This document shows, piece by piece, positions 1-64,000 of a DNA stretch of 64,000 bases. Below the pieces are notes generated by a model. That model worked only from the letters and a program-made list of their open reading frames with translations. It searched no databases and had not been told where the DNA came from. Position numbers and translations under genes: made by a program. Location: assembly GCF_000255295.1 (NCBI RefSeq), contig NC_017030.1, forward strand, positions 6,358,328 through 6,422,327, given 5' to 3'. Positions within the stretch are counted from its first letter, which is position 1, and every line of letters starts with the position of its first letter. The DNA is from Corallococcus coralloides DSM 2259 (GTDB lineage Bacteria; Myxococcota; Myxococcia; Myxococcales; Myxococcaceae).

Positions 1-825
1 CGCGGCCGGCTGCCAGACGTCCCCTGGCAGGGCGAACACCGGCCGGCCCTGCGCCTGCGCCGCCTCCGCCGTGTACAGCGCCCCGGAGCCCTCCCCCGCC
101 CGCATCACCAGCACCGCATCCGACGCGCCAGAAATGAGTCGGTTGCGCCGGGGGAAGGTCGTCGTGCTCGCCCGGACTCCCGGCGGCAGCTCGCTGAAGT
201 ACACCCCGCCCCGCTCGAGGAAGTGGGGCAGCAGCCGGGCCTGGGCGGGGTCCAACGCGTCCAGCGCGGAGCCCAGGAAGGCCCACGTCTCCGCGCCCAC
301 ATCCAGCGCGCCCCAGTGGCAGGCCCGGTCCACGCCCTCCGCCGCGCCCGACACCACCCCTACCCCGGCCTCCGCCACCTTCCGGGCGAACGTGCGCGCG
401 AACGGCAGGAAGCCCTGATCCGGATGACGGCTGCCCACCATCGCCAGCCTGCGCCGGGGAGGTCCCGGGTGGCCCAGGTAGAACAGCAGCGGAGGCGCGT
501 CCTCCAGCCCCACCAGCCGGGAGGGGTACGGCGGCGAGCCCGCGAAGGCCACCTGGAGGCCCGATTGGGCACAGGCCTCCTCCGTCCGGGACGCCAGGGC
601 GTCCAGCGATGCGACGGCGGCCAGCCGCTGACGGACGGTCGCGGGCACCGGCACGTCCGCCACCCAGTCCCGCACGGGCACGGCCGCGAGCCGGGACAGC
701 GCCCCACCCGCGAATGCGCGCACCGCATCCAACGTCCGGGGCCCCAGGCCGGCAATGGCCCAGAGCGCCAGGGTGGCGCGCTGCTCGTCCCAGTGTAGGT
801 GCGTATCCGTGTTCGTGTCCGCCAT
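1..825 (-). CDS. dprA: DNA processing protein DprA (Smf), partial; the C-terminal part runs off the window start
   Basis: Hand translation of the minus strand from ATG (cat at 823-825) gives MADTNTDTHLHWDEQRATLALWAIAGLGPRTLDAVRAF...RRLAMVGSRHPDQGFLPFARTFARKVAEAGVGVVSGAAEGVDRACHWGAL...RRNRLISGASDAVLVMRAGEGSGALYTAEAAQAQGRPVF. These are typical DprA Rossmann-fold motifs. It is absent from the ORF track because there is no stop before the window edge. High GC3 in this frame. Confidence 0.75.
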   Translation of the reverse strand, partial: MADTNTDTHLHWDEQRATLALWAIAGLGPRTLDAVRAFAGGALSRLAAVPVRDWVADVPVPATVRQRLAAVASLDALASRTEEACAQSGLQVAFAGSPPYPSRLVGLEDAPPLLFYLGHPGPPRRRLAMVGSRHPDQGFLPFARTFARKVAEAGVGVVSGAAEGVDRACHWGALDVGAETWAFLGSALDALDPAQARLLPHFLERGGVYFSELPPGVRASTTTFPRRNRLISGASDAVLVMRAGEGSGALYTAEAAQAQGRPVFALPGDVWQPAA

Positions 826-911
826 GCCGTCCCCCGCCTGTTTCCCACCTATATAGAGGTGGTCCCGGGAGGGGCGTGACACATAACACCGGTTCTTCGG
901 GGGTCAAGCGA

Positions 912-930
912 CCCGCCCTTCCCGGGCGGG
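912..930 (-). terminator. GC-rich hairpin (CCCGCCC-ttccc-GGGCGGG) downstream of the LysM gene
   Basis: 7-bp perfect GC stem with a 5-nt loop, 37 bp past the stop of the minus-strand LysM gene. Confidence 0.3.
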
Positions 931-966
931 CCGGAATGCAGCATTCCTGCCGATCGCCGCCCTGGG

Positions 967-2181
967 TCAGCGGCTGGCGGTGGGCGTTCCGTCCTTGCGC
1001 ATGGTGGCGCGGTCGCCCGCGGAGACCTCCACCATGGAGCGGGTCATCAGGCAGTTGGAGGTGCGCTCACGCACTTCCGTGACCATGCACTGGGCCACGG
1101 CCTCCCAGGGGTAGGTCTTCTGGCCCTTGCCCGCGTCGCCCATCTTGTAGTCGCTGCGGCCGAGCACATCCAGGCTGGGGTCACCCCGGCGCTCGATGGT
1201 GAAGGTGTTGCCCACCTGCACGCCGTCCGCGGTGCCGCGGTCCACGACGACGAAGTTGTGCTCGCCCAGCAGCGTCTGGCCCGGCGTCATCGGCGTGAGC
1301 ACGAAGCCGGGGATCTCCTTGCTGTTGGGCTTGGGGGAGATGCGCTCCGACAGCTTCTCGCTGGAGGGGCCCACCAGGTCGCCGCGGGAGATGGGGTCCC
1401 ACGTCTCCATGATGCGCGCGGTGACCACGTCGTTGTTGATGGAGACGACCTGCACCGTGCCCAGCAGCTCCGTGAGGTAGCCCGTGCGCGCGTTCGTCAC
1501 CGGGTGCTTCACCTCTTCCACGGTGTGGAAGATGACGTAGCGGTCGCCAATCTTGGCGGCGCCGCGCTTCTTGAAGCGCAGGTAGACCTTCTCCGGAGCG
1601 GAGAGCATCAGCGCCTCGGAGGTGGAGCCCTCGATGCGGCCCGCCTCGTCCAGCTCGCGCGTCGTCACGAAGCCCTTGGTCGTCACCGGGCTGGACTTGG
1701 ACGGGTCGTAGCCGATCTTCCCGACCACCGACACCAGGCTGCCGCCGCTCACGTCTGTGGGCGCCGCCACGTCGTCGGAGGGCAGGTCGCCGCCCTCCAC
1801 GCGCGCGGGCACCTCTTCGCCACCCGGGAAGAACTTCACGTTGTTGCCCGGATAGATCCAGTGCGGGTTGGCGATCTGCGGGTTGTAGGACCAGACCTTG
1901 GGCCAGTACCAGGGGCTGCCCAGGTAGCGCTGGGACAGGTCCCACAGCGTGTCGCCCGTCTCCACGGTGTGCACCTGGCCGGGCGCGCTCTCACGGCCCT
2001 GCGCGGCGCCGGGGGGCAGCGTGACGGAGGTAGGGCGCTGCTCTACGTCGTCGGAGATGTCCTGCCCTTCCGTTTCGGAGGCGGGCTGGGGTTCCTCCTC
2101 CTGCGCGTCCTGGGCGAAAGCCGTCCATGCCGGCGCGACGGTGAGGGGCACGAGCAGGGAGGCGAGGATCCGGGAGCGCAT
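967..2181 (-). CDS. Secreted LysM domain-containing protein
   Basis: LysM signature GDTLWDLSQRYLGSPWYWPKVWSYNPQIANPHWIYPGNNV. Start trimmed to MRSRILASLLVPLTVAPAWTAFAQ (signal peptide; cat at 2179-2181). Confidence 0.75.
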   Translation of the reverse strand: MRSRILASLLVPLTVAPAWTAFAQDAQEEEPQPASETEGQDISDDVEQRPTSVTLPPGAAQGRESAPGQVHTVETGDTLWDLSQRYLGSPWYWPKVWSYNPQIANPHWIYPGNNVKFFPGGEEVPARVEGGDLPSDDVAAPTDVSGGSLVSVVGKIGYDPSKSSPVTTKGFVTTRELDEAGRIEGSTSEALMLSAPEKVYLRFKKRGAAKIGDRYVIFHTVEEVKHPVTNARTGYLTELLGTVQVVSINNDVVTARIMETWDPISRGDLVGPSSEKLSERISPKPNSKEIPGFVLTPMTPGQTLLGEHNFVVVDRGTADGVQVGNTFTIERRGDPSLDVLGRSDYKMGDAGKGQKTYPWEAVAQCMVTEVRERTSNCLMTRSMVEVSAGDRATMRKDGTPTASR

Positions 2182-2206
2182 CGGACGACTTCCTTTCACA
2201 AAAGGC

Positions 2207-3082
2207 TTACGGCGAGAGCGCGGCGAGCCGCTGCTCCGCCTGCGTGGCGGCGGCCGTCCCCGGGAACTGGGTGACGACGCGGGTATAGAGGGCTCGGGCA
2301 TCCACGGCCTGGTTCAGCCGCACCCGGCACTCCGCGAGCCGGAGCATGCCGTCCTGGACGGCATCCCCAGCGGGGTAGTTCTTGATGAGCTTCTCGAACG
2401 TCTTGGCCGCGCCGGCCGCGTCCTTGAGCCCCATCTGGCCCAGGCCGCTGAAGTACAGGGCGTTGTCGGCGCGGGGGTGGCGCGGGTTCTCCGCCGCGAA
2501 GCGCGTGAGGGTCTCCACGCCGCCTTCCACGTTGCCGGTGCGCAGCATGGCCACCGCGCGCTCGTATTCGGCGTCGAGGATGTCCGGATCCTTCTCCGGC
2601 GGCTCCATGCGAGCGGCCGTCGAGGCGCTGATGGAGCCCACCGACCCGGTCCCGTTCGAGCCCTCCACCGGGGAGATGAACATCTCCATCTGGTCCGAGT
2701 CCGGCTCCACCACCGCCACCGCCGTGTTGATGCGCGGCGCGGGTTCCTTCTTCGGCTTGAGCCGCACCACCGTCAGCTCCGCGGGCGCCAGGCTCAGCGC
2801 CTCGCCACCTTCGGGCGAGGCGGCCTCCGGCTTCGTGCTCGCGGTGGCCTTCGGCGACGCCGCGGCGGGGGCCGGGGTGGCGGCGCGGGCGCGCGAGACG
2901 GCGTCGCGGTTCTCCAGCCGTTCCAGGCGCTCCAGCAGCGACGCCTGGGACGCGCGCAGCGTGCGCACCTCCGCCTCCAGCCGGCCCACTTCCGACTGCG
3001 AAGCAGCGGTGGTGGCGCAGGCGGTCGGCGCGGACAGCGCGACGGCGGCAAACAAGCGGAAGAGGAAGGGACGCACCGGCAC
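2207..3082 (-). CDS. cpoB: Tol-Pal system protein YbgF/CpoB (coiled-coil plus TPR)
   Basis: Signal peptide, coiled-coil segment (RLEAEVRTLRASQASLLERLERLE), C-terminal TPR-like region (YERAVAMLRTGNVEGG...RALYTRVVTQFPGT). Confidence 0.7.
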   Translation of the reverse strand: MPVRPFLFRLFAAVALSAPTACATTAASQSEVGRLEAEVRTLRASQASLLERLERLENRDAVSRARAATPAPAAASPKATASTKPEAASPEGGEALSLAPAELTVVRLKPKKEPAPRINTAVAVVEPDSDQMEMFISPVEGSNGTGSVGSISASTAARMEPPEKDPDILDAEYERAVAMLRTGNVEGGVETLTRFAAENPRHPRADNALYFSGLGQMGLKDAAGAAKTFEKLIKNYPAGDAVQDGMLRLAECRVRLNQAVDARALYTRVVTQFPGTAAATQAEQRLAALSP

Positions 3083-3164
3083 GAGCCTGGACGGAGGGAA
3101 TTCCAGGTCGAGGATAGGAAGGCCGGTCGGAGACCGTCAAGAAAACGACCCCGGCGGGCCTCCG

Positions 3165-3923
3165 CTAGAAGCGGTGCAGCACGTAGTTGAGGTGACGCCC
3201 GGTGCGCCCCGCGTCCCGGCGGTGGGAGAAGAACCGGTCCGGATCACACGCCGTACAGGCCTGTAGCACGTCCACGTGCTCCGGCGTCAGGCCCGCCTTC
3301 AGGAGGGACGCCTTCACTGCACGTGGCAGGTCCAGGTGCGGCTTGTCCCCCGCACGGACGACGTCCGGGCCGAAGCGCGCGCGGAAGCGGTCGCCCAGCT
3401 CCGGGGACACCTCGTAGCAGCACGCCTGGATGCAGGGGCCCACCGCCGCCAGCAGGTCCTCCGGCCGGCTGCCCCGCGCCACCAGCGTCTCCACCGTGCG
3501 GGCGCTGATCTCCAGGTCCGTGCCCTTCCATCCGGAGTGCACCGCCGCCACGCGCTTGCCTCGCGGATCCACGATGAGCACCGGCACGCAGTCCGCGGTG
3601 CCCACCGCCACCCAGCTGCCCTCCCCTTCCGTCCACAGCGCGTCCGCTTCGCCCAGCGTCGGGCGCAGCACGTCGTCGGACTCACCGCGCGCCTCCAGCA
3701 CCCTGTCGCCGTGCACCTGCGACACCCGGCAGAGCGCGCCCAGACGCGCGCCCGCGGCCCGGGCCAGAAGTCGGTGGTTCTCCTCCACCCGGGAGCGCTC
3801 GTCGTTCACGGAGAAGCCCAGGTTCAGCGACGCGTAGGGCCCTTCGGACACCCCACCCGCGCGCGTGGCGAAGCCGTGCGGCACCGGCAGCAGTTCGGAC
3901 GTGAGGAACACGGGCGGGGTCAT
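3165..3923 (-). CDS. pgeF: Peptidoglycan editing factor PgeF (YfiH/DUF152, laccase-domain protein)
   Basis: Motifs HGxxV, GTADCVPVL, VHSGWKG, CIQACCYEV. Start at MTPPVFLTSELL (cat at 3921-3923). Confidence 0.8.
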   Translation of the reverse strand: MTPPVFLTSELLPVPHGFATRAGGVSEGPYASLNLGFSVNDERSRVEENHRLLARAAGARLGALCRVSQVHGDRVLEARGESDDVLRPTLGEADALWTEGEGSWVAVGTADCVPVLIVDPRGKRVAAVHSGWKGTDLEISARTVETLVARGSRPEDLLAAVGPCIQACCYEVSPELGDRFRARFGPDVVRAGDKPHLDLPRAVKASLLKAGLTPEHVDVLQACTACDPDRFFSHRRDAGRTGRHLNYVLHRF

Positions 3924-4049
3924 GGGTGGATTTCCTATCACCGGGCTCGGTTTTCGGGAGTGCGCCCACCGTGTCACGGGTACAGCCCGTGAAAACAGGA
4001 AACCGCCGGGAACCCACACCCTCGTTTCAATATTTCGACACCGGTACGT

Positions 4050-6065
4050 TTGACAGGGCGTGTCATGCCCCTGACAATTTTCAACACTCCGTCACTCGCG
4101 GACAGAACGCGAGTGCACGAAGCACACTGCGCCCCGCACATGGCCCTCGGTTCCGAGACGATTGGCAGGAAGCTCTTGTGGAGCATCGCGCTGCCCGGGT
4201 TGGTGGTGGCGCTCCTGGGCGTGGGCCACTTCTCGCGCGAGGCCCGACAGGCAGTGCGGGAAGGCACGCATCTGGAGGCGCTCGCGCTGGCGGAGGCCGT
4301 CGCCTCCACCTTCACGCTGCCGCAGGCGCCGGGCGCGGCTCCCCATGGCGCGGTGGCGGAGGTGCTGGCGTCGGACACGCGGCTGTTCCGCTCCGTGGAG
4401 GACCTGCGCGTCCTGACGCCGGAGGGGCGCATCCGCTGGAGCCGGCGGCCGGCCGAGCAGGGCCACCCGCACCCGGAGGCCTCGCGGCTGTCCGCGACGG
4501 GGCCGGAGACGGCGCGCTCCAGCGACCACGGCACGGAGGTGGTGCGGCCCCTGGGCGGTCCGGAGTGCTCCGGCTGTCACACCGGCGAGGCCGCGCAGCG
4601 CATGGGCGTGCTCCAGGTGCGCATGGGTGAGCCCGCGCTGACCCGCCAGCTCCAGACGGTGTTCCAGGACGCGCTGGGCGCGATGGTGCTCTTCGTGGGC
4701 ATCCTGGGGCTCGTCACCTGGCTGTCCCTGCGCTTCGTGCTCACCGCGCCGCTCAAGCGCCTGAGCGAGGCCATGGGCCGCGCGGCGGACGGCGACCTGC
4801 TGGTGCGCGCGGAGGCCCGGGGCACGGATGAGATTTCGCGGCTGGGCGCGGCCTTCAACCAGATGCTCGCGCGGCTCACCTCCATGAAGGTGGAGGAGAT
4901 CGACACGCACCGCGACCTCCAGCTGGTGAAGGAGAAGCTGGCGCTGAAGGACGAGCTGGAGGAGCGCCTGACGGAGCTGTCGCTGCTGTTCGACGTGGCC
5001 CGCTCGCTCAACACCACGTTGGAGCTGGACGAGCTGTTGTCGCGCATCACCCGCATGGTGGTGGAGCGGCTGCACATCCCGGACTTCTCCATCATGCTCC
5101 TCAACGAGGAGGGCCTGCTGGAGGTGAAGCACGCGTGGCCGCAGGGCCGGGGCCTGGAGGGCCACACCTTCGCCATGGGCGAGGGCGCGTGCGGCCGGGC
5201 CGCCCAGGCGCGCAAGGCGGTGTACCTGCCGGACCTCACGGACAGCACCAGCGTCTTCGCGCGGCGCGGGCTGCGCGGCGGCTCGGAGCAGGGCTCGCTG
5301 CTGGCGGTGCCCATGGTGCACGCGGACACGCTCCTGGGCGTCATCAACTTCCAGCGCCCGGAGACGGCGAGCATCTCCGCGGAGGAGATCGAGCTCTTCA
5401 CCGCGGTGGCGGATCAGGCCGCGACGGCGGTGACGAACGCGCGCCTGCACGCGGAGACGGTGAAGCTCACGCTGACGGACGCGCTCACGGGCGTGCCCAA
5501 CCGCCGCCACCTCTTCCAGCGGATGGACCTGGAGCTGGCGCGGGCCCAGCGCTTCGGCGTGCCCATGGCACTGCTGATGGTGGACGTGGACCACTTCAAG
5601 CGGCTCAACGACCTGGCCGGACACCGCGCCGGGGACGAGACGCTGCGCCGGGTCTCCGACGTGCTCCGGAACCGCGCGCGCAAGGTGGACACGCTGGGGC
5701 GCTACGGCGGCGAGGAGTTCGTGCTGCTGCTGCCGCAGGTGTCCAAGGCCACGGCGGTGGAGGTGGCGGAGACGCTGCGCCGCGCTGTGGCGGACTCCGT
5801 CACGCTCAGCCGTCCGGGGCTGCCCGGAGGGCACGTCACGGTGTCCATCGGCGTGGCGCACTTCCCCACGGACGCGACGTCGCAGGACATGCTGGTGGAC
5901 TGCGCGGACTCGGCGCTCTATTGCAGCAAGCGGACGGGCCGCAACCGCGTGACGGCGTTCGAGCCCGGCATGGAGGTCCACCCCGGCCGCGAGCGCAGCA
6001 TCAGCACGCCGCCCGCGGACGCACCCTCCACGCCGCCCGCGCCCTCCGGCATCGCGAAGGCCTGA
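4050..6065 (+). CDS. Membrane sensor diguanylate cyclase (TM, periplasmic loop with CxxCH, TM, HAMP, GAF, GGDEF)
   Basis: GGEEF motif (RYGGEEFVLLLPQ). Two TM helices flank a ~150-aa loop containing GGPECSGCHTGEAA. HAMP-like LKRLSEAMGRAADGDL. GAF region. The alternative start MALGSE at 4140 is equally plausible. Confidence 0.85.
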   Translation: MTGRVMPLTIFNTPSLADRTRVHEAHCAPHMALGSETIGRKLLWSIALPGLVVALLGVGHFSREARQAVREGTHLEALALAEAVASTFTLPQAPGAAPHGAVAEVLASDTRLFRSVEDLRVLTPEGRIRWSRRPAEQGHPHPEASRLSATGPETARSSDHGTEVVRPLGGPECSGCHTGEAAQRMGVLQVRMGEPALTRQLQTVFQDALGAMVLFVGILGLVTWLSLRFVLTAPLKRLSEAMGRAADGDLLVRAEARGTDEISRLGAAFNQMLARLTSMKVEEIDTHRDLQLVKEKLALKDELEERLTELSLLFDVARSLNTTLELDELLSRITRMVVERLHIPDFSIMLLNEEGLLEVKHAWPQGRGLEGHTFAMGEGACGRAAQARKAVYLPDLTDSTSVFARRGLRGGSEQGSLLAVPMVHADTLLGVINFQRPETASISAEEIELFTAVADQAATAVTNARLHAETVKLTLTDALTGVPNRRHLFQRMDLELARAQRFGVPMALLMVDVDHFKRLNDLAGHRAGDETLRRVSDVLRNRARKVDTLGRYGGEEFVLLLPQVSKATAVEVAETLRRAVADSVTLSRPGLPGGHVTVSIGVAHFPTDATSQDMLVDCADSALYCSKRTGRNRVTAFEPGMEVHPGRERSISTPPADAPSTPPAPSGIAKA

Positions 6066-6125
6066 GCGCGGGGCGTGAAAGGCGCCCTGCCCTGCGCCTC
6101 CGGTCTCCGGTCCCCGAGCAGGGGC

Positions 6126-6719
6126 CTACCGCCGCACGAGCGTGCGGACCACGGGGAGCATCAGGTCCGCCCACTCCTCGTAGCCCTCCGCGGACGGGTG
6201 GAAGCCATCCGAGCAGAAGAAGTCCGGGCGCCGGGGGATCATCTCCCGGCTGGCCGTGTAGAGGTCCACCAGGTGGAGCCCGTGAGAGCGGGCCACGGAG
6301 GCGATGGCGTCGTTGAACTGCTCGATGCGCCCTTCGTACAGCGCGCTGGGCACCATCTTCGCCACCGGCGCGAGCGCCATGTCCGCCAGGTTCACCACCA
6401 CCATGGACGCGCCCGTCTGCTTCAGCCGCCGGGCGATGCGGTCCAGGTCGTCCTGGAACTCCGCCACCTCGGTGCCGCGCCAGATGTCGTTGGTGCCCAC
6501 GCCCAGGGTGATGAGCGTGGGCTGCAACGCGATGACGCGCTTGAGGGCATTGTTGACGATGTCGCGCACGCGCGCACCGCTCTGCCCCAGGTTGGTATGG
6601 CCCACGGGGAGGCCGCCCTTCCGGAGGCGGGAGGCGAGCCGGTCGGGATAGCCCCCGCCCTGCGACGCCCCCACCCCCACCGCCGTGCTGTCACCCAACG
6701 AGACGTAGTTGACGCTCAT
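6126..6719 (-). CDS. SGNH/GDSL-family hydrolase
   Basis: N-terminal GDSxxxG (SLGDSTAVG), TNDIW block, DGFHPSAEGY (catalytic His block). Confidence 0.8.
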   Translation of the reverse strand: MSVNYVSLGDSTAVGVGASQGGGYPDRLASRLRKGGLPVGHTNLGQSGARVRDIVNNALKRVIALQPTLITLGVGTNDIWRGTEVAEFQDDLDRIARRLKQTGASMVVVNLADMALAPVAKMVPSALYEGRIEQFNDAIASVARSHGLHLVDLYTASREMIPRRPDFFCSDGFHPSAEGYEEWADLMLPVVRTLVRR

Positions 6720-6783
6720 CGACCTTCGTCCACCCCCGTGTTCAAACCGTTGAACTGAATCCCCAGGCCCTGCCGTCCTGCGC

Positions 6784-8283
6784 TCAGGGCACGGTCAGCG
6801 CGCGCAGCAGGCGTCCGCCACCCGGGCCGGCCACGCGCAACAGCAGCGTGCTGCCCTTGGGCGCGGCGCGGATGGCCGCGGCCAGCTCCTTCGCGCTCGC
6901 GATGGGCTTCTTGTTCGCCTCCACCACCAGCATGCCCGGCGTCAGCTGAGCGCGGTCCGCGGGCGAGCCCGGGACGATGTCCGTGATGAGGGCGCCGGCG
7001 CGCTCGGTGAAGCCCGCCTGGGACGCCGTGCGGGCATCCAGGTCCTGCAGGGACACGCCCACGCGGCGCGAGCTGTCCTGCTCGTCGGTGGCCCCCGGCT
7101 TCTTCTTGGACAGGCCCTCCAGGTCCGGCCGGGTGCCCATGGTCACCTTGACGTCCTGCTTCTTGCCGTCGCGGTAGAGGGTCAGCGTGGCGACGGAGTT
7201 GGGCTTCTTGAGCGCCACGGTGCGGGTGAGCTCGCTGTCGGAGCGCACCTGCTTGCCGTCCACGGCCACCACCACGTCGTCCGGCTTGAGCCCGGCCTTC
7301 GCCGCCGGGGAGTCGGGGGTGATCTGCGTGAGGATGGCGCCCTCGCTCACCGACAGCTTCAGCGCCTGGCCCAGCTCGCGCGTGAGGGGCTGGATGCCCA
7401 CGCCCAGCCAGCCGCGGGTGACGGCGCCCTCCTTCTCCAGCTGCGGCAGCAGCGCCTTGATGAGGTTGCTGGGCACGGAGAAGCCGATGCCCGTGCCGCC
7501 GCCGACGATGGCGGTGTTGATGCCCACCACCTCGCCCTTCATGTTGAAGAGCGGGCCGCCGGAATTGCCGGGGTTGATGGCCGCGTCCGTCTGCAGGAAG
7601 TCGTCGTACACGCTGGCGCCGATTTCACGGGCGCGCGCGGACAGGATGCCCACGCTCACGCTGGAGGCCAGGCCGAACGGGTTGCCGATGGCCAGCACCC
7701 AGTCGCCCACGCGCACGGCGTCCGAGTCGCCCAGCTTCACGGAGGGGAGCTGATCCACCTTCTCCTTGATCTTCACCACGGCCACGTCGGTGAGCGGGTC
7801 GCGGCCCACCACCTCGCCCGTGAACGAACGGCCGTCGTCCAGGCGGATGGTGATGGTGACCGCGTCCTCGATGACGTGGTTGTTGGTGAGCACCAGGCCC
7901 TTGGGGTCGATGATGAAGCCGGACCCGGCGCCCTGGCGGATCTGCTCGCGCTCGCTGCGGCCGCCGCGGCCCCTCCCGTTGCCTCCGAAGAACCGGTCGA
8001 AGAGCGGGTTGTCCTCCATGCCCTCGGGCATCTCCGGACGGGCCTGCACGTCCACGTTCACCACGGCGGACTTCACCGACTCCACCAGGGGCGCCAGGGA
8101 GGCCAGCGACTGGGCCTCACGCGTGGCGGGCTGGAGGTTGCCGGCCTGACCGGAGGCCGCCTGCTGCGTCTTGGGCGCGGGCGGCTGGGGAGCGGGAGCC
8201 TGCGCGAGGGCGAGCGTGGGCGACGCCAACACCAGCACGGCGGCCACGAGCTTGCGACGGAACGGAGGGAGCGTGTGGGTCAT
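6784..8283 (-). CDS. htrA: Periplasmic serine endoprotease DegP/HtrA (trypsin domain plus two PDZ domains)
   Basis: Signal peptide, GSGFIIDPKGLVLTNNHV, TDAAINPGNSGGPL, two PDZ-like regions. Confidence 0.9.
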   Translation of the reverse strand: MTHTLPPFRRKLVAAVLVLASPTLALAQAPAPQPPAPKTQQAASGQAGNLQPATREAQSLASLAPLVESVKSAVVNVDVQARPEMPEGMEDNPLFDRFFGGNGRGRGGRSEREQIRQGAGSGFIIDPKGLVLTNNHVIEDAVTITIRLDDGRSFTGEVVGRDPLTDVAVVKIKEKVDQLPSVKLGDSDAVRVGDWVLAIGNPFGLASSVSVGILSARAREIGASVYDDFLQTDAAINPGNSGGPLFNMKGEVVGINTAIVGGGTGIGFSVPSNLIKALLPQLEKEGAVTRGWLGVGIQPLTRELGQALKLSVSEGAILTQITPDSPAAKAGLKPDDVVVAVDGKQVRSDSELTRTVALKKPNSVATLTLYRDGKKQDVKVTMGTRPDLEGLSKKKPGATDEQDSSRRVGVSLQDLDARTASQAGFTERAGALITDIVPGSPADRAQLTPGMLVVEANKKPIASAKELAAAIRAAPKGSTLLLRVAGPGGGRLLRALTVP

Positions 8284-8384
8284 GGATTCCTCAACCTAAA
8301 GCGGAAACGAAGCCCCGCAACCGGAACGACAGTGTCCGGTGACGGAAGGTGAACCCCCGGCCCGGCCGCCTGTTCCCGGACCGC

Positions 8385-9974
8385 TCAACCGGGCCGGTAG
8401 ACGCGGTAGTCCAGCTCGGGGAACAGGTTGTTGCGGCCTTCGACGTGGGACAGCCACGACTCGTCCACGGTTCCGGCGCGCACCTGGTCGTGCAGGCGCA
8501 GGAAGCGCTGCAGGTGCTCCTTCGTGCGGCGCACGGCGTAGTCCACCATGGTGCCGGTCTTCATGATGAAGGCCCAGTCGGAGGCCTGCGCCAGCAGCAG
8601 CTCGCGCGCGGCCTGGTTCAGCGCCCGGCGCTTGAGGGACGGCGCGTCCGGGAAGTCCCGGGCCAGCTCCACCATCTGCCGCGCGGCGTGGTTCAGGTGC
8701 CGGTAGATCCAGTCGTTGGTCCCATCCAGCCACATGTTCGCGTAGCCGCCCGCGCCCCAGGAGGACATGGGCGGCGTGGCCACCTGGTTCTCCGGGTGCT
8801 CGCGCAGGTCGTCCAGCGGGCTGATGAGCGTGAAGCGGCTGGGGTTGCGCGCGGCCTGGCGGATGAGGGCGTCGATGAAGTGGGGACCCTCGAACCACCA
8901 GTGGCCGAAGAGCTCCGCGTCATAGGGCGCGACGACCACGGGCTTGCGGCCGCCCATGCGCGACGCGAGGTATTCGAACTGGCGCTCGCGGTTGAAGAGG
9001 AAGTTGCCCGCGTGGACCCAGGCGCGCTCGCGGGCGGCGGCCGGGTCGTAGGGCTGCTTGTCGTTCGTCTTGCCGGTGATGCGGAAGTACTTGAAGCCGG
9101 TGTTCTTGCGATCGCCGGTGGGCTGGATGAAGGGCCGGATGTAGTCCAGGTCCAGGTCCCAGCCGATGTCCCGGTAGAACTCGCGGTAGACGGGGTCGCC
9201 GGGGTAGCCGTGCTCGGTGCTCCAGACCTGCTGGCTGCTCTCCGGGTCGCGCGCGAAGGCGGCCACGCCGGGCTCGGTGAAGATGGGCGCGTAGGGGCCG
9301 TGCAGCGGGCGGGGCGTGGCGTCCGTGAGGGCGTGCGTGTCCGCGAAGAAGTAGCGGATGCGCTCGGCGGAGAGGATGCGCTCCAGGCCCGGGTAGTAGC
9401 CGCACTCGGCCAGCCAGATGCCGGCGGGGTCGCGGCCGAAGTTCTGGCGGTAGTGGTTCGCCGCCACTGTCACCTGCGCGCGCACGGCCTCCGGCGTCTG
9501 CTGCATGAGCGGCAGGAAGCCGTGGGTCGCGTTGCAGGTGAGGATGTCCAGGTGGCCGGAGTCCTGGAGTCTGCGGAACGCGGCCACCAGGTCGCGCCGG
9601 TAGTGGTTGTGGTACGCGAGCCGCAGCGATTCGAAGTGGTCGCGGTGGAAGACGGCCAGCGGGTGGAAGGTGGGGTCGTCCCGGGTGCGGTGCACCTCGC
9701 GGGCGCCCAGCTCGCAGAGCGAATCCAGCCGCCGGGCGTAGCGCTCCCGCAGCAGCTCGTCGTTGAGCATCGACACGAGCGTGGGCGAGAGCGTCATCGT
9801 CACCCGGAAGGGGACGCGGTCCTCGACCAGTCTGTCGAACACGCGCAAGAGCGGCAGGTACGTCTCGGAGATGGCTTCGTAGAGCCAGTCCTCTTCGAGG
9901 AAGTCTTCGTATTCGGGATGGCGGACGAACGGCAGGTGCGCGTGAAGGACCAGCGCGAGGGAGCCCAGGCTCAT
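8385..9974 (-). CDS. GH57-family 1,4-alpha-glucan branching enzyme
   Basis: LVLHAHLPFVRHPE, WLAECGYYPGLE, AELFGHWWFEG, which are GH57 catalytic-region motifs. Start trimmed to MSLGSLALVLHAHLPF (cat at 9972-9974); the upstream part of the ORF is Arg/Gly junk. Confidence 0.8.
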   Translation of the reverse strand: MSLGSLALVLHAHLPFVRHPEYEDFLEEDWLYEAISETYLPLLRVFDRLVEDRVPFRVTMTLSPTLVSMLNDELLRERYARRLDSLCELGAREVHRTRDDPTFHPLAVFHRDHFESLRLAYHNHYRRDLVAAFRRLQDSGHLDILTCNATHGFLPLMQQTPEAVRAQVTVAANHYRQNFGRDPAGIWLAECGYYPGLERILSAERIRYFFADTHALTDATPRPLHGPYAPIFTEPGVAAFARDPESSQQVWSTEHGYPGDPVYREFYRDIGWDLDLDYIRPFIQPTGDRKNTGFKYFRITGKTNDKQPYDPAAARERAWVHAGNFLFNRERQFEYLASRMGGRKPVVVAPYDAELFGHWWFEGPHFIDALIRQAARNPSRFTLISPLDDLREHPENQVATPPMSSWGAGGYANMWLDGTNDWIYRHLNHAARQMVELARDFPDAPSLKRRALNQAARELLLAQASDWAFIMKTGTMVDYAVRRTKEHLQRFLRLHDQVRAGTVDESWLSHVEGRNNLFPELDYRVYRPG

Positions 9975-10000
9975 AGGTCGGTCGGAGAGGCCGTACGGGT

Positions 10001-12613
10001 TCACTTCCGTCCACGGCGCGAGGGCCGGGACCTGGTGGAGGACTTGGAGCCCGAGGGCTTGGGCTCCGGTGGGTTCTGGGCCGCCTTCGAAGGCGCGGCG
10101 GGCGGGGACTTCACGGCGTCCGCCTTGGGAGCCACGGCGCTCGGAGCCGCCCGAGACTCCACCTTCGGGGTCGGAGCCGTGGGAGCCTCGGCCTTCGCGG
10201 GCGGAGTGCTCGCGGGCATGGCGGCCGGAGCCTCGACTTTCGCGGGCGAAGGGCTCACGGGCACGGAGGCCAGTGCAGCCCGTCGCGCGGCCTCGCGGGC
10301 CTTGTCGAGGGCACGCTGTTCGGACGCGGAGGGACCGCGCGCCACGCTCAAGGCCCACGGGTCCTTGGGAGGCTCGGGCTCCGTGGGCCGCCACGAGTCC
10401 GTGGAGGCCGTGCCCTGGGTCGATGGGCCAGATGGGAACGAAGCCTCGGCGCCCACCGGAGCCGATGTCCCGACGGGAGGTGACGACGGGAGGTCCCGCG
10501 CTTCAGTCACGTCACCCCGTGAACGCGGCGACTCCGGGGACCAGGCATCCGAGCCCCCGGCCGTACGCGACGCGCCGGGCTGATCCGAAGTGCCCGTGGC
10601 GTGATCCGCGGACAGGCAGCGCTGATCCGAAGCCCCTGCTGCCCGAGGCACTGTCAGGTATTGCTGATCCGACGCACCCGTGGCGCGATCCACCGACAGG
10701 TAGCGCTGATCCGATGCGCCAGCGGCACGAGGTACGGTCAGGTACTGCTGGTCCGACGCGCCCGTGGCACGATCCGCCGACAGGTAGCGCTGATCCGAGG
10801 CCCCTGCGGCACGCGGCACGCTCAAGTACTGCTGGTCCGACGCACCCGCGGCGCGAGGCACGGTCAGATACCGCTGATCCGAAGCTCCCGCGGCCCGAGG
10901 CACGCTCAGGTAGCGCTGGTCCGAAGCTTCCGCGGCCCGAGGCACGCTCAGGTAGCGCTGGTCCGAAGTCCCCTGCCCTCCCGCCACGTACCGCTGGTCC
11001 GAAGCGCCGGGTGCACGCGGCACCTCCAGATAGCGGTACTCCGAAACGCCGCCCGGCAGCTGCGCCTGTCCGTACCGCTGATCCGAAGCGGCTGGTGCGC
11101 GCGGCACCTCCAGATACGGAGACGCCACGTCGTACCGCTGATCCGAAGCGCCCGGTGCGCGCGGGACTTCCAGATACGGAGACGCCACGTCATAGCGCTG
11201 GTCCGAAGCGCCCGGAGCCAACTCCACGGCCAGATAGCGCTGATCCGATGCCCCGGGAGCGCGCGATGGGGCCAGCACCGCGCCCTCACCCAGCGTCGCC
11301 TCCCCCACGCGCGCATACTGCTGGTCCGACGCCCCCGGCGCTCGCGGCGCGCTCTCCAGATAAGCCTCTTCCACGTAGCGCTGGTCCGAAGCCCCAGGGA
11401 CGCGCGGCGCATCGACATAGGCCTCGGTGCGCTCGCGGTGGACCTCCGGCACGTCCACCACCCCGGCGCTCCCAGGCAACTGCACCCGGCGCCAGGTGAC
11501 GTATTCGCGCTCCTCCACCCGGGGAACACGCGCGGACGCCGCCGAGGGGACTGCTTCGCGCAGCCGGTCCACCACCGGCGGAGGCGGCATGCGCAGGAAC
11601 CGGATGGACGTGTCCGCCGACGGCCCCGCGGGCGGCAGCGTGGCCCGATTGGACGAATGTCCAATGCGGCGCGACCGGCCATCCGAGCCGACGAAGTGCG
11701 CCTCCACCCGGTACGTGCGCCCGGGCGTCATGCCCTGCAGATAGAAGCTGCGCGACTCCAGCGCGAAGTCCACCTCGCGCGACACGCCCTCGCCGTCGAA
11801 CACCTTCAGCACCGCACGCGGCGCCGGCAGCTCGTCCAGCGCCCGGTTCCGGCTCGCGTCGCTGAAGTCCCAGAAGACGAAGAGCGTGTGCGGATCCCTC
11901 GCGAGCAGCACCATCGCGTCGTCCTGGTAGTCCAGGGGCAGCATGGCCAGGTGCTCGTCGCGCTCGGGCGACGCGTCCGCCGGAGGAAGGCGCGGCGCCT
12001 GCTCCTCCAGGAGGTGATGGCGGCGCGCCTCCTTCTCTCCCGCCATCTTCGTCACGAAGAACCCCTCCACCAGGGGCTCGGCGGCATGCGGCGGCTCGCT
12101 CGCGGGCGCGGGCTTCGCGGCAGCGGGCGAGTCCCCCTTGGGGGAACTCGACGGGCGCGGCGTGGGCGCTTCCGGCGACAGGGGCTGCGTGTCCTCTTCG
12201 TCCGGGTCGCGGCGCGCCTTCACGCGGGCGGGGAACGTCACCACGCGCGCGGGCCGGGTCCTGGGGCCGCTGCCAGGCTGCGTGATGGGCTCCTCGGAAA
12301 GTTCTCGTGCCTGCGGCGCGGCGGCGCTCTCGGGCGGAGGCAGGGGCACGGACTCGGACGCCGGGCCCTTGGCGTCACGGGAATCCGCCGGGCCGGAATC
12401 CAGGGCCTTCTCCTCGCCACCCACGTCACCGGAGCCGCGCCGGGACGTCGCCAGGCCGGCCATGCGCGCGAGCCGCCCCAGGGCGGGAATGCGCTCGGCC
12501 AGCGAGGAGACCAGCTCCCGCCCGCGGGACGCGCCAGCTCCCTCCCGGAGATATTTCCGGGCCAGCTGCCGCAGGTAGCTCACGGTGACGCCCTTCCGCT
12601 CATCCATGGACAC
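10001..12613 (-). CDS. DUF4912-domain protein with a long internal tandem-repeat array (GASDQRY x about 22) and an Ala/Pro-rich C-terminus
   Basis: DUF4912-like core (MLPLDYQDDAMVLLARDPHTLFVFWDFS...YRVEAHF), a family often encoded next to GH57 enzymes. Ends 27 bp upstream of the GH57 start, suggesting an operon. The N-terminus faces the divergent GT4 gene. Confidence 0.7.
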   Translation of the reverse strand: MSMDERKGVTVSYLRQLARKYLREGAGASRGRELVSSLAERIPALGRLARMAGLATSRRGSGDVGGEEKALDSGPADSRDAKGPASESVPLPPPESAAAPQARELSEEPITQPGSGPRTRPARVVTFPARVKARRDPDEEDTQPLSPEAPTPRPSSSPKGDSPAAAKPAPASEPPHAAEPLVEGFFVTKMAGEKEARRHHLLEEQAPRLPPADASPERDEHLAMLPLDYQDDAMVLLARDPHTLFVFWDFSDASRNRALDELPAPRAVLKVFDGEGVSREVDFALESRSFYLQGMTPGRTYRVEAHFVGSDGRSRRIGHSSNRATLPPAGPSADTSIRFLRMPPPPVVDRLREAVPSAASARVPRVEEREYVTWRRVQLPGSAGVVDVPEVHRERTEAYVDAPRVPGASDQRYVEEAYLESAPRAPGASDQQYARVGEATLGEGAVLAPSRAPGASDQRYLAVELAPGASDQRYDVASPYLEVPRAPGASDQRYDVASPYLEVPRAPAASDQRYGQAQLPGGVSEYRYLEVPRAPGASDQRYVAGGQGTSDQRYLSVPRAAEASDQRYLSVPRAAGASDQRYLTVPRAAGASDQQYLSVPRAAGASDQRYLSADRATGASDQQYLTVPRAAGASDQRYLSVDRATGASDQQYLTVPRAAGASDQRCLSADHATGTSDQPGASRTAGGSDAWSPESPRSRGDVTEARDLPSSPPVGTSAPVGAEASFPSGPSTQGTASTDSWRPTEPEPPKDPWALSVARGPSASEQRALDKAREAARRAALASVPVSPSPAKVEAPAAMPASTPPAKAEAPTAPTPKVESRAAPSAVAPKADAVKSPPAAPSKAAQNPPEPKPSGSKSSTRSRPSRRGRK
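10555..11410 (-). repeat. About 20-22 copies of a 42-bp (14-aa) in-frame direct repeat encoding LSVPRAAGASDQRY variants
   Basis: Period-42 repetition of gtagcgctgatccga(a/t)gc...ggcacg visible in the + strand sequence. Translates to [LY]xVPRA[AP]GASDQ[RQ]Y. Confidence 0.85.
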
Positions 12614-12742
12614 CTCGCCTCGTTATGACGCGGCATACAGGGGGTCAACGCATCCGTCACGGGATGTGTTGTTCCGCCGACCCCCTTCTTCATCCGTCAC
12701 GCCCGATGACACCTCACCCCTGTCCAAGTATCCTGCGACCGC

Positions 12743-15523
12743 TTGAGTGACCTGCCCAGACTTCTCCTGTGCAGCTTCGACGTCATCCCCGGCCCGTCTG
12801 GCTCCTCACGCCGACTGACCGAGTATCTGAAGGCGTTGCCTGATCGCTTCTCAGTGGTGGTGCTGTCGGCGAAGACGCCCGACCACTCCCATATCGAGAA
12901 GTACCAGGGCGCCCGGCTACTCCGCGTCCCGGTAGGCTCCGGGGACCTGGCGTCGCGCATCCAGTCCTTTGAACGGGCCGTTCGCCGCCAGCTCGAAAGC
13001 GAGGACTACGCCCTCGCCCACTTCACGGACCCCTTCGGGGGGTACGCGCTGTGCGAGCTGAAGGCGGACTACGGCTACCGCCTCATCTATGAGGCGCAGA
13101 CGTTCCCGTCCCAGGAGCTGCGCTACACCCATCCCCAGACGGACGGCGACCGCCGCTTCCTGTCGAAGATCCGCCGCCAGGAGCTGTTCTGCCTGATGAA
13201 CGCGGACCTCGTCGTCACCGGCTCGCAGACGACGCGCGCGTTCATCCAGGGGCTGGGCGCGGCGGAGGACCAGCTGCGGACGATTCGCGCCCCCGTGGAC
13301 CTGAAGCCGTACGACCCGGAGGTGCTCGGCGCCCCGGACGGCTCTCCGCTCCGGATGATGTACCTGGGCAGCCACGTGGGCTGGCAGGGCCTGCCCACCC
13401 TCCTGCGCGCCACCGCGCTCGCGGCCCAGCAGGTGGACGTGCGCCTGACGCTGGTCGGCGCCCACCATCCGGACTGGAAGCCGCACCTGGAGGACCTGGT
13501 CAACGACCTGGGCATCAAGGAGAAGGTCGACTTCCAGCCGCCCGTCGCGCACGACGACCTGGTCAAGGTGCTGGCGCTGGCGGACGTGGGCGTGCTGCCG
13601 CTGGACGACTCGGAGCGCAACCGGCTCCAGGGCGGACCGCTGGCCAAGGTCTCCGAGTACCTGGCCGCCGGCCGGCCGGTCATCGCCGCGGACCTGCCCG
13701 TCACCCGCGAGCTGATTCCGAAGGACGCGGCCATCTTCTTCCCCCCGGGCGACAGTCGCGCCCTCTCCGAGCGCATCCTGGACCTGGCGCGCGACGTGCC
13801 CCGCCGCGTGGCGCTGGGCAAGGCCGGGCGCGCGTTCGCGGAGAAGGTGCTGGACGCGGGCCTCATCCGGGGCCAGCTGCTGGACCTCTACGACTCGCTG
13901 CTGGAGAAGCGCGGCCACGGCCCGGTCGAAGCCGCCAGCGAGCCGCCCGACGTCACGATGACGGGCACGCCCACGAACCGGCTCGCGAGCCTGGGCATGC
14001 CGGAGGCGTCCCAGCCCGCTCCGGCGCCCAAGCCGCCCGCGAAGCCCGCCGTCCAGGCCGCGTCCGACGAAGCCGACCCGCCCCCTACGAAGGAAGGCCC
14101 GGAGGACGCGCCCGTGGTGATGGGCATGGCCCTGGACGACGGGATGGACACCCGGCTCGTCAAGACCGAGCCGGACATGCGGCCGGACGAAGTGCCCATG
14201 GTCATGGGCCTGCCGCTGCGCGAGTCCGCCACGGCCGCTCCGGCCCCCGCAGGCAGGGAAGCCACGCCGCCTCCGGAGCCCGAGGCCGCGCCCCAGACGA
14301 CCGACGACACCGCGAAGACGACGCTCCCCTCCTCCCCCGCGAAGGACGGCGAGCCGGAACCGCTGGGGGGCCGTGGCTCGGAGCCGGCTCCGCCCACGGA
14401 GATGGTGACGAGTCCCCTGGTGAAGGCCCTCGGCTTGAAGGAGCTCAGCCGGGACGACGCCGGGGATTCGGATGCGGAAGCCCGCGCCTCCGAGGATGGC
14501 TCCTCTGGAGCGACGGCGGTCGTGCGCCGGCCGGTGGAGGTGGAAGAAGACGACTCGAGCACGCCGGCCCCCACGCCCGTCGTGCGCCGGCCCGCCTCCG
14601 AGGATGAGGCCCCCGCCCCCACGCCCGTCGTGCGCCGGCCCCTGCCCGAAGACGAACCTCCCGCGGCCACGCCCATCGTGCGCCGTCCCACCTCCCTCTC
14701 GGAGGACGAGGAGCGCGCGCCCACGCCCGTCGTTCGCCGGACCGGGGTCATGCGTGAGGAGGAAGAGGCCCCCGCGCCTACGCCCATCGTGCCCATGCGC
14801 TCGTTGCTCACCGGGGCGCGAAGCACGAGCGCCAGCCGCGCGCAGCGGCCGCAGGACTCCACTCCCTCTGAACCCCCGCGTCTCTTCCCCACTCCCTCTC
14901 CCATGGCCGACGCGGAAAAACCGCCCATCCGTGGCGGCCTCGCCGCGGATCCAGGCCGGCCCGCCTCTCGCCCCCCGGTGCTCGCGGAGTCCGACAAGCC
15001 GCCCATCCGAGGAGGCTCCGTCTCCGACGCGGACCGCCCTCCGCAGCTGCCGCCCCGCGCCGCCGCGCCGCCGCCCGTTCCTCGCCAGGGACCGCCCCGG
15101 CTGAGCCCCACGCCGCCGGTGCTGAAGCCCTCCGTGTCATCCGACGACGAGCCGGAGGAGATCGCCGCCGACGAGGCCCAGTCCCTGGACGACGACGCCG
15201 GCAACACGCCCTCCAACGCCAGCGCGGCGCTGGACGAGGCGGAGGAGATCGCCGCCGACGAGGTCCACGACGCGGACGCGCTCGAAGTGGAGGCCGCGGA
15301 TGCCGAGGAGGCCGTGGATGAAGGCCCTCCGCCCGCGCCCCCCGACTCCACCCTCAACCCGTGGTTCGCCCAGCTGGCGCACGGGTACTGTCCCCCCGAG
15401 GGCGCCCGCTTCGCCCGGCACACCCCGCCCACCAACTTCCCCGGGCGGGATCCGGAAGAAGGCGTGCCCCCCGGGTCGGTCCCGCCTGTCGGGCAGGGAG
15501 CGGTTCGCGGCAAGAACTCGTGA
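12743..15523 (+). CDS. GT4-family glycosyltransferase (about 390 aa) fused to a ~540-aa Pro/Ala/Glu-rich low-complexity tail
   Basis: GT4/GT-B C-terminal motifs (ADVGVLP...E...VSEYLAAGRPVIAADLPVTRELI). Tail contains APTPVVRRP x5 and KPPIRGG x2 repeats. Confidence 0.75.
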   Translation: MSDLPRLLLCSFDVIPGPSGSSRRLTEYLKALPDRFSVVVLSAKTPDHSHIEKYQGARLLRVPVGSGDLASRIQSFERAVRRQLESEDYALAHFTDPFGGYALCELKADYGYRLIYEAQTFPSQELRYTHPQTDGDRRFLSKIRRQELFCLMNADLVVTGSQTTRAFIQGLGAAEDQLRTIRAPVDLKPYDPEVLGAPDGSPLRMMYLGSHVGWQGLPTLLRATALAAQQVDVRLTLVGAHHPDWKPHLEDLVNDLGIKEKVDFQPPVAHDDLVKVLALADVGVLPLDDSERNRLQGGPLAKVSEYLAAGRPVIAADLPVTRELIPKDAAIFFPPGDSRALSERILDLARDVPRRVALGKAGRAFAEKVLDAGLIRGQLLDLYDSLLEKRGHGPVEAASEPPDVTMTGTPTNRLASLGMPEASQPAPAPKPPAKPAVQAASDEADPPPTKEGPEDAPVVMGMALDDGMDTRLVKTEPDMRPDEVPMVMGLPLRESATAAPAPAGREATPPPEPEAAPQTTDDTAKTTLPSSPAKDGEPEPLGGRGSEPAPPTEMVTSPLVKALGLKELSRDDAGDSDAEARASEDGSSGATAVVRRPVEVEEDDSSTPAPTPVVRRPASEDEAPAPTPVVRRPLPEDEPPAATPIVRRPTSLSEDEERAPTPVVRRTGVMREEEEAPAPTPIVPMRSLLTGARSTSASRAQRPQDSTPSEPPRLFPTPSPMADAEKPPIRGGLAADPGRPASRPPVLAESDKPPIRGGSVSDADRPPQLPPRAAAPPPVPRQGPPRLSPTPPVLKPSVSSDDEPEEIAADEAQSLDDDAGNTPSNASAALDEAEEIAADEVHDADALEVEAADAEEAVDEGPPPAPPDSTLNPWFAQLAHGYCPPEGARFARHTPPTNFPGRDPEEGVPPGSVPPVGQGAVRGKNS

Positions 15524-15532
15524 GGCAGCCGA

Positions 15533-15547
15533 CCGAGCACCGCTCGG
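15533..15547 (+). terminator. Weak hairpin (CCGAGC-acc-GCTCGG) after the GT4 gene
   Basis: 6-bp stem 10 nt after the stop codon. Confidence 0.2.
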
Positions 15548-15610
15548 AAACTTCCCAAGCCTTGCGCCCGCCCGATAGGATGTGGCGGTTTTCACTGCAC
15601 TTTTTGCTGG

Positions 15611-18600
15611 GTGAAGGGCTTCATGGAGCGTCGCGTCCTCATCGTCGAAAGCCAGAACGACTTCGCACTCAGCATGGCCTCCGTGCTCAAGAGCGCGGGC
15701 TACAACACGGCCATGGCCACCACTGCGTCAGACGCGCAGCGGGAATTGGAGAAGCGCCGACCGGACCTCGTGGTCGTGCGCGCGGAGCTGCCGGACCAGT
15801 CCGGCTTCGCCCTCTGTGGGCAGATCAAGAAGGGCAAGTGGGGCCAGAACCTGAAGGTCCTCCTGCTCTCCTCCGACTCCGGTGTGGAGGGTCTGAACAA
15901 ACACCGTGAGACGCCGGCCGCCGCGGACGGCTACCTCGTCATCCCGTTCGAGATGGGCGAGCTGGCCTCCATGAGCGCTGGCATCGTGCCGCCCGGCTCC
16001 GACGAGTCCGACGCGGACCTGGACGCCGCGCTCTCCGGTGCGCCGCGCGAAGCCCCGCCGCCCATGCCCGGCGTGCGCACGGGTGCTCCGCCCAAGCTGC
16101 CCAAGCGCGAGCGCCGCAGCGCGATGACGGACGAGGACAAGGCCTTCATGGACCGGGCCTTCTCGTCCATCGCGGACCGCAAGGCGGAGCTGCTGGCGGA
16201 GTCGCGTCAGCTGAAGCGCCCGCCCCCGCGCCGCGAGCTGATGGGCACGCCCGAGGGCAAGATCCAAATCCTCCGGGACGAGCTGAAGACGCGCGAAGCC
16301 CAGCTGGCGCGCCTGTCGGAGATCTGGAGCGTCCGCGAGCGCGAGCTGCTCTCCGTCGAGGACCGCCTCCACGAGAAGGACGTGGAGCTGCAGGGCCTGA
16401 AGATGCAGGTCGACGACCTGCTCCGGCGCTTCAACGACGCGCAGCAGTCCATCGTCCAGAAGGAGCGCGAGCACGGCGCCACTGTCGACGACCTGCTCCT
16501 CCAGAAGTTCTCCTCGGAGAAGGACCTCATCGAGGTCGTCGCCTCCAAGGAGAAGGACATCAACGTCCTGCGCAAGGAGGTCAACCTCCGCGACGAGGAG
16601 CTGTCCCGGCGCGGCGCCGACCTGGAGTCCTGGCGCAACGAGTTCGACAAGCTGGAGAAGCACCTCGGCGTCGTCACGCTGGAGTTCGAGGTCAAGGAGC
16701 AGAAGCTCCAGGACACCGTCCGCGCCAACGAGGCGGACATCCTCCAGCTGCGCGAGCGCGGCGACCAGTTCGAGTCCGAGCTGTCCCGCACCGTCAGCGA
16801 GCGCGACCAGCGCTATGCCGAGCTGGACGGCGAGCTTCAGGCCCTCCAGGAGCGCCTGACGCAGACGGAGCAGGAGCGCGACGCCACCGTGCGCGGCCTG
16901 GAGGCCCGGGCCACGACGGCGGAGGAGCACGCCAGCCGTTCGGACGCGGAGATTGAACGCCTCAACGCCGAGCGCGCCGCGCTGGAGCAGCGCCTCAACC
17001 AGCAGGTCGCGGACCTGGAGTCCGACATCGCGCGCGTCACCGGCGAGCGCGACCAGCTCCGGCTGGACAAGGACGCCCTGGAGGCGGACCTCACGCAGCG
17101 CGTGGAGGAGCGGGAGGCGAAGATCTCCGCGCTCGACCGCGAGCTGCAGGAGACCATCGCCCGCAACGAGAACAGCGAGGCGGAGCTCAACGCCACCATC
17201 CAGCAGCACCGTGAGCGCATCGGTGAGCTGGAAGGCGAAGTCGAGGCCGTCAAGACGCACCTGGAGGACCGCGAGAACGAGCTGAACGCGGAGATCCAGG
17301 CGCTGCAGCAGGCCAAGGACGCGCTGGAGCAGGACCTCACCAGCCAGCTGGAGGACCTGCGGGCGGCGAAGGATGCCCTGGAGGCGGACCTCAACGGCCA
17401 GATCCAGGCGCTCACCGAGCAGCTGGACGCGGCCCAGCGCCAGGGCGAACAGCTCTCCGCGCGCGTGGCCTCGCTCGAGGACACCGTCGCCCAGCGCGAC
17501 GGCACCATCGAGGGCCTGCAGACCGACGTCTCCGACCGCGACTCCCGCATCGCCGAGCTGACCGGCAACCTGGAGGCCACGAGCCAGCAGCTCTCCGAGA
17601 CGCAGAACACGCTCTCCAGCACGGAAGCCACCCTCGCGGAGACGCGCGGCGAGCTGGAGGCCACCAGCCAGCAGCTCTCCGAGACGCAGGGCACGCTCTC
17701 CAACACGGAGGCCACCCTCTCCGAGACGCGCGGCGAGCTGGAGGCCACCAGCCAGCAGCTCTCCGAGACGCAGACGCGCCTGGCGCAGACGGAGGAGACG
17801 CTCTCCACCACGCGCGGCGAGCTGGAGGCCACCAGCCAGACGCTGGCCACCACCGAGGCGACCCTCGCGGACACGCAGGGCACGCTGGCGCGCACGGAGG
17901 CCACGCTCTCCGACACGCAGGCACCCTCTCCAAGCACCGAAGGCACGCTGGCCGAGACGCGCGGTGAGCTGGAGGCCACCAGCCAGACCCTCTCCGACAC
18001 GCAGGCCAGGCTCGCGCAGACGGAGGAGACGCTCTCCACCACGCGCGGTGAGCTGGAAGCCACCAGCCAGACCCTCTCCGACACGCAGGCCACGCTCTCC
18101 AGCACGGAGGGCACGCTCTCGGAGACCCGCGGCGAGCTGGAGGCCACCAGCCAGACGCTGACGGAGACGCAGGCCAGGCTCGCGCAGACGGAAGGGACGC
18201 TCGCGTCCACCCAGGGCGAGCTGGAGGCCACCAGCCAGACGCTGGCCACCACCGAGTCCACGCTCGCGCAGACGCAGGACACGCTGGCGCGCACGGAGGC
18301 CACGCTCGCCGACACGCAGGCGACCCTCTCCAGCACGGAAGGCACGCTCGCGGAGACGCGCGGTGAGCTGGAGGCCACCAGCCAGACGCTGACGCAGACC
18401 CAGGAGACCCTGGAGTCGACGCGCGCCGACCTGGCGAAGGTCACCCAGCACCGTGACGAGCTGGACGCGGAGCTCCACGAGACGCGCGACCTCCTCCAGG
18501 AGACCAACGGCCTCCTCGCCCGCACCACCGAGGAGCGCGACGCGCGCATCGCGGACCTGCAGGCGCTCAACGCGGCGAAGGACGCGCTGGAGCAGGACCT

Positions 18601-27112: not shown

Positions 27113-28254
27113 TCTACTGGGACCACAACGCCGCCGCGCCGGTGCGCGCGGAGGTCGGCGCGCTGCTCGCAAGGGCCTTCACGGAGGGCGGCTTCGGCAA
27201 CGCGTCCAGCGTGCACGGTGGCGGGCGCGAGGCCCGGGCCCGGCTGGACGCGGCGCGAGCGAAGGTGGCGCGCGTCCTGGGCTGCGAGCCGAAGGAGATC
27301 ACCTTCACCGCGTCGGGCAGCGAGGCGGACGCGCTCGCACTGGTGGGAGCGTACGCGGCCCGCCCGGTGAAGGACCGCCGCCGCGTGGTGTCCACCACGG
27401 TGGAGCACCCGTCCGCGCTGGGTGCGCTCGCGCAGTTGGAGAAGGACGGCGCCCAGGTGGTGCGGCTGTCCCCTGACGCCAGCGGCCGTGTCCCGCTGGA
27501 GGCCGTGCTGGAGGCGCTCACGCCGGACACCGCGCTGTGTTCGCTGATGTGGGCCAACAACGAGACGGGCGTGCTGCAGCCGGTGGCGGAGACCGCGCGC
27601 GCGTGCCGTCAGCGAGGCATCCTCTTCCACACGGACGCCGTGCAGGCCGCGGGCAAGGTGCCGCTCACCTTGCGCGAAGTGGACGCGGACCTGCTCTCCC
27701 TCTCCGCGCACAAGTTCGGGGGCCCCCAGGGCGTGGGCGTGCTCGTCGTACGCAAGGGCGTGGACGTGCGGGCACTGACGCCCGGACACCAGGAGGGAGG
27801 CCGCCGCGGAGGCACGCAGAACGTGCCCCATGCCGAGGCCCTGGCCCTGGCCCTGGAGCTGGCCGCCGCGGATCAGGCCAGCACCGCCGCGAGGGTCGCG
27901 GCCCTGCGCGACACCTTCGAACAGCAGGTGCTCCAGCGGCTGCCCGGGGTGACGGTGAACGGTGCGGGCGCGCCGCGGGTGCCCAACACCAGCAACCTGC
28001 GCTTCGACGGCGTGGAGGGCGAAGCGCTGTTGATGGCGCTGGACCTGGAGGACATCCGCGTCTCGTCGGGAGCGGCCTGCGCCTCCGGCACGCTGTCCCC
28101 GTCCCACGTGCTGCGCGCCATGGGCCTCTCCCCCGCCGAGGCGCGCTCGAGCCTGCGCTTCAGCCTGGGCCCTGGCACCACCAGCGCGGAGGTCACCCGC
28201 GTCGTGGACGCGCTGTGCACGCATGTGCCCCGGGTGCGTGCCCTCGGAGGCTGA
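27109..28254 (+). CDS. Cysteine desulfurase (class V aminotransferase, IscS/NifS-like)
   Basis: IYWDHNAAAP, TASGSEADALAL, SLSAHKFGGPQGVG (PLP-Lys), SSGAACASG (active Cys). GTG start overlaps the nrnA stop (GTGA). Confidence 0.85.
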   Translation: MIYWDHNAAAPVRAEVGALLARAFTEGGFGNASSVHGGGREARARLDAARAKVARVLGCEPKEITFTASGSEADALALVGAYAARPVKDRRRVVSTTVEHPSALGALAQLEKDGAQVVRLSPDASGRVPLEAVLEALTPDTALCSLMWANNETGVLQPVAETARACRQRGILFHTDAVQAAGKVPLTLREVDADLLSLSAHKFGGPQGVGVLVVRKGVDVRALTPGHQEGGRRGGTQNVPHAEALALALELAAADQASTAARVAALRDTFEQQVLQRLPGVTVNGAGAPRVPNTSNLRFDGVEGEALLMALDLEDIRVSSGAACASGTLSPSHVLRAMGLSPAEARSSLRFSLGPGTTSAEVTRVVDALCTHVPRVRALGG

Positions 28255-28269
28255 GGCCCTCGGGACAGC

Positions 28270-28485
28270 TCACCACTTCTGGTCCGGCAGGTTCTTCTCG
28301 CGGACCTCCGGGTCGGGCTGTCCGTAGCCGGGCATTCCCTCCTTGGCCTCGTCGGCCTTGGGCGGAAGCCGCTCGTCGCCGTGCCGCGTCTCGCGGGTGG
28401 GCTGCTTCTGCTCGGGCTGCTGCTGCTTTCGCTCGGTCGCCATGGATTCCTCCCGGTGCATGTTCGCGGGAGGAAAGGTCATCAT
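28270..28485 (-). CDS. Small hydrophilic hypothetical protein (57-71 aa, Gln/Glu/Lys-rich)
   Basis: GC3 about 88% in this frame across the ORF. Sits in the gap between convergent genes. The alternative start MATERK gives 57 aa. No recognisable domain. Confidence 0.45.
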   Translation of the reverse strand: MMTFPPANMHREESMATERKQQQPEQKQPTRETRHGDERLPPKADEAKEGMPGYGQPDPEVREKNLPDQKW

Positions 28486-28551
28486 CCGGGGCAGGCGCCG
28501 CAGCGGGCTCCACCGGCTGGGAGCCCGAGCGACAGGGCCCTGCCCGCCCGG

Positions 28552-29547
28552 CTACCCGTTGTCGTCGGAGGAGGGGCCGTTGGGCGGCGAGCCCCGGTAC
28601 GCGGGCATCTCGTCCGTGGTGCCGAACAGACCGCGCACCACCGCCGCGATGGCCAGCGGCGTCCCCACGTTCTCATCGAAGTGCGGAGACAGCGCCTTCG
28701 CGTACTCCTCGGCGGACGAGAAGCGGTCCTCGGGGTTCTCCGCGAACGCGCGCGCCAGCACGTCGTCCAGCGCCTGCGGGATGTCCGGACGCACCGAGCG
28801 CAGGAGCCGGTACTTGCGCGACAGGATGCCCGCGAAGACCTCTTCCGGCGTCGAGCCCACGAAGGGCCGGCCCAGCGTGAGCAGCTCGTAGAGCACCACG
28901 CTCGCGGCCCACAGGTCCGCCTCTGGCGTGACGGCGCCCTGCAGCGACTCCGGGGACAGGTAGTACGGCTTGCCCAGCACCTCGCCGCCCTGGAGCTTGC
29001 CGTCCACCAGCACGCGCGACACGCCGAAGTCACCCAGCTTGATCTCCCCCACGCGGGAGATGAACAGGTTGGACGGAGACACGTCGCAGTGGACGATGCC
29101 CAGCGGCTTGCCGTCCGGACCGGTGGCGGTGTGCGCGTACGCGAGCGCCTCCAGCAGCACCTTCGCCAGGTACACCGCGAAGTCGACGGGGAGCGGAATC
29201 CCGCGCGCCTTGCACCGGCGCAGGATGTGGCCCAGGTCGCGCCCGTCCACCAGGTCCATCACCAGGAAGGACACGTCGTCCAGCATCCCGGCGTCCAGCA
29301 CCTTCACGATGTTCGGATGGTCCAGCTGGCGTGACAGCTGCGCCTCGCGGCGGAAGAGGTCCACCGACGCCGGGTCGCGGGTGAGCGCGGGCAACAGCCG
29401 CTTGAGCGCGACCGTCCAGCCTTCGTAGGGACCGGAGCGCACGCGCGCGCGGTACACCTCGGCCATGCCGCCCTTGCCCAGCAGCGATTGGATTTCGTAG
29501 TTGCCGAAGACGCGGATGGGCTTCGACACGGGAGTCGGCGCGTTCAC
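28552..29547 (-). CDS. Serine/threonine protein kinase (kinase domain only)
   Basis: GKGGMAEV, VALK, HCDVSPSN catalytic loop, DFG, SPE motif. Confidence 0.9.
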   Translation of the reverse strand: MNAPTPVSKPIRVFGNYEIQSLLGKGGMAEVYRARVRSGPYEGWTVALKRLLPALTRDPASVDLFRREAQLSRQLDHPNIVKVLDAGMLDDVSFLVMDLVDGRDLGHILRRCKARGIPLPVDFAVYLAKVLLEALAYAHTATGPDGKPLGIVHCDVSPSNLFISRVGEIKLGDFGVSRVLVDGKLQGGEVLGKPYYLSPESLQGAVTPEADLWAASVVLYELLTLGRPFVGSTPEEVFAGILSRKYRLLRSVRPDIPQALDDVLARAFAENPEDRFSSAEEYAKALSPHFDENVGTPLAIAAVVRGLFGTTDEMPAYRGSPPNGPSSDDNG

Positions 29548-30548
29548 GGGCTGGCGCTTCCAGCTCCTTGCGGATCACGGCCCTGGACCCGCTTGCGACC
29601 GCGGGCCTGCTTCAACTGCGCCTCGTACACCGTTCCCTCTTTGGCGAACTGCTGGAGCTCGCGCTCCACCAGCGCATTGCCCTCTGGCGGGGACCAGCCT
29701 TCCGTCACCGCCCGCCGCAGCGCTTCCTGTGCCACCCGCGTCTCCTGGGCCGCGCGCTTCACGCACGCCATCCAGAACCAGGCCTCCGCCCGCGCCGGCC
29801 CAGGACCCACGCTGCGCGCCTGCTCCAGGTACTTGAGCGCCTCCGGCTGCTGCTTGCGCAGGTAGTGCGACACCCCCATGCCCGTCAGCGCCCAGGCGTT
29901 GTTCTTCTCCTTCTCCTGGGACAGCACCAACTGGAACTGCTGCGAAGCGCCGATGGCGTTCTGGGACGCCAGCATCGACTGGCCCAGCTTCAGGGTGGCC
30001 GCCACGTCCAGCGGCTCCAACCGGCGCTGCGCCGCGATCTGCGCGGCCCCACCGGACGGAGGAGGCACGGGAGCCTGCGCCTGACGCTGCTCGGGTGCCT
30101 GCGCCGACGCGGGCGTCAGCGTCGGAGTCAGCGCGGCCCCCTGCTCCGTCGCCCGGAGCACCAGCATCCGGTTCTTGGGCAGGGCCGGGGAGTCGCAGCT
30201 GTCCTCCAGCTTCACCACGCCGCCCAGCGCCCGCTCCTCCACGTTGTAGACGAGCATCACCGGGAAGCTGCGCGACGGGGTGCAGGTGTCCCCTGTCTGA
30301 CAGAGCGTGAGCTCGCCCAGGAAGACGTTGCCCTGGAAGTCCCCCGTCAGGATCTGCTCGGCGACCGGGCGCTGGCAGGGCCCCCCGGCCGGCGCCGTGC
30401 CGACGAGATGCTCCCCGTCCGAGCGCAACTCGATGGGGCCGAAGGCATCTGCCTGGTAGGTACTGTTCATCTGCGGACCCGCCCAGGCGAATCCGGAGGC
30501 GAGGCAGGCTACCGCCGCGAGAGCCAATGTTGGGGTCGGGAGCGACAT
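29544..30548 (-). CDS. Secreted protein with a C-terminal TPR-like region, co-operonic with the STK
   Basis: Signal peptide MSLPTPTLALAAVACLASGFAWA (cat at 30546-30548). The stop overlaps the kinase start by 4 bp. Confidence 0.6.
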   Translation of the reverse strand: MSLPTPTLALAAVACLASGFAWAGPQMNSTYQADAFGPIELRSDGEHLVGTAPAGGPCQRPVAEQILTGDFQGNVFLGELTLCQTGDTCTPSRSFPVMLVYNVEERALGGVVKLEDSCDSPALPKNRMLVLRATEQGAALTPTLTPASAQAPEQRQAQAPVPPPSGGAAQIAAQRRLEPLDVAATLKLGQSMLASQNAIGASQQFQLVLSQEKEKNNAWALTGMGVSHYLRKQQPEALKYLEQARSVGPGPARAEAWFWMACVKRAAQETRVAQEALRRAVTEGWSPPEGNALVERELQQFAKEGTVYEAQLKQARGRKRVQGRDPQGAGSASP

Positions 30549-30699
30549 GTCGGGGACCCGGGCATCATAGAAGTCCACGGGGCGGCTTGTAAACGCGCGA
30601 GGACGGCTTGACCGCACGCTTCTCCATCCTTATCATTTTCCCAGAACGCCCTGGGATTTTCCCAGTAATTCTAAGGACTTGCAGCACGATTTGAGTGGT

Positions 30700-30908
30700 A
30701 AAGGTCTGTTCCCTGCGGGGTGCGTGATGCCCAGCAGAAATTCGAACCGATACGTCCATTCCGGGGTCCGTTTCGGTCGCCATGTGCAAGCCCTCCCCCT
30801 TCACCGGGGATGAGGGAAGCCTGCGGTGACATGATTTCGGTCCCCACCTGGCTTCTAAGGGTTCAATGGACGCTGGACACACGGCTCGGCGGGGGACTCT
30901 TTCTTTGG
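30700..30908 (+). ncRNA. ssrS: Probable 6S RNA (SsrS) upstream of the 5-formyl-THF cyclo-ligase gene
   Basis: Lower-GC non-coding island directly 5' of the ygfA homologue, the conserved ssrS-ygfA arrangement. Segments resemble E. coli 6S: GAaCCGAUAcguCCAUuCC (cf. GAGCCGAUAUUUCAUACCAC) and AAGGGUUCAAuGGacgcuggACAcacGGCUcGGCGGgg (cf. AAGGGUUCAAGGGUUACAGCCUGCGGCGGC). Boundaries approximate. Confidence 0.5.
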
Positions 30909-30918
30909 AGCGGCGGCG

Positions 30919-31548
30919 GTGAGCGAGACGGCGGTGGATACGGCGGCGGCGGCGGAGAAGAAGGTAACGCTTCGTGAGGAACTGACGGCGCGCCGCAAGG
31001 CGATGACCAATGACCTCATCGACGAGCGGGGCCTCAAGGTCCAGTCTCGATTCCTGGCATCGCCCTATTACGACAAGGCGCGGACGGTGGCGCTCTACGC
31101 CCCCATCCGGGGCGAAGTGCCCACCCGGGACATCCTCATCGCGGCGTTGCAGGACGAGAAGATCGTCTGCTACCCGCTGTCCCACGTGCACGGGCGCATC
31201 CTGGCCTTCCGGGCCATCAAGTCGGAGAGCGAGTTGGAGCCGGGACGCCTGGGCGTCCGTGAGCCCACGAACTCCTCGGACCTGATTCCGGTGGATCAGA
31301 TCGACCTGTTCGTGGTGCCCGGCCTGGGCTTCAGCCCGGACGGCAAGCGGCTGGGGCGCGGCGGTGGCTACTACGACGCCACCCTCAAGGCGGCCAGTGC
31401 GCGCAGCCGCCGGGTGGGCCTGGCCTTCAACGATCAGATCGTCCAGGCGCTGCCCACGACGAGCGACGACGTGGACATGGACCAGATCGTCACGGAGAGC
31501 CAGACGCTGCGCGGCCTCTACCGCAGCTTCGACTTTCTCGACACCTGA
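30919..31548 (+). CDS. ygfA: 5-formyltetrahydrofolate cyclo-ligase (MTHFS)
   Basis: Family layout. Conserved GxGxSxDGxRxGxGxGYYD (VPGLGFSPDGKRLGRGGGYYD). GTG start. Confidence 0.85.
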   Translation: MSETAVDTAAAAEKKVTLREELTARRKAMTNDLIDERGLKVQSRFLASPYYDKARTVALYAPIRGEVPTRDILIAALQDEKIVCYPLSHVHGRILAFRAIKSESELEPGRLGVREPTNSSDLIPVDQIDLFVVPGLGFSPDGKRLGRGGGYYDATLKAASARSRRVGLAFNDQIVQALPTTSDDVDMDQIVTESQTLRGLYRSFDFLDT

Positions 31549-31641
31549 GCTGTAGGACAGGCGGGGTGACAGCCACGGGTGGGGCGGACATGGAAGTCCC
31601 GCCCTGCCCGTCGTCTTTTTTGGGCTAGTGTCCGCGGCGCC

Positions 31642-32904
31642 ATGAACCCGGACGCACTGCGCAAGGCGACCCCCGAAGAACAGTTCGAAGAAGTCACTCG
31701 CGGCACCGTGGATTTGCACGTGCCGGAGGACCTGAAGAAGAAGCTCCAGCGCTCGTATGACAAGGGCAAGCCGCTCATCATCAAGGCGGGCTTCGACCCC
31801 AGCCGTCCCGACCTGCACCTGGGCCACACGCTGCTGCTCACGCGCATGCGGCGCTTCCAGGAGTTCGGCCACACGGTGGTGTTCCTCATCGGTGACTTCA
31901 CCGCGCTCATCGGGGACCCGTCCGGCAAGAACGCGGCCCGGCCTCCCCTCACCCGCGAGCAGGTGAAGGTCAACTCGGAGACGTACAAGCAGCAGGTCTT
32001 CAAGGTCCTGGACCCGGACAAGACGGTGGTGAAGTTCAACTCGGAGTGGCTCGACGCGCTGGGCACCGAGGGGATGATCCGCCTGGCCGCGCGCTACTCC
32101 GTGCAGCGCATGCTGGAGCGCGACGACTTCAAGAAGCGCTACCGGGAGAACACCTCCATCGCCATCCACGAGTTCCTCTACCCGCTGCTGCAAGGCTACG
32201 ACTCCGTGGCGCTGAAGGCGGACGTGGAGCTGGGCGCGACGGATCAGCTCTTCAACCTGCTCGTCGGCCGTCAGCTGATGAAGGAGGAGGGCATGGAGCC
32301 GCAGGTCATCATGACCGGCCCCATCCTGGAGGGCCTGGACGCGAAGCTGGTGGACGGCGTCATCACCGGCAACAAGATGTCCAAGAGCCTGGACAACTAC
32401 GTGGGCATCGACGAGCCGGCGGACAACATCTTCGGCAAGTTGATGAGCATCACGGACGACCTGATGTGGCGGTACTACAAGCTCCTCTCCGCCATGCCGC
32501 TCAAGCAGGTGCTGGAGCTGGAGGAGAAGACGAAGTCCGGCGAGGCGCACCCCAAGGCCGCGAAGGTGGCCTTCGCGCAGGAGATGGCCGCGCGCTTCCA
32601 GGGTGAGGAGGCCGGCCGCAAGGCGGCGGAGGACTTCGAGAAGCGCTTCGCCAAGAAGGAGCTGTCCACGGAGGACCTGCCGCTCGTGGAGATTTCGCTC
32701 GCGGGCGCGGAGAAGCTGCTCGTCACGAAGCTGCTGCCGGAGACGAAGTTCGTCGCCTCCGCCACCGAGGCTCGCAAGATGATGGGCCAGGGCGGCGTGA
32801 AGGTGAACGGTGAGAAGGTCACCGACCCCAAGGCGGAGCTGGGGGCCGGCGAGTACACCGTGCAGGTGGGCAAGCTGAAGGTCACGCGGGTGAAGTTGTC
32901 CTGA
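31642..32904 (+). CDS. tyrS: Tyrosine--tRNA ligase (class I, with C-terminal S4 domain)
   Basis: HIGH motif (PDLHLGHT), KMSKS, C-terminal S4-like region ([10 protein letters not shown]). Start trimmed to MNPDALRK. Confidence 0.85.
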
Positions 32905-32935
32905 CGTGCCGCGACGGACGCCGCCCGGGCCTGTT

Positions 32936-33760
32936 TCAAGGCGCGGGCGGCTCCTTCGGCAGCGCGCCTTCGTACAGCGCGGCCGAGCGCCCCATCATGA
33001 AGCCGTGGGGCAACAGCTTCATCAGCGTCGCGAGGAAGCGGTTGAGGACGCCGGGCACGGAGAGCTCGCGGCGGTGCACGAACGCCTCCACGGCGATGCG
33101 CGCGCAGGCCTCCGCGGACATGATGCCCACGTCGCCCGCCTTGAACTTCCGGTCCAGGCCGGACACCGACAGCATCTCCGTGGCGATGCCGCCGGGAGCG
33201 AAGACGGTGACGGACACGCCCGCCTTGCGCAGCTCGTAGGCCAGGCCGCGTCCGTAGCTGATGACGAACGACTTCGTGGCCGCGTAGGCCGTCTGGTACG
33301 GCAGCGGCGCGAAGCCCGCCGTGCTGGCGACGAGCATCAGCGCCCCGCCCCCGCCCTGCTTCGCGAAGTGCGCTCCAAAGAGCTGGGACATGCGCACCAC
33401 GCTGGTGATGTTCGTGGCGAGCATCGCGTCGAAGGACTCGGGCTGCTGCTCCAGCGCGTGGCCGAAGTAGGTGACGCCCGCGTTGAGGATGACGCCGTCG
33501 ACGGTGCGGCCGGACGTGGCGGTCTCGAAGACGCGCGCGGCGTCACCGGGCTTCGTGAGGTCCGCGGACAGGGGCAGCACCTGCACGCCGTGCGCGGACT
33601 CCAGCTCCGCCTTGAGCGCGGTGAGCCGGTCCTCGCGGCGGGCGACGGCGATGATGTGGGCGCCGTGCTCCTTCGCGAGCAGGCGGGCCATCTCCAGCCC
33701 CAGGCCGGACGACGCGCCGGTAATGAGCACCCAGCGGCCTCGGAAATTCATCGGTTTCAT
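32936..33760 (-). CDS. SDR-family short-chain dehydrogenase/reductase
   Basis: TGASSGLG cofactor motif, NAG, YxxxK (YAATK). Start at MKPMNF (cat at 33758-33760). Confidence 0.85.
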   Translation of the reverse strand: MKPMNFRGRWVLITGASSGLGLEMARLLAKEHGAHIIAVARREDRLTALKAELESAHGVQVLPLSADLTKPGDAARVFETATSGRTVDGVILNAGVTYFGHALEQQPESFDAMLATNITSVVRMSQLFGAHFAKQGGGGALMLVASTAGFAPLPYQTAYAATKSFVISYGRGLAYELRKAGVSVTVFAPGGIATEMLSVSGLDRKFKAGDVGIMSAEACARIAVEAFVHRRELSVPGVLNRFLATLMKLLPHGFMMGRSAALYEGALPKEPPAP

Positions 33761-33845
33761 ATCGGGCGCGTTTATTTCGCGGTGCGGCGCCGGGCGCAAC
33801 CGGGGAACAGCGGGCCTCGGGCACCCCTGTTAGAGTCCGGCCACC

Positions 33846-34949
33846 ATGCGCCTCTCCGGGTCGCTCGCCTGCTTCTTCCTGGCCCTCTCCACTGCCCCTG
33901 CCGCCTTCGCGGGGAGCGGCGTCTTCGTCACCGACGATGCCGTGGACGCGGTGGACCAGCCCGAGTCCTCCAAGGTCGTCTTCTCCGTGCAGCCGGGCGT
34001 GTCCTATCCGCTCATGAAGAAGGGTGGCCCCGACCGCGCGTGGTGCAAGCTCCAGGGCCCCAAGGCCGAGGGCTGGGTGCTCTGCGATGGCACGCCCACG
34101 GATGCCGTCCAGAAAGCACCGGGCACGGACGCGCTCGTGCGCGCGGACCATGAGAACACGCGCCAGCAGCAGGTGGCCCGGGTCGACAAGGCCGCTGACG
34201 ATGAAGAAGAGACCGTGGCGGTGCGCGCCCCCGCGAGCCGCGCGGCGGCTCCCGGCGACACGGCGGCCTGCGCGAGCACGTGTGATCAACCGCCCCTCTT
34301 CGCCAAGGCCCCGGCGCTGTCCGCGATGGACCGGGAGGTGCTGGACCTGTGCCCCGCGCGCCCCGACGCGAGCGTGAGCGCCGGGGACGTGCAGCGCTTC
34401 TTCACCAAGCACTACGACGACGCGCGGGTGCAGCGCGCGCTGTCGGCGGCGGGCCGTCCTGGCTCGCGGCAGGCGAACATCGAATGGCTCACGAGCCTGT
34501 GGGTGAGCACCGGCCCGCGCAACGCGTTCACGCACGTCTTCTGCGGGGACGACTGGCAGCGCGGCCCGATTGGCGGCCTCCACTTCCTGCCCCGCTACGC
34601 GCAGCTCGAGGCGGAAGGAAAGGTCTGCTACCAGGGCCCGGCCAGAGGCGAAGAAGCCGTGCGCGGCGAGCAGTACCTCATCCGCTTCAAGGGGCTGTCC
34701 CCCTGGTCCTGCGGCGTGAAGCGCACGGGCGGCTTCTCGACGTCACAGGACGCGGTCTCCATCGCCGCCATCGGAACCCGGGCGTTCGCGCGCTGCTGTG
34801 CGCGCGGCGGGGCGAAGAAGGAAGGCGGCGTGTACTCGGCGCCGGACGTGGGCGGCGGCAACTGGCGCATCTGGTGCGGCACGCGCAACGGCACCTACGG
34901 CATCGCCACGCTGCACCCCACCGACGAAGCCGCCACCTGCGCGGAGTAG
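33846..34949 (+). CDS. Secreted protein with a C-terminal EndoU/XendoU-like endoribonuclease domain
   Basis: Signal peptide MRLSGSLACFFLALSTAPAAFA. C-terminal NAFTHVFCGDD...GPIGGLHFLPRY matches the XendoU catalytic blocks (xFEHVFxGE and GGFHxW) with both His positions conserved and downstream Lys. Confidence 0.6.
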   Translation: MRLSGSLACFFLALSTAPAAFAGSGVFVTDDAVDAVDQPESSKVVFSVQPGVSYPLMKKGGPDRAWCKLQGPKAEGWVLCDGTPTDAVQKAPGTDALVRADHENTRQQQVARVDKAADDEEETVAVRAPASRAAAPGDTAACASTCDQPPLFAKAPALSAMDREVLDLCPARPDASVSAGDVQRFFTKHYDDARVQRALSAAGRPGSRQANIEWLTSLWVSTGPRNAFTHVFCGDDWQRGPIGGLHFLPRYAQLEAEGKVCYQGPARGEEAVRGEQYLIRFKGLSPWSCGVKRTGGFSTSQDAVSIAAIGTRAFARCCARGGAKKEGGVYSAPDVGGGNWRIWCGTRNGTYGIATLHPTDEAATCAE

Positions 34950-34978
34950 CGGACCGGCGCCAACGAAGGACGCCGGTC
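34950..34978. terminator. Bidirectional hairpin between the convergent EndoU-like and A2M genes
   Basis: GGACCGGCG-ccaacgaagga-CGCCGGTCC, a 9-bp perfect stem directly after the tag stop of the + gene and 18 bp from the stop of the - gene. Confidence 0.5.
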
Positions 34979-34995
34979 CCCTGCCCTGCTGAGGC

Positions 34996-37900
34996 CTACT
35001 GGGCCTTGTCCACGGTGAGCATCGTGCCCGTGGAGTACGCGGTGAACTCCGGCGCGTACATGGACTGCACCGTCGCCGGTCCCACGCGGAAGGTGCCCGC
35101 CATGTTCGCGCGCAGCCGGTACTTGAAGTTGTACTCACCGGCCGGCAGCGCTTCGAAGAAGAAGTTCGTCCCCGAGTCGCGCGTCTCCTCGTACCAGACG
35201 ATGCCCAGGTCCCACTTGTGGCGGGACTGCGCGTTCTCCGGCTCCAGGCCCGCGGCACGCGGATCCCTCAGGTGCACGTACTCCGCCGCGTGCTTCGTGC
35301 GCAGCGACAGCTGCACCTCCACCTCGTCGCCGGGCCGCAGTCGCGCGCCGTCGGACAGCGGGCGCAGCAGCGTCTGGTTGCCTTCGCGGATGCGCACGAA
35401 GTAGCGGCGCGACACCTGGAAGAAGTCACCGCGCTCCTCCTTGGGCAGCTGCTCCGTGGAGAAGTGCCACGTGGCGGACGCGATGGCGAAGCCCGGCGTC
35501 GTCTTCTCCACCACCGTGGTCGCCGTGGTGGCGTTCACCTCCGGACCGGGGACGACCACCTGGTTCTTCTTCCCCGTGTACACGTCCGGCGAGAAGCTCA
35601 TGGTCACCGCCTTGGAGCCCACCGTCACCTTCAGCTCCTCGCGCGCGGACAGCGAACCCTCCGCCTCCATGTAGTTCACCAGCGCGTAGAGGGCCTCCGC
35701 CGTGGCGCGCGTGGACTTCCAGTGGTTCACCTTCTTGTCCAGGAGCAGCCACTGCACCAGGCCCGCGCGGCGAGGGTCCTTCGGGCGCAGCTCCGACAGC
35801 GTGCGCAGCGCGAAGGCGTGCGTCTCCGTGGAGTCGTTGTACCAGAGCCAGCCGCGGTCCTCCGGCGCCCAGTACGTGCCCAGGTCCTGCGTCGTCTTCG
35901 CGGAGTCCATCACGCTGTCCCAGACCTTCTGCGCGTCCTTCGTGCGCTTCGACCGGTTCAACGTGAGCGCCAGGTACCCCTTGAGGTACGGCGAGTGCTC
36001 CTTCCAGTGCTTGAAGGAGAAGTCGAGCATGCGCTGCCGCTCGGCCGCCGTGAGCGCCTCGCCCGTGTAGCGCGCGTCCGGATACGCCGACGCCACGAAG
36101 TTGAGGAACGTGAGGAACTCCCAGCCCAGGTCCTTCTTCATCAGCCGGTTCGCGTAGTCGTCCCGGAAGTGCTTCGCCAGATAGCCCCACGCGGGCTCCG
36201 TCATGTTGGGTGACACCTCCACCCCGTGCTCCATGGCGCGCGACAGGCCGTGCAGGATGTAGAGCGTCATGTACGGCGACGACGGACCGCCCGGCCACCA
36301 GGGGAAGCCACCGTCCGCGTTCTGCGCCTTGCGCAGCTTCGCCTGCGAGGACACGCGCTGGGCCTGGGCCACCTTCGGGTCCAGCACGCGCAGGAGCGCC
36401 TCATCGTTTCCGGTCCCGCCCTTCGCCTCGTTGAGCCAGGGCGTCTCCTCCAGCGTCATCTTCCGGTTCGGGTCCACGTCGTCGAAGGTCTCGAAGCGCG
36501 TGCTGCGCTCGCTCAGGTCCTTGGCCACCTTCGCCACCGCCGGATACTTGGTGAAGAGGCTGGAGACGATGCCCGTGGACACGAAGCGGTTGAGCGTCTG
36601 CTCCGTGCACTCGTAGGGGTAGTCCACCAGGTACGGCAGCGCCTGAAGCACGGAGTAGAAGAGCTGCGCGTCCACCGTCACGACGAGCTGCTCGTTCACC
36701 CGCGTGGGGTCGTCCGACTTCTTCAGGTCCTCGAACGTCAGCGTCCGGCGGTCCTGGTTGTTCAGCATGGCGAAGCGCGACTGCGACAGGTGCATGCGGC
36801 CGGGCAGCACCGGCAGGGGCCGCAGCTCGCCGTCGCTGAACGCACCCGTCTTCGCGACCACTCGGAAGGCCACCGGCCCCACCCGCGCGGGCGTGGTGAT
36901 GGGGAAGCGCAGGTTCGTGCCCTTCCCCGCCGCCACCGTGAAGGCCTGCGAGGTCGTCTTCACGCCGAACTCCGCGAGCAGGCTCTTCTGCGTGTCCGGA
37001 TCCACGATGTCGAACGTGAGCTGGCCCTGCTGCGTCTGGGTCCCCGCGTTGTTCACCACGACCTCCAGCTCCGCGCGGTCGCCCTCGCGCAGGAAGCGCG
37101 GCAGGTACGGGCGCACCATCAGCTCCTTCACGCTGCGGGTGGCGCGCTGCGTGGAGCCCCCGCGCAAATCCCGCGTGAGCGCGTGCACCCAGACGTCCCA
37201 TGCCGTCACCGAGTCCGGCACCGTGAACTCCAGCACCGCCGCTCCGTCCGGCCCGGTGAGCAGCTGCGGAATCCAGAACGCCGTCTCCGCGAAGTTGGAG
37301 CGCAGCGGCCCCTCTGGCCCCTCCCCCGGTTCCGGAGCGCCGGGAGCGCCCTTGATGATCTGGATGATCTCCCGCCGCTTCTGCTCCAGCACCCGGCCGG
37401 GCTTCGGCGCGGACTCCGCGGCGGACGGCGCGGGCGACGGCGGCGGTGGCGGAGGCGGTGAAGCGTCCGATTCCCGCTGGACGGCCCCGGGCTTCGCGGC
37501 CATGGCGCGCATGCGGCGTCCGCCGTAGTAGCTGCGGTAGCCCGGACCGCCCAGCCCGTAGCCCTCGCCGAACTTCAGGGTGTCGTCGTTGAGATACGGC
37601 GCGGAGGGTCCTTCCCGGATGAGCTCGTCGAAGAGCCAGTCCGCGCCGGAGACGCCACCGGACGCCCGGAAGTCCATGTACACCGTCTGCTGCGGATACA
37701 GCTGCGCCACCTGCGGCGGCGTGTGCGGTCCGAAGACGTTGAGCGACTGATCGTACATGTACGCGAGCAGCTCCGCGGCCCCCGCCTCCAGCTTCGCGCC
37801 CTTCGGCCCCTTCACCGTCACGCGGAAGGTCTCCTTCGCGCCGGGCCGCAGCGTGTCGCGGAACGTGGCGAACTCCAGGCTGAGCTCCTTGTCATCGAAG

Positions 37901-40900
37901 GGCACGGCCACCGTCTGCTGGAAGCTCAGCGTCTGCCAGTCGCGCACCATCGAGAGCACCACCGTGAAGCCGCCGCGCAGGGCCTCCGTCACCGGAAGCT
38001 CCACCACCGCGCGCCCCTGCCCCGCCGTCAGCTGGCGGTGCTCGACGCGCTGGCGCCCCTGGTACACGTCCATCACCAGCGGCTGGCCCTCAAAGCCGGA
38101 GGCCACCATCAGCCGAGCCACCTCGCCCACGCGCACGGAAGCGCGCTCCGCCGCCAGCACCGCGGGCAACCCCGCCGGGGCGTGGGCCCCCGCCACCACG
38201 AAGTCCCGTTGCGCGGTGGCCTTCTGGCCGAACGCATCCGTCGTCTCGTAGCGCAGCCGGTACGTCCCCGCGCGCAGCGCCGGAAGCTTCACGGTGGCGA
38301 CACCGTCCGCGTCATGCGTCACCGCCGCCTGCGCCACCTCCGCGCCGTCGTCCCAGCGTCGCAGCGTCTGCTCCACGTCGTAGGCCGTGTCCCAGCGCCC
38401 CTTCTGCGCGTCGCCCGGCGTGGGCGAAGCCTCCTTGGCCGGCTGCGCGTCCGCGTCCAGGGGCTTCGGATTCTCCACCGGGACCTCCGACGGCATCAGC
38501 GGACGCCCCGGCGCCTTCAAGGCGATGAGCCGCCAGCGGCCCGGTCCGGCCTGCGGCGCGCCATCCAGGTTCGAGCGCACGAGCCGCACCTCCGACGGGA
38601 AGTCCTCGCGGACGAAGCCCACGTCGGAGTCCACGCGGCCCTCCACCGACACGAAGCCCAGGCGGAAGGCCCGGCTCGCGGAGCGCGTCTCGCCGCCCTC
38701 GTCCGTCAGGTCCGCCTCCACGCGGTAGCGCCACGACATGCCCTGCGCCTTCGCGAGCCGCTCGTCCGCTTCCGGGGTGAACGCCACCGTGAAGCCGCCG
38801 TCCTCGCCCACCGTCGCCGTCCCGGAGGCCACCAGCTCCGTGGTGGCCGGGATGCGCTCCCAGAACCACCAGCGCGGCAGCACCGGCTCGCGCGACACGC
38901 GCCACTTCACCGCGCCGCGCGTCACCGGCAGGCCGAAGTAGTAGCGGGCCTCGCCCTTGAACGTCGCGCGCCGGTTGAGCCGCAGCGCTTCCGGCGCGTC
39001 CTTCAGCGTCACCTCGAAGGTGGGCCGCTTGTACTCCTCCACGCGCACGGCCGCGTAGCCGTTGGGGCTCGTGCGCACCGTCCACTGGCCCAGGGGCCGC
39101 CCCGAAGGAATGTCGAACTCGCCCGCCACCGAGCCGAACGTGTTGGTGCGGGCCTCGCGCTTGGACACCTCCTGGCCGTTGGGGTCGATGAGCGACACCG
39201 TCACCGCCGAATTTGGCAGGACGCGGTAGCGCTTGGACACCTCCTCCGGACGGTAGGCCACCACCTTCCACAGCAGCTTCTGCTGGGGCCGGTAGACGGC
39301 GCGGTCCGTGTAGATGAGCGTCTGGTCCTGCGGGCCCCACTCGTGAGGGGTGGACAGGTACAGCGAGCCCGGGAGCACCATCACGCCCTTGCCCCGGCCA
39401 AACACCAGCTCCAGGTCCTCGTAGCGGTTGGCGTCCGTGCCCGTGAGCACCAGGTCGCCGTTCGCGTCGGTGCGGCGGCTGACGATGCTGTAGCGGCGGG
39501 TGCTGTAGTCCGACTTCACCAACCGCACCTCCACGTTCGGAGCCCCCGCCCCCGTGGCGCCGTCCACCACGTGGACCTCCGCCTGGTTGGGGTTCGCCTT
39601 GCGCACCGTCACCGCCCACGGCGACACGGACATCCGCAGGGAGAGGATCCGGCTGTTCTTCTTCGCGAAGTCCTCACGCGTGGACATCGCGATGATGTAC
39701 GCGCCCGCCTTGAGCGCCGGCGGGGTCACGAACGTCTGGTGCCGCTGGAAGTCCGGCGTGGGAGGCAGCGCCGCGCTCCACGTGGCCTCCGGCTTGCGCG
39801 ACGCCACCATGCGGAGCATCTCCTCGGTGGAGGGGAACAGCGACAGGTCCTCGCTGGGCTTCGCGAGCCGGGCCTCCACATCCACCGGGTACGCCCGGAA
39901 GTACACCGTGGCCACGTTGCGGTGGCCCACCAGGATGGAGCGCTTGCCCGGCCCGTCCACCTGCATCCCGGTTGCGTAGAGCTCCGGCGCCTCCAGCCTC
40001 GCCACCAGCACCGCGCACTGCACGCCACCCACCGACTTCGGCCACGCCTCCGCGCCCGCCTTCGCCAGGGAATGCGCGGTGATGGCGCGGCCCGCCGTCT
40101 CCTCCATCTCCGCGAGCTGGTGCTGGCCCTTGGACCACCACGGCACGTCCCGGAAGCCCTTCAGGTGCGCGGCCAGGTGCTCCCGGATCCGCCGCAGGTC
40201 CGCGGCGTCCTTGAACGACGTCGACAGCACCTCGTAGCGCCGCAGCCGCGCCTCCAGCGCCGCCTCACGCCGGCCCGCCGCCTGGTGCCAGGCCTCCAGG
40301 TCCCCCAACACCGCCGCCACCTTCATCAGCGGGTGCGCGGAAGGGTCCTTCAGCTCCACCTTCGGCGTGCCCTCCAGGAGCGCGCCCAGGTCCAGCCGGT
40401 ACACGCCCTGCTCCTGCTCCGGGCGCCACAGGTCCGTGTCGTCCAGCGAGTCCACCCACAGGTACGTCACCGCGTCGCGTACCGTGGAGCGGATGCCCTC
40501 CGGATACGTGTTCGGCTGGATGTACTCGGACAGCCCCTTCACGGGCTCGGTGCCGAACTTCTGCCGCGACTCCCAGACGGCGGCGTACGTGCGCTGGATC
40601 TCCGCCGAAATCTGATCCTTCGTCCACGCCTTCAGGTCCACCGGCCCGGAGGACACCACCTGCTCGCGCTGGCCAATCTCGTAGCTGTACGCCTGCTGGT
40701 AGCTCGCGAGCACCGCCGCGTAGAACAGGTGGAGCGTGGCCTGCTGCCGCAGCCCCTCCGGCCAGGGCTGCTCGCGCAGGAAGCGCACCGTCGTCTCATA
40801 GCCGTGCAGCCGCGTGCGCAGCTGCACCGTGCGCACCAGCGCGCGCGTCCACTCGTCCGCGTCACCCTGGGCCTTCGCCGCGGCGAGCCGGGCCTCGGCC

Positions 40901-41064
40901 CCCTGCGCGGCGGACTCGACCTTGTCGTCCTCGACGAGCGCGTCGATGGCCTTCCACGTCGGAGGGGCCTTCGCTGCGGGGGCCGCCACGGACACGGAGG
41001 ACAGCGCTAGGGACAGCAGACACAGGACGACGGCGGCGGTACGCGGGCGCGGTGGAGAAGACAT
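34996..41064 (-). CDS. Bacterial alpha-2-macroglobulin family protein (2022 aa)
   Basis: Signal peptide. Thioester-region motif DYPYECTEQTLNRF (CxEQ). Overall A2M/MG-domain layout and size. Antisense ORF 37723..41010 rejected. Confidence 0.85.
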   Translation of the reverse strand: MSSPPRPRTAAVVLCLLSLALSSVSVAAPAAKAPPTWKAIDALVEDDKVESAAQGAEARLAAAKAQGDADEWTRALVRTVQLRTRLHGYETTVRFLREQPWPEGLRQQATLHLFYAAVLASYQQAYSYEIGQREQVVSSGPVDLKAWTKDQISAEIQRTYAAVWESRQKFGTEPVKGLSEYIQPNTYPEGIRSTVRDAVTYLWVDSLDDTDLWRPEQEQGVYRLDLGALLEGTPKVELKDPSAHPLMKVAAVLGDLEAWHQAAGRREAALEARLRRYEVLSTSFKDAADLRRIREHLAAHLKGFRDVPWWSKGQHQLAEMEETAGRAITAHSLAKAGAEAWPKSVGGVQCAVLVARLEAPELYATGMQVDGPGKRSILVGHRNVATVYFRAYPVDVEARLAKPSEDLSLFPSTEEMLRMVASRKPEATWSAALPPTPDFQRHQTFVTPPALKAGAYIIAMSTREDFAKKNSRILSLRMSVSPWAVTVRKANPNQAEVHVVDGATGAGAPNVEVRLVKSDYSTRRYSIVSRRTDANGDLVLTGTDANRYEDLELVFGRGKGVMVLPGSLYLSTPHEWGPQDQTLIYTDRAVYRPQQKLLWKVVAYRPEEVSKRYRVLPNSAVTVSLIDPNGQEVSKREARTNTFGSVAGEFDIPSGRPLGQWTVRTSPNGYAAVRVEEYKRPTFEVTLKDAPEALRLNRRATFKGEARYYFGLPVTRGAVKWRVSREPVLPRWWFWERIPATTELVASGTATVGEDGGFTVAFTPEADERLAKAQGMSWRYRVEADLTDEGGETRSASRAFRLGFVSVEGRVDSDVGFVREDFPSEVRLVRSNLDGAPQAGPGRWRLIALKAPGRPLMPSEVPVENPKPLDADAQPAKEASPTPGDAQKGRWDTAYDVEQTLRRWDDGAEVAQAAVTHDADGVATVKLPALRAGTYRLRYETTDAFGQKATAQRDFVVAGAHAPAGLPAVLAAERASVRVGEVARLMVASGFEGQPLVMDVYQGRQRVEHRQLTAGQGRAVVELPVTEALRGGFTVVLSMVRDWQTLSFQQTVAVPFDDKELSLEFATFRDTLRPGAKETFRVTVKGPKGAKLEAGAAELLAYMYDQSLNVFGPHTPPQVAQLYPQQTVYMDFRASGGVSGADWLFDELIREGPSAPYLNDDTLKFGEGYGLGGPGYRSYYGGRRMRAMAAKPGAVQRESDASPPPPPPPSPAPSAAESAPKPGRVLEQKRREIIQIIKGAPGAPEPGEGPEGPLRSNFAETAFWIPQLLTGPDGAAVLEFTVPDSVTAWDVWVHALTRDLRGGSTQRATRSVKELMVRPYLPRFLREGDRAELEVVVNNAGTQTQQGQLTFDIVDPDTQKSLLAEFGVKTTSQAFTVAAGKGTNLRFPITTPARVGPVAFRVVAKTGAFSDGELRPLPVLPGRMHLSQSRFAMLNNQDRRTLTFEDLKKSDDPTRVNEQLVVTVDAQLFYSVLQALPYLVDYPYECTEQTLNRFVSTGIVSSLFTKYPAVAKVAKDLSERSTRFETFDDVDPNRKMTLEETPWLNEAKGGTGNDEALLRVLDPKVAQAQRVSSQAKLRKAQNADGGFPWWPGGPSSPYMTLYILHGLSRAMEHGVEVSPNMTEPAWGYLAKHFRDDYANRLMKKDLGWEFLTFLNFVASAYPDARYTGEALTAAERQRMLDFSFKHWKEHSPYLKGYLALTLNRSKRTKDAQKVWDSVMDSAKTTQDLGTYWAPEDRGWLWYNDSTETHAFALRTLSELRPKDPRRAGLVQWLLLDKKVNHWKSTRATAEALYALVNYMEAEGSLSAREELKVTVGSKAVTMSFSPDVYTGKKNQVVVPGPEVNATTATTVVEKTTPGFAIASATWHFSTEQLPKEERGDFFQVSRRYFVRIREGNQTLLRPLSDGARLRPGDEVEVQLSLRTKHAAEYVHLRDPRAAGLEPENAQSRHKWDLGIVWYEETRDSGTNFFFEALPAGEYNFKYRLRANMAGTFRVGPATVQSMYAPEFTAYSTGTMLTVDKAQ

Positions 41065-41115
41065 AGGGGCGGCACTCTAGACGCCGCCCGCGCCCGTGGC
41101 GTTCCCTTCGCTGTT

Positions 41116-41736
41116 TCAGGTCGCCGCAGGCGCCGGGGCCCGGCGCCGCAGCCCCACCACGTAGACCTCCATGCTGGCGCCGCGCGTGGCCTCCGGACGG
41201 ACGATCTTCACCTCTTCGAAGTGATTGCGCACCTCGTCACGGAAGGCCTCGAAGTCGCCCCCCATGAAGACCTTGGCCACGAACGTGGCGCCGGGCCGGC
41301 CGCGCGTGGCGGCCACCTCCAGCGCCTTGCCCGCGAGCCGCAGGCTGCGCGCCTCGTCCGTGCCCTTGATGCCGGACGTCTTGGGCGCCATGTCGGAGAT
41401 GACCGCGTCGTAGGGACCGTCGTACAGCGCGGCCAGCTTCGCGTCGAAGTCGTCCGCGAGCACGTCCAGCACCGCCGTCGTCACCCACTTCTGGGAGAAG
41501 GGCCGGATGGCCGCGATGTCCACGCCGATGACGCGCCCATTCATCCCCACCGCGTCCGCCAATATCTGGAGGAACCCGCCCGGCGCCGCGCCCAGATCCA
41601 GCACCGCCGCGCCCTTCTTCACGGACCCGGGGAAGCGCTTGAGGATCTCATCGACCTTGAACGCGGAACGCGCGCGCAGTCCCTCTTGCTTGGCTTTCTG
41701 GAAATAGTGGTCTTTAGGACGGTAGGGCTTGCCCAT
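41116..41736 (-). CDS. rlmE: 23S rRNA (uridine-2'-O)-methyltransferase RlmE/FtsJ
   Basis: RSAFKVDEILKRF, SAM-binding VLDLGAAPGGF, DVISDMAP. Start at MGKPYRP. Confidence 0.85.
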   Translation of the reverse strand: MGKPYRPKDHYFQKAKQEGLRARSAFKVDEILKRFPGSVKKGAAVLDLGAAPGGFLQILADAVGMNGRVIGVDIAAIRPFSQKWVTTAVLDVLADDFDAKLAALYDGPYDAVISDMAPKTSGIKGTDEARSLRLAGKALEVAATRGRPGATFVAKVFMGGDFEAFRDEVRNHFEEVKIVRPEATRGASMEVYVVGLRRRAPAPAAT

Positions 41737-41838
41737 GTCAGAAGCCGTCCCTAGCATCCGCTACTGTCTTCGGAAAGCCGGAGCAGTCGCGGCCTGTTGG
41801 CTGGCCGCGCCCACGGACTTCGCCGGAGGGTTGGTGGC

Positions 41839-42246
41839 ATGGGCACCCGGAGCGTGACAGCGGCCTTGTGCATCTCCCTGCTCTTCGCGGGCGGGGCGGC
41901 GTTCTGCTACGCGCGCGCGGAGGCCCTGCAGGCGGAAGGGCGCTGGCTGATGGCCCGGGGCAGCGCCCAGGCCTCCGACTTCGCCCAGAAGCTGGACGGC
42001 ACCTCCGTGGACGCCCAGCTGAAGACCTTCAAGGAACGCCGCGGCGTGATGGAGCAGGCCCACCGCTGGCAGCGCGGCATGCTGCTGGGCATCATGGCCG
42101 CCGTCCTGTCCGGCCTGTCCGCCTACGTCCTCTTCCTCCTCAAGCGGCTGGACGACCAGCTCCTGGACGCCACCGGCGAGCTGCGCCGGCCCCAGGAAGC
42201 CTCCTCCCTGCCCGCCCCGGCGTTCGCGCCCAGCGTCCAGCGCTAG
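41839..42246 (+). CDS. Hypothetical two-TM membrane protein
   Basis: Two hydrophobic helices (AALCISLLFAGGAAFCY, GMLLGIMAAVLSGLSAYVLFLL). ORF begins at 41797; ATG at 41839 preferred. Confidence 0.45.
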   Translation: MGTRSVTAALCISLLFAGGAAFCYARAEALQAEGRWLMARGSAQASDFAQKLDGTSVDAQLKTFKERRGVMEQAHRWQRGMLLGIMAAVLSGLSAYVLFLLKRLDDQLLDATGELRRPQEASSLPAPAFAPSVQR

Positions 42247-42297
42247 GCGGGACTCTGGCAGGATGCCCCCCGTTGGCTTCTGACGGGGAGGACCGCC

Positions 42298-42585
42298 ATG
42301 CCCGGCTGCGCGCACTGCGGACACGCACTCGACATCATCGCGAATCAGGTGGGCCGGCGCGACACGTGTCCCGGCTGTGAAGAGGACCTGCGCTCGTGCC
42401 GCAACTGCCGGCACTTCGACGAGTCCGTGGCCAAGGCCTGCAAGGAGCCCTTCGCGGAAGTGCCCCGCGACAAGGACGAGGCCAACTTCTGCGAGCTCTT
42501 CCAGCTGGGCGAAGGCGGCCTGCACCAGAAGGCCTCGCGCGACGCGATGCTCAGCGCCGCGGAGGCCCTCTTCGGCAGGAAGTAG
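42298..42585 (+). CDS. Small Cys-rich zinc-ribbon protein
   Basis: CxxC...CxxC...CxxC spacing (CAHCGH, CPGCEE, CRNCRH, CELF). Confidence 0.5.
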   Translation: MPGCAHCGHALDIIANQVGRRDTCPGCEEDLRSCRNCRHFDESVAKACKEPFAEVPRDKDEANFCELFQLGEGGLHQKASRDAMLSAAEALFGRK

Positions 42586-43725
42586 CTAGAAGCCGTACAG
42601 CTTGGAGATGATCTCCTTCATCACCTCGGAGGTGCCGCCGCCGATGGTGATGAGCCGCACGTCGCGCCACATGCGCGCGATGGGCGTCTCCTCGATGTAG
42701 CCCATGCCTCCGAAGAACTGCTGGCAGTCGTAGGCCACGCGCTGGGCCAGGTCTCCGGCGAACAGCTTCGCCATGGAGATCTCCTTCACCGGGTTCTCCT
42801 TCCGGTCGTAGAGGTCCACCGCGTAGTAGTTGAGCCGCCGCGCCGCCTCCACCGCCGTCAGGTGCTCCACGAACTTGTGGCGCCACACCTGGAACTTGAT
42901 GAGGGGCCGGCCGAACGCCTCGCGCTCGTTGCCGTACTGGAGGGCGTCCTCCAGCATCCGGTCCATGCCGCCCACCGTGGTGATGGCGCCCACCAGGCGC
43001 TCACCCTGGAAGTTGGTCATGATGTGGTAGAAGCCCTGGTTCTCCTCGCCCAGCACGTAGCGCGCGGGGATGCGGCAGTCCTCGAAGTAGAGGATGGCCG
43101 TGTCCGAGGACAGGTTGCCAATCTTGTCCAGCTTCTTGGAGATGCTGAACCCCTTCACGTCCGTGGGGAACGTCACCAGGGAGATGCCGCCGTAGCCCTG
43201 CTCACCGGTGCGCACCGCCAGCGTGATGAAGTCCGCGCGCGTGCCGTTGGTGATCCACATCTTGGAGCCGTTGATGACGTAGTCGTCACCGTCCCGGCGC
43301 GCCGTCGTCTTGATGCTCGCCACGTCCGAGCCGCACCCCGGCTCGCTCACGCCCAGCGCCGCGATGCGGTCGCCCTTGAGCGCGGGCTCCAGGAACTCGC
43401 GCTTCTGCTCGTCGGTACCAATCTCGTTGATGATGGGCGTGGCCATCTGGCTCTGCACCAGGAGCGCCATGTTCACGCCCGCGTTGCGGCTGCGCGACAG
43501 CTCCTCCGCGAACGCCGTCACGTACCAGTAGTCCAGGCCGCTGCCGCCGAACTTCGGGTCGTGGTTGATGCCCAGGAAGCCCAGCTCGCCGCACTTCTTG
43601 AACAGCTCGCGCGGGAAGATGCCTGCCCGGTCCCACTCCAGACCGTAGGGCGCCATCTCCTTCTCCACGAAGGCGCGCACCGACCTGCGAAACGCCTCGT
43701 GCTCCTCGGTGAACGGATTGAGCAT
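42586..43725 (-). CDS. Acyl-CoA dehydrogenase
   Basis: Full-length ACAD pattern ([15 protein letters not shown]-terminal catalytic Glu region IYEGTSEI-like [13 protein letters not shown]). Confidence 0.9.
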
Positions 43726-43955
43726 CGCGAGTCCTTAAGGGGTTGTCCCGCTGTGGGTTGATTCGCGAGTCAATAACAGGCCCCTGGCGTCAGCCACAAG
43801 CAACGCTCCGCGTCCCCACCCCGCCCGACGCTCGCCTTCCTGGTGACGCAGCGCGACGGCAGCGGTGTTGTGAAGAAGATTGAAGGCCTGGAGGGCAGGC
43901 GGCCAACCCCGCGGGATGACTGGGGAGTGGATAGTCCGCACTCCGGAGTATCCTC

Positions 43956-43990
43956 TTGACAGATAATCGAGTGTCGGTAATTTCTAGCCC
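43956..43990 (+). promoter_or_regulatory. Sigma70-like promoter candidate for the RND efflux operon
   Basis: Low-GC island with TTGACA, a 16-bp spacer and TAATTT, about 70 bp upstream of the adaptor gene. Confidence 0.3.
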
Positions 43991-44058
43991 ACAAAGAATT
44001 AGCCGGAGCAGGTGCCAGGGCGGGTGTCCCGCCGGCGACCCGGCAGGAGTTCGGACGC

Positions 44059-45159
44059 GTGAATCAGCGAATCTTGGCTGCCGTGGTGGCCGTGGCGGTG
44101 TCGACGGCGGGGTGCTCGAAGGCGGGCGCGGAGAAGGCGCAGCTTCCGGCGCAGCAGGAAGGCTCCAACGCGCTGGGCGTCAAGGCCATCACTCCGGCCA
44201 CGGAGCTGGAGCAGAACGTGACGCGCGTCACGGGCCAGGTCCGCTCCAAGCAGGAGGCCGTCCTGGGTCCCCAGGCGACGGGCACGCTCGCGAAGGTGAA
44301 CGTCCGGGTGGGCGACAAGGTGAAGAAGGGCGACGTGCTGGCGCAGCTGGACACGTCCAACGTCTCCATCGCAGTGGATCAGGCGAAGGCGGCCAAGGAC
44401 ATGGCGGAGGCCGCGCTGCAGCTGGCCACCAGCAACCTGGAGCGCACGCGCAAGGTCGCCGAGTCCGGCGGCGTCGCGGCCAACGCGCTGGAGCAGGCGG
44501 AGATTGGCCAGAAGCAGGCCGCGGCCCAGGCGGCCCAGGCCGGCGCGGCGTACCGGCTGGCGGTGGAGAACCTGCGCGACCACAGCATCATCGCGCCCTT
44601 CAACGGCATCATCACCGCGCGCACCAAGAACGTGGGTGACTCCGTGGCGATGACGCCCTCCACCCCGGTGTTCTCCATCGTGGACACGGACGGGCTGGAG
44701 ATCCGGATGATGGTGCCGGAGTCCGTCATCGACAACGTGACGCCGGGCACCGTGACGCCGGGCACCGTGAACCCCAGCGGCATGCGCTTCGAGGCGAAGG
44801 TGGCCAACGTGGGCGCCGTCATCGACGCGCAGAGCCGCACCGTGGAGGTGCTGGCGGACGTGACGGGCAAGACGGAGCACCCGCTGCGCCCCGGCGCGCT
44901 GGTGGAGATGGACTTCTCCAAGGCCGGGGGCGACGTGGGCAACGGCCTGTTCCTGCCGGCGCAGGCCGTCAGCAGCAAGGGCCAGGATGGCTTCGTGTGG
45001 GTGGTGCAGGACGGCACCGTGCGCAAGCGCGACGTGCGCGTGCAGCGCGTGCTGCCCGGCTACGTGAAGGTGCTGCAGGGCCTGACGGCGGAGGAGCGCG
45101 TGCTCGCCGACGCCTCGCTGGACGTCAAGGAGGGGACCGCGGTGCGCGTCGCGCAGTAG
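44059..45159 (+). CDS. RND efflux periplasmic adaptor subunit (HlyD/MFP family, lipoprotein)
   Basis: Lipobox VSTAGC. Biotinyl/lipoyl-like half-motifs. Alpha-hairpin and beta-barrel MFP layout. GTG start. Confidence 0.85.
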   Translation: MNQRILAAVVAVAVSTAGCSKAGAEKAQLPAQQEGSNALGVKAITPATELEQNVTRVTGQVRSKQEAVLGPQATGTLAKVNVRVGDKVKKGDVLAQLDTSNVSIAVDQAKAAKDMAEAALQLATSNLERTRKVAESGGVAANALEQAEIGQKQAAAQAAQAGAAYRLAVENLRDHSIIAPFNGIITARTKNVGDSVAMTPSTPVFSIVDTDGLEIRMMVPESVIDNVTPGTVTPGTVNPSGMRFEAKVANVGAVIDAQSRTVEVLADVTGKTEHPLRPGALVEMDFSKAGGDVGNGLFLPAQAVSSKGQDGFVWVVQDGTVRKRDVRVQRVLPGYVKVLQGLTAEERVLADASLDVKEGTAVRVAQ

Positions 45160-45197
45160 CGGTCCCTGCCCTCCCCTCTTCTTCCCTGGGTATCTGA

Positions 45198-48346
<3,149 letters not shown>

Positions 48347-48347
<1 letters not shown>

Positions 48348-48910
48348 TGCGCCGCCCCACCTCCATCACCTCCCCCTCGGAGTCCGAAGTGCGCTCCGAG
48401 GGGAAGGACGAGGCCGCTGACGAGAAGGCCATGATGGAGCGCCTGCTCCAGGAAGGGGACCAGTCCACGCCGGACTCACGCCGCTTCATGGGGCTCATCC
48501 GGGAGCTGGCCCACTTCCGCTCCCTGAGAGACCCGCTGGCGAGCCTCTGCGACGACATGCGGCTGACCCCCACCCAGGTGCACGCGCTTGGGTGGCTGGG
48601 CATGGACGGCCCCATCCAGGTGGGGGTGCTGGCGCAGCGCATCGGCATCACCAAGAAGACCATCACCGGCGTGGTGGACCGCCTGGAGGACATGGGCATG
48701 GTGGAGCGCGGCCGGGACGCGGAGGACCGCCGCGCCGTCACCGCGAAGCTCACCGACCGGGGATGTGAAATCTACAAGGTCATCCAGCTGATGACGGACG
48801 CGGGCATCCGGCGGTTGATGGGCCTGCTTCCCGAGGATGACCGCGAGGCGCTGTTCGGCATCATCGAGCGGATGCTCGCCCGGATGAAGGCGAGCGCCCC
48901 GCAGCGCTGA
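48347..48910 (+). CDS. MarR-family transcriptional regulator
   Basis: wHTH (LTPTQVHALGWL...QRIGITKKTITGVVDRLEDMGMVER). ATG overlaps the permease stop. Confidence 0.8.
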
Positions 48911-48950
48911 AGACGGCACCCAGGTGCGTGGACGGGCGCGGGCTGCGACA

Positions 48951-50066
48951 ATGCCCGCGCCCATGCTCCCCTCCTTCATGGCCCTGCTCGGGCTTGGCCT
49001 GAGCGCCGCGCCCCCGCCCTCCCCTCCCTCCGCTTCCGCGGTGCTCCACGCGCAGTGCCGCACGCACGCGGCGGAGCCGACCAGGCCCTGGGCGCTCGCG
49101 CACGGCATGGACCTGGACGGGAAGGCCTTCCGTGCGCGGGATGGCCGCGCGGCCTCGGACGCCATCGTCGCGGGGTTCCTGCGCCGCGACGCACCCGACG
49201 CGGGAGGCACGGCCCGCTACTTCTTCGACGCCTTCACTCCGGACGGCACGCCCGTGGAGCCCCACCCTGCGCTCCAGGTGAAGACCTTCCTGCTCGCGGG
49301 CTACCCACGCTCGCAGGCGTTCCCCACGGCGTGGGGCAAGGTGACGCTGGGGGAGCTGGTGGGCTCGCTCCAGCGCGACTTCCGCCCCGCGCTCGCCGCG
49401 TCGCCGGACGGAGCCTGGGCGCTGGACGCGCTGTCACATGCGCTGAAGCCCGGGGACTCGTTCGTCAACGGCGCGGGGGAGACGGTGCGCATGGACGCGG
49501 TGATGGACACCGCGCTCGCCACGCTGGAGTCCGCGAACGCGGAGCTTCTTTCTGGCATGCAGGCGGGCCTGCCCCAGGTGCCCAAGAACAAGCACGGCAT
49601 CTACGCGCACCCGTGTGGCGGGCTCCACTTCTTCCAGGCCGTCGCGGGGTGGGCGCGCTTCCCCGCCGTGCGCAAGGCGTGGGGCCCGCGGCTGGACGCG
49701 CAGGTGGACGTGCTGGTGTACCGGCTGGGCTCGGAGGCGCGGCAGTACGAGGCCGCGCTCACCGCCGCGCCCGCGTACCGCGTCCAGGTGCTGGTCCAGA
49801 TGGTGAAGTTCTACGGCCACTTCCTGGAGGCCCTGGGACGCTACCGGGACGAGACGGGCTGGAAGCCCACGCCCGCGCAGGCCCGGGCGGTGGCGGAGGC
49901 GAAGGTCGCGCTGGAGCACGCCACGCAGAGGCTGGAGGCCACGGGCGCCTTCCGCGACACGGAGGCGCTGTCCCGGAAGCAGCCCCAGCTCGCCCTGGAC
50001 CTGGTGGGCGATGCGTGTCACGCGGCGCGCGGCTGGGACCTGTGGGCCTCCGCGAAGGCCCGCTGA
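48951..50066 (+). CDS. Hypothetical secreted protein (no recognised domain)
   Basis: Signal peptide MPAPMLPSFMALLGLGLSAAPP. Consistent coding GC3. ORF begins at 48924. Confidence 0.55.
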   Translation: MPAPMLPSFMALLGLGLSAAPPPSPPSASAVLHAQCRTHAAEPTRPWALAHGMDLDGKAFRARDGRAASDAIVAGFLRRDAPDAGGTARYFFDAFTPDGTPVEPHPALQVKTFLLAGYPRSQAFPTAWGKVTLGELVGSLQRDFRPALAASPDGAWALDALSHALKPGDSFVNGAGETVRMDAVMDTALATLESANAELLSGMQAGLPQVPKNKHGIYAHPCGGLHFFQAVAGWARFPAVRKAWGPRLDAQVDVLVYRLGSEARQYEAALTAAPAYRVQVLVQMVKFYGHFLEALGRYRDETGWKPTPAQARAVAEAKVALEHATQRLEATGAFRDTEALSRKQPQLALDLVGDACHAARGWDLWASAKAR

Positions 50067-50072
50067 CTCCCA

Positions 50073-51824
50073 TCAGGGCCCGTCCTGACGCTGGCCCCCC
50101 GGCTTGAACCGCAGGAGCCCCGCGGAGAGCGCCGCCTTTCCGGAGGCCATCCACCGCCGGCCCCGCTGCCGCGCGACCATCACCGAGCCCAGCACGAGCC
50201 GCTGCGCGCGCATCTGCAGCAGGTCCGCGCGCAGCTCCCTGGGCGTCACCGTGCGGATGCGGCCCTGCTCGTAGGCCTCGGTGATGGCGCGGCGCTGGAG
50301 CTTGCCGCTGCTCGTCTTCTGAAGCTGGCCGTAGCGGATGAAGAGGACGTCTTGCGGCGCGAGCGTCACGCCCACCGTCTCCAGCACCGACTGGCAGACC
50401 TGCTTGCGGCTGTCCTCCAGGCGCTCCAGCGCGGACGGGTGGTTCACCTCCGCCAGCACCACGATGCGGCCCTGCGCCTGGATGACGGCGGTGCGGCCCG
50501 GGCGGATGAAGCCCAGCCGCTCCACGGCCTGCTCGAAGTCCCCGGAGAAGAAGCTCTGGCCGTTCACCTTGATGCGGTCGTTGATCCGCCCGGTGATGAA
50601 GAGCTCGCCCTCCTTCTGGAAGCCCAGGTCGCCCGTGGCGAAGAAGCCGTCGTCGCCGCCAAGGGGCCGGTCGTCCAGGAAGTACGACGGCGCCAGGCTG
50701 CCGCCGCGCAGCTCGACCTCCCCCAGCTCACCTTCACCGCACAGCCGTCCATCCTCCGCGCGCAGCCGCACCTCGAACTCCGGCAGGGGGCGGCCCACGG
50801 AGATGGCCGGCTGGCCGTTGGGCGCGGTGATGACGCTCACCTTCTGGCCTCGCGCCACGCTCGCGACAATCAGCACCGTCTCCGCCATGCCGTAGCAGGG
50901 CATGAACACGTCGCGCCGCAGGCCGCACGGGGCGAGGATGTCCAGGAACTGCTCCAGGTTGGGGATGTTGATGGGCTCGCTGCCCAGGTAGATGCCCTGG
51001 ACGCTCGACAGGTCCAACCGCTTCAGGTCTTCCGCGTCCGCCGACTTGAGCGACTTCAGCGCGTAGTCGATGGCGAAGTTGGGGATGACGGAGCCCGCCA
51101 CCCGTTCGGTGGAGATGAGCTCCAGCCAGCCCATGGGGTCCATCAGGAACGACGCGGGCTGGGACAGCAGCAGGTCATTGCCCGCCGCGAGGCAGGTGAG
51201 CAGCCCGCCGATGAGCCCCATGTCGTGGTACAGCGGCAGCCAGCTCGTCACCCGCTCGTCGACCGTGCGGTAGTCGTGCCGGATGATCATCCGCAGGTTC
51301 GCGGCCAGGTTCTCGTGGGTGATGGGCACGCCCTTGGGGAACGACGTGGACCCCGACGAGAACTGCACGAACGCCAGCTCCCCGGGCGCCACCTCGCGCA
51401 GCTTCGCACCGGGACGCTTCGCGCCCGAGGGCGGCAGCGGCAGCCGCTCCAGGGGCAGCTCCAGCCCGGCCAGACCAGGCACGTCCAGCACCACCGAGGC
51501 GCCGTAACGCTCACGGATGCGCGCGAGGAAGTCCCGGTAGGGTCCCTTCGGCGTGCTCAGGATGTACGGCTTCACGGACAGGGGCACCGCGCCCAGCTCC
51601 ATCAGCCCCAGGAAGGAGAAGATGACGGACGAGGAGGTTTCGAAGGGCAGCACCACGCGCGTGCCCGGCGCCACGCCGCGCGCGCGGAAGTGCTCCGCCG
51701 CCCCTGCCACCCGGGAGGCGAACTCCCGGTAGGGCACGAACTCCGACGGCGCGACGAAGTCGTCGTAGAGAAACAGGCCGCGCCGCGGATCCACTGACTC
51801 CAACCGCTGGATGATGTCGAGCAT
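50073..51824 (-). CDS. Fatty-acyl-AMP ligase (FAAL)-type adenylation enzyme
   Basis: FVQFSSGSTSFPKG, WLPLYHDMGLIG, FATGDLG, KxxRR C-terminus. FAAL-specific insertion region present. No CoA-binding-type C-terminal variation. Confidence 0.8.
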   Translation of the reverse strand: MLDIIQRLESVDPRRGLFLYDDFVAPSEFVPYREFASRVAGAAEHFRARGVAPGTRVVLPFETSSSVIFSFLGLMELGAVPLSVKPYILSTPKGPYRDFLARIRERYGASVVLDVPGLAGLELPLERLPLPPSGAKRPGAKLREVAPGELAFVQFSSGSTSFPKGVPITHENLAANLRMIIRHDYRTVDERVTSWLPLYHDMGLIGGLLTCLAAGNDLLLSQPASFLMDPMGWLELISTERVAGSVIPNFAIDYALKSLKSADAEDLKRLDLSSVQGIYLGSEPINIPNLEQFLDILAPCGLRRDVFMPCYGMAETVLIVASVARGQKVSVITAPNGQPAISVGRPLPEFEVRLRAEDGRLCGEGELGEVELRGGSLAPSYFLDDRPLGGDDGFFATGDLGFQKEGELFITGRINDRIKVNGQSFFSGDFEQAVERLGFIRPGRTAVIQAQGRIVVLAEVNHPSALERLEDSRKQVCQSVLETVGVTLAPQDVLFIRYGQLQKTSSGKLQRRAITEAYEQGRIRTVTPRELRADLLQMRAQRLVLGSVMVARQRGRRWMASGKAALSAGLLRFKPGGQRQDGP

Positions 51825-51852
51825 TCGAGAAACCTCCCCTCCTCCGGGTCCT

Positions 51853-52770
51853 TCAGTGCGCGGGCGCCACCTGACGCATCCACGCGAGCACGCGGGGCAA
51901 CACCTCCGCGCGGGCGCGCTCCCCGCGCACCACGTCGAAGTGGCCCGCTTCCCAGCTCAGCCCCTGCGCACGCCCCAGGACAAACAGGTCCTTGCGGGCA
52001 CTGCCCAGGTGGGCCACCAGCTTCTCCACGCGCTGCGGTGACGCATGGAACAGGTCCGCCGCGCCCACGCCCGCGAACACCGGCAGCGTCACGTTGCCCA
52101 GCGCGCGCCAGTAGTCGGTCGCGCCGTCCGCGCTCCGGAACGCGCCCGTGGGCGCCCAGTCCGTGAACTGCCGCATCACGCCCGCCGGTTCGTCCCAGGG
52201 CCCCTGCCTCAGCGCCTTCGCCGGGAAGCGTCCCAGCATCCCCGCCACCGCGGCCGAGAAGCCCAGCTGGAAGCGCTTCTTGAACCCGCCGTCGCTGTAG
52301 TCGTTCACCGCCGAGGACAGCGTGCACACACCGGACAGCGACGCCTGGAGCGAGGGCTCCACGCCCAGGGCCGCCAGCGCCGCGTAGCCCGCCATGCTGT
52401 GGGCCAGCAGGAACAGCGGCCCGGTGTGACGCGCGCGCACGGCCCGCACCAGGTCCGGGATGTCGTGGCGCACGTACGTGTCGAAGCTCCAGTCGTACGC
52501 GCGCTTCGCGGGCCAGCGGCTCCTGCCATGCCCGCGCAGGGACGCGACGTACGCCACGCAGCCCGCGTCCATGAACGTGCGCGCGGCCCCGTCGCCCTGC
52601 CCGCCCAGGAAGAAGCGGCCGTCGGAGAACAGCCCCGGCACGAAGAGGACGCCCGGCGCGGAGTCCGGCGTCCCGGACATTCTCGCCTCCACGACGTGCA
52701 GCACGTGCTCCTGGGACGTGGGCACCCAGAGGTCCTGCGACGTGAGCTCCGGCTTCGCGTTCGTGCTCAT
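51853..52770 (-). CDS. Alpha/beta-hydrolase
   Basis: GHGRS, nucleophile elbow LLAHSMAGY. Confidence 0.75.
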   Translation of the reverse strand: MSTNAKPELTSQDLWVPTSQEHVLHVVEARMSGTPDSAPGVLFVPGLFSDGRFFLGGQGDGAARTFMDAGCVAYVASLRGHGRSRWPAKRAYDWSFDTYVRHDIPDLVRAVRARHTGPLFLLAHSMAGYAALAALGVEPSLQASLSGVCTLSSAVNDYSDGGFKKRFQLGFSAAVAGMLGRFPAKALRQGPWDEPAGVMRQFTDWAPTGAFRSADGATDYWRALGNVTLPVFAGVGAADLFHASPQRVEKLVAHLGSARKDLFVLGRAQGLSWEAGHFDVVRGERARAEVLPRVLAWMRQVAPAH

Positions 52771-53213
52771 GGAAGCGACTCCTCGACGGGAGCCACCGGA
52801 GCGCGCGCGGCGTCCAGGAACTGCTGCAGCGACGCGAGCGACCGCTCCCGCGCGTCCAGGAAGGCCACGCTCACCAGCGCCTCCACCGCCACCGGCCCGT
52901 CCGCCGCCAGGAACACGCGCTGACGGAACCGCGCGCGGTAGTGGATGCCGTCCGGCTCCAGCTCGTCCGCCGCGGGCGACTCCAGCTCCGTGCGCACCAC
53001 CACCTCGCCCGGGGGAATCTCCCGGCGGTAGTCCACCTCCACGCGCGACACCACGGCCACCACCGGCCCTCCGCGCCTCAGCCCCTGCCGCTCCAGCCAG
53101 GCCCAGCGGCCGGCCTCCAGGTACTCCAGCGTGGTGGCGTTGTTCACGTGCCCCAGGGTGTCCAGGTCATTGGGACGTACGCGCAGCGTGAGCGACGACT
53201 CTTCGAAGTGCAC
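52767..53213 (-). CDS. Hotdog-fold acyl-CoA thioesterase (4HBT/YbgC-like)
   Basis: VRPNDLDTLGHVNNATTLEYLE is a classic 4HBT N-terminal motif. Confidence 0.8.
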   Translation of the reverse strand: MHFEESSLTLRVRPNDLDTLGHVNNATTLEYLEAGRWAWLERQGLRRGGPVVAVVSRVEVDYRREIPPGEVVVRTELESPAADELEPDGIHYRARFRQRVFLAADGPVAVEALVSVAFLDARERSLASLQQFLDAARAPVAPVEESLP

Positions 53214-53252
53214 GGGGGGATGTCCTTCGGCTGCCGGGGGAGGACAGCGACT

Positions 53253-53618
53253 TCAGGGGGACGGAGCGCGCGTCACGATGACCACCGTCGAGACGAACCC
53301 TCCGCTATGCGACAGCGAAACAGCGACCTGCAGGCCCTCGCGCGCCAGGTGCGCCGCGAGCGTGCCGTGAAACCGGAAGCGCGGCGCGTGCCGGGCGTCG
53401 TGGACGAGCTCCGCGTCCGTCCAGAACCAACCGTCGACCGCGGGCAGCGCCTTGAAGAGGGCCTCCTTCGCGCTGAAGCCCGCCGCCAGGCTCTGCAACG
53501 GATCCACCGCGCGCTCGAAGTGGGCGAGCTCCGCGGCGGTGAAGAAGACGTCCGGCTCCCGCAGGCCCCGTGCGGCCTCCAGCTCCGAGATGGCCTGGAG
53601 GTCGTGGCCCAGGCCCAT
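53253..53618 (-). CDS. acpS: Holo-ACP synthase / 4'-phosphopantetheinyl transferase (AcpS-type)
   Basis: MGLGHDLQAI..., FSAKEALFKAL, VSLSHSGGF. This is the 121-aa real tail of the chimeric 359-aa ORF 53253..54332. Its ATG overlaps the upstream stop (TGATG). Confidence 0.7.
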   Translation of the reverse strand: MGLGHDLQAISELEAARGLREPDVFFTAAELAHFERAVDPLQSLAAGFSAKEALFKALPAVDGWFWTDAELVHDARHAPRFRFHGTLAAHLAREGLQVAVSLSHSGGFVSTVVIVTRAPSP

Positions 53619-54577
53619 CACCACCCGACGAGGTCCATCCAGGTGTCCTCCAGCTCCTCTCGCGACGTCACCGTGATGCCGGTGATGCGCTTGAGCGCGT
53701 GGAAGATGAGCTGCTCCTTCTTGCGCAGCGCGTCCGGCGCATAGAAGCCCTCGCGGTGCTGCACCTGATCCCACCAGTTGACGTGCGTCTCGCGGGTCTC
53801 CACGCGCTCGCGCTTGCTGCCGTGCACCTCGCCGCCGTCGCGCAGGAACAGGTGCGCCACCGCGAACGCCTCCTTCGCCTTGTACGCGCCGCTGTCCACC
53901 AGCGCCTTGGCGAAGGCGATGAAGTAGTTCATGTGCTGCACTTCGTCCGCGGCCACCTGCTTGAACAGCGCGCGCAGGCCCGGGTCCTGGACCATCTGCG
54001 AGCACTGGCCGTAGTCCACCGCCGCCACGACCTCGGAGATGGACAGCAGCGTGAGCGTGCGCAGCATGTCGTCGTCCGGGAAGACCTTGCGGAACTCCAT
54101 GAAGGTGGCGTCGGTGATGGGCTCCAGCCGCAGCACCGTGGACAGGCGGTTGAACGCCGTCTCGTGGTGCGCCTCCTCCTCGTTCCAGTAGCGGCTCCAC
54201 GTGCCGCACGCCTGCATGATGGCGGCGACGGTGGGGTTCGTCTCCTGCCACCGGCGGCACTCCTGGTCCGCCAGCCGCTCCAGCCGGTCCGCGCCCGGCT
54301 TCGTCGTCAGCTCCGCCCGCCCCGCGTTCCACACCATGTGCCGGTCGGCTTCGCCCACGTGCGCGAAGTCCACCTGGGCAAGCATCTCCACCACGCTCCA
54401 GCGCCGCGATTCATGCAGCCGCTGCTGCTCCCAGGTGATGTCCACCAACGACAGGCCCCGCCGGGTGAGGGCTTCGTACAACTCCGACAGGATGGCCGGG
54501 CGGCCTTCGCGCGGGAGGAGGGAGAGGGGAGCGACCGTCGCTTCTTCGTGCTCGAGGATGCGCACCAGGACGCTCAT
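53618..54577 (-). CDS. Ferritin-like diiron-carboxylate enzyme (acyl-ACP desaturase-like)
   Basis: Two ExxH diiron motifs (NEEEAHHETAF and ADEVQHMNYF) spaced as in soluble desaturase/R2-like proteins. About 320 aa. Confidence 0.6.
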   Translation of the reverse strand: MSVLVRILEHEEATVAPLSLLPREGRPAILSELYEALTRRGLSLVDITWEQQRLHESRRWSVVEMLAQVDFAHVGEADRHMVWNAGRAELTTKPGADRLERLADQECRRWQETNPTVAAIMQACGTWSRYWNEEEAHHETAFNRLSTVLRLEPITDATFMEFRKVFPDDDMLRTLTLLSISEVVAAVDYGQCSQMVQDPGLRALFKQVAADEVQHMNYFIAFAKALVDSGAYKAKEAFAVAHLFLRDGGEVHGSKRERVETRETHVNWWDQVQHREGFYAPDALRKKEQLIFHALKRITGITVTSREELEDTWMDLVGW

Positions 54578-54954
54578 GCCGACTTCCGCTCCGGGTTCGT
54601 GACTTCGCCCATGAACACCGCCAGGACCTTGGACACCGGCGTATCCAGGGACAGCGCTGGCAGGCGGACCCGCAGTCCAAAGTCCTTGCGCAACCCGTTG
54701 GACGTGCGGGCAAAGGCTTCCATCAGGTCCACGCTGTTGGTCATGCGCTCGGAGCGTGTAATCAACGCCGCAAGTGTGAGGTCCTCGGCGAACAACTCCG
54801 ACTCAGTGAGTCCTACGTTCTCGGCGAACTTCCGCCGGATATAGGACTCGAGCTCCTGCGCGTCGGGCACGGAATACCTTCCTTCCCAGGGCTTGAAAGT
54901 CGATTTTCCAGTCCGAAAACAGGAAAGATCTAACTGTGGCTCCAGAGCTGTCAA
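54574..54954 (-). CDS. Putative acyl-carrier-protein-like small protein
   Basis: ACP-like 4-helix pattern with candidate Ppant Ser in TNSVDLMEAF. Stop overlaps the desaturase-like start by 4 bp. True start uncertain. Confidence 0.4.
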   Translation of the reverse strand: MTALEPQLDLSCFRTGKSTFKPWEGRYSVPDAQELESYIRRKFAENVGLTESELFAEDLTLAALITRSERMTNSVDLMEAFARTSNGLRKDFGLRVRLPALSLDTPVSKVLAVFMGEVTNPERKSA

Positions 54955-55018
54955 TCAGCAACGGGTCACTTTGGATCCGCGCACGAACCCGCCCTCACAG
55001 GTTCGATTCACGCGTAAT

Positions 55019-56197
55019 TCATGCAATCAGGCGCGAGATTTCCTCGGCTGTGAAACCCGCGTCTTCCAGGATGGCGCGCGAGTGCTGTCCCAGCGTGGGC
55101 GGTGGGCGCAGCGGGACGTCGCCCATGCGCAGGGGCGTGAGCAGGTGCGTGACGCGGATGCCGCGCTGCGCATCGTCCGTCTCCACGAAGAGGCCACGCG
55201 CGCGCAGCTGCGGATCCGCGAGCACCTCGTCACCTTCCGCCACCGGCTCCACGCAGAACTCCGCGCCGGAGAGCTGCTCACGCCAGTGCGCCAGGGGCTG
55301 GCTCGCGAAGATGCGGGTGAGCTCCGCCTTCACGCGCGCGCCGTCCTCGCCGCCCGAGTACGCGTCATCCAGCAGCTCCGGACGGCCCAGCTTCGCGCAG
55401 AGCGCGCCGAAGAACTTGGGCTCCAGCGCGCCCACCGCGAGCCAGCGGTCATCCGCGGTGCGGTACAGGCCATAGCTGGGATAGCCGCCGTTGAGCGCCT
55501 CGCTTCCGCGCTGAAGCGGAGTGCCCTCCTTCCCCATGAACAGGCGCGAGGCCAGGTGCAGGTGGAGGAACGCCAGCGCGCCGTCCGTCATGGACACGTC
55601 CACGAAGCGGCCCACGCCCGTGCGCTCGCGCTCATGCAGCGCGGCCAGGATGCCCACCAGCGCGAAGAGGCTGCCACCGCCGATGTCCGCCATCTGCACG
55701 CCCGGGAACGCGGGCGCGCCACCGGCCTCGCCGCCGTAGCCCAGCAGGCCCGCGCGGGCCACGTAGTTGAGGTCATGCCCCGCCTTGAGCCGGTCCGGCC
55801 CCGTCTGGCCGTAGCCGGAGATGGCGCAGTAGATGAGCCGCGGGTTCTTCTGGCGCAGCACCGCTTCACCCACGCCCAGCTTGTCCATCACGCCGGGGCG
55901 GAAGCTCTCCACCAGCACGTCGTAGTGGGACACGAGGCGCAGGAGCGCTTCACGGCCTTCCGGCGTCTTGAGGTTCAGCGTGAGCGAGCGCTTGTTGCGG
56001 TGCAGCCCGTAGTAGAGCGCGCCCTCCCCGTCGCGGTGCGGCGGCATGTGGCGGGTGGCGTCCCCCACGTCCGGGTCCTCCACCGTGTCCACGGTCGCGC
56101 CCAGGTCCGCGAGCACCAGCGTCGCGTACGGGCCGGGCAACAGGCGCGACAGGTCCAACACCCGCAGGCCCGCGAGGGGGGAAGACGGCTCGGACAT
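55019..56197 (-). CDS. Family III CoA-transferase (CaiB/BaiF; alpha-methylacyl-CoA racemase-like)
   Basis: LAGLRVLDLSRLLPGPYATLVLADLGATV N-terminal signature, catalytic Asp region. Confidence 0.85.
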   Translation of the reverse strand: MSEPSSPLAGLRVLDLSRLLPGPYATLVLADLGATVDTVEDPDVGDATRHMPPHRDGEGALYYGLHRNKRSLTLNLKTPEGREALLRLVSHYDVLVESFRPGVMDKLGVGEAVLRQKNPRLIYCAISGYGQTGPDRLKAGHDLNYVARAGLLGYGGEAGGAPAFPGVQMADIGGGSLFALVGILAALHERERTGVGRFVDVSMTDGALAFLHLHLASRLFMGKEGTPLQRGSEALNGGYPSYGLYRTADDRWLAVGALEPKFFGALCAKLGRPELLDDAYSGGEDGARVKAELTRIFASQPLAHWREQLSGAEFCVEPVAEGDEVLADPQLRARGLFVETDDAQRGIRVTHLLTPLRMGDVPLRPPPTLGQHSRAILEDAGFTAEEISRLIA

Positions 56198-56287
56198 GGG
56201 AGGGGGCTCCAGGGGGAAGTGGAGACATGCAGACGGCGCGTCCCCACAAGGGTGACGCGCCGTCGGTACGGCAAGAGACTCAGAGGC

Positions 56288-56617
56288 TCAGGCCAGCAGC
56301 TTCGCCAGCTTCATGGCGAGGCCCATGTCCATCGGCTTGAACTTGAGCTTGCCCTGCATGGCGGCCATCTGCGGGTTCAGCTTGCCCTCGCGGATCTTCA
56401 CGAAGTCGTCGTTGCTGACGGTGACCGTCATCTTCGACGCGCCGTTGAGACCCTCGGACACCCAGCCCTCGGACTTGGTGGTGTCCAGCGTCCACTTGCC
56501 GCCACCGTCACCGGAGACGTCGAAGTGGATGATGGCGTTGATGTCCTTCGCCAGCTCCGGCTTCGCCTGAAGCTTCTCGGGAATCTGCCCCTCGATGATG
56601 TCCTTCGCGGTCGCCAT
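56288..56617 (-). CDS. SCP2 sterol/lipid-carrier domain protein
   Basis: SCP2 fold signature (INAIIHFDVSGDGGGKWTLDT...MQGKLKFKP). Start at MATAKDI. Confidence 0.75.
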   Translation of the reverse strand: MATAKDIIEGQIPEKLQAKPELAKDINAIIHFDVSGDGGGKWTLDTTKSEGWVSEGLNGASKMTVTVSNDDFVKIREGKLNPQMAAMQGKLKFKPMDMGLAMKLAKLLA

Positions 56618-56716
56618 GACTCGCTCCTTGGTATTCAGCGTTGATTGGTGAATCAGGCCTGCGCGGACCGTAGTGGCGCCCCACCGTCGGGTCAAGCACG
56701 GCCACGGGGTGCGTGC

Positions 56717-57232
56717 TCAGACGCGCGAGGTGTCCGCCGAGGGGTTGAGGGACTGTCGCACCATCGACAGCAGGTCGTTGAGCTCGAAGGGCTTGGCCAG
56801 GTGACCCATGGCGCCAATGTCCTTCGCCTTGCTGCCGACGTTGCGGTCCGCGCTGAGGACGATGATGGGGATGCCCGCGAAGTCCGGCTTCTGGCGCATG
56901 CGCTGGGCGAACTCCCAGCCGTCCATCACCGGCATCATCAGGTCCAGGAGGATGAGGTGCGGTGGGTCCGGCTCCAGGCGCTCCAGGGCTTCCTTGCCGT
57001 TGCGCGCACGGCGGATCTCGAAGCCTTCGGCCTCCAGGATCTCCGAGAGCGCCTCCAGGATGTCGGGATCGTCGTCCACGACGAGCACCACGGGTGCGTC
57101 AGCATGCTGTGCGTTGAGCGAGGTCAGAGTTGTCTCCTCGATACCGCTTCCGGAGATGGATCTTCCACCATCACTGGCCCCCCGGGTGCAAGAAATCAAG
57201 GGGCCCGCGGACGGAGCCGGAGCCCGTTGCAA
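56717..57232 (-). CDS. Single-domain response regulator (CheY-like receiver)
   Basis: VLVVDDDPDILEAL, LILLDLMMPVMDG (phospho-acceptor Asp), SADRN...K. The 50-aa N-terminal extension may reflect a misplaced start. Confidence 0.8.
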   Translation of the reverse strand: MQRAPAPSAGPLISCTRGASDGGRSISGSGIEETTLTSLNAQHADAPVVLVVDDDPDILEALSEILEAEGFEIRRARNGKEALERLEPDPPHLILLDLMMPVMDGWEFAQRMRQKPDFAGIPIIVLSADRNVGSKAKDIGAMGHLAKPFELNDLLSMVRQSLNPSADTSRV

Positions 57233-57290
57233 AACCGACAGTCACTGCCCACCCTTCCGTTGATTCGAGGCACGGCCAGGGGAGGTCCGC

Positions 57291-58349
57291 GTGACGTGGA
57301 TGGGGGAGACGCCTGGAGGCAACGAAACCGCGCCGGGGCTCGCGCTGCTGCCCCGCCAGGGGACACCCCGCCTGCTCGGTCCCCTGCTCCTGGACTATCT
57401 GGGACTGGAGGCCCTGCCCCCCATGTCGGCCGTGACGGGCATCGACGGGCTGATGGCCGCCGTGGGCTTCCGACGCAAGAACGGCGAGCGCAACCTGTGG
57501 GAGCGCCAGGACCGCACCCTGCTCGTGGGCGAGGAGCCGCTGGAGGACGGCGGACGCCTGGTCTGGGCGCTGCCGGTGCCCTGGAGCACGGAGCCGGCTT
57601 CACCCAAGGTGCCCCAGGCTTCACCGCCGGGCGAGCGCGTGGAGGACCGCGTGCGCTTCCTGTCGCTCGCGTCGCACGACCTGCGCGGGTCGCTGGCCAA
57701 CATCCGCTCGTACGCGGCGCTGCTGCTCAACGGGCGCATCCCGCTGGAGCCCAAGGCGCAGCGCGGGCTGGAAACCATCCTGCGCAACGCGGACCGGGCG
57801 CTCTCCTTCGCCCAGGACTTCTTCGACTCCAGCCGCGCGGACCTGGGCGCGCTGGCGTGTGAGCGCGAGCGCCAGCCGCTGTTGCCCATCCTGGATGCCG
57901 CGGTGGAGCGCACGCGGGCCGCGGCGTCCGCCGCCAACGTGGGGCTGGAGCTGGACACGCTGCCGGAGCTGCCCGACGTGACGGTGGACGCGGGCCGCAT
58001 CCAGCACGCGGTGGAGGCCTTCGTGCATCACCTGCTGGCGCGCGCCCAGCCGGGCGAAGTGCTCCACGTGCGCGCCGAGCGCCTGGGGCACCAGGTGCGG
58101 GTGGAGGTGCGCCGCGATGGCGCGGCCGTTCCGGAAGAGGACATCACCGCTGTCTTCCAGTGCGAGGAGCGCGCCTTCCGCGAGCGCAAGCTGGAGGATC
58201 CGCTGCGCGTCTTCCTGGCCCGGCAGGAGGTGGAGGCCCACGGTGGCCAGGTGGGCGCCCAGGCGGACGCGGGCGGCACCACCCTCTTCCTTACGCTGCC
58301 CTTATCGCTGCCAGCGGAAGTCGGGCATCCAGCGGGCTGGCAGGCGTGA
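57291..58349 (+). CDS. Histidine kinase-like sensor (HisKA H-box plus divergent HATPase)
   Basis: H-box FLSLASHDLRGSLANI. The ATP-lid G-boxes are poorly conserved. Confidence 0.65.
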   Translation: MTWMGETPGGNETAPGLALLPRQGTPRLLGPLLLDYLGLEALPPMSAVTGIDGLMAAVGFRRKNGERNLWERQDRTLLVGEEPLEDGGRLVWALPVPWSTEPASPKVPQASPPGERVEDRVRFLSLASHDLRGSLANIRSYAALLLNGRIPLEPKAQRGLETILRNADRALSFAQDFFDSSRADLGALACERERQPLLPILDAAVERTRAAASAANVGLELDTLPELPDVTVDAGRIQHAVEAFVHHLLARAQPGEVLHVRAERLGHQVRVEVRRDGAAVPEEDITAVFQCEERAFRERKLEDPLRVFLARQEVEAHGGQVGAQADAGGTTLFLTLPLSLPAEVGHPAGWQA

Positions 58350-58427
58350 GCCCCGGCCAGCGGAGTTGCTAGCGCGACCCACCTCCCACCGGTATGCTCC
58401 CCCGCGCATTTCGTGAGGAGCGAAGCC

Positions 58428-58664
58428 ATGGGATTGAAGCTTCCTGAGATTCTTCTGATTTTCGCGGCGCTGCTGCTGCTGTTCGGCGGCTCGCGGTTGC
58501 CGCAGCTCGGCTCGTCCCTGGGCAGCGCGCTCCGCAACTTCAAGCGCGGCTTCTCCAGCGACGAGGAGAAGGACGACGCGGGCGACAAGAAGACCGGCAC
58601 GCTGTCCGCGTCCACCACCGTGGACAAGGACGTCGCCGCCAAGTCTCCCAGCTCGCACGCCTGA
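58428..58664 (+). CDS. tatA: Twin-arginine translocase subunit TatA/E
   Basis: MGLKLPEILLIFAALLLLFGGSRLPQLGSSLGSALRNFKRG, the canonical TatA TM plus amphipathic helix. Confidence 0.9.
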   Translation: MGLKLPEILLIFAALLLLFGGSRLPQLGSSLGSALRNFKRGFSSDEEKDDAGDKKTGTLSASTTVDKDVAAKSPSSHA

Positions 58665-58794
58665 GTGCGGGTCCGTCCGGGTGGGCCCGGGAAGGCCCCG
58701 CCCCTGACGTCACCACATCACTGAACGTTCACCCGTGACGCCCGTACCGTGACCGCTCGAAAGCGGCCAGGGACGGGCGTCGGGCTTTGGTGCG

Positions 58795-60588
58795 TCAGTC
58801 CATGACCTTCGCGCCTTCGTACATGGCGTCGATGGTCTTGATGTACTTCTGGCTGGCGACCTTGCGCTTCACCTTGAGGGTGGGCGTGAGCTCACCGGAC
58901 TCCTGCGTGAAGTCCGCGTCCATGACGGCGATCTTCTTGATGCTGGAGTACGGGGGGATCTCCGCGTTCACCTTCTTGATGATCTCCTCGACGGCCGCCT
59001 TGATCTCCGGCCGCTGGGAGTTCTGCGCGTAGGTGCCCACCGCGATGCCCTTGTCCTCCAGCAGCTTGCGCGCCGGCTCCTCGGACACGGTGATCAGCGC
59101 CACCAGGAACGGCCGCTTGTCGCCGTACACCATGGCCTGGCTGATGAGCGGGAAGGTCTTGAGCGTGTTCTCGATGTTCTGGGGCGCCACGTTCTTGCCG
59201 CCCGCGGTGACGATGATGTCCTTCTTGCGGTCGGTGATGCGCAGGTAGTTGTCGGAGTCCAGCTCGCCGATGTCGCCGGTGTGGAACCAGCCGTCCGGCT
59301 CCAGCACCTCCGCGGTGGCGGCGGGGTTCTTGTAGTAGCCCTTCATGAGGCAGGGCCCCCGCACCATGATCTCCCCGTCCGCGGCGATCTTGATCTCCGT
59401 GCCGGGCATCGGAGGACCCACCGTCCCAATCTTGATCTTCTCCACCCGGTTGACGTTGCAGGGGGCGCTCGTCTCCGTGAGGCCGTAGCCCTCCAGCACC
59501 TTGTAGTCGAGCATGTCGAAGAAGTAGGCGATCTTCCGCGACAGGGGCGCGCCACCGGAGATGAAGATGCGCATGTTGCCGCCCAGCTTCTCGTCGAGCA
59601 CCTTGCGCACCTTGGAGAACACCAGCTTCTTCGCCAGGGCGAACGCGAGCGTGTTGTGCTCGCGGCCCTGCGAGCGCGCTTCGACGTACTCGTCGAACTG
59701 GCGGAACGCCCAGCGCGTCAGGCGGCCCTTCATGCCCGGCGCGGACGTGCCGTTGGCCACGACGTTGTTGTAGACCTTCTCGAACACGCGGGGCACCGAG
59801 GGGAGCACCGTCGGACGCGTCTCCGGCAGGTTCACCAGGAGCTTGTCCACCGACTCCGCGATGATCAGCCGGAAGCCCATGCTCAGCCACGCCGCCTTCA
59901 CCACCTGCGCGAAGACGTGCGCCAGCGGGAGGAACAGCATCACGGAGTCGTTGGGCACCATCAGGCTCATGGCCTGGGTGGCCTTCGCCTCGTAGGCCCA
60001 GTTGCCGTGCGTGAGGATCACGCCCTTCGGGTCACCCGTGGTGCCCGAGGTGTAGATGAGCAGGTTCGTGTCCTCCAGCTTCACCTCGCCCACCCGCCGC
60101 TCGAACGCCTCGCGGCTCGCGTCCGGGCCGCCCCTGGCGGAAGCGAGCATGTCCGCCAGCGTCATCTCCTTCTCGCCGCTGACCGGCCCCTCGAAGACGA
60201 CGATCTTCTGGAGCGAGGGAATCTCACCCAGCCGCGCGCGCACGCGGGACAGCCGGCCAATCTGCTTGGCATCCTTTTCATCGGAGTCGACGAGCAGCAG
60301 CTTCGTCTCCGAGTGGTTCAGGATGTAGCGACATTCCTCGGCGGTGTTCGACGCATAGATGGGCACCGTGACGGCCTGGGCCCCGCTGATGGCCAGGTCC
60401 GCGATGAGCCAGTTCAGGCTGGTGTTGGCGAAGATGGCCACCCGGTCCCCCGGCTGGACACCCTGCGCGATCAGCCCGGCGGACATGAGCATCACGTCCT
60501 CCAGCACCTGCGCGTAGGTGACGTCCTGCCAGCGGTCGTTCTTCTTGTGCGTCAACCCCACCTTGGAGGGGTTCTGGGCCAGTTTCAT
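58795..60588 (-). CDS. fadD: Long-chain fatty acid--CoA ligase
   Basis: YTSGTTGDPKGV, GYGLTETS, TGDIGELD, KxxRK. Start trimmed to MKLAQNPS so as not to overlap the upstream gene. Confidence 0.85.
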   Translation of the reverse strand: MKLAQNPSKVGLTHKKNDRWQDVTYAQVLEDVMLMSAGLIAQGVQPGDRVAIFANTSLNWLIADLAISGAQAVTVPIYASNTAEECRYILNHSETKLLLVDSDEKDAKQIGRLSRVRARLGEIPSLQKIVVFEGPVSGEKEMTLADMLASARGGPDASREAFERRVGEVKLEDTNLLIYTSGTTGDPKGVILTHGNWAYEAKATQAMSLMVPNDSVMLFLPLAHVFAQVVKAAWLSMGFRLIIAESVDKLLVNLPETRPTVLPSVPRVFEKVYNNVVANGTSAPGMKGRLTRWAFRQFDEYVEARSQGREHNTLAFALAKKLVFSKVRKVLDEKLGGNMRIFISGGAPLSRKIAYFFDMLDYKVLEGYGLTETSAPCNVNRVEKIKIGTVGPPMPGTEIKIAADGEIMVRGPCLMKGYYKNPAATAEVLEPDGWFHTGDIGELDSDNYLRITDRKKDIIVTAGGKNVAPQNIENTLKTFPLISQAMVYGDKRPFLVALITVSEEPARKLLEDKGIAVGTYAQNSQRPEIKAAVEEIIKKVNAEIPPYSSIKKIAVMDADFTQESGELTPTLKVKRKVASQKYIKTIDAMYEGAKVMD

Positions 60589-60659
60589 CAGCAACTGGAC
60601 GAGGTTCTGATCCTGCGCACTGCCCGTCGACGAAGCGGTAGTGACCTGGCTCTCTACCC

Positions 60660-61403
60660 TCACTTGAGTTCCTCCTGGATGTCGGCGTTCACCTTCGTGG
60701 CCCACTTCTGCACGCGCTGAGCTTCCGAGGCGTCATAGGTGGTGTTGCCCTTCAGGACCTTCTGGATTGCGTCGTTCGCGGCCTGGGCCTTGCCGTCCTT
60801 CAATAGTGTCTCGGCAAGGTAGTAATGGGCACGCAGAGATTCGGGGAACCTGGCGATCGCCTTGTTGTAGAACGTCGCGGACTTGCCCAGGTCCCGCTTG
60901 GGCCAGGGCAGCTCGTAGTAATAGCGCCCCTTCACCACCCAGGGGCCGCCGCGCTCGTAGGTCGCGTCGAGCTTGATCGCCGTCTCGAGTCGCTCGTTGA
61001 ACTTGCCCTCCAAGCCGTCACCCAGCGCCTTCATGATGCCAACAGCCTGGGAGTAGGCCCCAATGCCGCACGCGGCGTAGTAATAGCCCTCCACCCGCTG
61101 GGGCGAGAGCTTCGCCGCCTTGTCGCCCTGGTCCCAGGTCTGACGGCCGAGCACCATCTTCCGCTTCGGTTCGGTGGCGCCGTCCGCCTGCCACTGCAGG
61201 ATGCGCGCGGAACGCCAGACGAGCTCGAAGTCGTCTGGCGTCGCCTTCAGCTGCTCCTTGAGGAGGGCCTCCAGCGCGGTCACCGACGCAGGATCCGCGC
61301 GCTTGGCGTACAGCTCGTCTGCGGACGTCAGCACGCCTGGGTCGGCGGCCCAGGCGGATGATGTGATCATCAGCAGGGGAAGCGTGAGGAAAATCAAGCG
61401 CAT
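60660..61403 (-). CDS. Secreted TPR-like hypothetical protein
   Basis: Signal peptide MRLIFLTLPLLMITSSAWA. Helical-repeat composition. Confidence 0.6.
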   Translation of the reverse strand: MRLIFLTLPLLMITSSAWAADPGVLTSADELYAKRADPASVTALEALLKEQLKATPDDFELVWRSARILQWQADGATEPKRKMVLGRQTWDQGDKAAKLSPQRVEGYYYAACGIGAYSQAVGIMKALGDGLEGKFNERLETAIKLDATYERGGPWVVKGRYYYELPWPKRDLGKSATFYNKAIARFPESLRAHYYLAETLLKDGKAQAANDAIQKVLKGNTTYDASEAQRVQKWATKVNADIQEELK

Positions 61404-61502
61404 GCGCGGTCCTTAGCACGCACGCTCCCCCACCTTCAACCCGTGCCCCCGCTTACTGGCTCGTCTGTGAACGCATGGACGACATCCATGGATTCCGTGA
61501 TG

Positions 61503-61994
61503 TCAGGGTTTGGAGTCCCCGGGTGGCGGGGAGGAGGGAGGCAGCAGGACGGAAATGGGCACCTGGGTCGGCTGGAAGGTTCCGCTGCCCCGGGCGACCA
61601 GGACGTCGCCGTCGTTGAACATGTCTGCTTCAACGACGACCAGGTTCGGCGTGGCGCTGATGACGCGCGCCCGCACCTGGAGGTTGCCCTTGCGCACGGC
61701 CCGCACGATGTAGGTCGTGAAGCTCGTGGTGGCCAGGGCGAAGCGGTCCGCCAGGGAGTTCGCGGCGAACCACGCGGCCTCGTCCAGGCCCTTGAAGTAG
61801 GTGGAGCCGTGCACCATGTGCCCGCCGTTGAAGAACTGCTCCAGGACGGGCATCTCCAGCGACGCTTCCCCCTTGCGGACGACGAGGTCGCGAGGCTGGT
61901 AGAGCTTGTTGATGGGGGCCAGGGGAAGGATGCGCATCAGGGCGTCGTAGAACGCCTGGCGGTCCTCGGGAGCGGGGGAGGTCGTGGTCTGCAT
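61503..61994 (-). CDS. PaaI/YdiI-type hotdog thioesterase
   Basis: FFNGGHMVHGSTYFKGLDEAAWFAANS resembles the NxxGxxHGG hotdog motif. Confidence 0.6.
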   Translation of the reverse strand: MQTTTSPAPEDRQAFYDALMRILPLAPINKLYQPRDLVVRKGEASLEMPVLEQFFNGGHMVHGSTYFKGLDEAAWFAANSLADRFALATTSFTTYIVRAVRKGNLQVRARVISATPNLVVVEADMFNDGDVLVARGSGTFQPTQVPISVLLPPSSPPPGDSKP

Positions 61995-62013
61995 GGGGTT
62001 GGGTTCCCGGGGG

Positions 62014-63729
62014 TCAGGGCGTCAACTGCTCCAGCGAGCCTTCCAGGAACTTCGTCCGGCAGGCGTGCCGCTGGATCTTCCCGCTGGAGGTCTTGGGAAT
62101 CACGCCGGGAGGAATCAGCACCGCGGAGTGCAGCCGCACGCCGTGGTTGGCGGAGATGGCCTCGCGGATGTCCGCGATGACGGCCTGGAGATCGCCTCCC
62201 TGGTCGATGACCGCGCGTGAGATCTCCTGGACCAGCACCAGCTGCTCCTCGCCCGCGACGTCCACCGCGAAGGCGGCGCCACAGCCCGGCCGCACGGCCT
62301 TGGAGCTGCGCTCCACGGTCAGCTCGATGTCCTCCGGGTAGTGGTTGCGCCCCCGGATGATGATGACGTCCTTGAGGCGGCCGGTGATGAAGAGCTCGCC
62401 TCCGCGCAGGAAGCCCAGGTCGCCCGTCCGCAGGAAGCGCTCTTCCTGCGTGTCCGCCAGGACGCCGCCGAACGTCTTCTGCGTGGCCTCGGGCTGCTCC
62501 CAGTAGCCCCGGGCGACGCTCGGGCCGCGGACCCAGACCTCGCCCACCTGCTCCGGCGCGCAGGGCCGCGAGGTCTCCGGATCGACGATCAGCAGCTGCT
62601 GGTCCGGCGCGATGCTTCCGCACCCGATGAGCTCCCGGGCCCTCGGGTCCTCCGGCGGCAGGGGCGCCAGCTGCCTGCGCTCCAGGGCGTCGCGGGCCAC
62701 GCTGAACGAGACGGGGGCCGCCGCCTTGCGTCCGCCCGTGACGATGAGGGTCGCCTCGGCCAGCCCGTAGCACGGGTAGAAGGCCTCCAGCTTGAAGCCC
62801 TGCGGTCCGAAGACCTCCGCGAAGCGGCGCAGCACGTCCCCGCGGATGGGTTCGGCGCCGTTGAACGCCAGGCTCCAGGTGCTCAGGTCCAGCTGCTGGC
62901 GCTGCTCCGCGTTGATCCGGCGGATGCACAGCTCATAGGCGAAGTTGGGGCCGCCGCTGGTCGTCACCTTGTACTGGGAGATGGTCTGCAGCCAGATGGC
63001 CGGGCGCTGCAGGAAGTCCAACGGAGACATCAGGATGCAGGGCCTGCCCAGGAACAGGGGCTGGAGCACGTTCCCGATGAGTCCCATGTCGTGGTAGACG
63101 GGCAGCCATCCCGCGACGATGGTGCTCTCCCGGTCGTGCTGGAAGTACTCCTGGATCATCCGCTCGTTGTGCAGGAGGTTCTGGTGCGAAACCATGACCC
63201 CGCGCGGCTTGCCCGTGGAGCCCGACGTGTACTGGAGGAAGGCCAGGTGGTCGCCGGTCACGGCCTCCGCCCGCCAGGTGTCCGCGAGCCGGGTGAGCTC
63301 CATCGCGTCGGTGCTCAGCCACTGCATGGCGCTGAACTCAGGCACGTCCGCGACGAAGCCCGACATCATCTCCACCAGGAACTGGGTGCTCAGCGCGACG
63401 CGGGCGCCCGCGCTGCGCACGATCTCCCGGAGCCGGGGCACGTCCCGCTCCGCCCGGATGGGATAGGCAGGCACGCCGATGACGCCCGCGTAGAGACAGC
63501 CGAAGAAGGCGGAGATGAACTCCAGCCCGGGCGGGAACAACAGCAGGGCCCGGTCCCCGGGGACCAGGCGCTGCCGCAGCTCCGCCGCGACACCGCGGGC
63601 TTCGCGGTCCAGCTGCGCGAACGTCAGCCGGCTCTGCTCGGAGCCATCGCTGTTGACGAAGATGAATGCCAGGGCGTCGCCGGACTGCTGGGCCCGGTCC
63701 CGCAGGAGGTCCACCAGGTTCGAGTACAT
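62014..63729 (-). CDS. Fatty-acyl-AMP ligase (second FAAL paralogue)
   Basis: FLQYTSGSTGKPRGV, WLPVYHDMGLIG, FLRTGDLGF, SSGKIQR. Start at MYSNLVDLL (cat at 63727-63729). Confidence 0.8.
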   Translation of the reverse strand: MYSNLVDLLRDRAQQSGDALAFIFVNSDGSEQSRLTFAQLDREARGVAAELRQRLVPGDRALLLFPPGLEFISAFFGCLYAGVIGVPAYPIRAERDVPRLREIVRSAGARVALSTQFLVEMMSGFVADVPEFSAMQWLSTDAMELTRLADTWRAEAVTGDHLAFLQYTSGSTGKPRGVMVSHQNLLHNERMIQEYFQHDRESTIVAGWLPVYHDMGLIGNVLQPLFLGRPCILMSPLDFLQRPAIWLQTISQYKVTTSGGPNFAYELCIRRINAEQRQQLDLSTWSLAFNGAEPIRGDVLRRFAEVFGPQGFKLEAFYPCYGLAEATLIVTGGRKAAAPVSFSVARDALERRQLAPLPPEDPRARELIGCGSIAPDQQLLIVDPETSRPCAPEQVGEVWVRGPSVARGYWEQPEATQKTFGGVLADTQEERFLRTGDLGFLRGGELFITGRLKDVIIIRGRNHYPEDIELTVERSSKAVRPGCGAAFAVDVAGEEQLVLVQEISRAVIDQGGDLQAVIADIREAISANHGVRLHSAVLIPPGVIPKTSSGKIQRHACRTKFLEGSLEQLTP

Positions 63730-63734
63730 GGGTT

Positions 63735-64000
63735 TCACCGAGAGGTTGAGGTGTCCGACGGAGGCGCCTGATCCTTCTTCTGGAGCAGGGGGATCTCCTC
63801 GAAGTCGTCCGCGCGCTTGAGCAGCCGCGCCGCGTCCACCATGCCCTGCGGAGGCGCGCCCAGCTTGCGCTCGGCCACGTTGAGCCAGGCGCCGCGCAGC
63901 TCGTAGCGCGCGCACAGGGTCTCACCGCGCAGGAAGCGCTGGCGGAAGTGGTACCGCGAGGCGTCCGCGGACAGCCCCACCATCTCCAGCTCGATGCGGA
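63735..64000 (-). CDS. Partial gene (3' end) immediately upstream of FAAL-2, continuing beyond the window
   Basis: Open frame continues past 64000 (..RIELEMVGLSADASRYHF..). The stop lies 6 bp before the FAAL-2 start. Function not assignable. Confidence 0.35.
   Translation of the reverse strand, partial: RIELEMVGLSADASRYHFRQRFLRGETLCARYELRGAWLNVAERKLGAPPQGMVDAARLLKRADDFEEIPLLQKKDQAPPSDTSTSR

Follow-up and report, generated by a model that had tools for sequence, protein, structure and literature searches.

A short linear motif amplified in the tail of a DUF4912 protein of Corallococcus coralloides: a possible docking array encoded beside a GH57 branching enzyme

The analysed stretch of 64,000 nucleotides (the window) contains the gene COCOR_05065 of Corallococcus coralloides DSM 2259. 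The encoded DUF4912 protein has 18 clear copies of a 'GASDQRY'-type motif (aa 409-680) and approximately two degenerate remnants. These repeats are real, but old and diverged, and the peptide motif is kept by purifying selection. We tentatively read the array as a multivalent docking tail, and the protein that bears it as an accessory or scaffold component of an alpha-glucan module built on GH57 and GT4, with a probability of roughly 0.4. The repeats would then form the C-terminal half of a cytoplasmic DUF4912 protein, an operon partner of the GH57 branching enzyme, and this protein would act as an adaptor or scaffold of modular build, serving a second module of alpha-glucan synthesis, of GH57/GT4 type. 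In the large majority of the examined loci the DUF4912 gene directly precedes that of GH57, and in one clade a single tail motif has grown to as many as about 17-18 copies, on which purifying selection acts. Together, this coupling and the array offer a concrete starting point for experiments on the possible organisation of alpha-glucan synthesis in bacteria. GH57 branching enzymes are widespread, and Myxococcus xanthus is genetically tractable.

The features of the gene and its surroundings are as follows (coordinates of the window; residues counted from GTG 12613).

8385..9974, minus strand: GH57 1,4-alpha-glucan branching enzyme gene, 529 aa (Pfam GH57 and BE_C, PDB matches)
10001..12613, minus strand: DUF4912 protein gene COCOR_05065 (open reading frame, Pfam match, identity to P0001)
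10004..10267, minus strand: basic Ala/Pro/Lys-rich tail ending in 'SRPSRRGRK', aa 783-870 (sequence, TRF)
10268..10327, minus strand: predicted amphipathic helix SASEQRALDKAREAARRAALAS, aa 763-782 (AF2, pLDDT about 80)
10328..10573, minus strand: degenerate motif remnants (e.g. 'GGSDAW') and a Ser/Pro/Thr-rich disordered stretch, aa 681-762 (pLDDT mostly below 50)
10574..10951, minus strand: strict tandem array, 9 x 14 residues, aa 555-680 (TRF, unit table, identity matrix)
10952..11416, minus strand: proximal irregular copies, units 0-8, 'PRAPGASDQRY', aa 400-554 (motif list, 12-27-residue spacing)
11423..11518, minus strand: conserved long beta-hairpin 'EEREYVTWRRV.LPGS...VHRER', aa 366-397 (AF2, alignment)
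11594..11941, minus strand: DUF4912 core, FN3-like beta-sandwich, aa 225-340 (Pfam, AF2)
12011..12082, minus strand: conserved pre-core segment 'AEPLVEGFFV..GE.EARRHHL', aa 178-201 (orthologue alignment)
12083..12448, minus strand: predicted disordered Pro/Ser/Ala-rich linker, aa 56-177 (pLDDT below 50)
12461..12583, minus strand: N-terminal three-helix module, Rho_N/SAP-like, aa 11-51 (AF2)
12614..12742, no strand: divergent intergenic region between the DUF4912 and GT4 genes, 129 bp, presumed shared promoter region
12743..15523, plus strand: divergent GT4 glycosyltransferase gene, 926 aa (Pfam match)

The open reading frame has 870 codons from the GTG. The annotated start is ATG 12607, giving 868 aa, and the N-termini of orthologues agree with it. 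The orthologue in M. xanthus is ABF89196.1. The Pfam family DUF4912 (PF16258) matches aa 229-334 with 71.5 bits against a cut-off of 29.4, covering profile positions 1-115 of 118, in agreement with the DUF4912 core claimed in the original prediction. The gene was assigned to the minus strand because both this match and more than 300 homologues support that frame; the plus-strand open reading frames 10069..11499 and 10601..12628 were rejected as typical shadows in high-GC DNA. A search for DUF4912 on plasmids gave no match.

Only nine consecutive units follow a strict 14-residue register (aa 555-680, window 10574-10951), the remaining nine copies being spaced by 20/27/14/20/20/14/14/12 residues. 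The strict array alternates 'L[ST]VPRAAGASDQ[RQ]Y' with 'LS[AV]DRATGASDQQY' and therefore has a 28-aa (84-bp) super-period; YLSVPRAAGASDQRYL is an example of a motif unit. TRF finds an in-frame 42-bp tandem repeat at 10579-10976 (9.4 copies, score 356), and reports the same tract with a period of 84 bp (4.7 copies) as well. Among the proximal units it finds a 60-bp (20-aa) repeat at 11071-11236, with the amino acid sequence DVASPYLEVPRAPGASDQRY. Thus the in-frame 42-bp repeat of the original prediction is confirmed, but its count of about 22 tandem 14-residue repeats is too high, with half of the clear copies outside the register. Nor are there some 20 almost perfect copies of the 42-bp unit: nucleotide identity of the strict-array units averages 75% (pairwise, 60-90%), and amino acid identity averages 74%. 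An assembly artefact or collapsed repeat was rejected and is very unlikely, because units so diverged do not collapse, the protein is 100% identical to P0001, called on a 10.08-Mb record, and independently assembled Corallococcus genomes agree in the architecture.

Units with the same peptide are encoded by different codons. Pooled over the strict array, pS is 0.45 versus pN of 0.17 (pN/pS 0.39), and in the 7-residue motif core the values are 0.53 versus 0.11 (pN/pS 0.21). Units 0-3 and 6 share 88-95% identity with the orthologous units at the same positions in C. coralloides KYC2213, whereas identity to any paralogue is 57-76%. Other Corallococcus species have one-to-one orthologous counterparts of several proximal units. 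The mean identity, the synonymous codon differences and the positional orthologues do not support the earlier view of near-identical codon repeats generated by recent expansion. The copy number, which the same prediction proposed to compare across related Myxococcaceae, is not the same in every species (3-9 consecutive 14-residue spacings), so repeat turnover is real but slow. Within M. xanthus the array is unvarying among strains. A few pairs of distal-array units are 88-90% identical and look like lineage-specific duplications. Such pairs, as well as the wide variation of copy number and tail length between species and the GC3 of the array (0.75, the lowest among coding segments in the window), would be expected if the tail were a neutral low-complexity expansion by replication slippage, and only the DUF4912 core and the extreme C-terminus were functional. 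However, this is quite improbable given the pN/pS values, the one-to-one orthologues of proximal units, the constancy within M. xanthus, and the retention of the motif across genera in which the flanks have diverged completely.

The motif was compared in three groups, with 326 unique instances in Corallococcus, 264 in Myxococcus/Pyxidicoccus and 346 in the Archangium group. All of them have a common core, G-[AS]-S-[DE]-Q, and behind it, at +2 to +4, an aromatic residue. The serine is conserved at 93-97% in all groups, second only to the glycine, and the next residue is always Asp or Glu. The aromatic position shifts between lineages, and in the Archangium group the tyrosine is replaced by Trp or another residue. 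The flanks differ between groups and the spacers range from 12 to 53 residues; what is kept is the sequence, not the spacing. The GASDQRY array is the amplified form of a short linear motif P-x-G-[AS]-S-[DE]-Q-x-[YW]. Across Myxococcaceae and Archangiaceae there are from one to about 17 copies (18 in COCOR_05065): 0-2 in basal lineages, 2-11 in the sampled Archangiaceae genera, and approximately 7-17 in Myxococcus, Pyxidicoccus and Corallococcus. No other protein within the window, nor any in the 20-kb flanking regions of relatives, was found to carry the motif. A known repeat family was rejected as the identity of the array, as the region has no Pfam or NCBIfam match, which is in line with the original remark that no characterised protein carries this repeat.

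The repeat tail is probably disordered, as judged from the AF2 model (a single-chain prediction from an input alignment of 66 sequences), in which aa 404-726 have pLDDT of 31-41 and no secondary structure. AF2 can miss folds where a repeat is aligned unreliably. The charge-hydropathy value of the region lies on the boundary (H 0.425 vs 0.420 for the boundary), and the strand-prone 'YLSVP' recurs every 14 residues. The region might fold upon binding or self-association. An intrinsically folded domain, beta-solenoid or cross-beta, built of 14-residue units would account for the regular period, the strand-prone 'RYLSVP' in each unit and the borderline hydropathy value. However, the model has low confidence and no strands, half of the copies are irregularly spaced, and orthologues from Myxococcus and Archangium keep the motif with very different spacers. 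A regular solenoid would not tolerate such differences and is thus disfavoured, although it had been offered earlier as one of two options; we regard folding of this kind as extremely improbable.

The start of the GH57 gene is ATG 9974, 26 nt past the stop codon of COCOR_05065. By its matches, the product belongs to the GH57 glycogen branching enzymes: Pfam GH57 and BE_C are found with E-values of 2.8e-31 and 1.9e-41, and the PDB matches include 2b5d (1.7e-169) and 5wu7, 3n8t and 1ufa (1e-75 to 1e-82). It scores under the NCBIfam equivalog cut-offs of the Thermococcales and Thermus models. The divergent GT4 consists of a catalytic part (approximately aa 1-395) and a 530-aa acidic disordered tail with repeats of its own; its PDB matches are weak, the best being a sucrose-phosphate synthase (E 5e-11). 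The original prediction had placed the protein between a GT4 and a GH57 gene, and this is indeed the arrangement.

The distance from the DUF4912 stop to the GH57 start is 0-29 nt in about 70 genome loci ranging from Corallococcus to Anaeromyxobacter, and of the 80 genome loci where downstream DNA is available, nearly all have this gene order. In two short relatives (224-226 aa) GH57 begins +1 nt from the DUF4912 stop. Metagenomic loci, collected with a hand-made degenerate DNA pattern, have GH57 directly downstream in 75 of the 80 testable cases, including contigs with GC content of 0.51-0.58. An exception is the locus L092 (GC 0.42), where DUF4912 shares an operon with DUF5752 and a TreT-like GT4, again alpha-glucoside chemistry. 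Candidate DUF4912-GH57 fusions in the loci L045 and L078 were rejected, because the reading frames calculated from the HSP coordinates differ between the two parts. A divergent GT4 with a long disordered, repeat-bearing tail is present in every motif-carrying lineage; in the basal lineages L038, L041 and L042 a GT4 is adjacent and the motif is absent. The association between the motif and long-tailed GT4s is confounded by phylogeny. No simple relation of motif number to GT4 tail length was apparent on inspection of the tabulated values.

The orthologous M. xanthus genes appear to be MXAN_2992-2994, with 2992 and 2993 assigned by gene order beside MXAN_2994. A literature search found nothing on MXAN_2992/2993, and MXAN_2994 is mentioned there solely among the proximity-labelling hits for EpsW, no role being assigned to it. 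DUF4912 itself was found in the literature only as an uncharacterised, Rho_N-containing family, one paper describing a conserved cyanobacterial 'Rho-like' protein of unknown function (PMC13613805). The literature found does not mention tight coupling of DUF4912 and GH57. GT4 genes next to genes for GH57 branching-type enzymes are known from the mycobacterial methylglucose lipopolysaccharide locus, where the pair is Rv3032/Rv3031 (PMC2674218; PMC6629080), and from archaea, where GT4 genes are nested among GH57 genes (PMC11046441). In the passages of these papers devoted to the loci a DUF4912 partner is not mentioned, and the disordered tail is a further difference of the Corallococcus GT4. These papers describe the role of the GH57 branching-type enzyme as unclear where a classical GH13 branching enzyme is also present (PMC6629080), and the function of GT4 genes clustered with GH57 as an open question (PMC11046441).

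The near-constant place directly before GH57 suggests that the DUF4912 protein may organise glucan synthesis. The FN3-like sandwich and the hairpin may supply an ancient function common to all relatives, most likely binding of the branching enzyme or its glucan, because the gene coupling is near-obligatory. The DUF4912 core has pLDDT of 88-95 in the AF2 model that also covers the repeats. Its closest structural neighbours are FN3 domains, not CBMs, and as the FN3-like fold is generic, it does not indicate the ligand. The hairpin strands (366-378 and 385-397) are predicted with pLDDT of about 80. In the alignment of 66 orthologues R369, E370, Y371, W374, L379, P380, G381 and S382 of the hairpin are invariant, as are E183, G184, F185, F186, V187, H199 and H200 of the pre-core segment. 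COCOR_05065 resembles the DUF4912 family in its core, above the Pfam threshold, and in the borderline Rho_N head of its orthologues. However, typical members examined have 200-450 aa and 0-2 tail motifs, and lack the large number of copies and the basic Ala/Pro/Lys tail.

In the preferred reading, that of a docking tail, the array would provide many equivalent low-affinity docking sites and therefore gather several partner copies on a single chain. Candidate partners are the branching enzyme, the long-tailed GT4 and the glucan itself, and the motif copy number would be a valency tuned by lineage. Predicted disorder and a repeated motif under selection, both expected of disordered scaffolds with short linear motifs, are found here, the charge-hydropathy value being borderline. 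The closest analogy is the alpha-carboxysome scaffold CsoS2, in which repeated short motifs of a disordered protein are multivalent enzyme-docking sites (10.1101/708164; PMC11365436). Like CsoS2, COCOR_05065 is a long bacterial protein, predicted to be disordered over much of its length, with a short conserved motif repeated; it is encoded beside the enzyme proposed to be organised, and its copy number varies by lineage. However, the two have no sequence relationship, and the likeness is one of possible mode of action, not of family membership. Furthermore, binding of CsoS2 to Rubisco and the shell is demonstrated, whereas docking by COCOR_05065 is proposed, and the latter also has a folded FN3-like domain. 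If the scaffold reading is true, the protein would do for a storage polysaccharide what other organisers do for carboxysomes and PHB granules; if it is false, this is still a well-documented case of a short motif amplified via slow birth-and-death of units.

One possibility, raised in the original prediction together with cation binding, is that the motifs bind glucan directly, each being an aromatic platform (Tyr/Trp) with hydrogen-bonding Asp/Glu, Gln and Arg, so that the array wraps or zips the alpha-glucan and holds the branching enzyme on its substrate. This overlaps with the scaffold explanation and differs only in the identity of the ligand. The conserved residues are of types typical of sugar-binding sites, with the aromatic residue following S-[DE]-Q in all three groups; there are 20 aromatics among the 287 residues of the repeat region, and the neighbouring genes encode glucan enzymes. 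However, Gly and Ser, rather than the shifting aromatic, are the most invariant residues, no similarity to carbohydrate-binding modules was found anywhere in the protein with Pfam, and AF2 predicts no ordered surface, whereas known glucan-binding repeats are folded. Thus we consider direct glucan binding unlikely, although a glucan-binding surface of a new kind is conceivable.

The invariance of the serine may be explained in another way: it could be phosphorylated or O-glycosylated, making the array a graded, multi-site switch for the glucan module. Its codon is TCG in all 18 motif copies, whereas the Gly, Ala, Asp, Arg and Tyr codons vary, and an acidic residue always follows it. Myxobacteria have many Ser/Thr kinases, and in the distant locus L083 a Ser/Thr kinase gene occupies the divergent position usual for the GT4. 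However, this is a single case, and the conserved Pro-x-Gly before the serine and Gln-x-aromatic after it fit a docking motif at least as well, which makes such a switch rather improbable. A bolder variant is protein-primed alpha-glucan synthesis, in which the long-tailed GT4 would O-glucosylate the motif serine and each motif would seed a chain to be branched by the co-translated GH57. A single molecule would then start as many as about 18 chains, playing in a bacterium the part of glycogenin or of the core protein of a proteoglycan. Glycogenin, the template for this idea, is the eukaryotic self-glucosylating primer whose tail contacts the synthase; like it, COCOR_05065 is a putative glucan-pathway protein with a conserved hydroxyl-bearing residue. 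However, Pfam finds no GT8 domain in COCOR_05065, and the motif tyrosine is disfavoured as a glycogenin-like acceptor, as it is replaced by Trp in sister genera (the Archangium group). We consider priming very improbable.

Returning to the scaffold reading, the two ends of the protein, a Rho_N-like head and a basic Ala/Pro/Lys tail, could tether the assembly to a polyanion, for instance the nucleoid; this role is suggested by composition and by a borderline Rho_N match in orthologues. The AF2 helices of the head (11-22, 31-41 and 43-51) have pLDDT of approximately 56-76. Pfam Rho_N (PF07498) scores 24.7 and 25.0 bits in two Myxococcus orthologues, at a cut-off of 24.9, and an HMM search at E <= 1 gave no Rho_N match in the COCOR_05065 protein itself. 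A possible model for such a head and tail, with no homology expected, is PhaM, which links PHB storage granules with the nucleoid in Ralstonia eutropha (PMC3556143). It is likewise an accessory protein of a carbon-storage polymer pathway with a basic Lys/Ala/Pro-rich tail, although the polymer is PHB, not glucan.

The linker between the head and the pre-core segment falls on the disordered side of the charge-hydropathy plot; its length is highly variable among relatives, and in other genera it is Lys/Ala/Pro-rich. At the other end, the Ala/Pro/Lys-rich tail of the original prediction is present, with a net charge of +10 and pI of 11.1. Two orthologues (P0034 and P0076) carry the name AlgP or histone-H1-like; the likeness is one of composition, and the COCOR_05065 protein has no Pfam or NCBIfam hit indicating such homology. 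TRF finds 30-bp and 45-bp repeats within the tail (10137-10271), and the C-termini of relatives carry a conserved 'W.PPPSGRGR'.

The gene for the DUF4912 protein is almost always coupled to a gene for a GH57 branching enzyme, and this context is the strongest clue to its function. The original prediction was partly confirmed in its observations and partly supported in its interpretation. The layout it described, with DUF4912 between GT4 and GH57, is borne out by the ORF coordinates and Pfam matches:

9974, minus strand: plausible ATG start of the GH57 gene with a BE_C domain, 3' of the DUF4912 gene (Pfam)
10001..12613, minus strand: DUF4912 open reading frame, 870 codons (ORF call, Pfam)
12743..15523, plus strand: GT4 glycosyltransferase gene, divergent, upstream of the DUF4912 gene (Pfam)
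13928-15523, plus strand: GT4 tail, about 530 aa, acidic, predicted disordered
15611-20218, plus strand: 1535-aa protein with a response-regulator receiver domain, then a very long coiled coil

The DUF4912 ORF product is 100% identical to COCOR_05065 (C. coralloides DSM 2259, 10.08-Mb record). The ORF finder starts it at GTG 12613, and the public annotation (868 aa) at ATG 12607, two codons later; orthologue N-termini ('MDDLKSVTV') agree with the latter. The DUF4912 match (aa 229-334) scores 71.5 bits against a Pfam cut-off of 29.4. The GH57 ATG lies 26 nt past the DUF4912 TGA stop, and 2b5d from Thermotoga maritima (E 1.7e-169) is the nearest solved relative of its product, and the solved GH57 chains of 5wu7, 3n8t and 1ufa come next. 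A mechanical ORF at 8385-10394 (minus strand) reaches 140 codons beyond this ATG, into the 3' end of the DUF4912 gene; the extension is absent from relatives and from solved GH57 structures and is a high-GC artefact. The window holds no further glycogen gene within about 15 kb.

Across 80 genome loci that range from Corallococcus to Anaeromyxobacter, GH57 begins 0-29 nt past the DUF4912 stop wherever downstream DNA is present; in two relatives as short as 224 and 226 aa it begins one base past the stop. A degenerate DNA pattern for 'RDP.TLF..WD' yielded another 120 DUF4912 loci in metagenomes. GH57 is directly downstream on the same strand in 75 of the 80 that have at least 400 nt of downstream sequence, including contigs of GC 0.51-0.58. 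Of the five exceptions (L092, L129, L146, L182 and L183), three were inspected: L129 and L183 have amino-acid permease genes downstream and no GH57 gene, and in L092 (GC 0.42) DUF4912 apparently shares an operon with DUF5752 and a TreT-like GT4. In this low-GC locus (L092:2206-4663, Ga0180431_10000002) the stop codon of a 202-aa DUF4912 gene overlaps the start codon of the DUF5752 gene, and the TreT-like GT4 (TreT_GT1 and Glycos_transf_1) stands where GH57 is found elsewhere. This suggests that the DUF4912 family is more generally linked to alpha-glucoside or alpha-glucan synthesis. The divergent GT4 is restricted to Myxococcaceae, Archangiaceae and a few basal lineages, and is absent from the Anaeromyxobacteraceae loci. 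In a distant DUF4912-GH57 locus (L083:3423-5912, GCA_032654565.1) the divergent upstream gene encodes an 829-aa Ser/Thr protein kinase instead.

Reviews and primary papers treat as open questions both the GT4 genes that cluster with GH57 genes (PMC11046441) and what GH57 branching enzymes do where a GH13 enzyme also occurs (PMC6629080). The near-obligatory DUF4912-GH57 pairing, together with an amplified tail motif, offers a testable way into this unresolved part of bacterial alpha-glucan metabolism.

The repeat within the DUF4912 protein is real, but it is less exotic than at first sight. In place of the approximately 22 tandem 14-residue units first proposed, there are 18 clear 'GASDQRY'-type motifs at aa 409-680 and two degenerate remnants. 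Only nine consecutive units are strictly periodic:

10574-10951, minus strand: strict 14-residue array, nine units, aa 555-680 (unit table)

The nine proximal copies are spaced by 20, 27, 14, 20, 20, 14, 14 and 12 residues. Tandem Repeats Finder reads 10579-10976 as 9.4 copies of a 42-bp period (75% matches), gives this array a higher score as 4.7 copies of an 84-bp period (82%), and marks an additional 60-bp repeat at 11071-11236. Units of the strict array alternate between 'L[ST]VPRAAGASDQ[RQ]Y' and 'LS[AV]DRATGASDQQY', hence the 84-bp super-period.

The repeats had been described as near-identical and recently expanded or contracted. However, units of the strict array share on average 75% of their nucleotides in pairwise comparison (range 60-90%), and those with the same peptide agree at only about 80% of DNA positions. 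With all unit pairs pooled, synonymous differences have a proportion of 0.45 and non-synonymous ones of 0.17; the seven-residue core, compared across the 18 copies, gives 0.53 and 0.11. The peptide is under purifying selection, which makes a neutral spacer improbable. Units 0-3 and 6 match their positional counterparts in C. coralloides KYC2213 at 88-95% identity, their best paralogues being only 57-76% identical; some distal units are likewise nearer to orthologues than to paralogues. This is not a recent burst, and unit divergence and positional orthologues also make an assembly artefact very unlikely. The distal pairs u4/u5/u7, u9/u10 and u13/u15 (88-90% identical) look like lineage-specific duplications. 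Corallococcus proteins have 3 to 9 consecutive 14-residue spacings, and the array is unchanged across four M. xanthus sequence variants. Judging from these comparisons, units turn over by slow birth-and-death. Third-position GC drops to 0.75 in the repeat region (10544-11416, minus strand); the DUF4912 core has 0.93, and other genes of the window have 0.85-0.97. The region often uses GAT, GCT and TAT codons, expected to be uncommon in so GC-rich a genome.

Orthologues in Myxococcaceae and Archangiaceae have a common core with differing flanks and spacers. The motif takes three forms:

Corallococcus: 'YL[ST]VPRA[PA]GASDQRY'
Myxococcus, Pyxidicoccus: 'YLE..RAPGASD[QLM]RY'
Archangium, Stigmatella, Hyalangium: 'GP.GSSEQW.W'

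The common part is G-[AS]-S-[DE]-Q followed by an aromatic residue at +2 to +4, the Corallococcus Tyr being replaced by Trp in the Archangium group. Conservation is highest at Gly and Ser; the Ser codon is TCG in 18/18 copies here. Copy numbers, counted by the pattern G-x-S-[DE], vary strongly:

Corallococcus: 13-17
Pyxidicoccus: 16
Myxococcus (two species): 7
Archangium: 3-11
Cystobacter: 3-7
Hyalangium, Citreicoccus: 2
basal Myxococcaceae genomes: 0-2
Anaeromyxobacteraceae: 0

Tails in Anaeromyxobacteraceae contain another element, 'ARLSDWSRF', in its stead. Among 102 complete metagenomic DUF4912 tails, 93 have no copies and the maximum is two. The C-terminal end 'W.PPPSGRGR' is common to many relatives. 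The strict motif is absent from all other reading frames of the window and of the relatives' 20-kb flanks. On sequence grounds, the motif predates the array. The protein is a lineage-specific elaboration of a recognised, uncharacterised family. A literature search turned up DUF4912 in two papers, one of which notes it only as a conserved cyanobacterial 'Rho-like' protein of unknown function (PMC13613805). Orthologues from Myxococcus hansupus (P0034) and Archangium gephyra (P0076) are named 'alginate regulatory protein AlgP' in some sources, a name likely to mislead, as it apparently reflects only Lys/Ala/Pro-rich low-complexity linkers.

A full-length AlphaFold2 model, built with a 66-sequence alignment, contains the following elements:

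aa 11-51: three N-terminal helices
aa 225-340: sandwich
aa 366-397: long conserved hairpin
aa 763-782: single helix

The N-terminal helices are Rho_N-like at the Pfam threshold in orthologues, with no Rho_N match in the window protein. The stretch aa 404-726, which takes in the entire repeat region, is predicted to be disordered, with pLDDT 31-41 and no secondary structure. The repeat region falls on the charge-hydropathy boundary and has a strand-prone 'YLSVP' in every unit, so that it may fold upon binding. The same two features could indicate a folded repeat, but the low pLDDT and the unconserved spacing between motifs make this very improbable, and the regular beta-solenoid initially considered is unlikely.

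The DUF4912 protein could serve a GH57/GT4 alpha-glucan module as an accessory or scaffold. The motif array would then provide multivalent docking, with the branching enzyme, the long-tailed GT4 or glucan as candidate partner. That the array itself binds glucan directly seems rather unlikely; multi-site modification of its Ser residues is a somewhat more doubtful alternative, and priming of glucan synthesis via the invariant motif Ser has very little probability. As to the scaffold, its basic Ala/Pro/Lys tail (net +10, pI 11.1) and Rho_N-like head may bind a polyanion. CsoS2 (10.1101/708164; PMC11365436) and PhaM (PMC3556143) are functional analogies, not relatives. Speculatively, a strongly acidic GT4 tail with its own repeats would fit multivalent assembly. 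This tail (net -45, pI 4.4) contains five copies of 'APTP[VI]VRRP' and two of 'DKPPIRGG', with a Tandem Repeats Finder repeat at 14567-14695, and its end is the highly conserved 'LNPWFAQLAHGYCPPEG.RFARHTPPTNFPGRD'. The complete GT4 protein is 416 to 1485 aa long among relatives and has a variable repeat number.

The gene order in M. xanthus DK 1622 is a 1395-aa protein, GT4 (1055 aa), DUF4912 (784 aa), GH57, HtrA, a GDSL hydrolase and a GGDEF protein. The first, presumably AglZ, has no Pfam match on record and occupies the place of the window's receiver/coiled-coil gene. The product of the latter contains 84-bp (28-aa) tandem repeats 'TRGELEATSQ.LS.TQ.TL..TE.TL' at 17563-18387. A literature search returned nothing on MXAN_2992 or MXAN_2993, the numbers inferred from gene order for the two genes that precede GH57. 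The GH57 gene itself (L084:12381-13970) is MXAN_2994, whose product is among eight proteins of unknown relevance that were enriched when the exopolysaccharide regulator EpsW was used for proximity labelling (PMC12802240).

Follow-up and report, generated by a model that had tools for sequence, protein, structure and literature searches.

The plus strand of a Corallococcus genome almost certainly encodes 6S RNA (ssrS) at positions 30707-30899 of the window, i.e., the stretch of 64 kb that was analysed here. By mimicking an open promoter, this small RNA sequesters RNA polymerase. The gene described here is a conventional 6S RNA in its textbook context, and as such an already known kind of feature. 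A sequence-only reading of the same DNA had proposed 6S RNA at 30700-30908, and the match to the Rfam family RF00013 (6S/SsrS) falls inside that interval. The 3' end of the match at 30899 also agrees with that reading's expectation of a transcript stopping short of 30919. Annotation pipelines that run Rfam would detect the gene, and its importance beyond correct annotation is small, 6S being among the best-known bacterial housekeeping RNAs. A search of the literature found no paper on myxobacterial 6S RNA.

The identification is based on a scan in which each of the 4227 Rfam families was run over the whole 64 kb at its gathering threshold, and RF00013 was the sole family to score above threshold. 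It did so with one match, full-length and without truncation, at 68.3 bits compared with a gathering score of 46.4; the covariance-model search that the sequence-only reading had named as a check thus came out in favour of its proposal. In a permissive Rfam search (E ≤ 1) of positions 30540-30960, 6S was again the only match and no other RNA family or riboswitch was found, so that neither a riboswitch nor any other described leader element comes into question. No tRNA or tmRNA genes were found across the 64-kb window.

The 193-nt RNA is predicted to fold with a minimum free energy of -89.5 kcal/mol into a single long and interrupted helix, closed at its ends by pairing of nt 2-10 with nt 183-191; this is the end-to-end fold anticipated from the sequence. 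Dinucleotide-shuffled sequences average -75.0 ± 4.4 kcal/mol, corresponding to a z-score of -3.32, and none of 200 shuffles was as stable. The minimum free energy fold partly shuts the central bubble by means of a 3-bp CCA/UGG helix. An extra helix inside the bubble is common in 6S fold predictions, and the one predicted here is not in conflict with the 6S model. When the Rfam consensus structure is projected onto the window sequence, 42 of its 50 pairs are canonical and 8 are non-canonical, and the stems and bubble strands take the positions given in Table 1.

Table 1 Features of the ssrS locus (window coordinates; nt, numbering within the 6S RNA)
Feature	Position	Strand	Basis or remark
Putative sigma-70-type promoter of the ssrS(-ygfA) transcript, TTGACC-17 nt-TATCAT	30608-30636	+	Consensus scan
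5' leader, -10 element to 6S 5' end (~63 nt of transcript)	30637-30706	+	
6S RNA (ssrS), 193 nt	30707-30899	+	RF00013, model 1-187 of 187, 68.3 bits, E 2.3e-11
Closing stem, nt 2-19 with nt 175-191		+	Rfam projection
Internal stem, nt 33-42 with nt 154-162		+	Rfam projection
Terminal stem-loop		+	Rfam projection
Central bubble, 5' strand GAUACGUCCAUUCC, nt 43-56	30749-30762	+	Unpaired in Rfam projection
Central bubble, 3' strand ACCUGGCUUCUAAG, nt 140-153	30846-30859	+	Unpaired in Rfam projection
U-rich tract TTTCTTT	30900-30906	+	Directly 3' of closing strand
GGAG Shine-Dalgarno of cyclo-ligase gene	30907-30910	+	Read from sequence; 8 nt before GTG
5-formyltetrahydrofolate cyclo-ligase gene (ygfA/fau homologue), ssrS syntenic partner	30919-31548	+	PF01812, E 1.3e-38, 133 bits, profile 1-186 of 186
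GC-rich 15-bp hairpin (31575-31611), then CGUC and U6 (31616-31621)	31575-31621	+	After cyclo-ligase stop codon

Genomic setting and likeness to known 6S RNAs

The RNA lies in the intergenic space 30550-30918, between a minus-strand gene for a TPR-repeat/signal-peptide protein (TPR matches weak, likely ATG near 30548) and a plus-strand ORF that begins with GTG 19 nt downstream of the 6S 3' end. The product of this ORF matches PF01812 over the full profile, in agreement with the earlier assignment of a 5-formyl-THF cyclo-ligase gene directly downstream, and is 99% identical to the protein of Corallococcus coralloides KYC2213; ~6 kb of surrounding DNA are ~95% identical. The tyrosyl-tRNA synthetase gene (tyrS) comes after the cyclo-ligase gene. 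The low-GC island described in the sequence-only reading is real: measured over 200 nt at a time, GC content is 0.555-0.615 across 30500-30899, whereas the coding sequence before 30500 is mostly at 0.67-0.77 and the cyclo-ligase gene at ~0.65-0.70.

The annotated order in E. coli K-12 is zapA, ssrS, fau, all on one strand. The cyclo-ligase gene is thus immediately downstream and on the same strand in E. coli and in the window alike, whereas the upstream gene is zapA, on the same strand, in E. coli and the divergent TPR-protein gene in the window, and the gap between 6S and the cyclo-ligase start is 75 nt in E. coli compared with 19 nt here. E. coli 6S RNA (ssrS, b2911; RF00013) is 183 nt long compared with 193 nt for the window RNA, and both are rods with a central bubble; 117 of 214 aligned columns agree, a global identity of ~55%. 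Two blocks are common to the RNAs at homologous positions, namely CCGAU, the pRNA-start context at the bubble's 5' edge, and, on the internal stem's 3' side, AAGGGUUCAA. Of the two stretches that the sequence-only reading had likened to E. coli 6S, AAGGGTTCAA (30857-30866) indeed recurs in E. coli K-12 ssrS as an identical 10-mer at the homologous place (nt 141 there, nt 151 in the window RNA), which taken alone is mildly unusual, a match of this kind being reached in 59 of 2000 shuffles. The other, GGCTCGGCGG (30884-30893), which had been read as a closing hairpin, makes up the closing stem's 3' strand in the RF00013 alignment and forms no hairpin of its own.

Linkage to ygfA/fau is typical of 6S genes, but not obligatory. 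B. subtilis has two 6S paralogues without ygfA linkage, whereas the window holds a single 6S match in 64 kb.

The ssrS-ygfA linkage is highly conserved, and 6S RNAs comprise three conserved domains with G-C pairs flanking the bubble (PMC4064990). Coxiella burnetii 6S RNA, from another phylum, resembles the window RNA in its three conserved domains and bubble-flanking G-C pairs, and differs from it in having been shown by Northern blot and RNA polymerase binding (PMC4064990), whereas the window RNA is known from sequence.

Conservation and covariation among relatives

For comparison, 78 loci coding for cyclo-ligase relatives were used, with one genome per species. Of 20 diverse loci searched with RF00013, 17 have an above-threshold match immediately 5' of the cyclo-ligase gene; these include Myxococcus, Pyxidicoccus, Cystobacter, Hyalangium, Vitiosangium and several uncultured Myxococcaceae, and also two Anaeromyxobacteraceae and one alphaproteobacterial MAG. 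An nhmmer profile made from the RF00013 matches places the RNA directly before the cyclo-ligase gene at 72 of the 78 loci, where a contig end truncates one of the copies, and the ssrS-ygfA synteny that had been recognized in the window therefore extends to these 72. The RNA and its placement before the cyclo-ligase gene are conserved across Myxococcaceae and Anaeromyxobacter relatives.

To count base pairs, 57 distinct sequences were aligned with MAFFT, i.e., not fitted to the model, and the Rfam structure was laid over them. Paired cells amount to 81.8%; sliding the 3' partners by 1-3 columns lowers this to 38-53%. In thirteen pairs both partners have changed; compensatory cells number 90, compared with 46.6 ± 4.5 in shuffles, and the covariation score is 0.121 compared with 0.02-0.06 for the slid versions. 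The signal is consistent along all helices, the closing-stem helices being 92-99% paired across the 57 sequences. An independent RNAalifold prediction from 16 sequences returned the same rod, with 11 compensatory pairs. The covariation support is moderate, because the sequences are mostly from close relatives.

Sequence constraint is pronounced around the central bubble. The CCACCU of its 3' strand does not vary in the 57 sequences, and the C-G/G-C pairs flanking the bubble (alignment columns 44-179, 45-178, 60-160, 61-159 and 62-158) are retained in 54-57 of them. U45 (30751), in the 5' strand, corresponds by homology to U44, where pRNA synthesis starts in E. coli, and in the surrounding CCGAU C41 and C42 are invariant, whereas G43, A44 and T45 are at least 90% conserved. 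The predicted pRNA reads 5'-AUCGGUUCGAAUU..., in fuller form 5'-AUCGGUUCGAAUUUCUGCUG, with AUCGGUUCGAA as its 5' beginning.

These data bear on two other readings of the region. GC-rich intergenic DNA folds stably in any case, as is seen from the shuffle average of -75 kcal/mol, and 8 of the 50 model pairs are non-canonical; both points would fit a chance covariance-model match in readily folding DNA, with no functional RNA. However, the E value is 2.3e-11, the region is a lower-GC island relative to its flanks, compensatory changes are present, and the RNA recurs at the same place in 72 loci, as far as Anaeromyxobacter, where the cyclo-ligase protein is 41-43% identical. This conservation effectively refutes a chance match, to which we assign a negligible probability.

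Mechanical ORFs of 44, 58 and 85 amino acids overlap the 6S region, and one of these, either the 85-aa ORF at 30720-30977 (+) or the 58-aa ORF at 30671-30847 (-), might be taken to encode a small protein. Both do exist as reading frames, but indel lengths among the homologues are not divisible by three, variation clusters in loops and in paired, compensating positions, and the 85-aa ORF runs out of frame into the beginning of the cyclo-ligase gene, all of which makes a coding role exceedingly improbable. Long spurious ORFs are the norm in DNA of ~70% GC. On the opposite strand, a mechanical ORF of 661 amino acids spans the 6S gene, the cyclo-ligase gene and the start of tyrS (30565-32550, -); it is a typical spurious ORF, and none of the ORFs overlapping the 6S RNA is supported. 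The earlier description of the region as ORF-free thus holds loosely, in that none of the overlapping ORFs is supported, and fails literally, given the ORFs of 44, 58, 85 and 661 amino acids.

In the alphaproteobacterial MAG (locus L074), the 6S gene (L074:2786-2944) is directly upstream of the cyclo-ligase gene, and a two-piece (permuted) tmRNA gene (L074:4377-4818) lies ~830 nt past the cyclo-ligase match, ~1.4 kb downstream of 6S.

Proposed function and refolding

The functional steps considered for the window RNA all rest on homology. As in E. coli and B. subtilis, the RNA would mimic an open promoter in the active-site cleft of the housekeeping sigma-A RNA polymerase holoenzyme, and occupancy of the holoenzyme by 6S RNA would damp sigma-A-dependent transcription as nutrients run out. 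In E. coli, pRNA synthesis starts at U44 of 6S RNA and frees the polymerase on outgrowth (PMC3299989). The window RNA would on outgrowth be copied by the polymerase from approximately U45 into a short pRNA, which would unzip the internal stem; the RNA would then refold, possibly via a helix between CGUCCAU and AUGGACG, and the polymerase would be freed.

This helix emerges from constrained folds of the E. coli and window RNAs in which the pRNA template region was blocked. The E. coli RNA adopts its known 9-bp release hairpin, which is not predicted for the window RNA; in the latter, CGUCCAU(U) (nt 47-54) of the 5' bubble strand instead pairs with (A)AUGGACG (nt 159-166) of the 3' strand. The two 8-mers concerned, CGUCCAUU (30753-30760) and AAUGGACG (30865-30872), are perfectly complementary within the 6S RNA. 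Opening of the internal stem would be required for their helix, which could not stack on that stem. Complementarity of CGUCCAU and AUGGACG is kept in 95.5% of cells in the 57 sequences, compared with 16-50% when slid, and double-sided changes in this helix, looked for in the same 57 sequences, number zero. For B. subtilis 6S-1 (bsrA), Beckmann et al. are said to have described in 2012 (EMBO J) how invasion by the pRNA lets the 5' side of the bubble pair with freed nucleotides of the 3' strand in a 'central bubble collapse helix'. The CGUCCAU/AUGGACG pairing would act in the same manner, and by analogy with B. subtilis 6S-1 a 'bubble-collapse' helix is a plausible interpretation of it, put forward as a hypothesis only.

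Promoter, leader and ends of the transcription unit

The putative ssrS promoter agrees with the sigma-70 consensus at 10 of 12 positions, and 0.1 such sites are expected in shuffled sequence. Among the 71 loci whose 6S match is full-length, 68 have a corresponding block 5' of the 6S homologue, which gives 69 of 72 sequences when the window is included, and the spacer of the block is 17 nt in 68 of these 69. The variants among relatives are always TTGAC[C/A] or TTGAAG, with TAnnnT; the Anaeromyxobacter block, for instance, is TTGACA-17-TAGGAT. With the upstream gene divergent, this assigns to ssrS a conserved promoter of its own. At two loci, L011 and L051, the -35/-10 block is missing by apparent deletions and the 6S body is intact; an assembly artefact or replacement of the promoter could account for the loss.

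The promoter lies ~70 nt upstream of the modelled 5' end, which implies a 5' leader and means that the RNA could exceed 193 nt. From the -10 element to where the modelled 6S RNA begins, the window has 70 nt and its relatives have 21-84 nt, with promoter and 6S body fixed at either side, and the leader sequence is poorly conserved. E. coli 6S RNA is processed from a longer transcript that reaches into ygfA (PMC3299989); by analogy, the leader appears dispensable and is probably trimmed off the primary transcript. RNAalifold found no consensus pairs in the 5' leader. Immediately 3' of the ssrS -10 element, at 30640-30665, there is a palindrome, TCCCAG-N6-CTGGGA, together with a third CCCAG; the three segments could form alternative hairpins, or the palindrome could be a DNA operator. 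As an RNA element, the CTGGG/CCCAG hairpin was rejected, since it is paired in 56.8% of cells and this is not above the value for a +1 slide (60%).

At the other end, all lineages examined have a T-run after the 6S RNA, in genomes of ~70% GC, and the longest among relatives comprises 8 uninterrupted T (10 with the last two RNA bases). From the sequence, the U-tract and the closing stem may together act as a leaky terminator or as a 3'-end signal. No intrinsic terminator was detected between ssrS and the cyclo-ligase gene in a terminator scan, and manual comparison of this interval gave only the conserved U-tract; the scan is blank at the 6S 3' end because the 'hairpin' there would be the whole 6S rod. 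E. coli differs in this respect, with Rho-dependent termination inside ygfA (PMC3299989). Past the cyclo-ligase stop codon, the segment 31549-31632 is predicted to fold with -39 kcal/mol, and its hairpin followed by U6 is likely an intrinsic terminator closing the ssrS-ygfA unit. The simple scan missed this hairpin, probably because the T-run starts 4 nt past the stem. The listed tyrS ORF (GTG 31579) overlaps the hairpin, and the true start of tyrS is therefore more likely the ATG at 31643.

The short distance to the start codon (19 nt), the lack of a canonical terminator in between and the position of the promoter upstream of both 6S and the cyclo-ligase gene are all what one would expect if the structured region were a cis-acting 5' UTR of the cyclo-ligase mRNA, e.g., a folate-responsive one, with no separate stable RNA. 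We consider this very improbable, as 6S is the sole Rfam family at E ≤ 1 with zero riboswitch matches, the match is full-length and covaries as 6S, and the conserved U-tract may mark a 3' end. Moreover, the 6S genes of E. coli and Coxiella are also located in the ygfA 'UTR', yet their products are stable RNAs (PMC4064990, PMC3299989).

For the 6S gene, transcription would begin at the TTGACC-17-TATCAT promoter, as its conservation suggests, and the leader of ~63 nt would be trimmed, as suggested by the same comparison; transcription would partly stop at the U-tract, and the remainder would read into the cyclo-ligase gene and stop at 31575-31621. A more far-reaching and doubtful proposal is that the myxobacterial 6S gene is an autonomous unit with its own control layer, or that the leader is retained to give an unusually long 6S RNA. 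The elements of such a unit would be the fixed sigma-A promoter, a leader of 14-77 nt with TCCCAG-N6-CTGGGA at the operator position, and the U-tract 3' end. The proposal draws solely on the conservation of promoter and U-tract, the leader element being poorly conserved; if true, the unit could couple 6S levels and cyclo-ligase read-through to starvation-induced development.

Modestly new for Myxococcota are three details: a conserved distal promoter followed by a leader of variable length, a U-tract that is likewise conserved, and a candidate helix for refolding. With gene coordinates, a conserved promoter, a predicted pRNA start and likely unit ends, the locus provides a clean Myxococcota reference, which may help studies of sigma-A shutdown in myxobacterial starvation and fruiting-body development.

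A second conserved promoter, TTTACA-18-TATGAT at 30593-30564 (-), is divergent and serves the gene of the TPR/signal-peptide protein. The likely ATG of this gene is just 15 nt past the -10 element, which would leave its mRNA almost without a leader. Here, most Myxococcaceae loci retain two blocks, CATCATA and TTGTAAACG.

Follow-up and report, generated by a model that had tools for sequence, protein, structure and literature searches.

Bacterial EndoU domains have been met mainly as weapons, since most of the characterised members of family PF14436 are toxin tips (Zhang et al. 2011). The question raised by this locus is whether an EndoU gene that stands alone on the chromosome of a myxobacterium also encodes a toxin, or an exported ribonuclease of another kind. 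The window that we analysed (64,000 nucleotides from Corallococcus coralloides DSM 2259) carries such a gene, a genuine open reading frame of 367 aa whose product matches COCOR_05082 (AFE06182.1, WP_014397875.1) exactly in public databases. Our reading, which we hold to be probable though well short of certain, is that COCOR_05082 is an exported, disulfide-stabilised endoribonuclease of SH3b-linker-EndoU layout that degrades extracellular or periplasmic RNA, and that it is inherited vertically and outside any toxin cassette.

COCOR_05082 is a native, vertically inherited chromosomal gene of the Myxococcaceae and Archangiaceae. Its GC content by codon position (0.68/0.56/0.91) follows the coding pattern of a high-GC genome, flanking genes have GC3 values of 0.94-0.95, and the surrounding region keeps a steady GC content of about 0.70-0.73; horizontal acquisition was ruled out, given that GC and GC3 resemble those of the neighbouring genes. 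A scan for sigma-70 promoters returned nothing, an outcome that says little in a genome of such high GC content. That the protein contains an EndoU domain is already the public annotation of the exact protein ("EndoU domain-containing protein" in NCBI/RefSeq, "Bacterial EndoU nuclease domain-containing protein" in UniRef); a search of NCBIfam with COCOR_05082 gave no match, and a literature search that included COCOR_05082 and PF14436 found no publications on the myxobacterial EndoU family. What the present analysis adds is the long XendoU-like domain, the probable SH3b-like N-terminus, the linkage to tyrS, the status of the gene as something other than a polymorphic toxin, and a clade in which a catalytic His has been lost (features in Table 1).

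Table 1 Features of the EndoU locus, in positions of the window, with residue numbers of COCOR_05082
Feature	Position	Strand	Basis and details
tyrS, tyrosyl-tRNA synthetase	31579..32904	+	Pfam tRNA-synt_1b, E=1e-68; context only
Short-chain dehydrogenase (SDR) gene	32936..33799	-	Pfam adh_short, E=1.9e-43; Corallococcus-specific insertion, outside the system
EndoU gene, COCOR_05082	33846..34949	+	Stop codon 34947-34949
Signal peptide, residues 1-22, MRLSGSLACFFLALSTAPAAFA	33846..33911	+	Sequence and hydropathy; predicted cleavage between AFA and GS
SH3b-like beta-barrel (probable), residues 23-81	33912..34088	+	Invariant C67/C80 pair; motif YPLxKxGGP..WCK...GWV.C
Variable linker, residues 82-139	34089..34262	+	Ala/Asp/Thr/Val-rich; length differs widely among orthologues
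EndoU helical N-terminal extension, residues 140-226	34263..34523	+	C142, C146 and C169 invariant; motif PLF...DREVL.LCPARPD
EndoU catalytic core, residues 227-367	34524..34946	+	PF14436, HMM alignments, invariant columns
H230 codon	34533-34535	+	
H246 codon	34581-34583	+	
K292 codon	34719-34721	+	
Further core residues			D235; T355-x-H357-P358 motif
Invariant Cys of the core			C233, C261, C289, C317, C318, C344, C365
GC-rich hairpin separating the convergent EndoU and alpha-2-macroglobulin genes (46-bp gap)	34941..34989	.	MFE -34.8 kcal/mol
Alpha-2-macroglobulin (A2M) family gene, 2022 aa	34996..41064	-	Pfam bMG10, A2M, MG2, A2M_BRD; outside the system

[quoted passage not shown] It matches PF14436 (EndoU_bacteria) at 29.9 bits (E=8.2e-7, gathering score 25.3), a match that is partial and just over threshold, as it pairs residues 225-317 with positions 2-91 of a 129-position profile. 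The same family is matched at E<=1 by each of the 24 aligned members, 12 of which also match CoV_NSP15_C weakly. The family that had been named for a profile check, PF09412 (XendoU), is not the one found: COCOR_05082 gave no match to it at E<=10, and the seven of 24 relatives that do match it score 24.8-25.9 bits, below the gathering score of 32.3, over the core alone (profile positions 141-262).

Comparison with solved structures depended upon the breadth of the profile. Searched singly against the PDB with phmmer, COCOR_05082 found at best a chance match to an alkaline phosphatase (E=0.89), while the protein P0108 reached XendoU weakly at E=0.47, and a profile of 24 myxobacterial sequences only (A1) found Nsp15 alone, at E=2.1. 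Significance for XendoU came with a broader profile (A3), in which the domain in the window and its close orthologues are joined by distant bacterial relatives, and which matches XendoU (2C1W) at E=3.4e-8, human EndoU (9FTW) at E=4.2e-6 and MERS Nsp15 at E=2.3e-3. In the alignment of A3 with 2C1W, the catalytic H162, H178 and K224 of XendoU fall on H230, H246 and K292, the paired motifs being FTH230VFCGD with FEH162VFVGE, GGLH246 with MGLH178, K292 with K224 (KPVGSS), and ATLHP with GTAYP; the two catalytic His of MERS Nsp15 likewise fall on H230 and H246 in the weak A1 alignment. Both His blocks that had been picked out by eye as catalytic (residues 228-236 and 243-251) are thus upheld, and neither of the outcomes named in advance as fatal to the EndoU assignment, a lack of any significant profile match or His residues falling off the catalytic positions, was observed. 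The complete His-His-Lys triad is present in about 130 of 136 family members (~96%), and K292 in 135.

The predicted structure agrees with this assignment. The AlphaFold2 (AF2) model of COCOR_05082 has a pLDDT of 80 overall and of about 90 within its folded domains, and it contains the His-hairpin helix and the two beta-sheet units of the EndoU fold, together with a helical N-terminal extension of the XendoU type that packs on the core. The EndoU-homologous part is longer than the 150 aa first ascribed to it, amounting to about 228 aa with the extension included, and mean identity across the family is as high in the extension (0.73) as in the core (0.74).

Upstream of the nuclease domain, the protein shows the marks of an exported and modular product. 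The N-terminus has the layout of a Sec substrate of the signal peptidase I type (MR, a hydrophobic core, and a cleavage site of the form given in Table 1), and the N-termini of orthologues are equally hydrophobic and end in ALA, AFA or ARA; COCOR_05082 is accordingly predicted to be exported via Sec, and the account of it as a stand-alone protein with a signal peptide is borne out by sequence, hydropathy and orthologues alike. A reading as a lipoprotein was ruled out, in that S-L-A-C9 is not a lipobox and lies too near the N-terminus, and C9 is not conserved in A1. Residues 23-81 probably form an SH3b-like domain, judging from the predicted structure, in which they fold into a small SH3-like beta-barrel resembling the cell-wall-binding domains of lytic enzymes. 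PF08239 (SH3_3) gave no match to COCOR_05082 in the Pfam search, and among relatives it was found in two of 24 members, at best with 16.9 bits (E=0.0073) against a gathering score of 27. The linker that follows is predicted with pLDDT below 50 at residues 82-92 and 118-139, with a single helix between them (94-115), and its mean identity of 0.27 contrasts with 0.73-0.74 in the nuclease domain; A1 shows large indels there.

What had been described as a novel Cys-rich N-terminal region is therefore better understood as an SH3b-like barrel and a variable linker, and the cysteines lie mostly in the nuclease domain. The mature protein has 12 Cys, all invariant among the 24 sequences of A1, of which two belong to the barrel and ten to the EndoU domain, and exactly 12 are found in 126 of 133 full-length relatives. 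We infer from this invariance an extracytoplasmic, disulfide-bonded protein. The same features are compatible with a periplasmic enzyme of housekeeping or signalling, one that would be anchored by its SH3b domain to the cell's own peptidoglycan, clear RNA from the envelope and generate 2',3'-cyclic nucleotides, for which E. coli RNase I offers an analogue. A signal peptide, invariant disulfide Cys, a fold typical of peptidoglycan binders, and core-genome synteny under strong purifying selection across genera are all what such an enzyme should display, and EndoU chemistry does yield 2',3'-cyclic phosphate ends (Malard et al. 2025, PMC11961692). The family is, however, limited to one predatory lineage, which argues against general housekeeping, and we regard this explanation as unlikely.

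That limit emerges from the distribution of the gene. Full-length orthologues, 52-95% identical, occur in Corallococcus, Myxococcus, Pyxidicoccus, Hyalangium, Archangium, Melittangium, Cystobacter, Stigmatella and Aggregicoccus, and when a single genome was scanned for each species, 72 EndoU loci came to light, all of them in Myxococcota but for one probably mislabelled "Comamonas" record, in which the best match reaches 83% identity with the query. A tblastn survey of these 72 loci with the genes that neighbour EndoU in the window showed that the conserved neighbour across genera is tyrS, which in 45 of them precedes the EndoU gene in the same orientation, as it also does in loci L001-L005. 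The convergent A2M gene, to which the preliminary description had drawn attention, is indeed convergent in the window, yet it is downstream of and convergent with the EndoU gene in only 37 loci, and a functional link between the two was ruled out on that count. Downstream genes differ by genus: Myxococcus and Aggregicoccus have A2M there, Cystobacter has SRAP and Stigmatella 2OG/WD40, the A2M gene not adjoining in the latter two genera, and other genes take this place elsewhere. Distant loci, which come mostly from metagenome-assembled genomes (MAGs; e.g. L006, L007), have neither tyrS nor A2M beside them. The SDR gene between tyrS and EndoU is limited to 13 Corallococcus-type loci, and as it lies on the opposite strand and separates the two genes in Corallococcus, co-transcription with tyrS was ruled out as a requirement. 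The 46-bp gap downstream of COCOR_05082 holds a hairpin only, which is unusually stable (z = -4.9; none of 200 shuffles equally stable) and is likely to be a bidirectional terminator; since it lacks a T-tract, it is absent from a scan for consensus terminators.

These loci also bear on whether the EndoU gene is a toxin gene. According to this rival explanation, which was implicit in the preliminary description, the EndoU domain would be delivered into target cells, whether other bacteria or prey, and would kill them by cleaving tRNA or mRNA as CdiA-CT and MafB do, with outer-membrane vesicles, type II secretion followed by uptake, or outer-membrane exchange as the conceivable routes. The affinities of the characterised family members speak for it, as does the predicted export of a protein made by predators, and SH3b domains often direct lytic enzymes to the cell walls of prey. 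The absence of an immunity gene, which had been noted from the sequence and is confirmed here, weighs less than it might, because a secreted toxin unable to fold until it has left the cytoplasm could in principle do without one; nevertheless, a check of small ORFs found no immunity-like ORF adjoining the EndoU gene in the window or at about 72-80 related loci, nor any conserved small ORF downstream. One candidate, a 79-aa ORF between the EndoU and A2M genes of Aggregicoccus, was set aside, being unconserved and encoded on the opposite strand.

Other properties of the gene also tell against delivery as a toxin. Pfam matches of COCOR_05082 and the 24 family members are confined to EndoU, SH3 and Nsp15 families, with no trafficking or pre-toxin domain among them, and there is no evident translocation module by which the protein could cross the envelope of a target cell. 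PADLOC models gave no match to COCOR_05082 or the upstream SDR protein at E<=0.01, and there is no CDI, Rhs, T6SS or Maf context at the locus. SitA toxins, which pass between cells by outer-membrane exchange, carry a lipobox, and COCOR_05082 has none. Each genome appears to have one conserved, full-length orthologue in core synteny, and orthologues are collinear over their whole length, so that the C-terminal domain is not strain-variable. The features that define a polymorphic toxin (a downstream immunity gene, trafficking domains and a variable C-terminus) are therefore all missing, none of the homologues at the loci examined in other myxobacteria sits in a toxin/immunity locus, as had been thought worth checking, and the EndoU gene is a conserved chromosomal gene within a syntenic block and not a polymorphic toxin cassette. 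We consider it improbable that the protein acts as a toxin.

A different difficulty is posed by Stigmatella. In all five orthologues from the Stigmatella clade the first His block reads FTYVFCGDD, with Tyr replacing the first catalytic His, while H246, K292, the 12 Cys and high overall conservation are retained. In human EndoU, the H285A mutation abolishes activity (Malard et al. 2025, PMC11961692), and the Stigmatella-clade proteins, to judge by this comparison, may be impaired or of altered chemistry, and yet selection still acts on them. At least one lineage thus either dispenses with classical catalysis or has altered it, and the Tyr weakens any claim that RNA cleavage is the sole conserved function. 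One could go further and suppose that the whole family has a catalytically weak or inactive EndoU fold whose conserved function is to bind RNA or another ligand, a supposition that would also accommodate the loss of the uridine-reading Ser and of the human Ca2+ ligand E284. COCOR_05082, however, has a complete triad, and along with ~96% of the family keeps H-H-K, D235 and the T-x-Y/H-P motif, an invariance that is best explained by catalysis. Inactivity of the family as a whole accordingly seems to us very unlikely.

Under the reading that we favour, an exported endoribonuclease, COCOR_05082 would leave the cytoplasm through Sec and be cleaved after Ala22, as its sequence predicts, and would fold oxidatively outside the cytoplasm, its 12 invariant Cys allowing up to six disulfides. 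The SH3b module, if its likeness to cell-wall-binding domains is a guide, would tether the enzyme to a polymer, for instance peptidoglycan or material of the matrix or cell surface. By homology, H230, H246 and K292 would cut single-stranded RNA through acid-base catalysis of the RNase-A kind and leave 2',3'-cyclic phosphate and 5'-OH ends. Myxobacteria live as lytic predators and no other group has the family, so that the breakdown of extracellular or periplasmic RNA, for example from lysed prey or kin, would be the most likely role, a suggestion drawn from lifestyle. The producer would be spared because the protein would fold into active enzyme only after export, and an immunity protein would be unneeded.

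The practical value of these results is modest, as the fold, the chemistry and the annotation were already known. If COCOR_05082 is active, however, it would give myxobacteria a candidate extracellular RNase alongside their other lytic enzymes, and would widen the picture of bacterial EndoU enzymes past polymorphic toxins, to stand-alone, exported, disulfide-rich RNases that are joined to a targeting module and encoded in the core genome of predators.

Of known systems, XendoU and human EndoU (PP11; 2C1W and 9FTW) provide one close parallel. The His-His-Lys triad and the C-terminal T-x-Y-P motif align with COCOR_05082, the triad equivalents in the human enzyme being H285, H300 and K343 (Malard et al. 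2025, PMC11961692), and in both a helical extension precedes the catalytic core, although that of COCOR_05082 is shorter, at about 85 aa. This extension has been termed eukaryote-specific (Malard et al. 2025, PMC11961692); the model of COCOR_05082 indicates that it also exists in bacteria, and sequence profiles suggest the same for cyanobacterial and gammaproteobacterial relatives. Animal EndoUs, too, often have a signal peptide and disulfide-rich N-terminal modules (Malard et al. 2025, PMC11961692), the module being somatomedin B in animals and SH3b-like in COCOR_05082, whose nuclease domain differs further in holding ten conserved Cys.

The two also part company at the residues that govern regulation and specificity. 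Human EndoU is activated by Ca2+, which it binds through E217 and E284 (site 1), D179 and D315 (site 3) and a bridging E290 (Malard et al. 2025, PMC11961692). In COCOR_05082 the site-1 ligand E284 is replaced by an invariant Thr229, and the bridging E290, five residues after the first catalytic His, by an invariant Asp235; in human EndoU, the E290D change raises activity above the wild-type level (Malard et al. 2025, PMC11961692). Enzymes of the EndoU superfamily usually favour uridine. The uridine-reading Ser, which stands four residues after the catalytic Lys (Ser347 in human EndoU, and present also in Nsp15), is Gly296 in COCOR_05082, and U-specificity therefore cannot be assumed. A bacterial protein that does without E284 would make a tractable model for the function of the extension. 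More tentatively, and with considerable reserve, it is possible to see in COCOR_05082 the bacterial counterpart of animal EndoU/PP11, a secreted, SH3b-tethered enzyme degrading extracellular RNA in predation or matrix biology, whose regulation, with Thr in place of E284, would be unlike the eukaryotic Ca2+ switch, and from which the His-to-Tyr change in Stigmatella would represent a shift to altered or non-catalytic function.

Bacterial EndoU toxin domains (CdiA-CT of E. coli STEC_O31, 5HKQ; MafB; and other tips) belong to the same family, PF14436, and chemistry of the His-His-Lys kind is likewise expected in COCOR_05082. Unlike them, COCOR_05082 does not form the C-terminal end of some large delivery protein. 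It covers 91 of the 129 profile positions, and it has in addition a signal peptide for Sec, the SH3b-like module, the helical extension and Cys for six potential disulfides. The NendoU of nidoviruses (coronavirus Nsp15) is different again, being a viral, hexameric and cytoplasmic replicase subunit with other N-terminal domains and with neither signal peptide nor disulfides.

Some bacterial EndoUs have been noted to be closer to eukaryotic forms, and some toxins to be predicted as Sec-extruded (Zhang et al. 2011), and our own searches point to further relatives of COCOR_05082 outside the myxobacteria. An exhaustive HMM search in which the domain profile was run through 1.84 billion representative proteins gave only 108 matches at E<=1e-3, of which the distant ones span profile positions 17-222 of 230 and so include both extension and core. 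Those that bear a name are annotated as "EndoU domain-containing proteins" and come from Nostoc, Leptolyngbya and one gammaproteobacterial MAG (structural neighbours were assigned to taxa by cluster names and the genome scan). When ten distant relatives were compared with Pfam, eight exceeded the PF14436 threshold, six of them across nearly the whole profile, and these cyanobacterial and gammaproteobacterial proteins give far stronger matches to the family than COCOR_05082 does, extending along the full length of the profile. They are 21-31% identical to the domain in the window and miss most of the myxobacterial Cys, yet they have in common with it the core and an extension motif (P-[LF]-F-D ... 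FD..[VIL]L..CG/CP), as well as N-termini that resemble signal peptides and, in some, extra N-terminal modules, which in one case (P0160) are SH3-like. A secreted EndoU joined to a targeting module is thus a recurring architecture, and COCOR_05082 one representative of a wider, uncharacterised class of bacterial EndoU proteins.

All five Stigmatella-clade orthologues (P0082, P0083, P0085, P0086 and P0088) carry Tyr in place of the first catalytic His of the EndoU domain (FTYVFCGDD), at the position equivalent to H230 of the window protein. These proteins retain the second His and the Lys along with all 12 cysteines, and the domain is otherwise conserved; no consistent compensating change for the His to Tyr replacement was seen among the five.

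The surroundings of the gene also vary with lineage. A short-chain dehydrogenase gene lies at the tyrS-EndoU position in 13 of the 72 related loci, and since these are exclusively of Corallococcus type, it is a genus-specific insertion that splits an otherwise conserved tyrS-EndoU adjacency. With its listed TTG start, this gene would begin just 46 bp away from the start of the EndoU gene; its true start is probably an internal ATG (MKPMNFRGRW...), approximately 39 bp further in. On the other side of tyrS, a YmdB-like metallophosphoesterase gene separates tyrS from the 5-formyltetrahydrofolate cyclo-ligase gene in Myxococcus and Aggregicoccus (loci L001, L002 and L005). In the window (30919-32904) the cyclo-ligase gene and tyrS are only ~30 bp apart, and consequently the YmdB-like gene appears to be missing from this position in Corallococcus.

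Downstream, the whole gap between the convergent EndoU and alpha-2-macroglobulin (A2M) genes is occupied by a very stable hairpin, which was missed by a consensus terminator scan because it has no T-tract. The A2M-family protein possesses a Pro/Ala-rich low-complexity insert (PPPPPPPSPAPSAAESAP) C-terminal of its bait-region match. In Myxococcus loci the A2M gene is followed by an FtsJ-type methyltransferase gene, of which the 213-aa ORF in the window is probably the counterpart.

Features of the EndoU locus and its neighbourhood (window positions)
Feature	Position	Strand	Details
Short-chain dehydrogenase gene	32936-33799	-	between tyrS and EndoU gene, opposite strand
Codon of H230 (Tyr in the Stigmatella clade)	34533-34535		
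GC-rich hairpin	34941-34989		between convergent EndoU and A2M genes; -34.8 kcal/mol, z = -4.9
Alpha-2-macroglobulin family protein	34996-41064	-	2022 aa; bMG10, A2M, MG2 and bait-region domains
213-aa ORF	41116-41757	-	beyond A2M gene

One related locus (L041, BNCN01000003.1) is recorded under 'Comamonas sp. KCTC 72670', yet it contains an EndoU orthologue (best match 83% identical to the query domain) within the Myxococcus-type gene order tyrS-EndoU-A2M. Probably the record bears the wrong name, or a Myxococcus genome has contaminated it.

Among more distant relatives, the stand-alone bacterial EndoU proteins P0160 and P0180 differ in their N-terminal modules, and secreted EndoU proteins joined to a targeting module may represent a recurring architecture. 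The N-terminal region of P0180, from Nostoc, spans ~170 aa. By eye, P0160 has an SH3-like region with two Cys. A metagenomic relative, P0141 (224 aa), is shorter and has no SH3b domain; its N-terminus (MKWVLALLLLASC) resembles a lipobox, which suggests that some family members may be exported as lipoproteins, not as soluble proteins.

Follow-up and report, generated by a model that had tools for sequence, protein, structure and literature searches.

A compact six-gene operon of Corallococcus coralloides, mobile between bacterial phyla and predicted to tailor a carrier-tethered fatty acid

The window analysed here is a 64,000-nucleotide stretch of the Corallococcus coralloides DSM 2259 genome (NC_017030.1:6358328-6422327). 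Its last 14 kb carry a run of genes that an earlier note had read as one dispersed lipid-tailoring locus. Every gene which that note named lies where it had been placed and is a real coding frame, with a GC3 of 0.84-0.96 in a genome of about 70% GC; the ACP-like ORF has no Pfam match, and the diiron protein has one below threshold. The lipid-tailoring unit, however, is not a 14-kb locus but a compact 4.8-kb operon of six genes on the minus strand, read from 54870 to 50073 in the following order:

54871-55018, minus strand: intergenic operon leader, with a TTGACA hexamer at 54954-54949 and a GGAAGG ribosome-binding site
54574-54870, minus strand: ACP-like ORF, 98 aa, GTG start, operon gene 1
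53618-54577, minus strand: ferritin-like diiron protein, 319 aa, matching FA_desaturase_2 below threshold only
53253-53618, minus strand: AcpS-type 4'-phosphopantetheinyl transferase (PPTase), 121 aa (PF01648)
52767-53213, minus strand: 4HBT_2 hotdog thioesterase of the 4HBT/YbgC type, 148 aa (PF13279, PF03061)
51853-52770, minus strand: alpha/beta-hydrolase, 305 aa (Hydrolase_4, Abhydrolase_1)
50073-51824, minus strand: FAAL-1, 583 aa, AMP-binding plus DIP2-like C domain, last operon gene

Start and stop codons overlap at the ACP/diiron, diiron/AcpS and thioesterase/hydrolase junctions, and the remaining gaps measure 28-39 nt. Because of this spacing and because their order is kept across phyla, the six genes form one system, as the earlier note had supposed for these members of its locus. 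Where the ACP-like ORF has its GTG start, other species have an ATG, which confirms the start. In the leader, TTGACA is unchanged in 9 taxa despite diverged surroundings, and we regard it as a putative promoter element; a consensus promoter scan of the leader called no site.

The genes upstream of the operon fall into two further units:

55019-56197, minus strand: CoA-transferase III (AMACR-like; Pfam)
56288-56617, minus strand: SCP2 (Pfam)
56717-57232, minus strand: response regulator (Pfam)
57291-58349, plus strand: histidine kinase (Pfam)
58413-58664, plus strand: TatA (Pfam)
58795-60663, minus strand: FadD-type ligase (Pfam)
60660-61403, minus strand: TPR protein (Pfam)
61503-61994, minus strand: 4HBT thioesterase, PaaI-like hotdog (Pfam/NCBIfam)
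62014-63729, minus strand: FAAL-2, 571 aa, with the full FAAL-specific insertion
63735 to beyond 64000, minus strand: 4HBT_2 gene cut by the window end (Pfam)

Do these genes belong to the same pathway? The earlier note had made all of 50073-63983 one dispersed pathway, joining both FAALs with the CoA-transferase, SCP2, FadD, three thioesterases and the two-component pair in a common task. In favour of this, the genes all act on acyl groups and are found within 14 kb of one another, and in Myxococcaceae the operon always adjoins the CoA-transferase block. However, the operon shows presence/absence polymorphism. Myxococcus xanthus has the block from the CoA-transferase to the TPR gene in the same order, abutting the 380-aa gene that lies here at 48924-50066, and lacks the operon. 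Archangium violaceum keeps the FadD-to-CoA-transferase part, lacks the TPR gene and has a PKS at the operon position. Conversely, no Actinomycetota, Nannocystaceae or plasmid locus (Nostoc, Xenorhabdus) that carries the operon or its core has the block, nor does any other carrier outside Myxococcaceae. The interval 55019-61403 is a conserved Myxococcaceae backbone outside the operon, and the regulator/kinase pair and tatA, which had been described as embedded in the pathway, belong to it together with the CoA-transferase, SCP2, FadD and the TPR gene. In C. exercitus, a putative sigma-70-like ORF lies directly upstream of the TPR gene.

The interval 61503-64000 is a second, separate variable insertion that holds FAAL-2 and thioesterases and also lies outside the operon. 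Sister Corallococcus species with the operon lack, at the corresponding site, both FAAL-2, previously counted as a pathway member, and a thioesterase of its block (TE2). No FAAL-2 occurs in the Corallococcus or M. xanthus loci compared, and TE2 has no match in any relative locus compared. The best matches of FAAL-2 are NCBIfam FAAL models, below their curated cut-offs, and no ACP gene lies near it within the window. Synteny comparison has largely refuted the single dispersed pathway, which we now consider very unlikely.

The operon itself is widespread. Its core (ACP, diiron protein, thioesterase and FAAL) occurs in constant order in 68 species genomes from Myxococcota and Actinomycetota, with a few from Acidobacteriota and Proteobacteria. 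Streptomyces, Frankia and Nannocystaceae share the order ACP, diiron, (AcpS), thioesterase, (hydrolase), FAAL. Counts of individual components below rest on the 61 of these 68 loci that have enough flanking DNA. Plasmids carry the core as well, namely Nostoc plasmids, of which one is conjugative (MOBF), and one Xenorhabdus plasmid; there it adjoins integrase, XisH/XisI and IS110/Tn3 genes, and the Nostoc diiron copies belong to the same family at 60% identity. Flanking genes differ wholly between lineages. The operon moves between bacterial phyla and is horizontally mobile. An MFS transporter adjoins it in 18 actinobacterial loci. In one of these (L001) the transporter gene, together with a P450, immediately precedes the cassette in the same orientation; such neighbours are consistent with an exported product. 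Literature searches on this cassette found nothing.

The diiron protein is a member of a very small uncharacterised family, with 28 matches among 1.84 billion representative proteins. A search of these 1.84e9 representatives returned nothing outside its own family and PF03405 proteins, the latter forming the remote tail. Against the Pfam model FA_desaturase_2 (PF03405) it scores 20.6 bits, below the cut-off of 22.7, over residues 121-238 only; its relatives P0121, P0122 and P0124 likewise fall below this threshold. In hhalign, it aligns with desaturases at a probability of 94.8% and 32% identity over 108 columns. This alignment spans 108 of 319 residues and leaves the N-terminal ~117 residues without a counterpart, so homology is partial rather than full-length. 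DesA2 is the sole solved structure detectable by sequence. We conclude from these profile comparisons that the protein is remotely related to soluble acyl-ACP desaturases, its only detectable relatives, in agreement with the earlier description of it as acyl-ACP desaturase-like.

The candidate metal ligands point the same way. E135-x-x-H138, E182 and E212-x-x-H215 align with the desaturase motifs and are invariant across 24 family sequences, while E89, placed by helix register, is probably the first carboxylate ligand. The protein thus has the 2-His/4-carboxylate motifs of the acyl-ACP-desaturase type, which make up a predicted diiron site. Soluble acyl-ACP desaturases (PF03405; castor delta-9, Mycobacterium DesA1/DesA2) share with it the ferritin-like four-helix-bundle diiron fold, the two (D/E)ExxH motifs and third glutamate, and presumably an ACP-tethered acyl substrate. 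Unlike for these desaturases, the partner of the diiron protein would not be the fatty-acid-synthase ACP but a non-canonical one of its own, charged by a FAAL, and its gene belongs to a mobile operon that also supplies a PPTase and a thioesterase. Hyalangium loci contain a second ACP-diiron pair in tandem, which indicates a tight pairing of the two proteins.

Could the enzyme catalyse something other than a desaturase-like reaction? One proposal is BioE-like C-C cleavage of an acyl-ACP to a shorter dicarboxylate, or an undescribed reaction of a ferritin-like oxidase. BioE is, like the diiron protein, a ferritin-like diiron enzyme acting on long-chain acyl thioesters, and its cleavage of acyl-ACP/CoA to a pimeloyl thioester illustrates that the fold is capable of more than desaturation (PMC12704756). 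The family is also isolated in sequence space: members from different phyla are ~70% identical and share about 100 invariant residues, including some in the unique N-terminal 117. Moreover, the fold of our structure model, of moderate confidence (pLDDT 76), is equidistant from several functional classes. However, the sole sequence relatives are desaturase-family proteins. BioE is ADO-like and monomeric, at about 25 kDa, and its gene has biotin genes and a MocR-type (GntR-family) regulator for company; PDB and representative searches detected no relation to it in sequence, and biotin genes are not adjacent to the operon. We hold such other chemistry to be improbable. Another ferritin-like protein, R2lox, likewise has no detected sequence similarity to the diiron protein and is not partnered by an ACP, a FAAL or a thioesterase.

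A CylC-type dimetal halogenase or an AurF-type N-oxygenase, by which the cassette would make a halogenated or N-oxidised lipid, is suggested by gene logic. CylA/CylB/CylC and NocL/NocM/NocO also combine a FAAL, a cognate ACP and a soluble ferritin-like diiron enzyme acting on acyl-ACP (PMC8406957, PMC12101540). CylC-type enzymes need ferredoxin/reductase in vitro and carry the motifs QExxH and HxxDExxH (PMC12101540). These motifs, with 3 His and 3 Glu, were not found in the diiron family, which instead has E134-E135-A-H-H138 and V208-A-A-D211-E212-x-Q-H215; the third His is missing because V208 is invariant. This motif test disfavours a CylC-type halogenase. Neither sequence similarity to the CylC family nor a Pfam AurF match was detected for the diiron protein, which speaks against the AurF-like identity that the earlier note had listed. 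CylC-type systems also feed PKS assembly lines, whereas the operon ends in a thioesterase. We give this identity hardly any credence and retain the desaturase-type reading.

On which carrier would the enzyme act? The 98-aa protein has no Pfam, NCBIfam or PDB sequence match. Its family profile retrieved no ACP from PDB, and hhalign against E. coli AcpP was not significant (probability 0.5%). Its AlphaFold (AF2) model (pLDDT 87) is a small helical bundle in which Ser46 forms the N-terminus of a long helix, 46-64, and the motif N45-S46-x-D48-L49-x-E51 is invariant in the family. Most of the top 50 Foldseek hits to this model are ACP, PCP or DltC chains, with TM of about 0.5-0.6 and weak E-values of at least 0.18. 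In 60 of 61 loci the gene immediately precedes that of the diiron protein. A carrier substrate is implied since the cassette includes a PPTase, FAAL-1 has no fused carrier domain (Pfam) and the operon has no other carrier domain. The modelled fold and the position of Ser46 fit a divergent, weakly acidic acyl carrier protein with Ser46 as the predicted phosphopantetheine site.

The remaining enzymes are assigned by conventional domain matches. The AcpS-type PPTase has a single ACPS domain in its 121 aa (PF01648, 39 bits versus a cut-off of 25), and NCBIfam holo-ACP synthase models match it below equivalog cut-offs. The gene begins on the last nucleotide of the diiron stop codon, a 1-nt overlap, and is present in 45/61 loci; an independent gene call in one of the loci (L075) has the same length. 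The thioesterase matches PF13279 (59.2 bits versus 25.5) and PF03061 (38.5 versus 20.6), and hotdog thioesterases, among them 2fuj, 2cye and 1njk, are its relatives in the PDB. It reads N15-D16-L17-D18-T-L-G-H-V-N, which fits the catalytic-Asp motif DxD-xx-G-H/V-V and presumably corresponds to Asp18 of E. coli YbgC. It is found in 58 of the 61 loci and is as well conserved as the FAAL. The alpha/beta-hydrolase, with a nucleophile elbow of A-H-S-M-A-G and a 4-nt overlap with the thioesterase stop, shows weak PDB similarity to PME-1 and monoglyceride lipases only; it occurs in 38/61 loci and is an optional component.

FAAL-1 is, by its sequence matches, a fatty acyl-AMP ligase-type adenylating enzyme, nearer to FAALs than to acyl-CoA ligases. 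Its best PDB matches are all FAALs (7r7e, 3pbk, 3kxw and FadD23/32/28; E 4e-59 to 1e-30), NCBIfam FAAL models match it below cut-off, and its orthologue is linked with the ACP-like gene in 57-58 of 61 loci. Taking the FAAL-specific insertion in the N-terminal domain as the criterion (PMC11837247), we compared the spacing between motifs A5 and A7. FAAL-2, with the insertion present, has 114 residues there, FAAL-1, in which it is shortened, has 86, and the FadD of the window has 69. Because this insertion is shortened, transfer to CoA by FAAL-1 is possible.

We therefore favour, with moderate confidence, the reading that the six genes of 50073-54870 are an autonomous, horizontally mobile operon whose products modify a fatty acid on a dedicated carrier; substrate, reaction type and product are proposed from domain content and gene linkage. 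The AcpS-type PPTase would convert the 98-aa carrier into its holo form at Ser46, and FAAL-1 would adenylate a free fatty acid and load it onto the carrier rather than CoA. The diiron enzyme would then oxidise the ACP-bound chain using O2 and electrons from a host ferredoxin; desaturation or hydroxylation is most likely because the predicted site is of the acyl-ACP-desaturase type. No ferredoxin or reductase gene lies within the operon, which counts against this reading. The hotdog thioesterase would hydrolyse the product off the carrier, and the optional alpha/beta-hydrolase may aid release or supply the fatty acid from lipid. A more ambitious suggestion, which we put forward tentatively and with some doubt, is that the 319-aa protein is the first member of a new functional class among ferritin-like diiron oxidases, with an undescribed transformation on a carrier-tethered fatty acid.

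The acceptor of the chain had seemed unclear in the earlier note, which reported no PKS or NRPS, and none was found among the eight other large window ORFs checked with Pfam. With a release enzyme of its own, and found by itself on plasmids, the operon would need no megasynthase acceptor. Alternatively, the operon could be a starter-unit supplier whose modified acyl-ACP is passed to a PKS, NRPS or lipid acyltransferase encoded elsewhere, the thioesterase being an editing enzyme. CylA/B/C, JamA/B/C and NocL/M/O are such suppliers, and stand-alone FAAL and ACP pairs usually prime assembly lines (PMC11837247). In about 20 actinobacterial loci the cassette adjoins a divergent operon of a FAAL-like gene, ThiS, an unknown gene, an ACAD, a second ACP and another ACAD, and the PKS of Archangium occupies the operon's slot. 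However, no ketosynthase, condensation or acyltransferase gene is conserved beside the cassette in any lineage, and the thioesterase is retained as faithfully as the FAAL. The plasmid copies, moreover, are bounded by transposase/integrase genes within about 2-3 kb, with no adjoining assembly line. We judge starter-unit supply unlikely and prefer a pathway that releases its own product. On the Xenorhabdus plasmid, the cassette is preceded, at a distance of about 8 kb and past transposases, by an AMP-binding gene coding for about 2,000 aa.

Among known systems, the JamA/B/C and TtuA/B/C alkyne cassettes and the polyyne clusters (cay/pgn) follow the same logic: their dedicated ACP receives a fatty acid from a stand-alone FAAL, and oxidation takes place on the tethered chain. 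These cassettes use membrane-bound FADS-type desaturases, and the polyyne product is then released by a thioesterase. By comparison, the operon has a soluble ferritin-like enzyme and its own AcpS-type PPTase, and its conserved release enzyme is a hotdog rather than an alpha/beta thioesterase. Jamaicamide is an example of the FAAL/ACP arrangement (PMC11837247), and the polyyne clusters are described as thiotemplated, with a desaturase triad (PMC9828172).

Why does this cassette matter? A vague 14-kb "lipid locus" has been narrowed to a defined 4.8-kb unit, two proteins of which genome-mining tools would miss because the carrier has no Pfam match and the diiron enzyme falls below threshold. FAAL/ACP/oxidase cassettes supply alkyne, polyyne and chloro-alkyl building blocks for natural-product engineering; the operon would follow the same logic with a soluble diiron enzyme from an uncharacterised family as the new element. 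The cassette is compact, self-equipped with carrier, PPTase and release enzyme, and found on plasmids, and M. xanthus, in which the site is empty, is a natural null host for it. If the 319-aa protein does represent a new functional class, the four to six genes would constitute a plug-and-play mobile module that makes and releases a bioactive or signalling lipid, serving soil and symbiotic bacteria as unrelated as Corallococcus, Streptomyces, Frankia, Nostoc and Xenorhabdus.

Because the window is about 70% GC, spurious frames are abundant in raw ORF lists. Real genes were therefore chosen by third-position GC and then by Pfam and NCBIfam, and every gene named in the earlier note was recovered where it had been placed.

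Genes of the interval (window coordinates, strand, identity; from the Pfam/NCBIfam scan unless another source is named)
50073-51824, minus: FAAL-1
51853-52770, minus: α/β-hydrolase
52767-53213, minus: 4HBT_2 hotdog thioesterase
53253-53618, minus: AcpS-type PPTase
53618-54577, minus: ferritin-like protein (FA_desaturase_2 match below the Pfam threshold)
54574-54870, minus: 98-aa ORF, ACP-like (predicted structure)
55019-56197, minus: family-III CoA-transferase
56288-56617, minus: SCP2
56717-57232, minus: response regulator
57291-58349, plus: histidine kinase
58413-58664, plus: TatA
58795-60663, minus: FadD-type ligase
60660-61403, minus: TPR protein
61503-61994, minus: PaaI-like thioesterase
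62014-63729, minus: FAAL-2
cut by the window end, minus: 4HBT_2 gene

Eight other large ORFs of the window were tested by Pfam, and no PKS or NRPS was found among them. Elsewhere, a 1564-aa protein (15524-20218, plus strand) combines a receiver domain at the N-terminus with a very long coiled coil behind it and resembles the M. xanthus gliding-motility protein AglZ; its gene accounts for the extreme AT skew (0.33-0.50) at 16-20 kb. A bacterial alpha-2-macroglobulin of 2026 aa with MG2, bait-region, A2M and bMG10 domains is encoded at 34996-41076 (minus strand).

The earlier note had read the interval as one dispersed lipid-tailoring locus. The core of that interpretation was right, but its extent was not: the unit is six genes, running from 54870 to 50073, rather than 14 kb. 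The six genes are tightly packed, with three junctions overlapping by 1-4 nt and the other two separated by gaps of 28-39 nt, and the same lengths were obtained when genes were called independently on a metagenomic contig almost identical to the window. Ferritin-like homologues about 65-72% identical occur in Streptomyces, Kitasatospora, Frankia and Nannocystaceae. On those contigs the order small ORF, ferritin-like, AcpS, 4HBT_2, hydrolase, AMP-binding is kept within wholly different flanks. Scanning 185,579 species, one genome each, gave 68 cassette loci, a lower bound because the scan used two peptide patterns. When the window proteins were compared by tblastn with the 61 loci that had enough flanking DNA, the ACP-like gene was present in 60, the thioesterase in 58, FAAL in 57-58, AcpS in 45 and the hydrolase in 38. 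Four of the genes thus make up a core with almost no exceptions, and AcpS and the hydrolase can be absent. The operon is autonomous, with definite boundaries, a conserved order and assigned families. Clustering of all flanking ORFs revealed no further neighbour common to several lineages.

What, then, are the genes beyond the operon? By tblastn on the fetched loci, only Myxococcaceae and Archangiaceae have the CoA-transferase-to-TPR block alongside the operon. Myxococcus xanthus, found via its CoA-transferase orthologue, shows this block with its gene order unchanged. There the CoA-transferase is immediately next to the homologue of window gene 48924-50066 with no operon between, and beyond that homologue lie MarR, an RND pump, a membrane-fusion protein and an acyl-CoA dehydrogenase, which is the window's left flank. 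Archangium violaceum has a PKS at the operon position. The empty site in M. xanthus and the Archangium PKS therefore indicate a conserved neighbourhood with a variable slot, in which the operon is polymorphic for presence or absence; this slot, downstream of the CoA-transferase, seems to be a preferred site for biosynthetic insertions. The CoA-transferase-to-TPR genes, present in M. xanthus without the operon, are thus backbone and not parts of a single lipid locus; the regulator, kinase and tatA, once taken to be embedded in the pathway, are members of this same neighbourhood. The A. violaceum PKS is modular and occupies 11502-21173 of its locus (L074), downstream of the CoA-transferase, in what is the operon slot of Corallococcus.

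FAAL-2 and its two flanking hotdog thioesterases (61503-64000) are a separate variable block or insertion. The window end truncates the block, which lies between the TPR gene and the site of a sigma-70 or sigma-70-like gene in relatives: in C. exercitus a sigma-70-like ORF, read from the translation, lies directly upstream of the TPR gene, and in M. xanthus a Pfam-annotated sigma-70 gene occupies the matching position. By tblastn, FAAL-2 had no match in Corallococcus or M. xanthus loci, and TE2, the thioesterase gene beside it, had none in any fetched locus; the Corallococcus loci without FAAL-2 carry operons 80-92% identical to the window's. The partners of FAAL-2 fall outside the window, past its end. 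Looking for context there, we obtained no match to the exact FAAL-2 sequence and short contigs only for TE2. FAAL-2 is a canonical FAAL with the full FAAL-specific insertion (A5-A7 spacing 114 residues). FAAL-2-like genes at 42-48% identity lie near about 20 actinobacterial cassettes (tblastn). We rejected these as a link to FAAL-2, as nothing in the window corresponds to the genes around them (ThiS, ACADs, a second ACP), and we take the resemblance to be ordinary FAAL-to-FAAL similarity.

All the closest solved relatives of FAAL-1 are likewise FAALs. Its FAAL-specific insertion is shortened, with an A5-A7 spacing of 86 residues versus 114 in FAAL-2 and 69 in FadD. The FAAL-1 C-terminus (window 50073-50250) is a basic extension of about 55 residues, full in Corallococcus and Citreicoccus (581-583 aa), mostly kept in Hyalangium (~567 aa) and missing from Streptomyces and Nannocystaceae orthologues (524-533 aa). 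The thioesterase has a YbgC/4HBT-type N-terminal Asp motif. The hydrolase has the nucleophile elbow A-H-S-M-A-G and weak similarity to PME-1 and monoglyceride lipases only.

Profile searches miss the carrier protein. The 98-aa sequence gave no ACP match in Pfam or NCBIfam, in a PDB search with a family profile, or in an hhalign comparison with E. coli AcpP, and its ACP identity was recovered by predicted structure only. In the AlphaFold model (pLDDT 87), Ser46 begins a long helix (46-64), and the structural neighbours are mostly acyl carrier proteins; the motif N45-S46-x-D48-L49-x-E51 is invariant. We read the protein as the carrier also because the operon PPTase must have a carrier to act on, and no carrier domain is part of FAAL-1. 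Its net charge, counted from the sequence, is about -2, far less acidic than usual ACPs; that of E. coli AcpP is roughly -15. This weak acidity may be the reason that a PPTase is often part of the cassette. An invariant basic loop between helices, G65-x-R67-V-R69-L70-P71, is not a feature of canonical ACPs.

Upstream of the carrier gene lies a 148-nt leader, in which a TTGACA hexamer is invariant in nine taxa amid diverged sequence; four of the nine have ATG at the position of the window's GTG start codon. Rfam gave nothing significant for an upstream riboswitch or sRNA, and a promoter and terminator scan was uninformative. The only Rfam match, a weak one to the Myxococcus Pxr sRNA, falls between the CoA-transferase and SCP2 genes (56225-56311, minus strand); its 25.9 bits (E 0.48) compare with a gathering score of 80, and it is most likely due to chance.

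The family of the diiron oxidase is uncharacterised, very small and highly conserved. The oxidase has no NCBIfam match, and its match to Pfam FA_desaturase_2 is below threshold. Among 1.84 billion representative proteins there were 28 matches at E <= 0.001, with few full-length clusters and a remote tail of PF03405 proteins. Mycobacterium DesA2 was the sole solved structure detected by sequence (E 0.005-0.009), and profile-profile comparison with a bona fide PF03405 member gave a probability of 94.8% over 108 columns. This alignment pairs WNEEE135AHH138 with WTAEEARH, SE182 with QE, and ADE212VQH215 with ADENLH, and so defines a 2-His/4-carboxylate site, in which E89 is probably the first carboxylate ligand, judging from helix register only. 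The aligned ligand residues and about 100 others are invariant in 24 sequences from two phyla. Whether the protein is desaturase, ribonucleotide-reductase-like or AurF-like, a check proposed in the earlier note, was answered by sequence profiles and motifs but not by fold, for which Foldseek gave weak matches (E 0.016 or worse, TM 0.35-0.47).

Two other identities were considered. CylC-family halogenases carry the motifs QExxH and HxxDExxH (PMC12101540); both are absent here, no sequence link appeared among representative proteins, and this identity was rejected on these two grounds. BioE is a recently described ferritin-like oxygenase that cleaves acyl-ACP (PMC12704756). It is smaller and ADO-like, no relation between it and the diiron protein could be detected, and we regard it as an analogue only.

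The cassette is present on two Nostoc plasmids; pNsp_b of Nostoc sp. ATCC 53789, which carries it, is conjugative (MOBF). On pNsp_b the cassette comprises ACP, diiron, AcpS, thioesterase and FAAL, and about 2-8 kb upstream of it lie an integrase, XisH/XisI and a DDE transposase. A Xenorhabdus plasmid carries ACP, diiron, thioesterase, hydrolase and FAAL; genes for IS110 and Tn3 transposases lie about 2-5 kb upstream of this cassette. In a neighbour-joining tree of the diiron protein without support values, which is only indicative, Actinomycetota appear as one clade nested in mostly Myxococcota diversity.

Copies also vary within genomes. The Hyalangium MAG SMAG_U11958 has three cassettes of differing composition (contigs L023, L024 and L059), one at the syntenic CoA-transferase site and two elsewhere. 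In three loci from Hyalangium and related MAGs (L018, L019, L020), an extra ACP-diiron pair (~6060-7450 in each; proteins 55-60% identical to those of the window) stands in tandem immediately upstream of a complete cassette, without its own FAAL or thioesterase, which argues that the two proteins function as a pair.

An MFS transporter neighbours the cassette in 18 actinobacterial loci, which fits an exported product; in one (L001) it is immediately upstream on the same strand, with a P450. In Streptomyces, Kitasatospora, Saccharothrix and Actinocrinis, a conserved divergent operon adjoins the cassette, encoding a FAAL-like ligase, ThiS, a 278-aa protein, an acyl-CoA-dehydrogenase-like protein, a second ACP and another ACAD (L001 1-9565 and equivalents in about 20 actinobacterial loci, with L028-L032, L035, L037-L040, L045, L046, L051, L053 and L054). 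The MFS transporter, often with a P450, lies between the two, and together they may form a larger gene cluster. About 600-1300 nt upstream of the ACP gene, on the opposite strand, Frankia, Kitasatospora, Streptomyces and Actinocrinis encode a ~222-aa protein (L027, L031, L039, L040, L045, L047, L049, L053, L054); the gene call for it in locus L002 matches enoyl-CoA hydratase/isomerase (ECH_1).

How would such a cassette work? The PPTase would activate the carrier protein, FAAL-1 would load a free fatty acid on it, and the diiron enzyme would oxidise the chain on the carrier. Its ligand set and only detectable relatives most favour desaturation or hydroxylation. The hotdog thioesterase would then release the product, with the hydrolase in a putative accessory role. 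No reductase is encoded in the operon, so host ferredoxin would have to supply the electrons for the diiron enzyme. The Jam, Ttu, polyyne and Cyl/Noc thiotemplated fatty-acid tailoring cassettes follow the same logic; we found no description of this cassette in the literature searched. An anti-phage defence role was rejected, as there were no PADLOC or phage-record matches. The acceptor, which had seemed to be missing, would be unnecessary: the module is predicted to be self-releasing, and it is mobile across at least five phyla.
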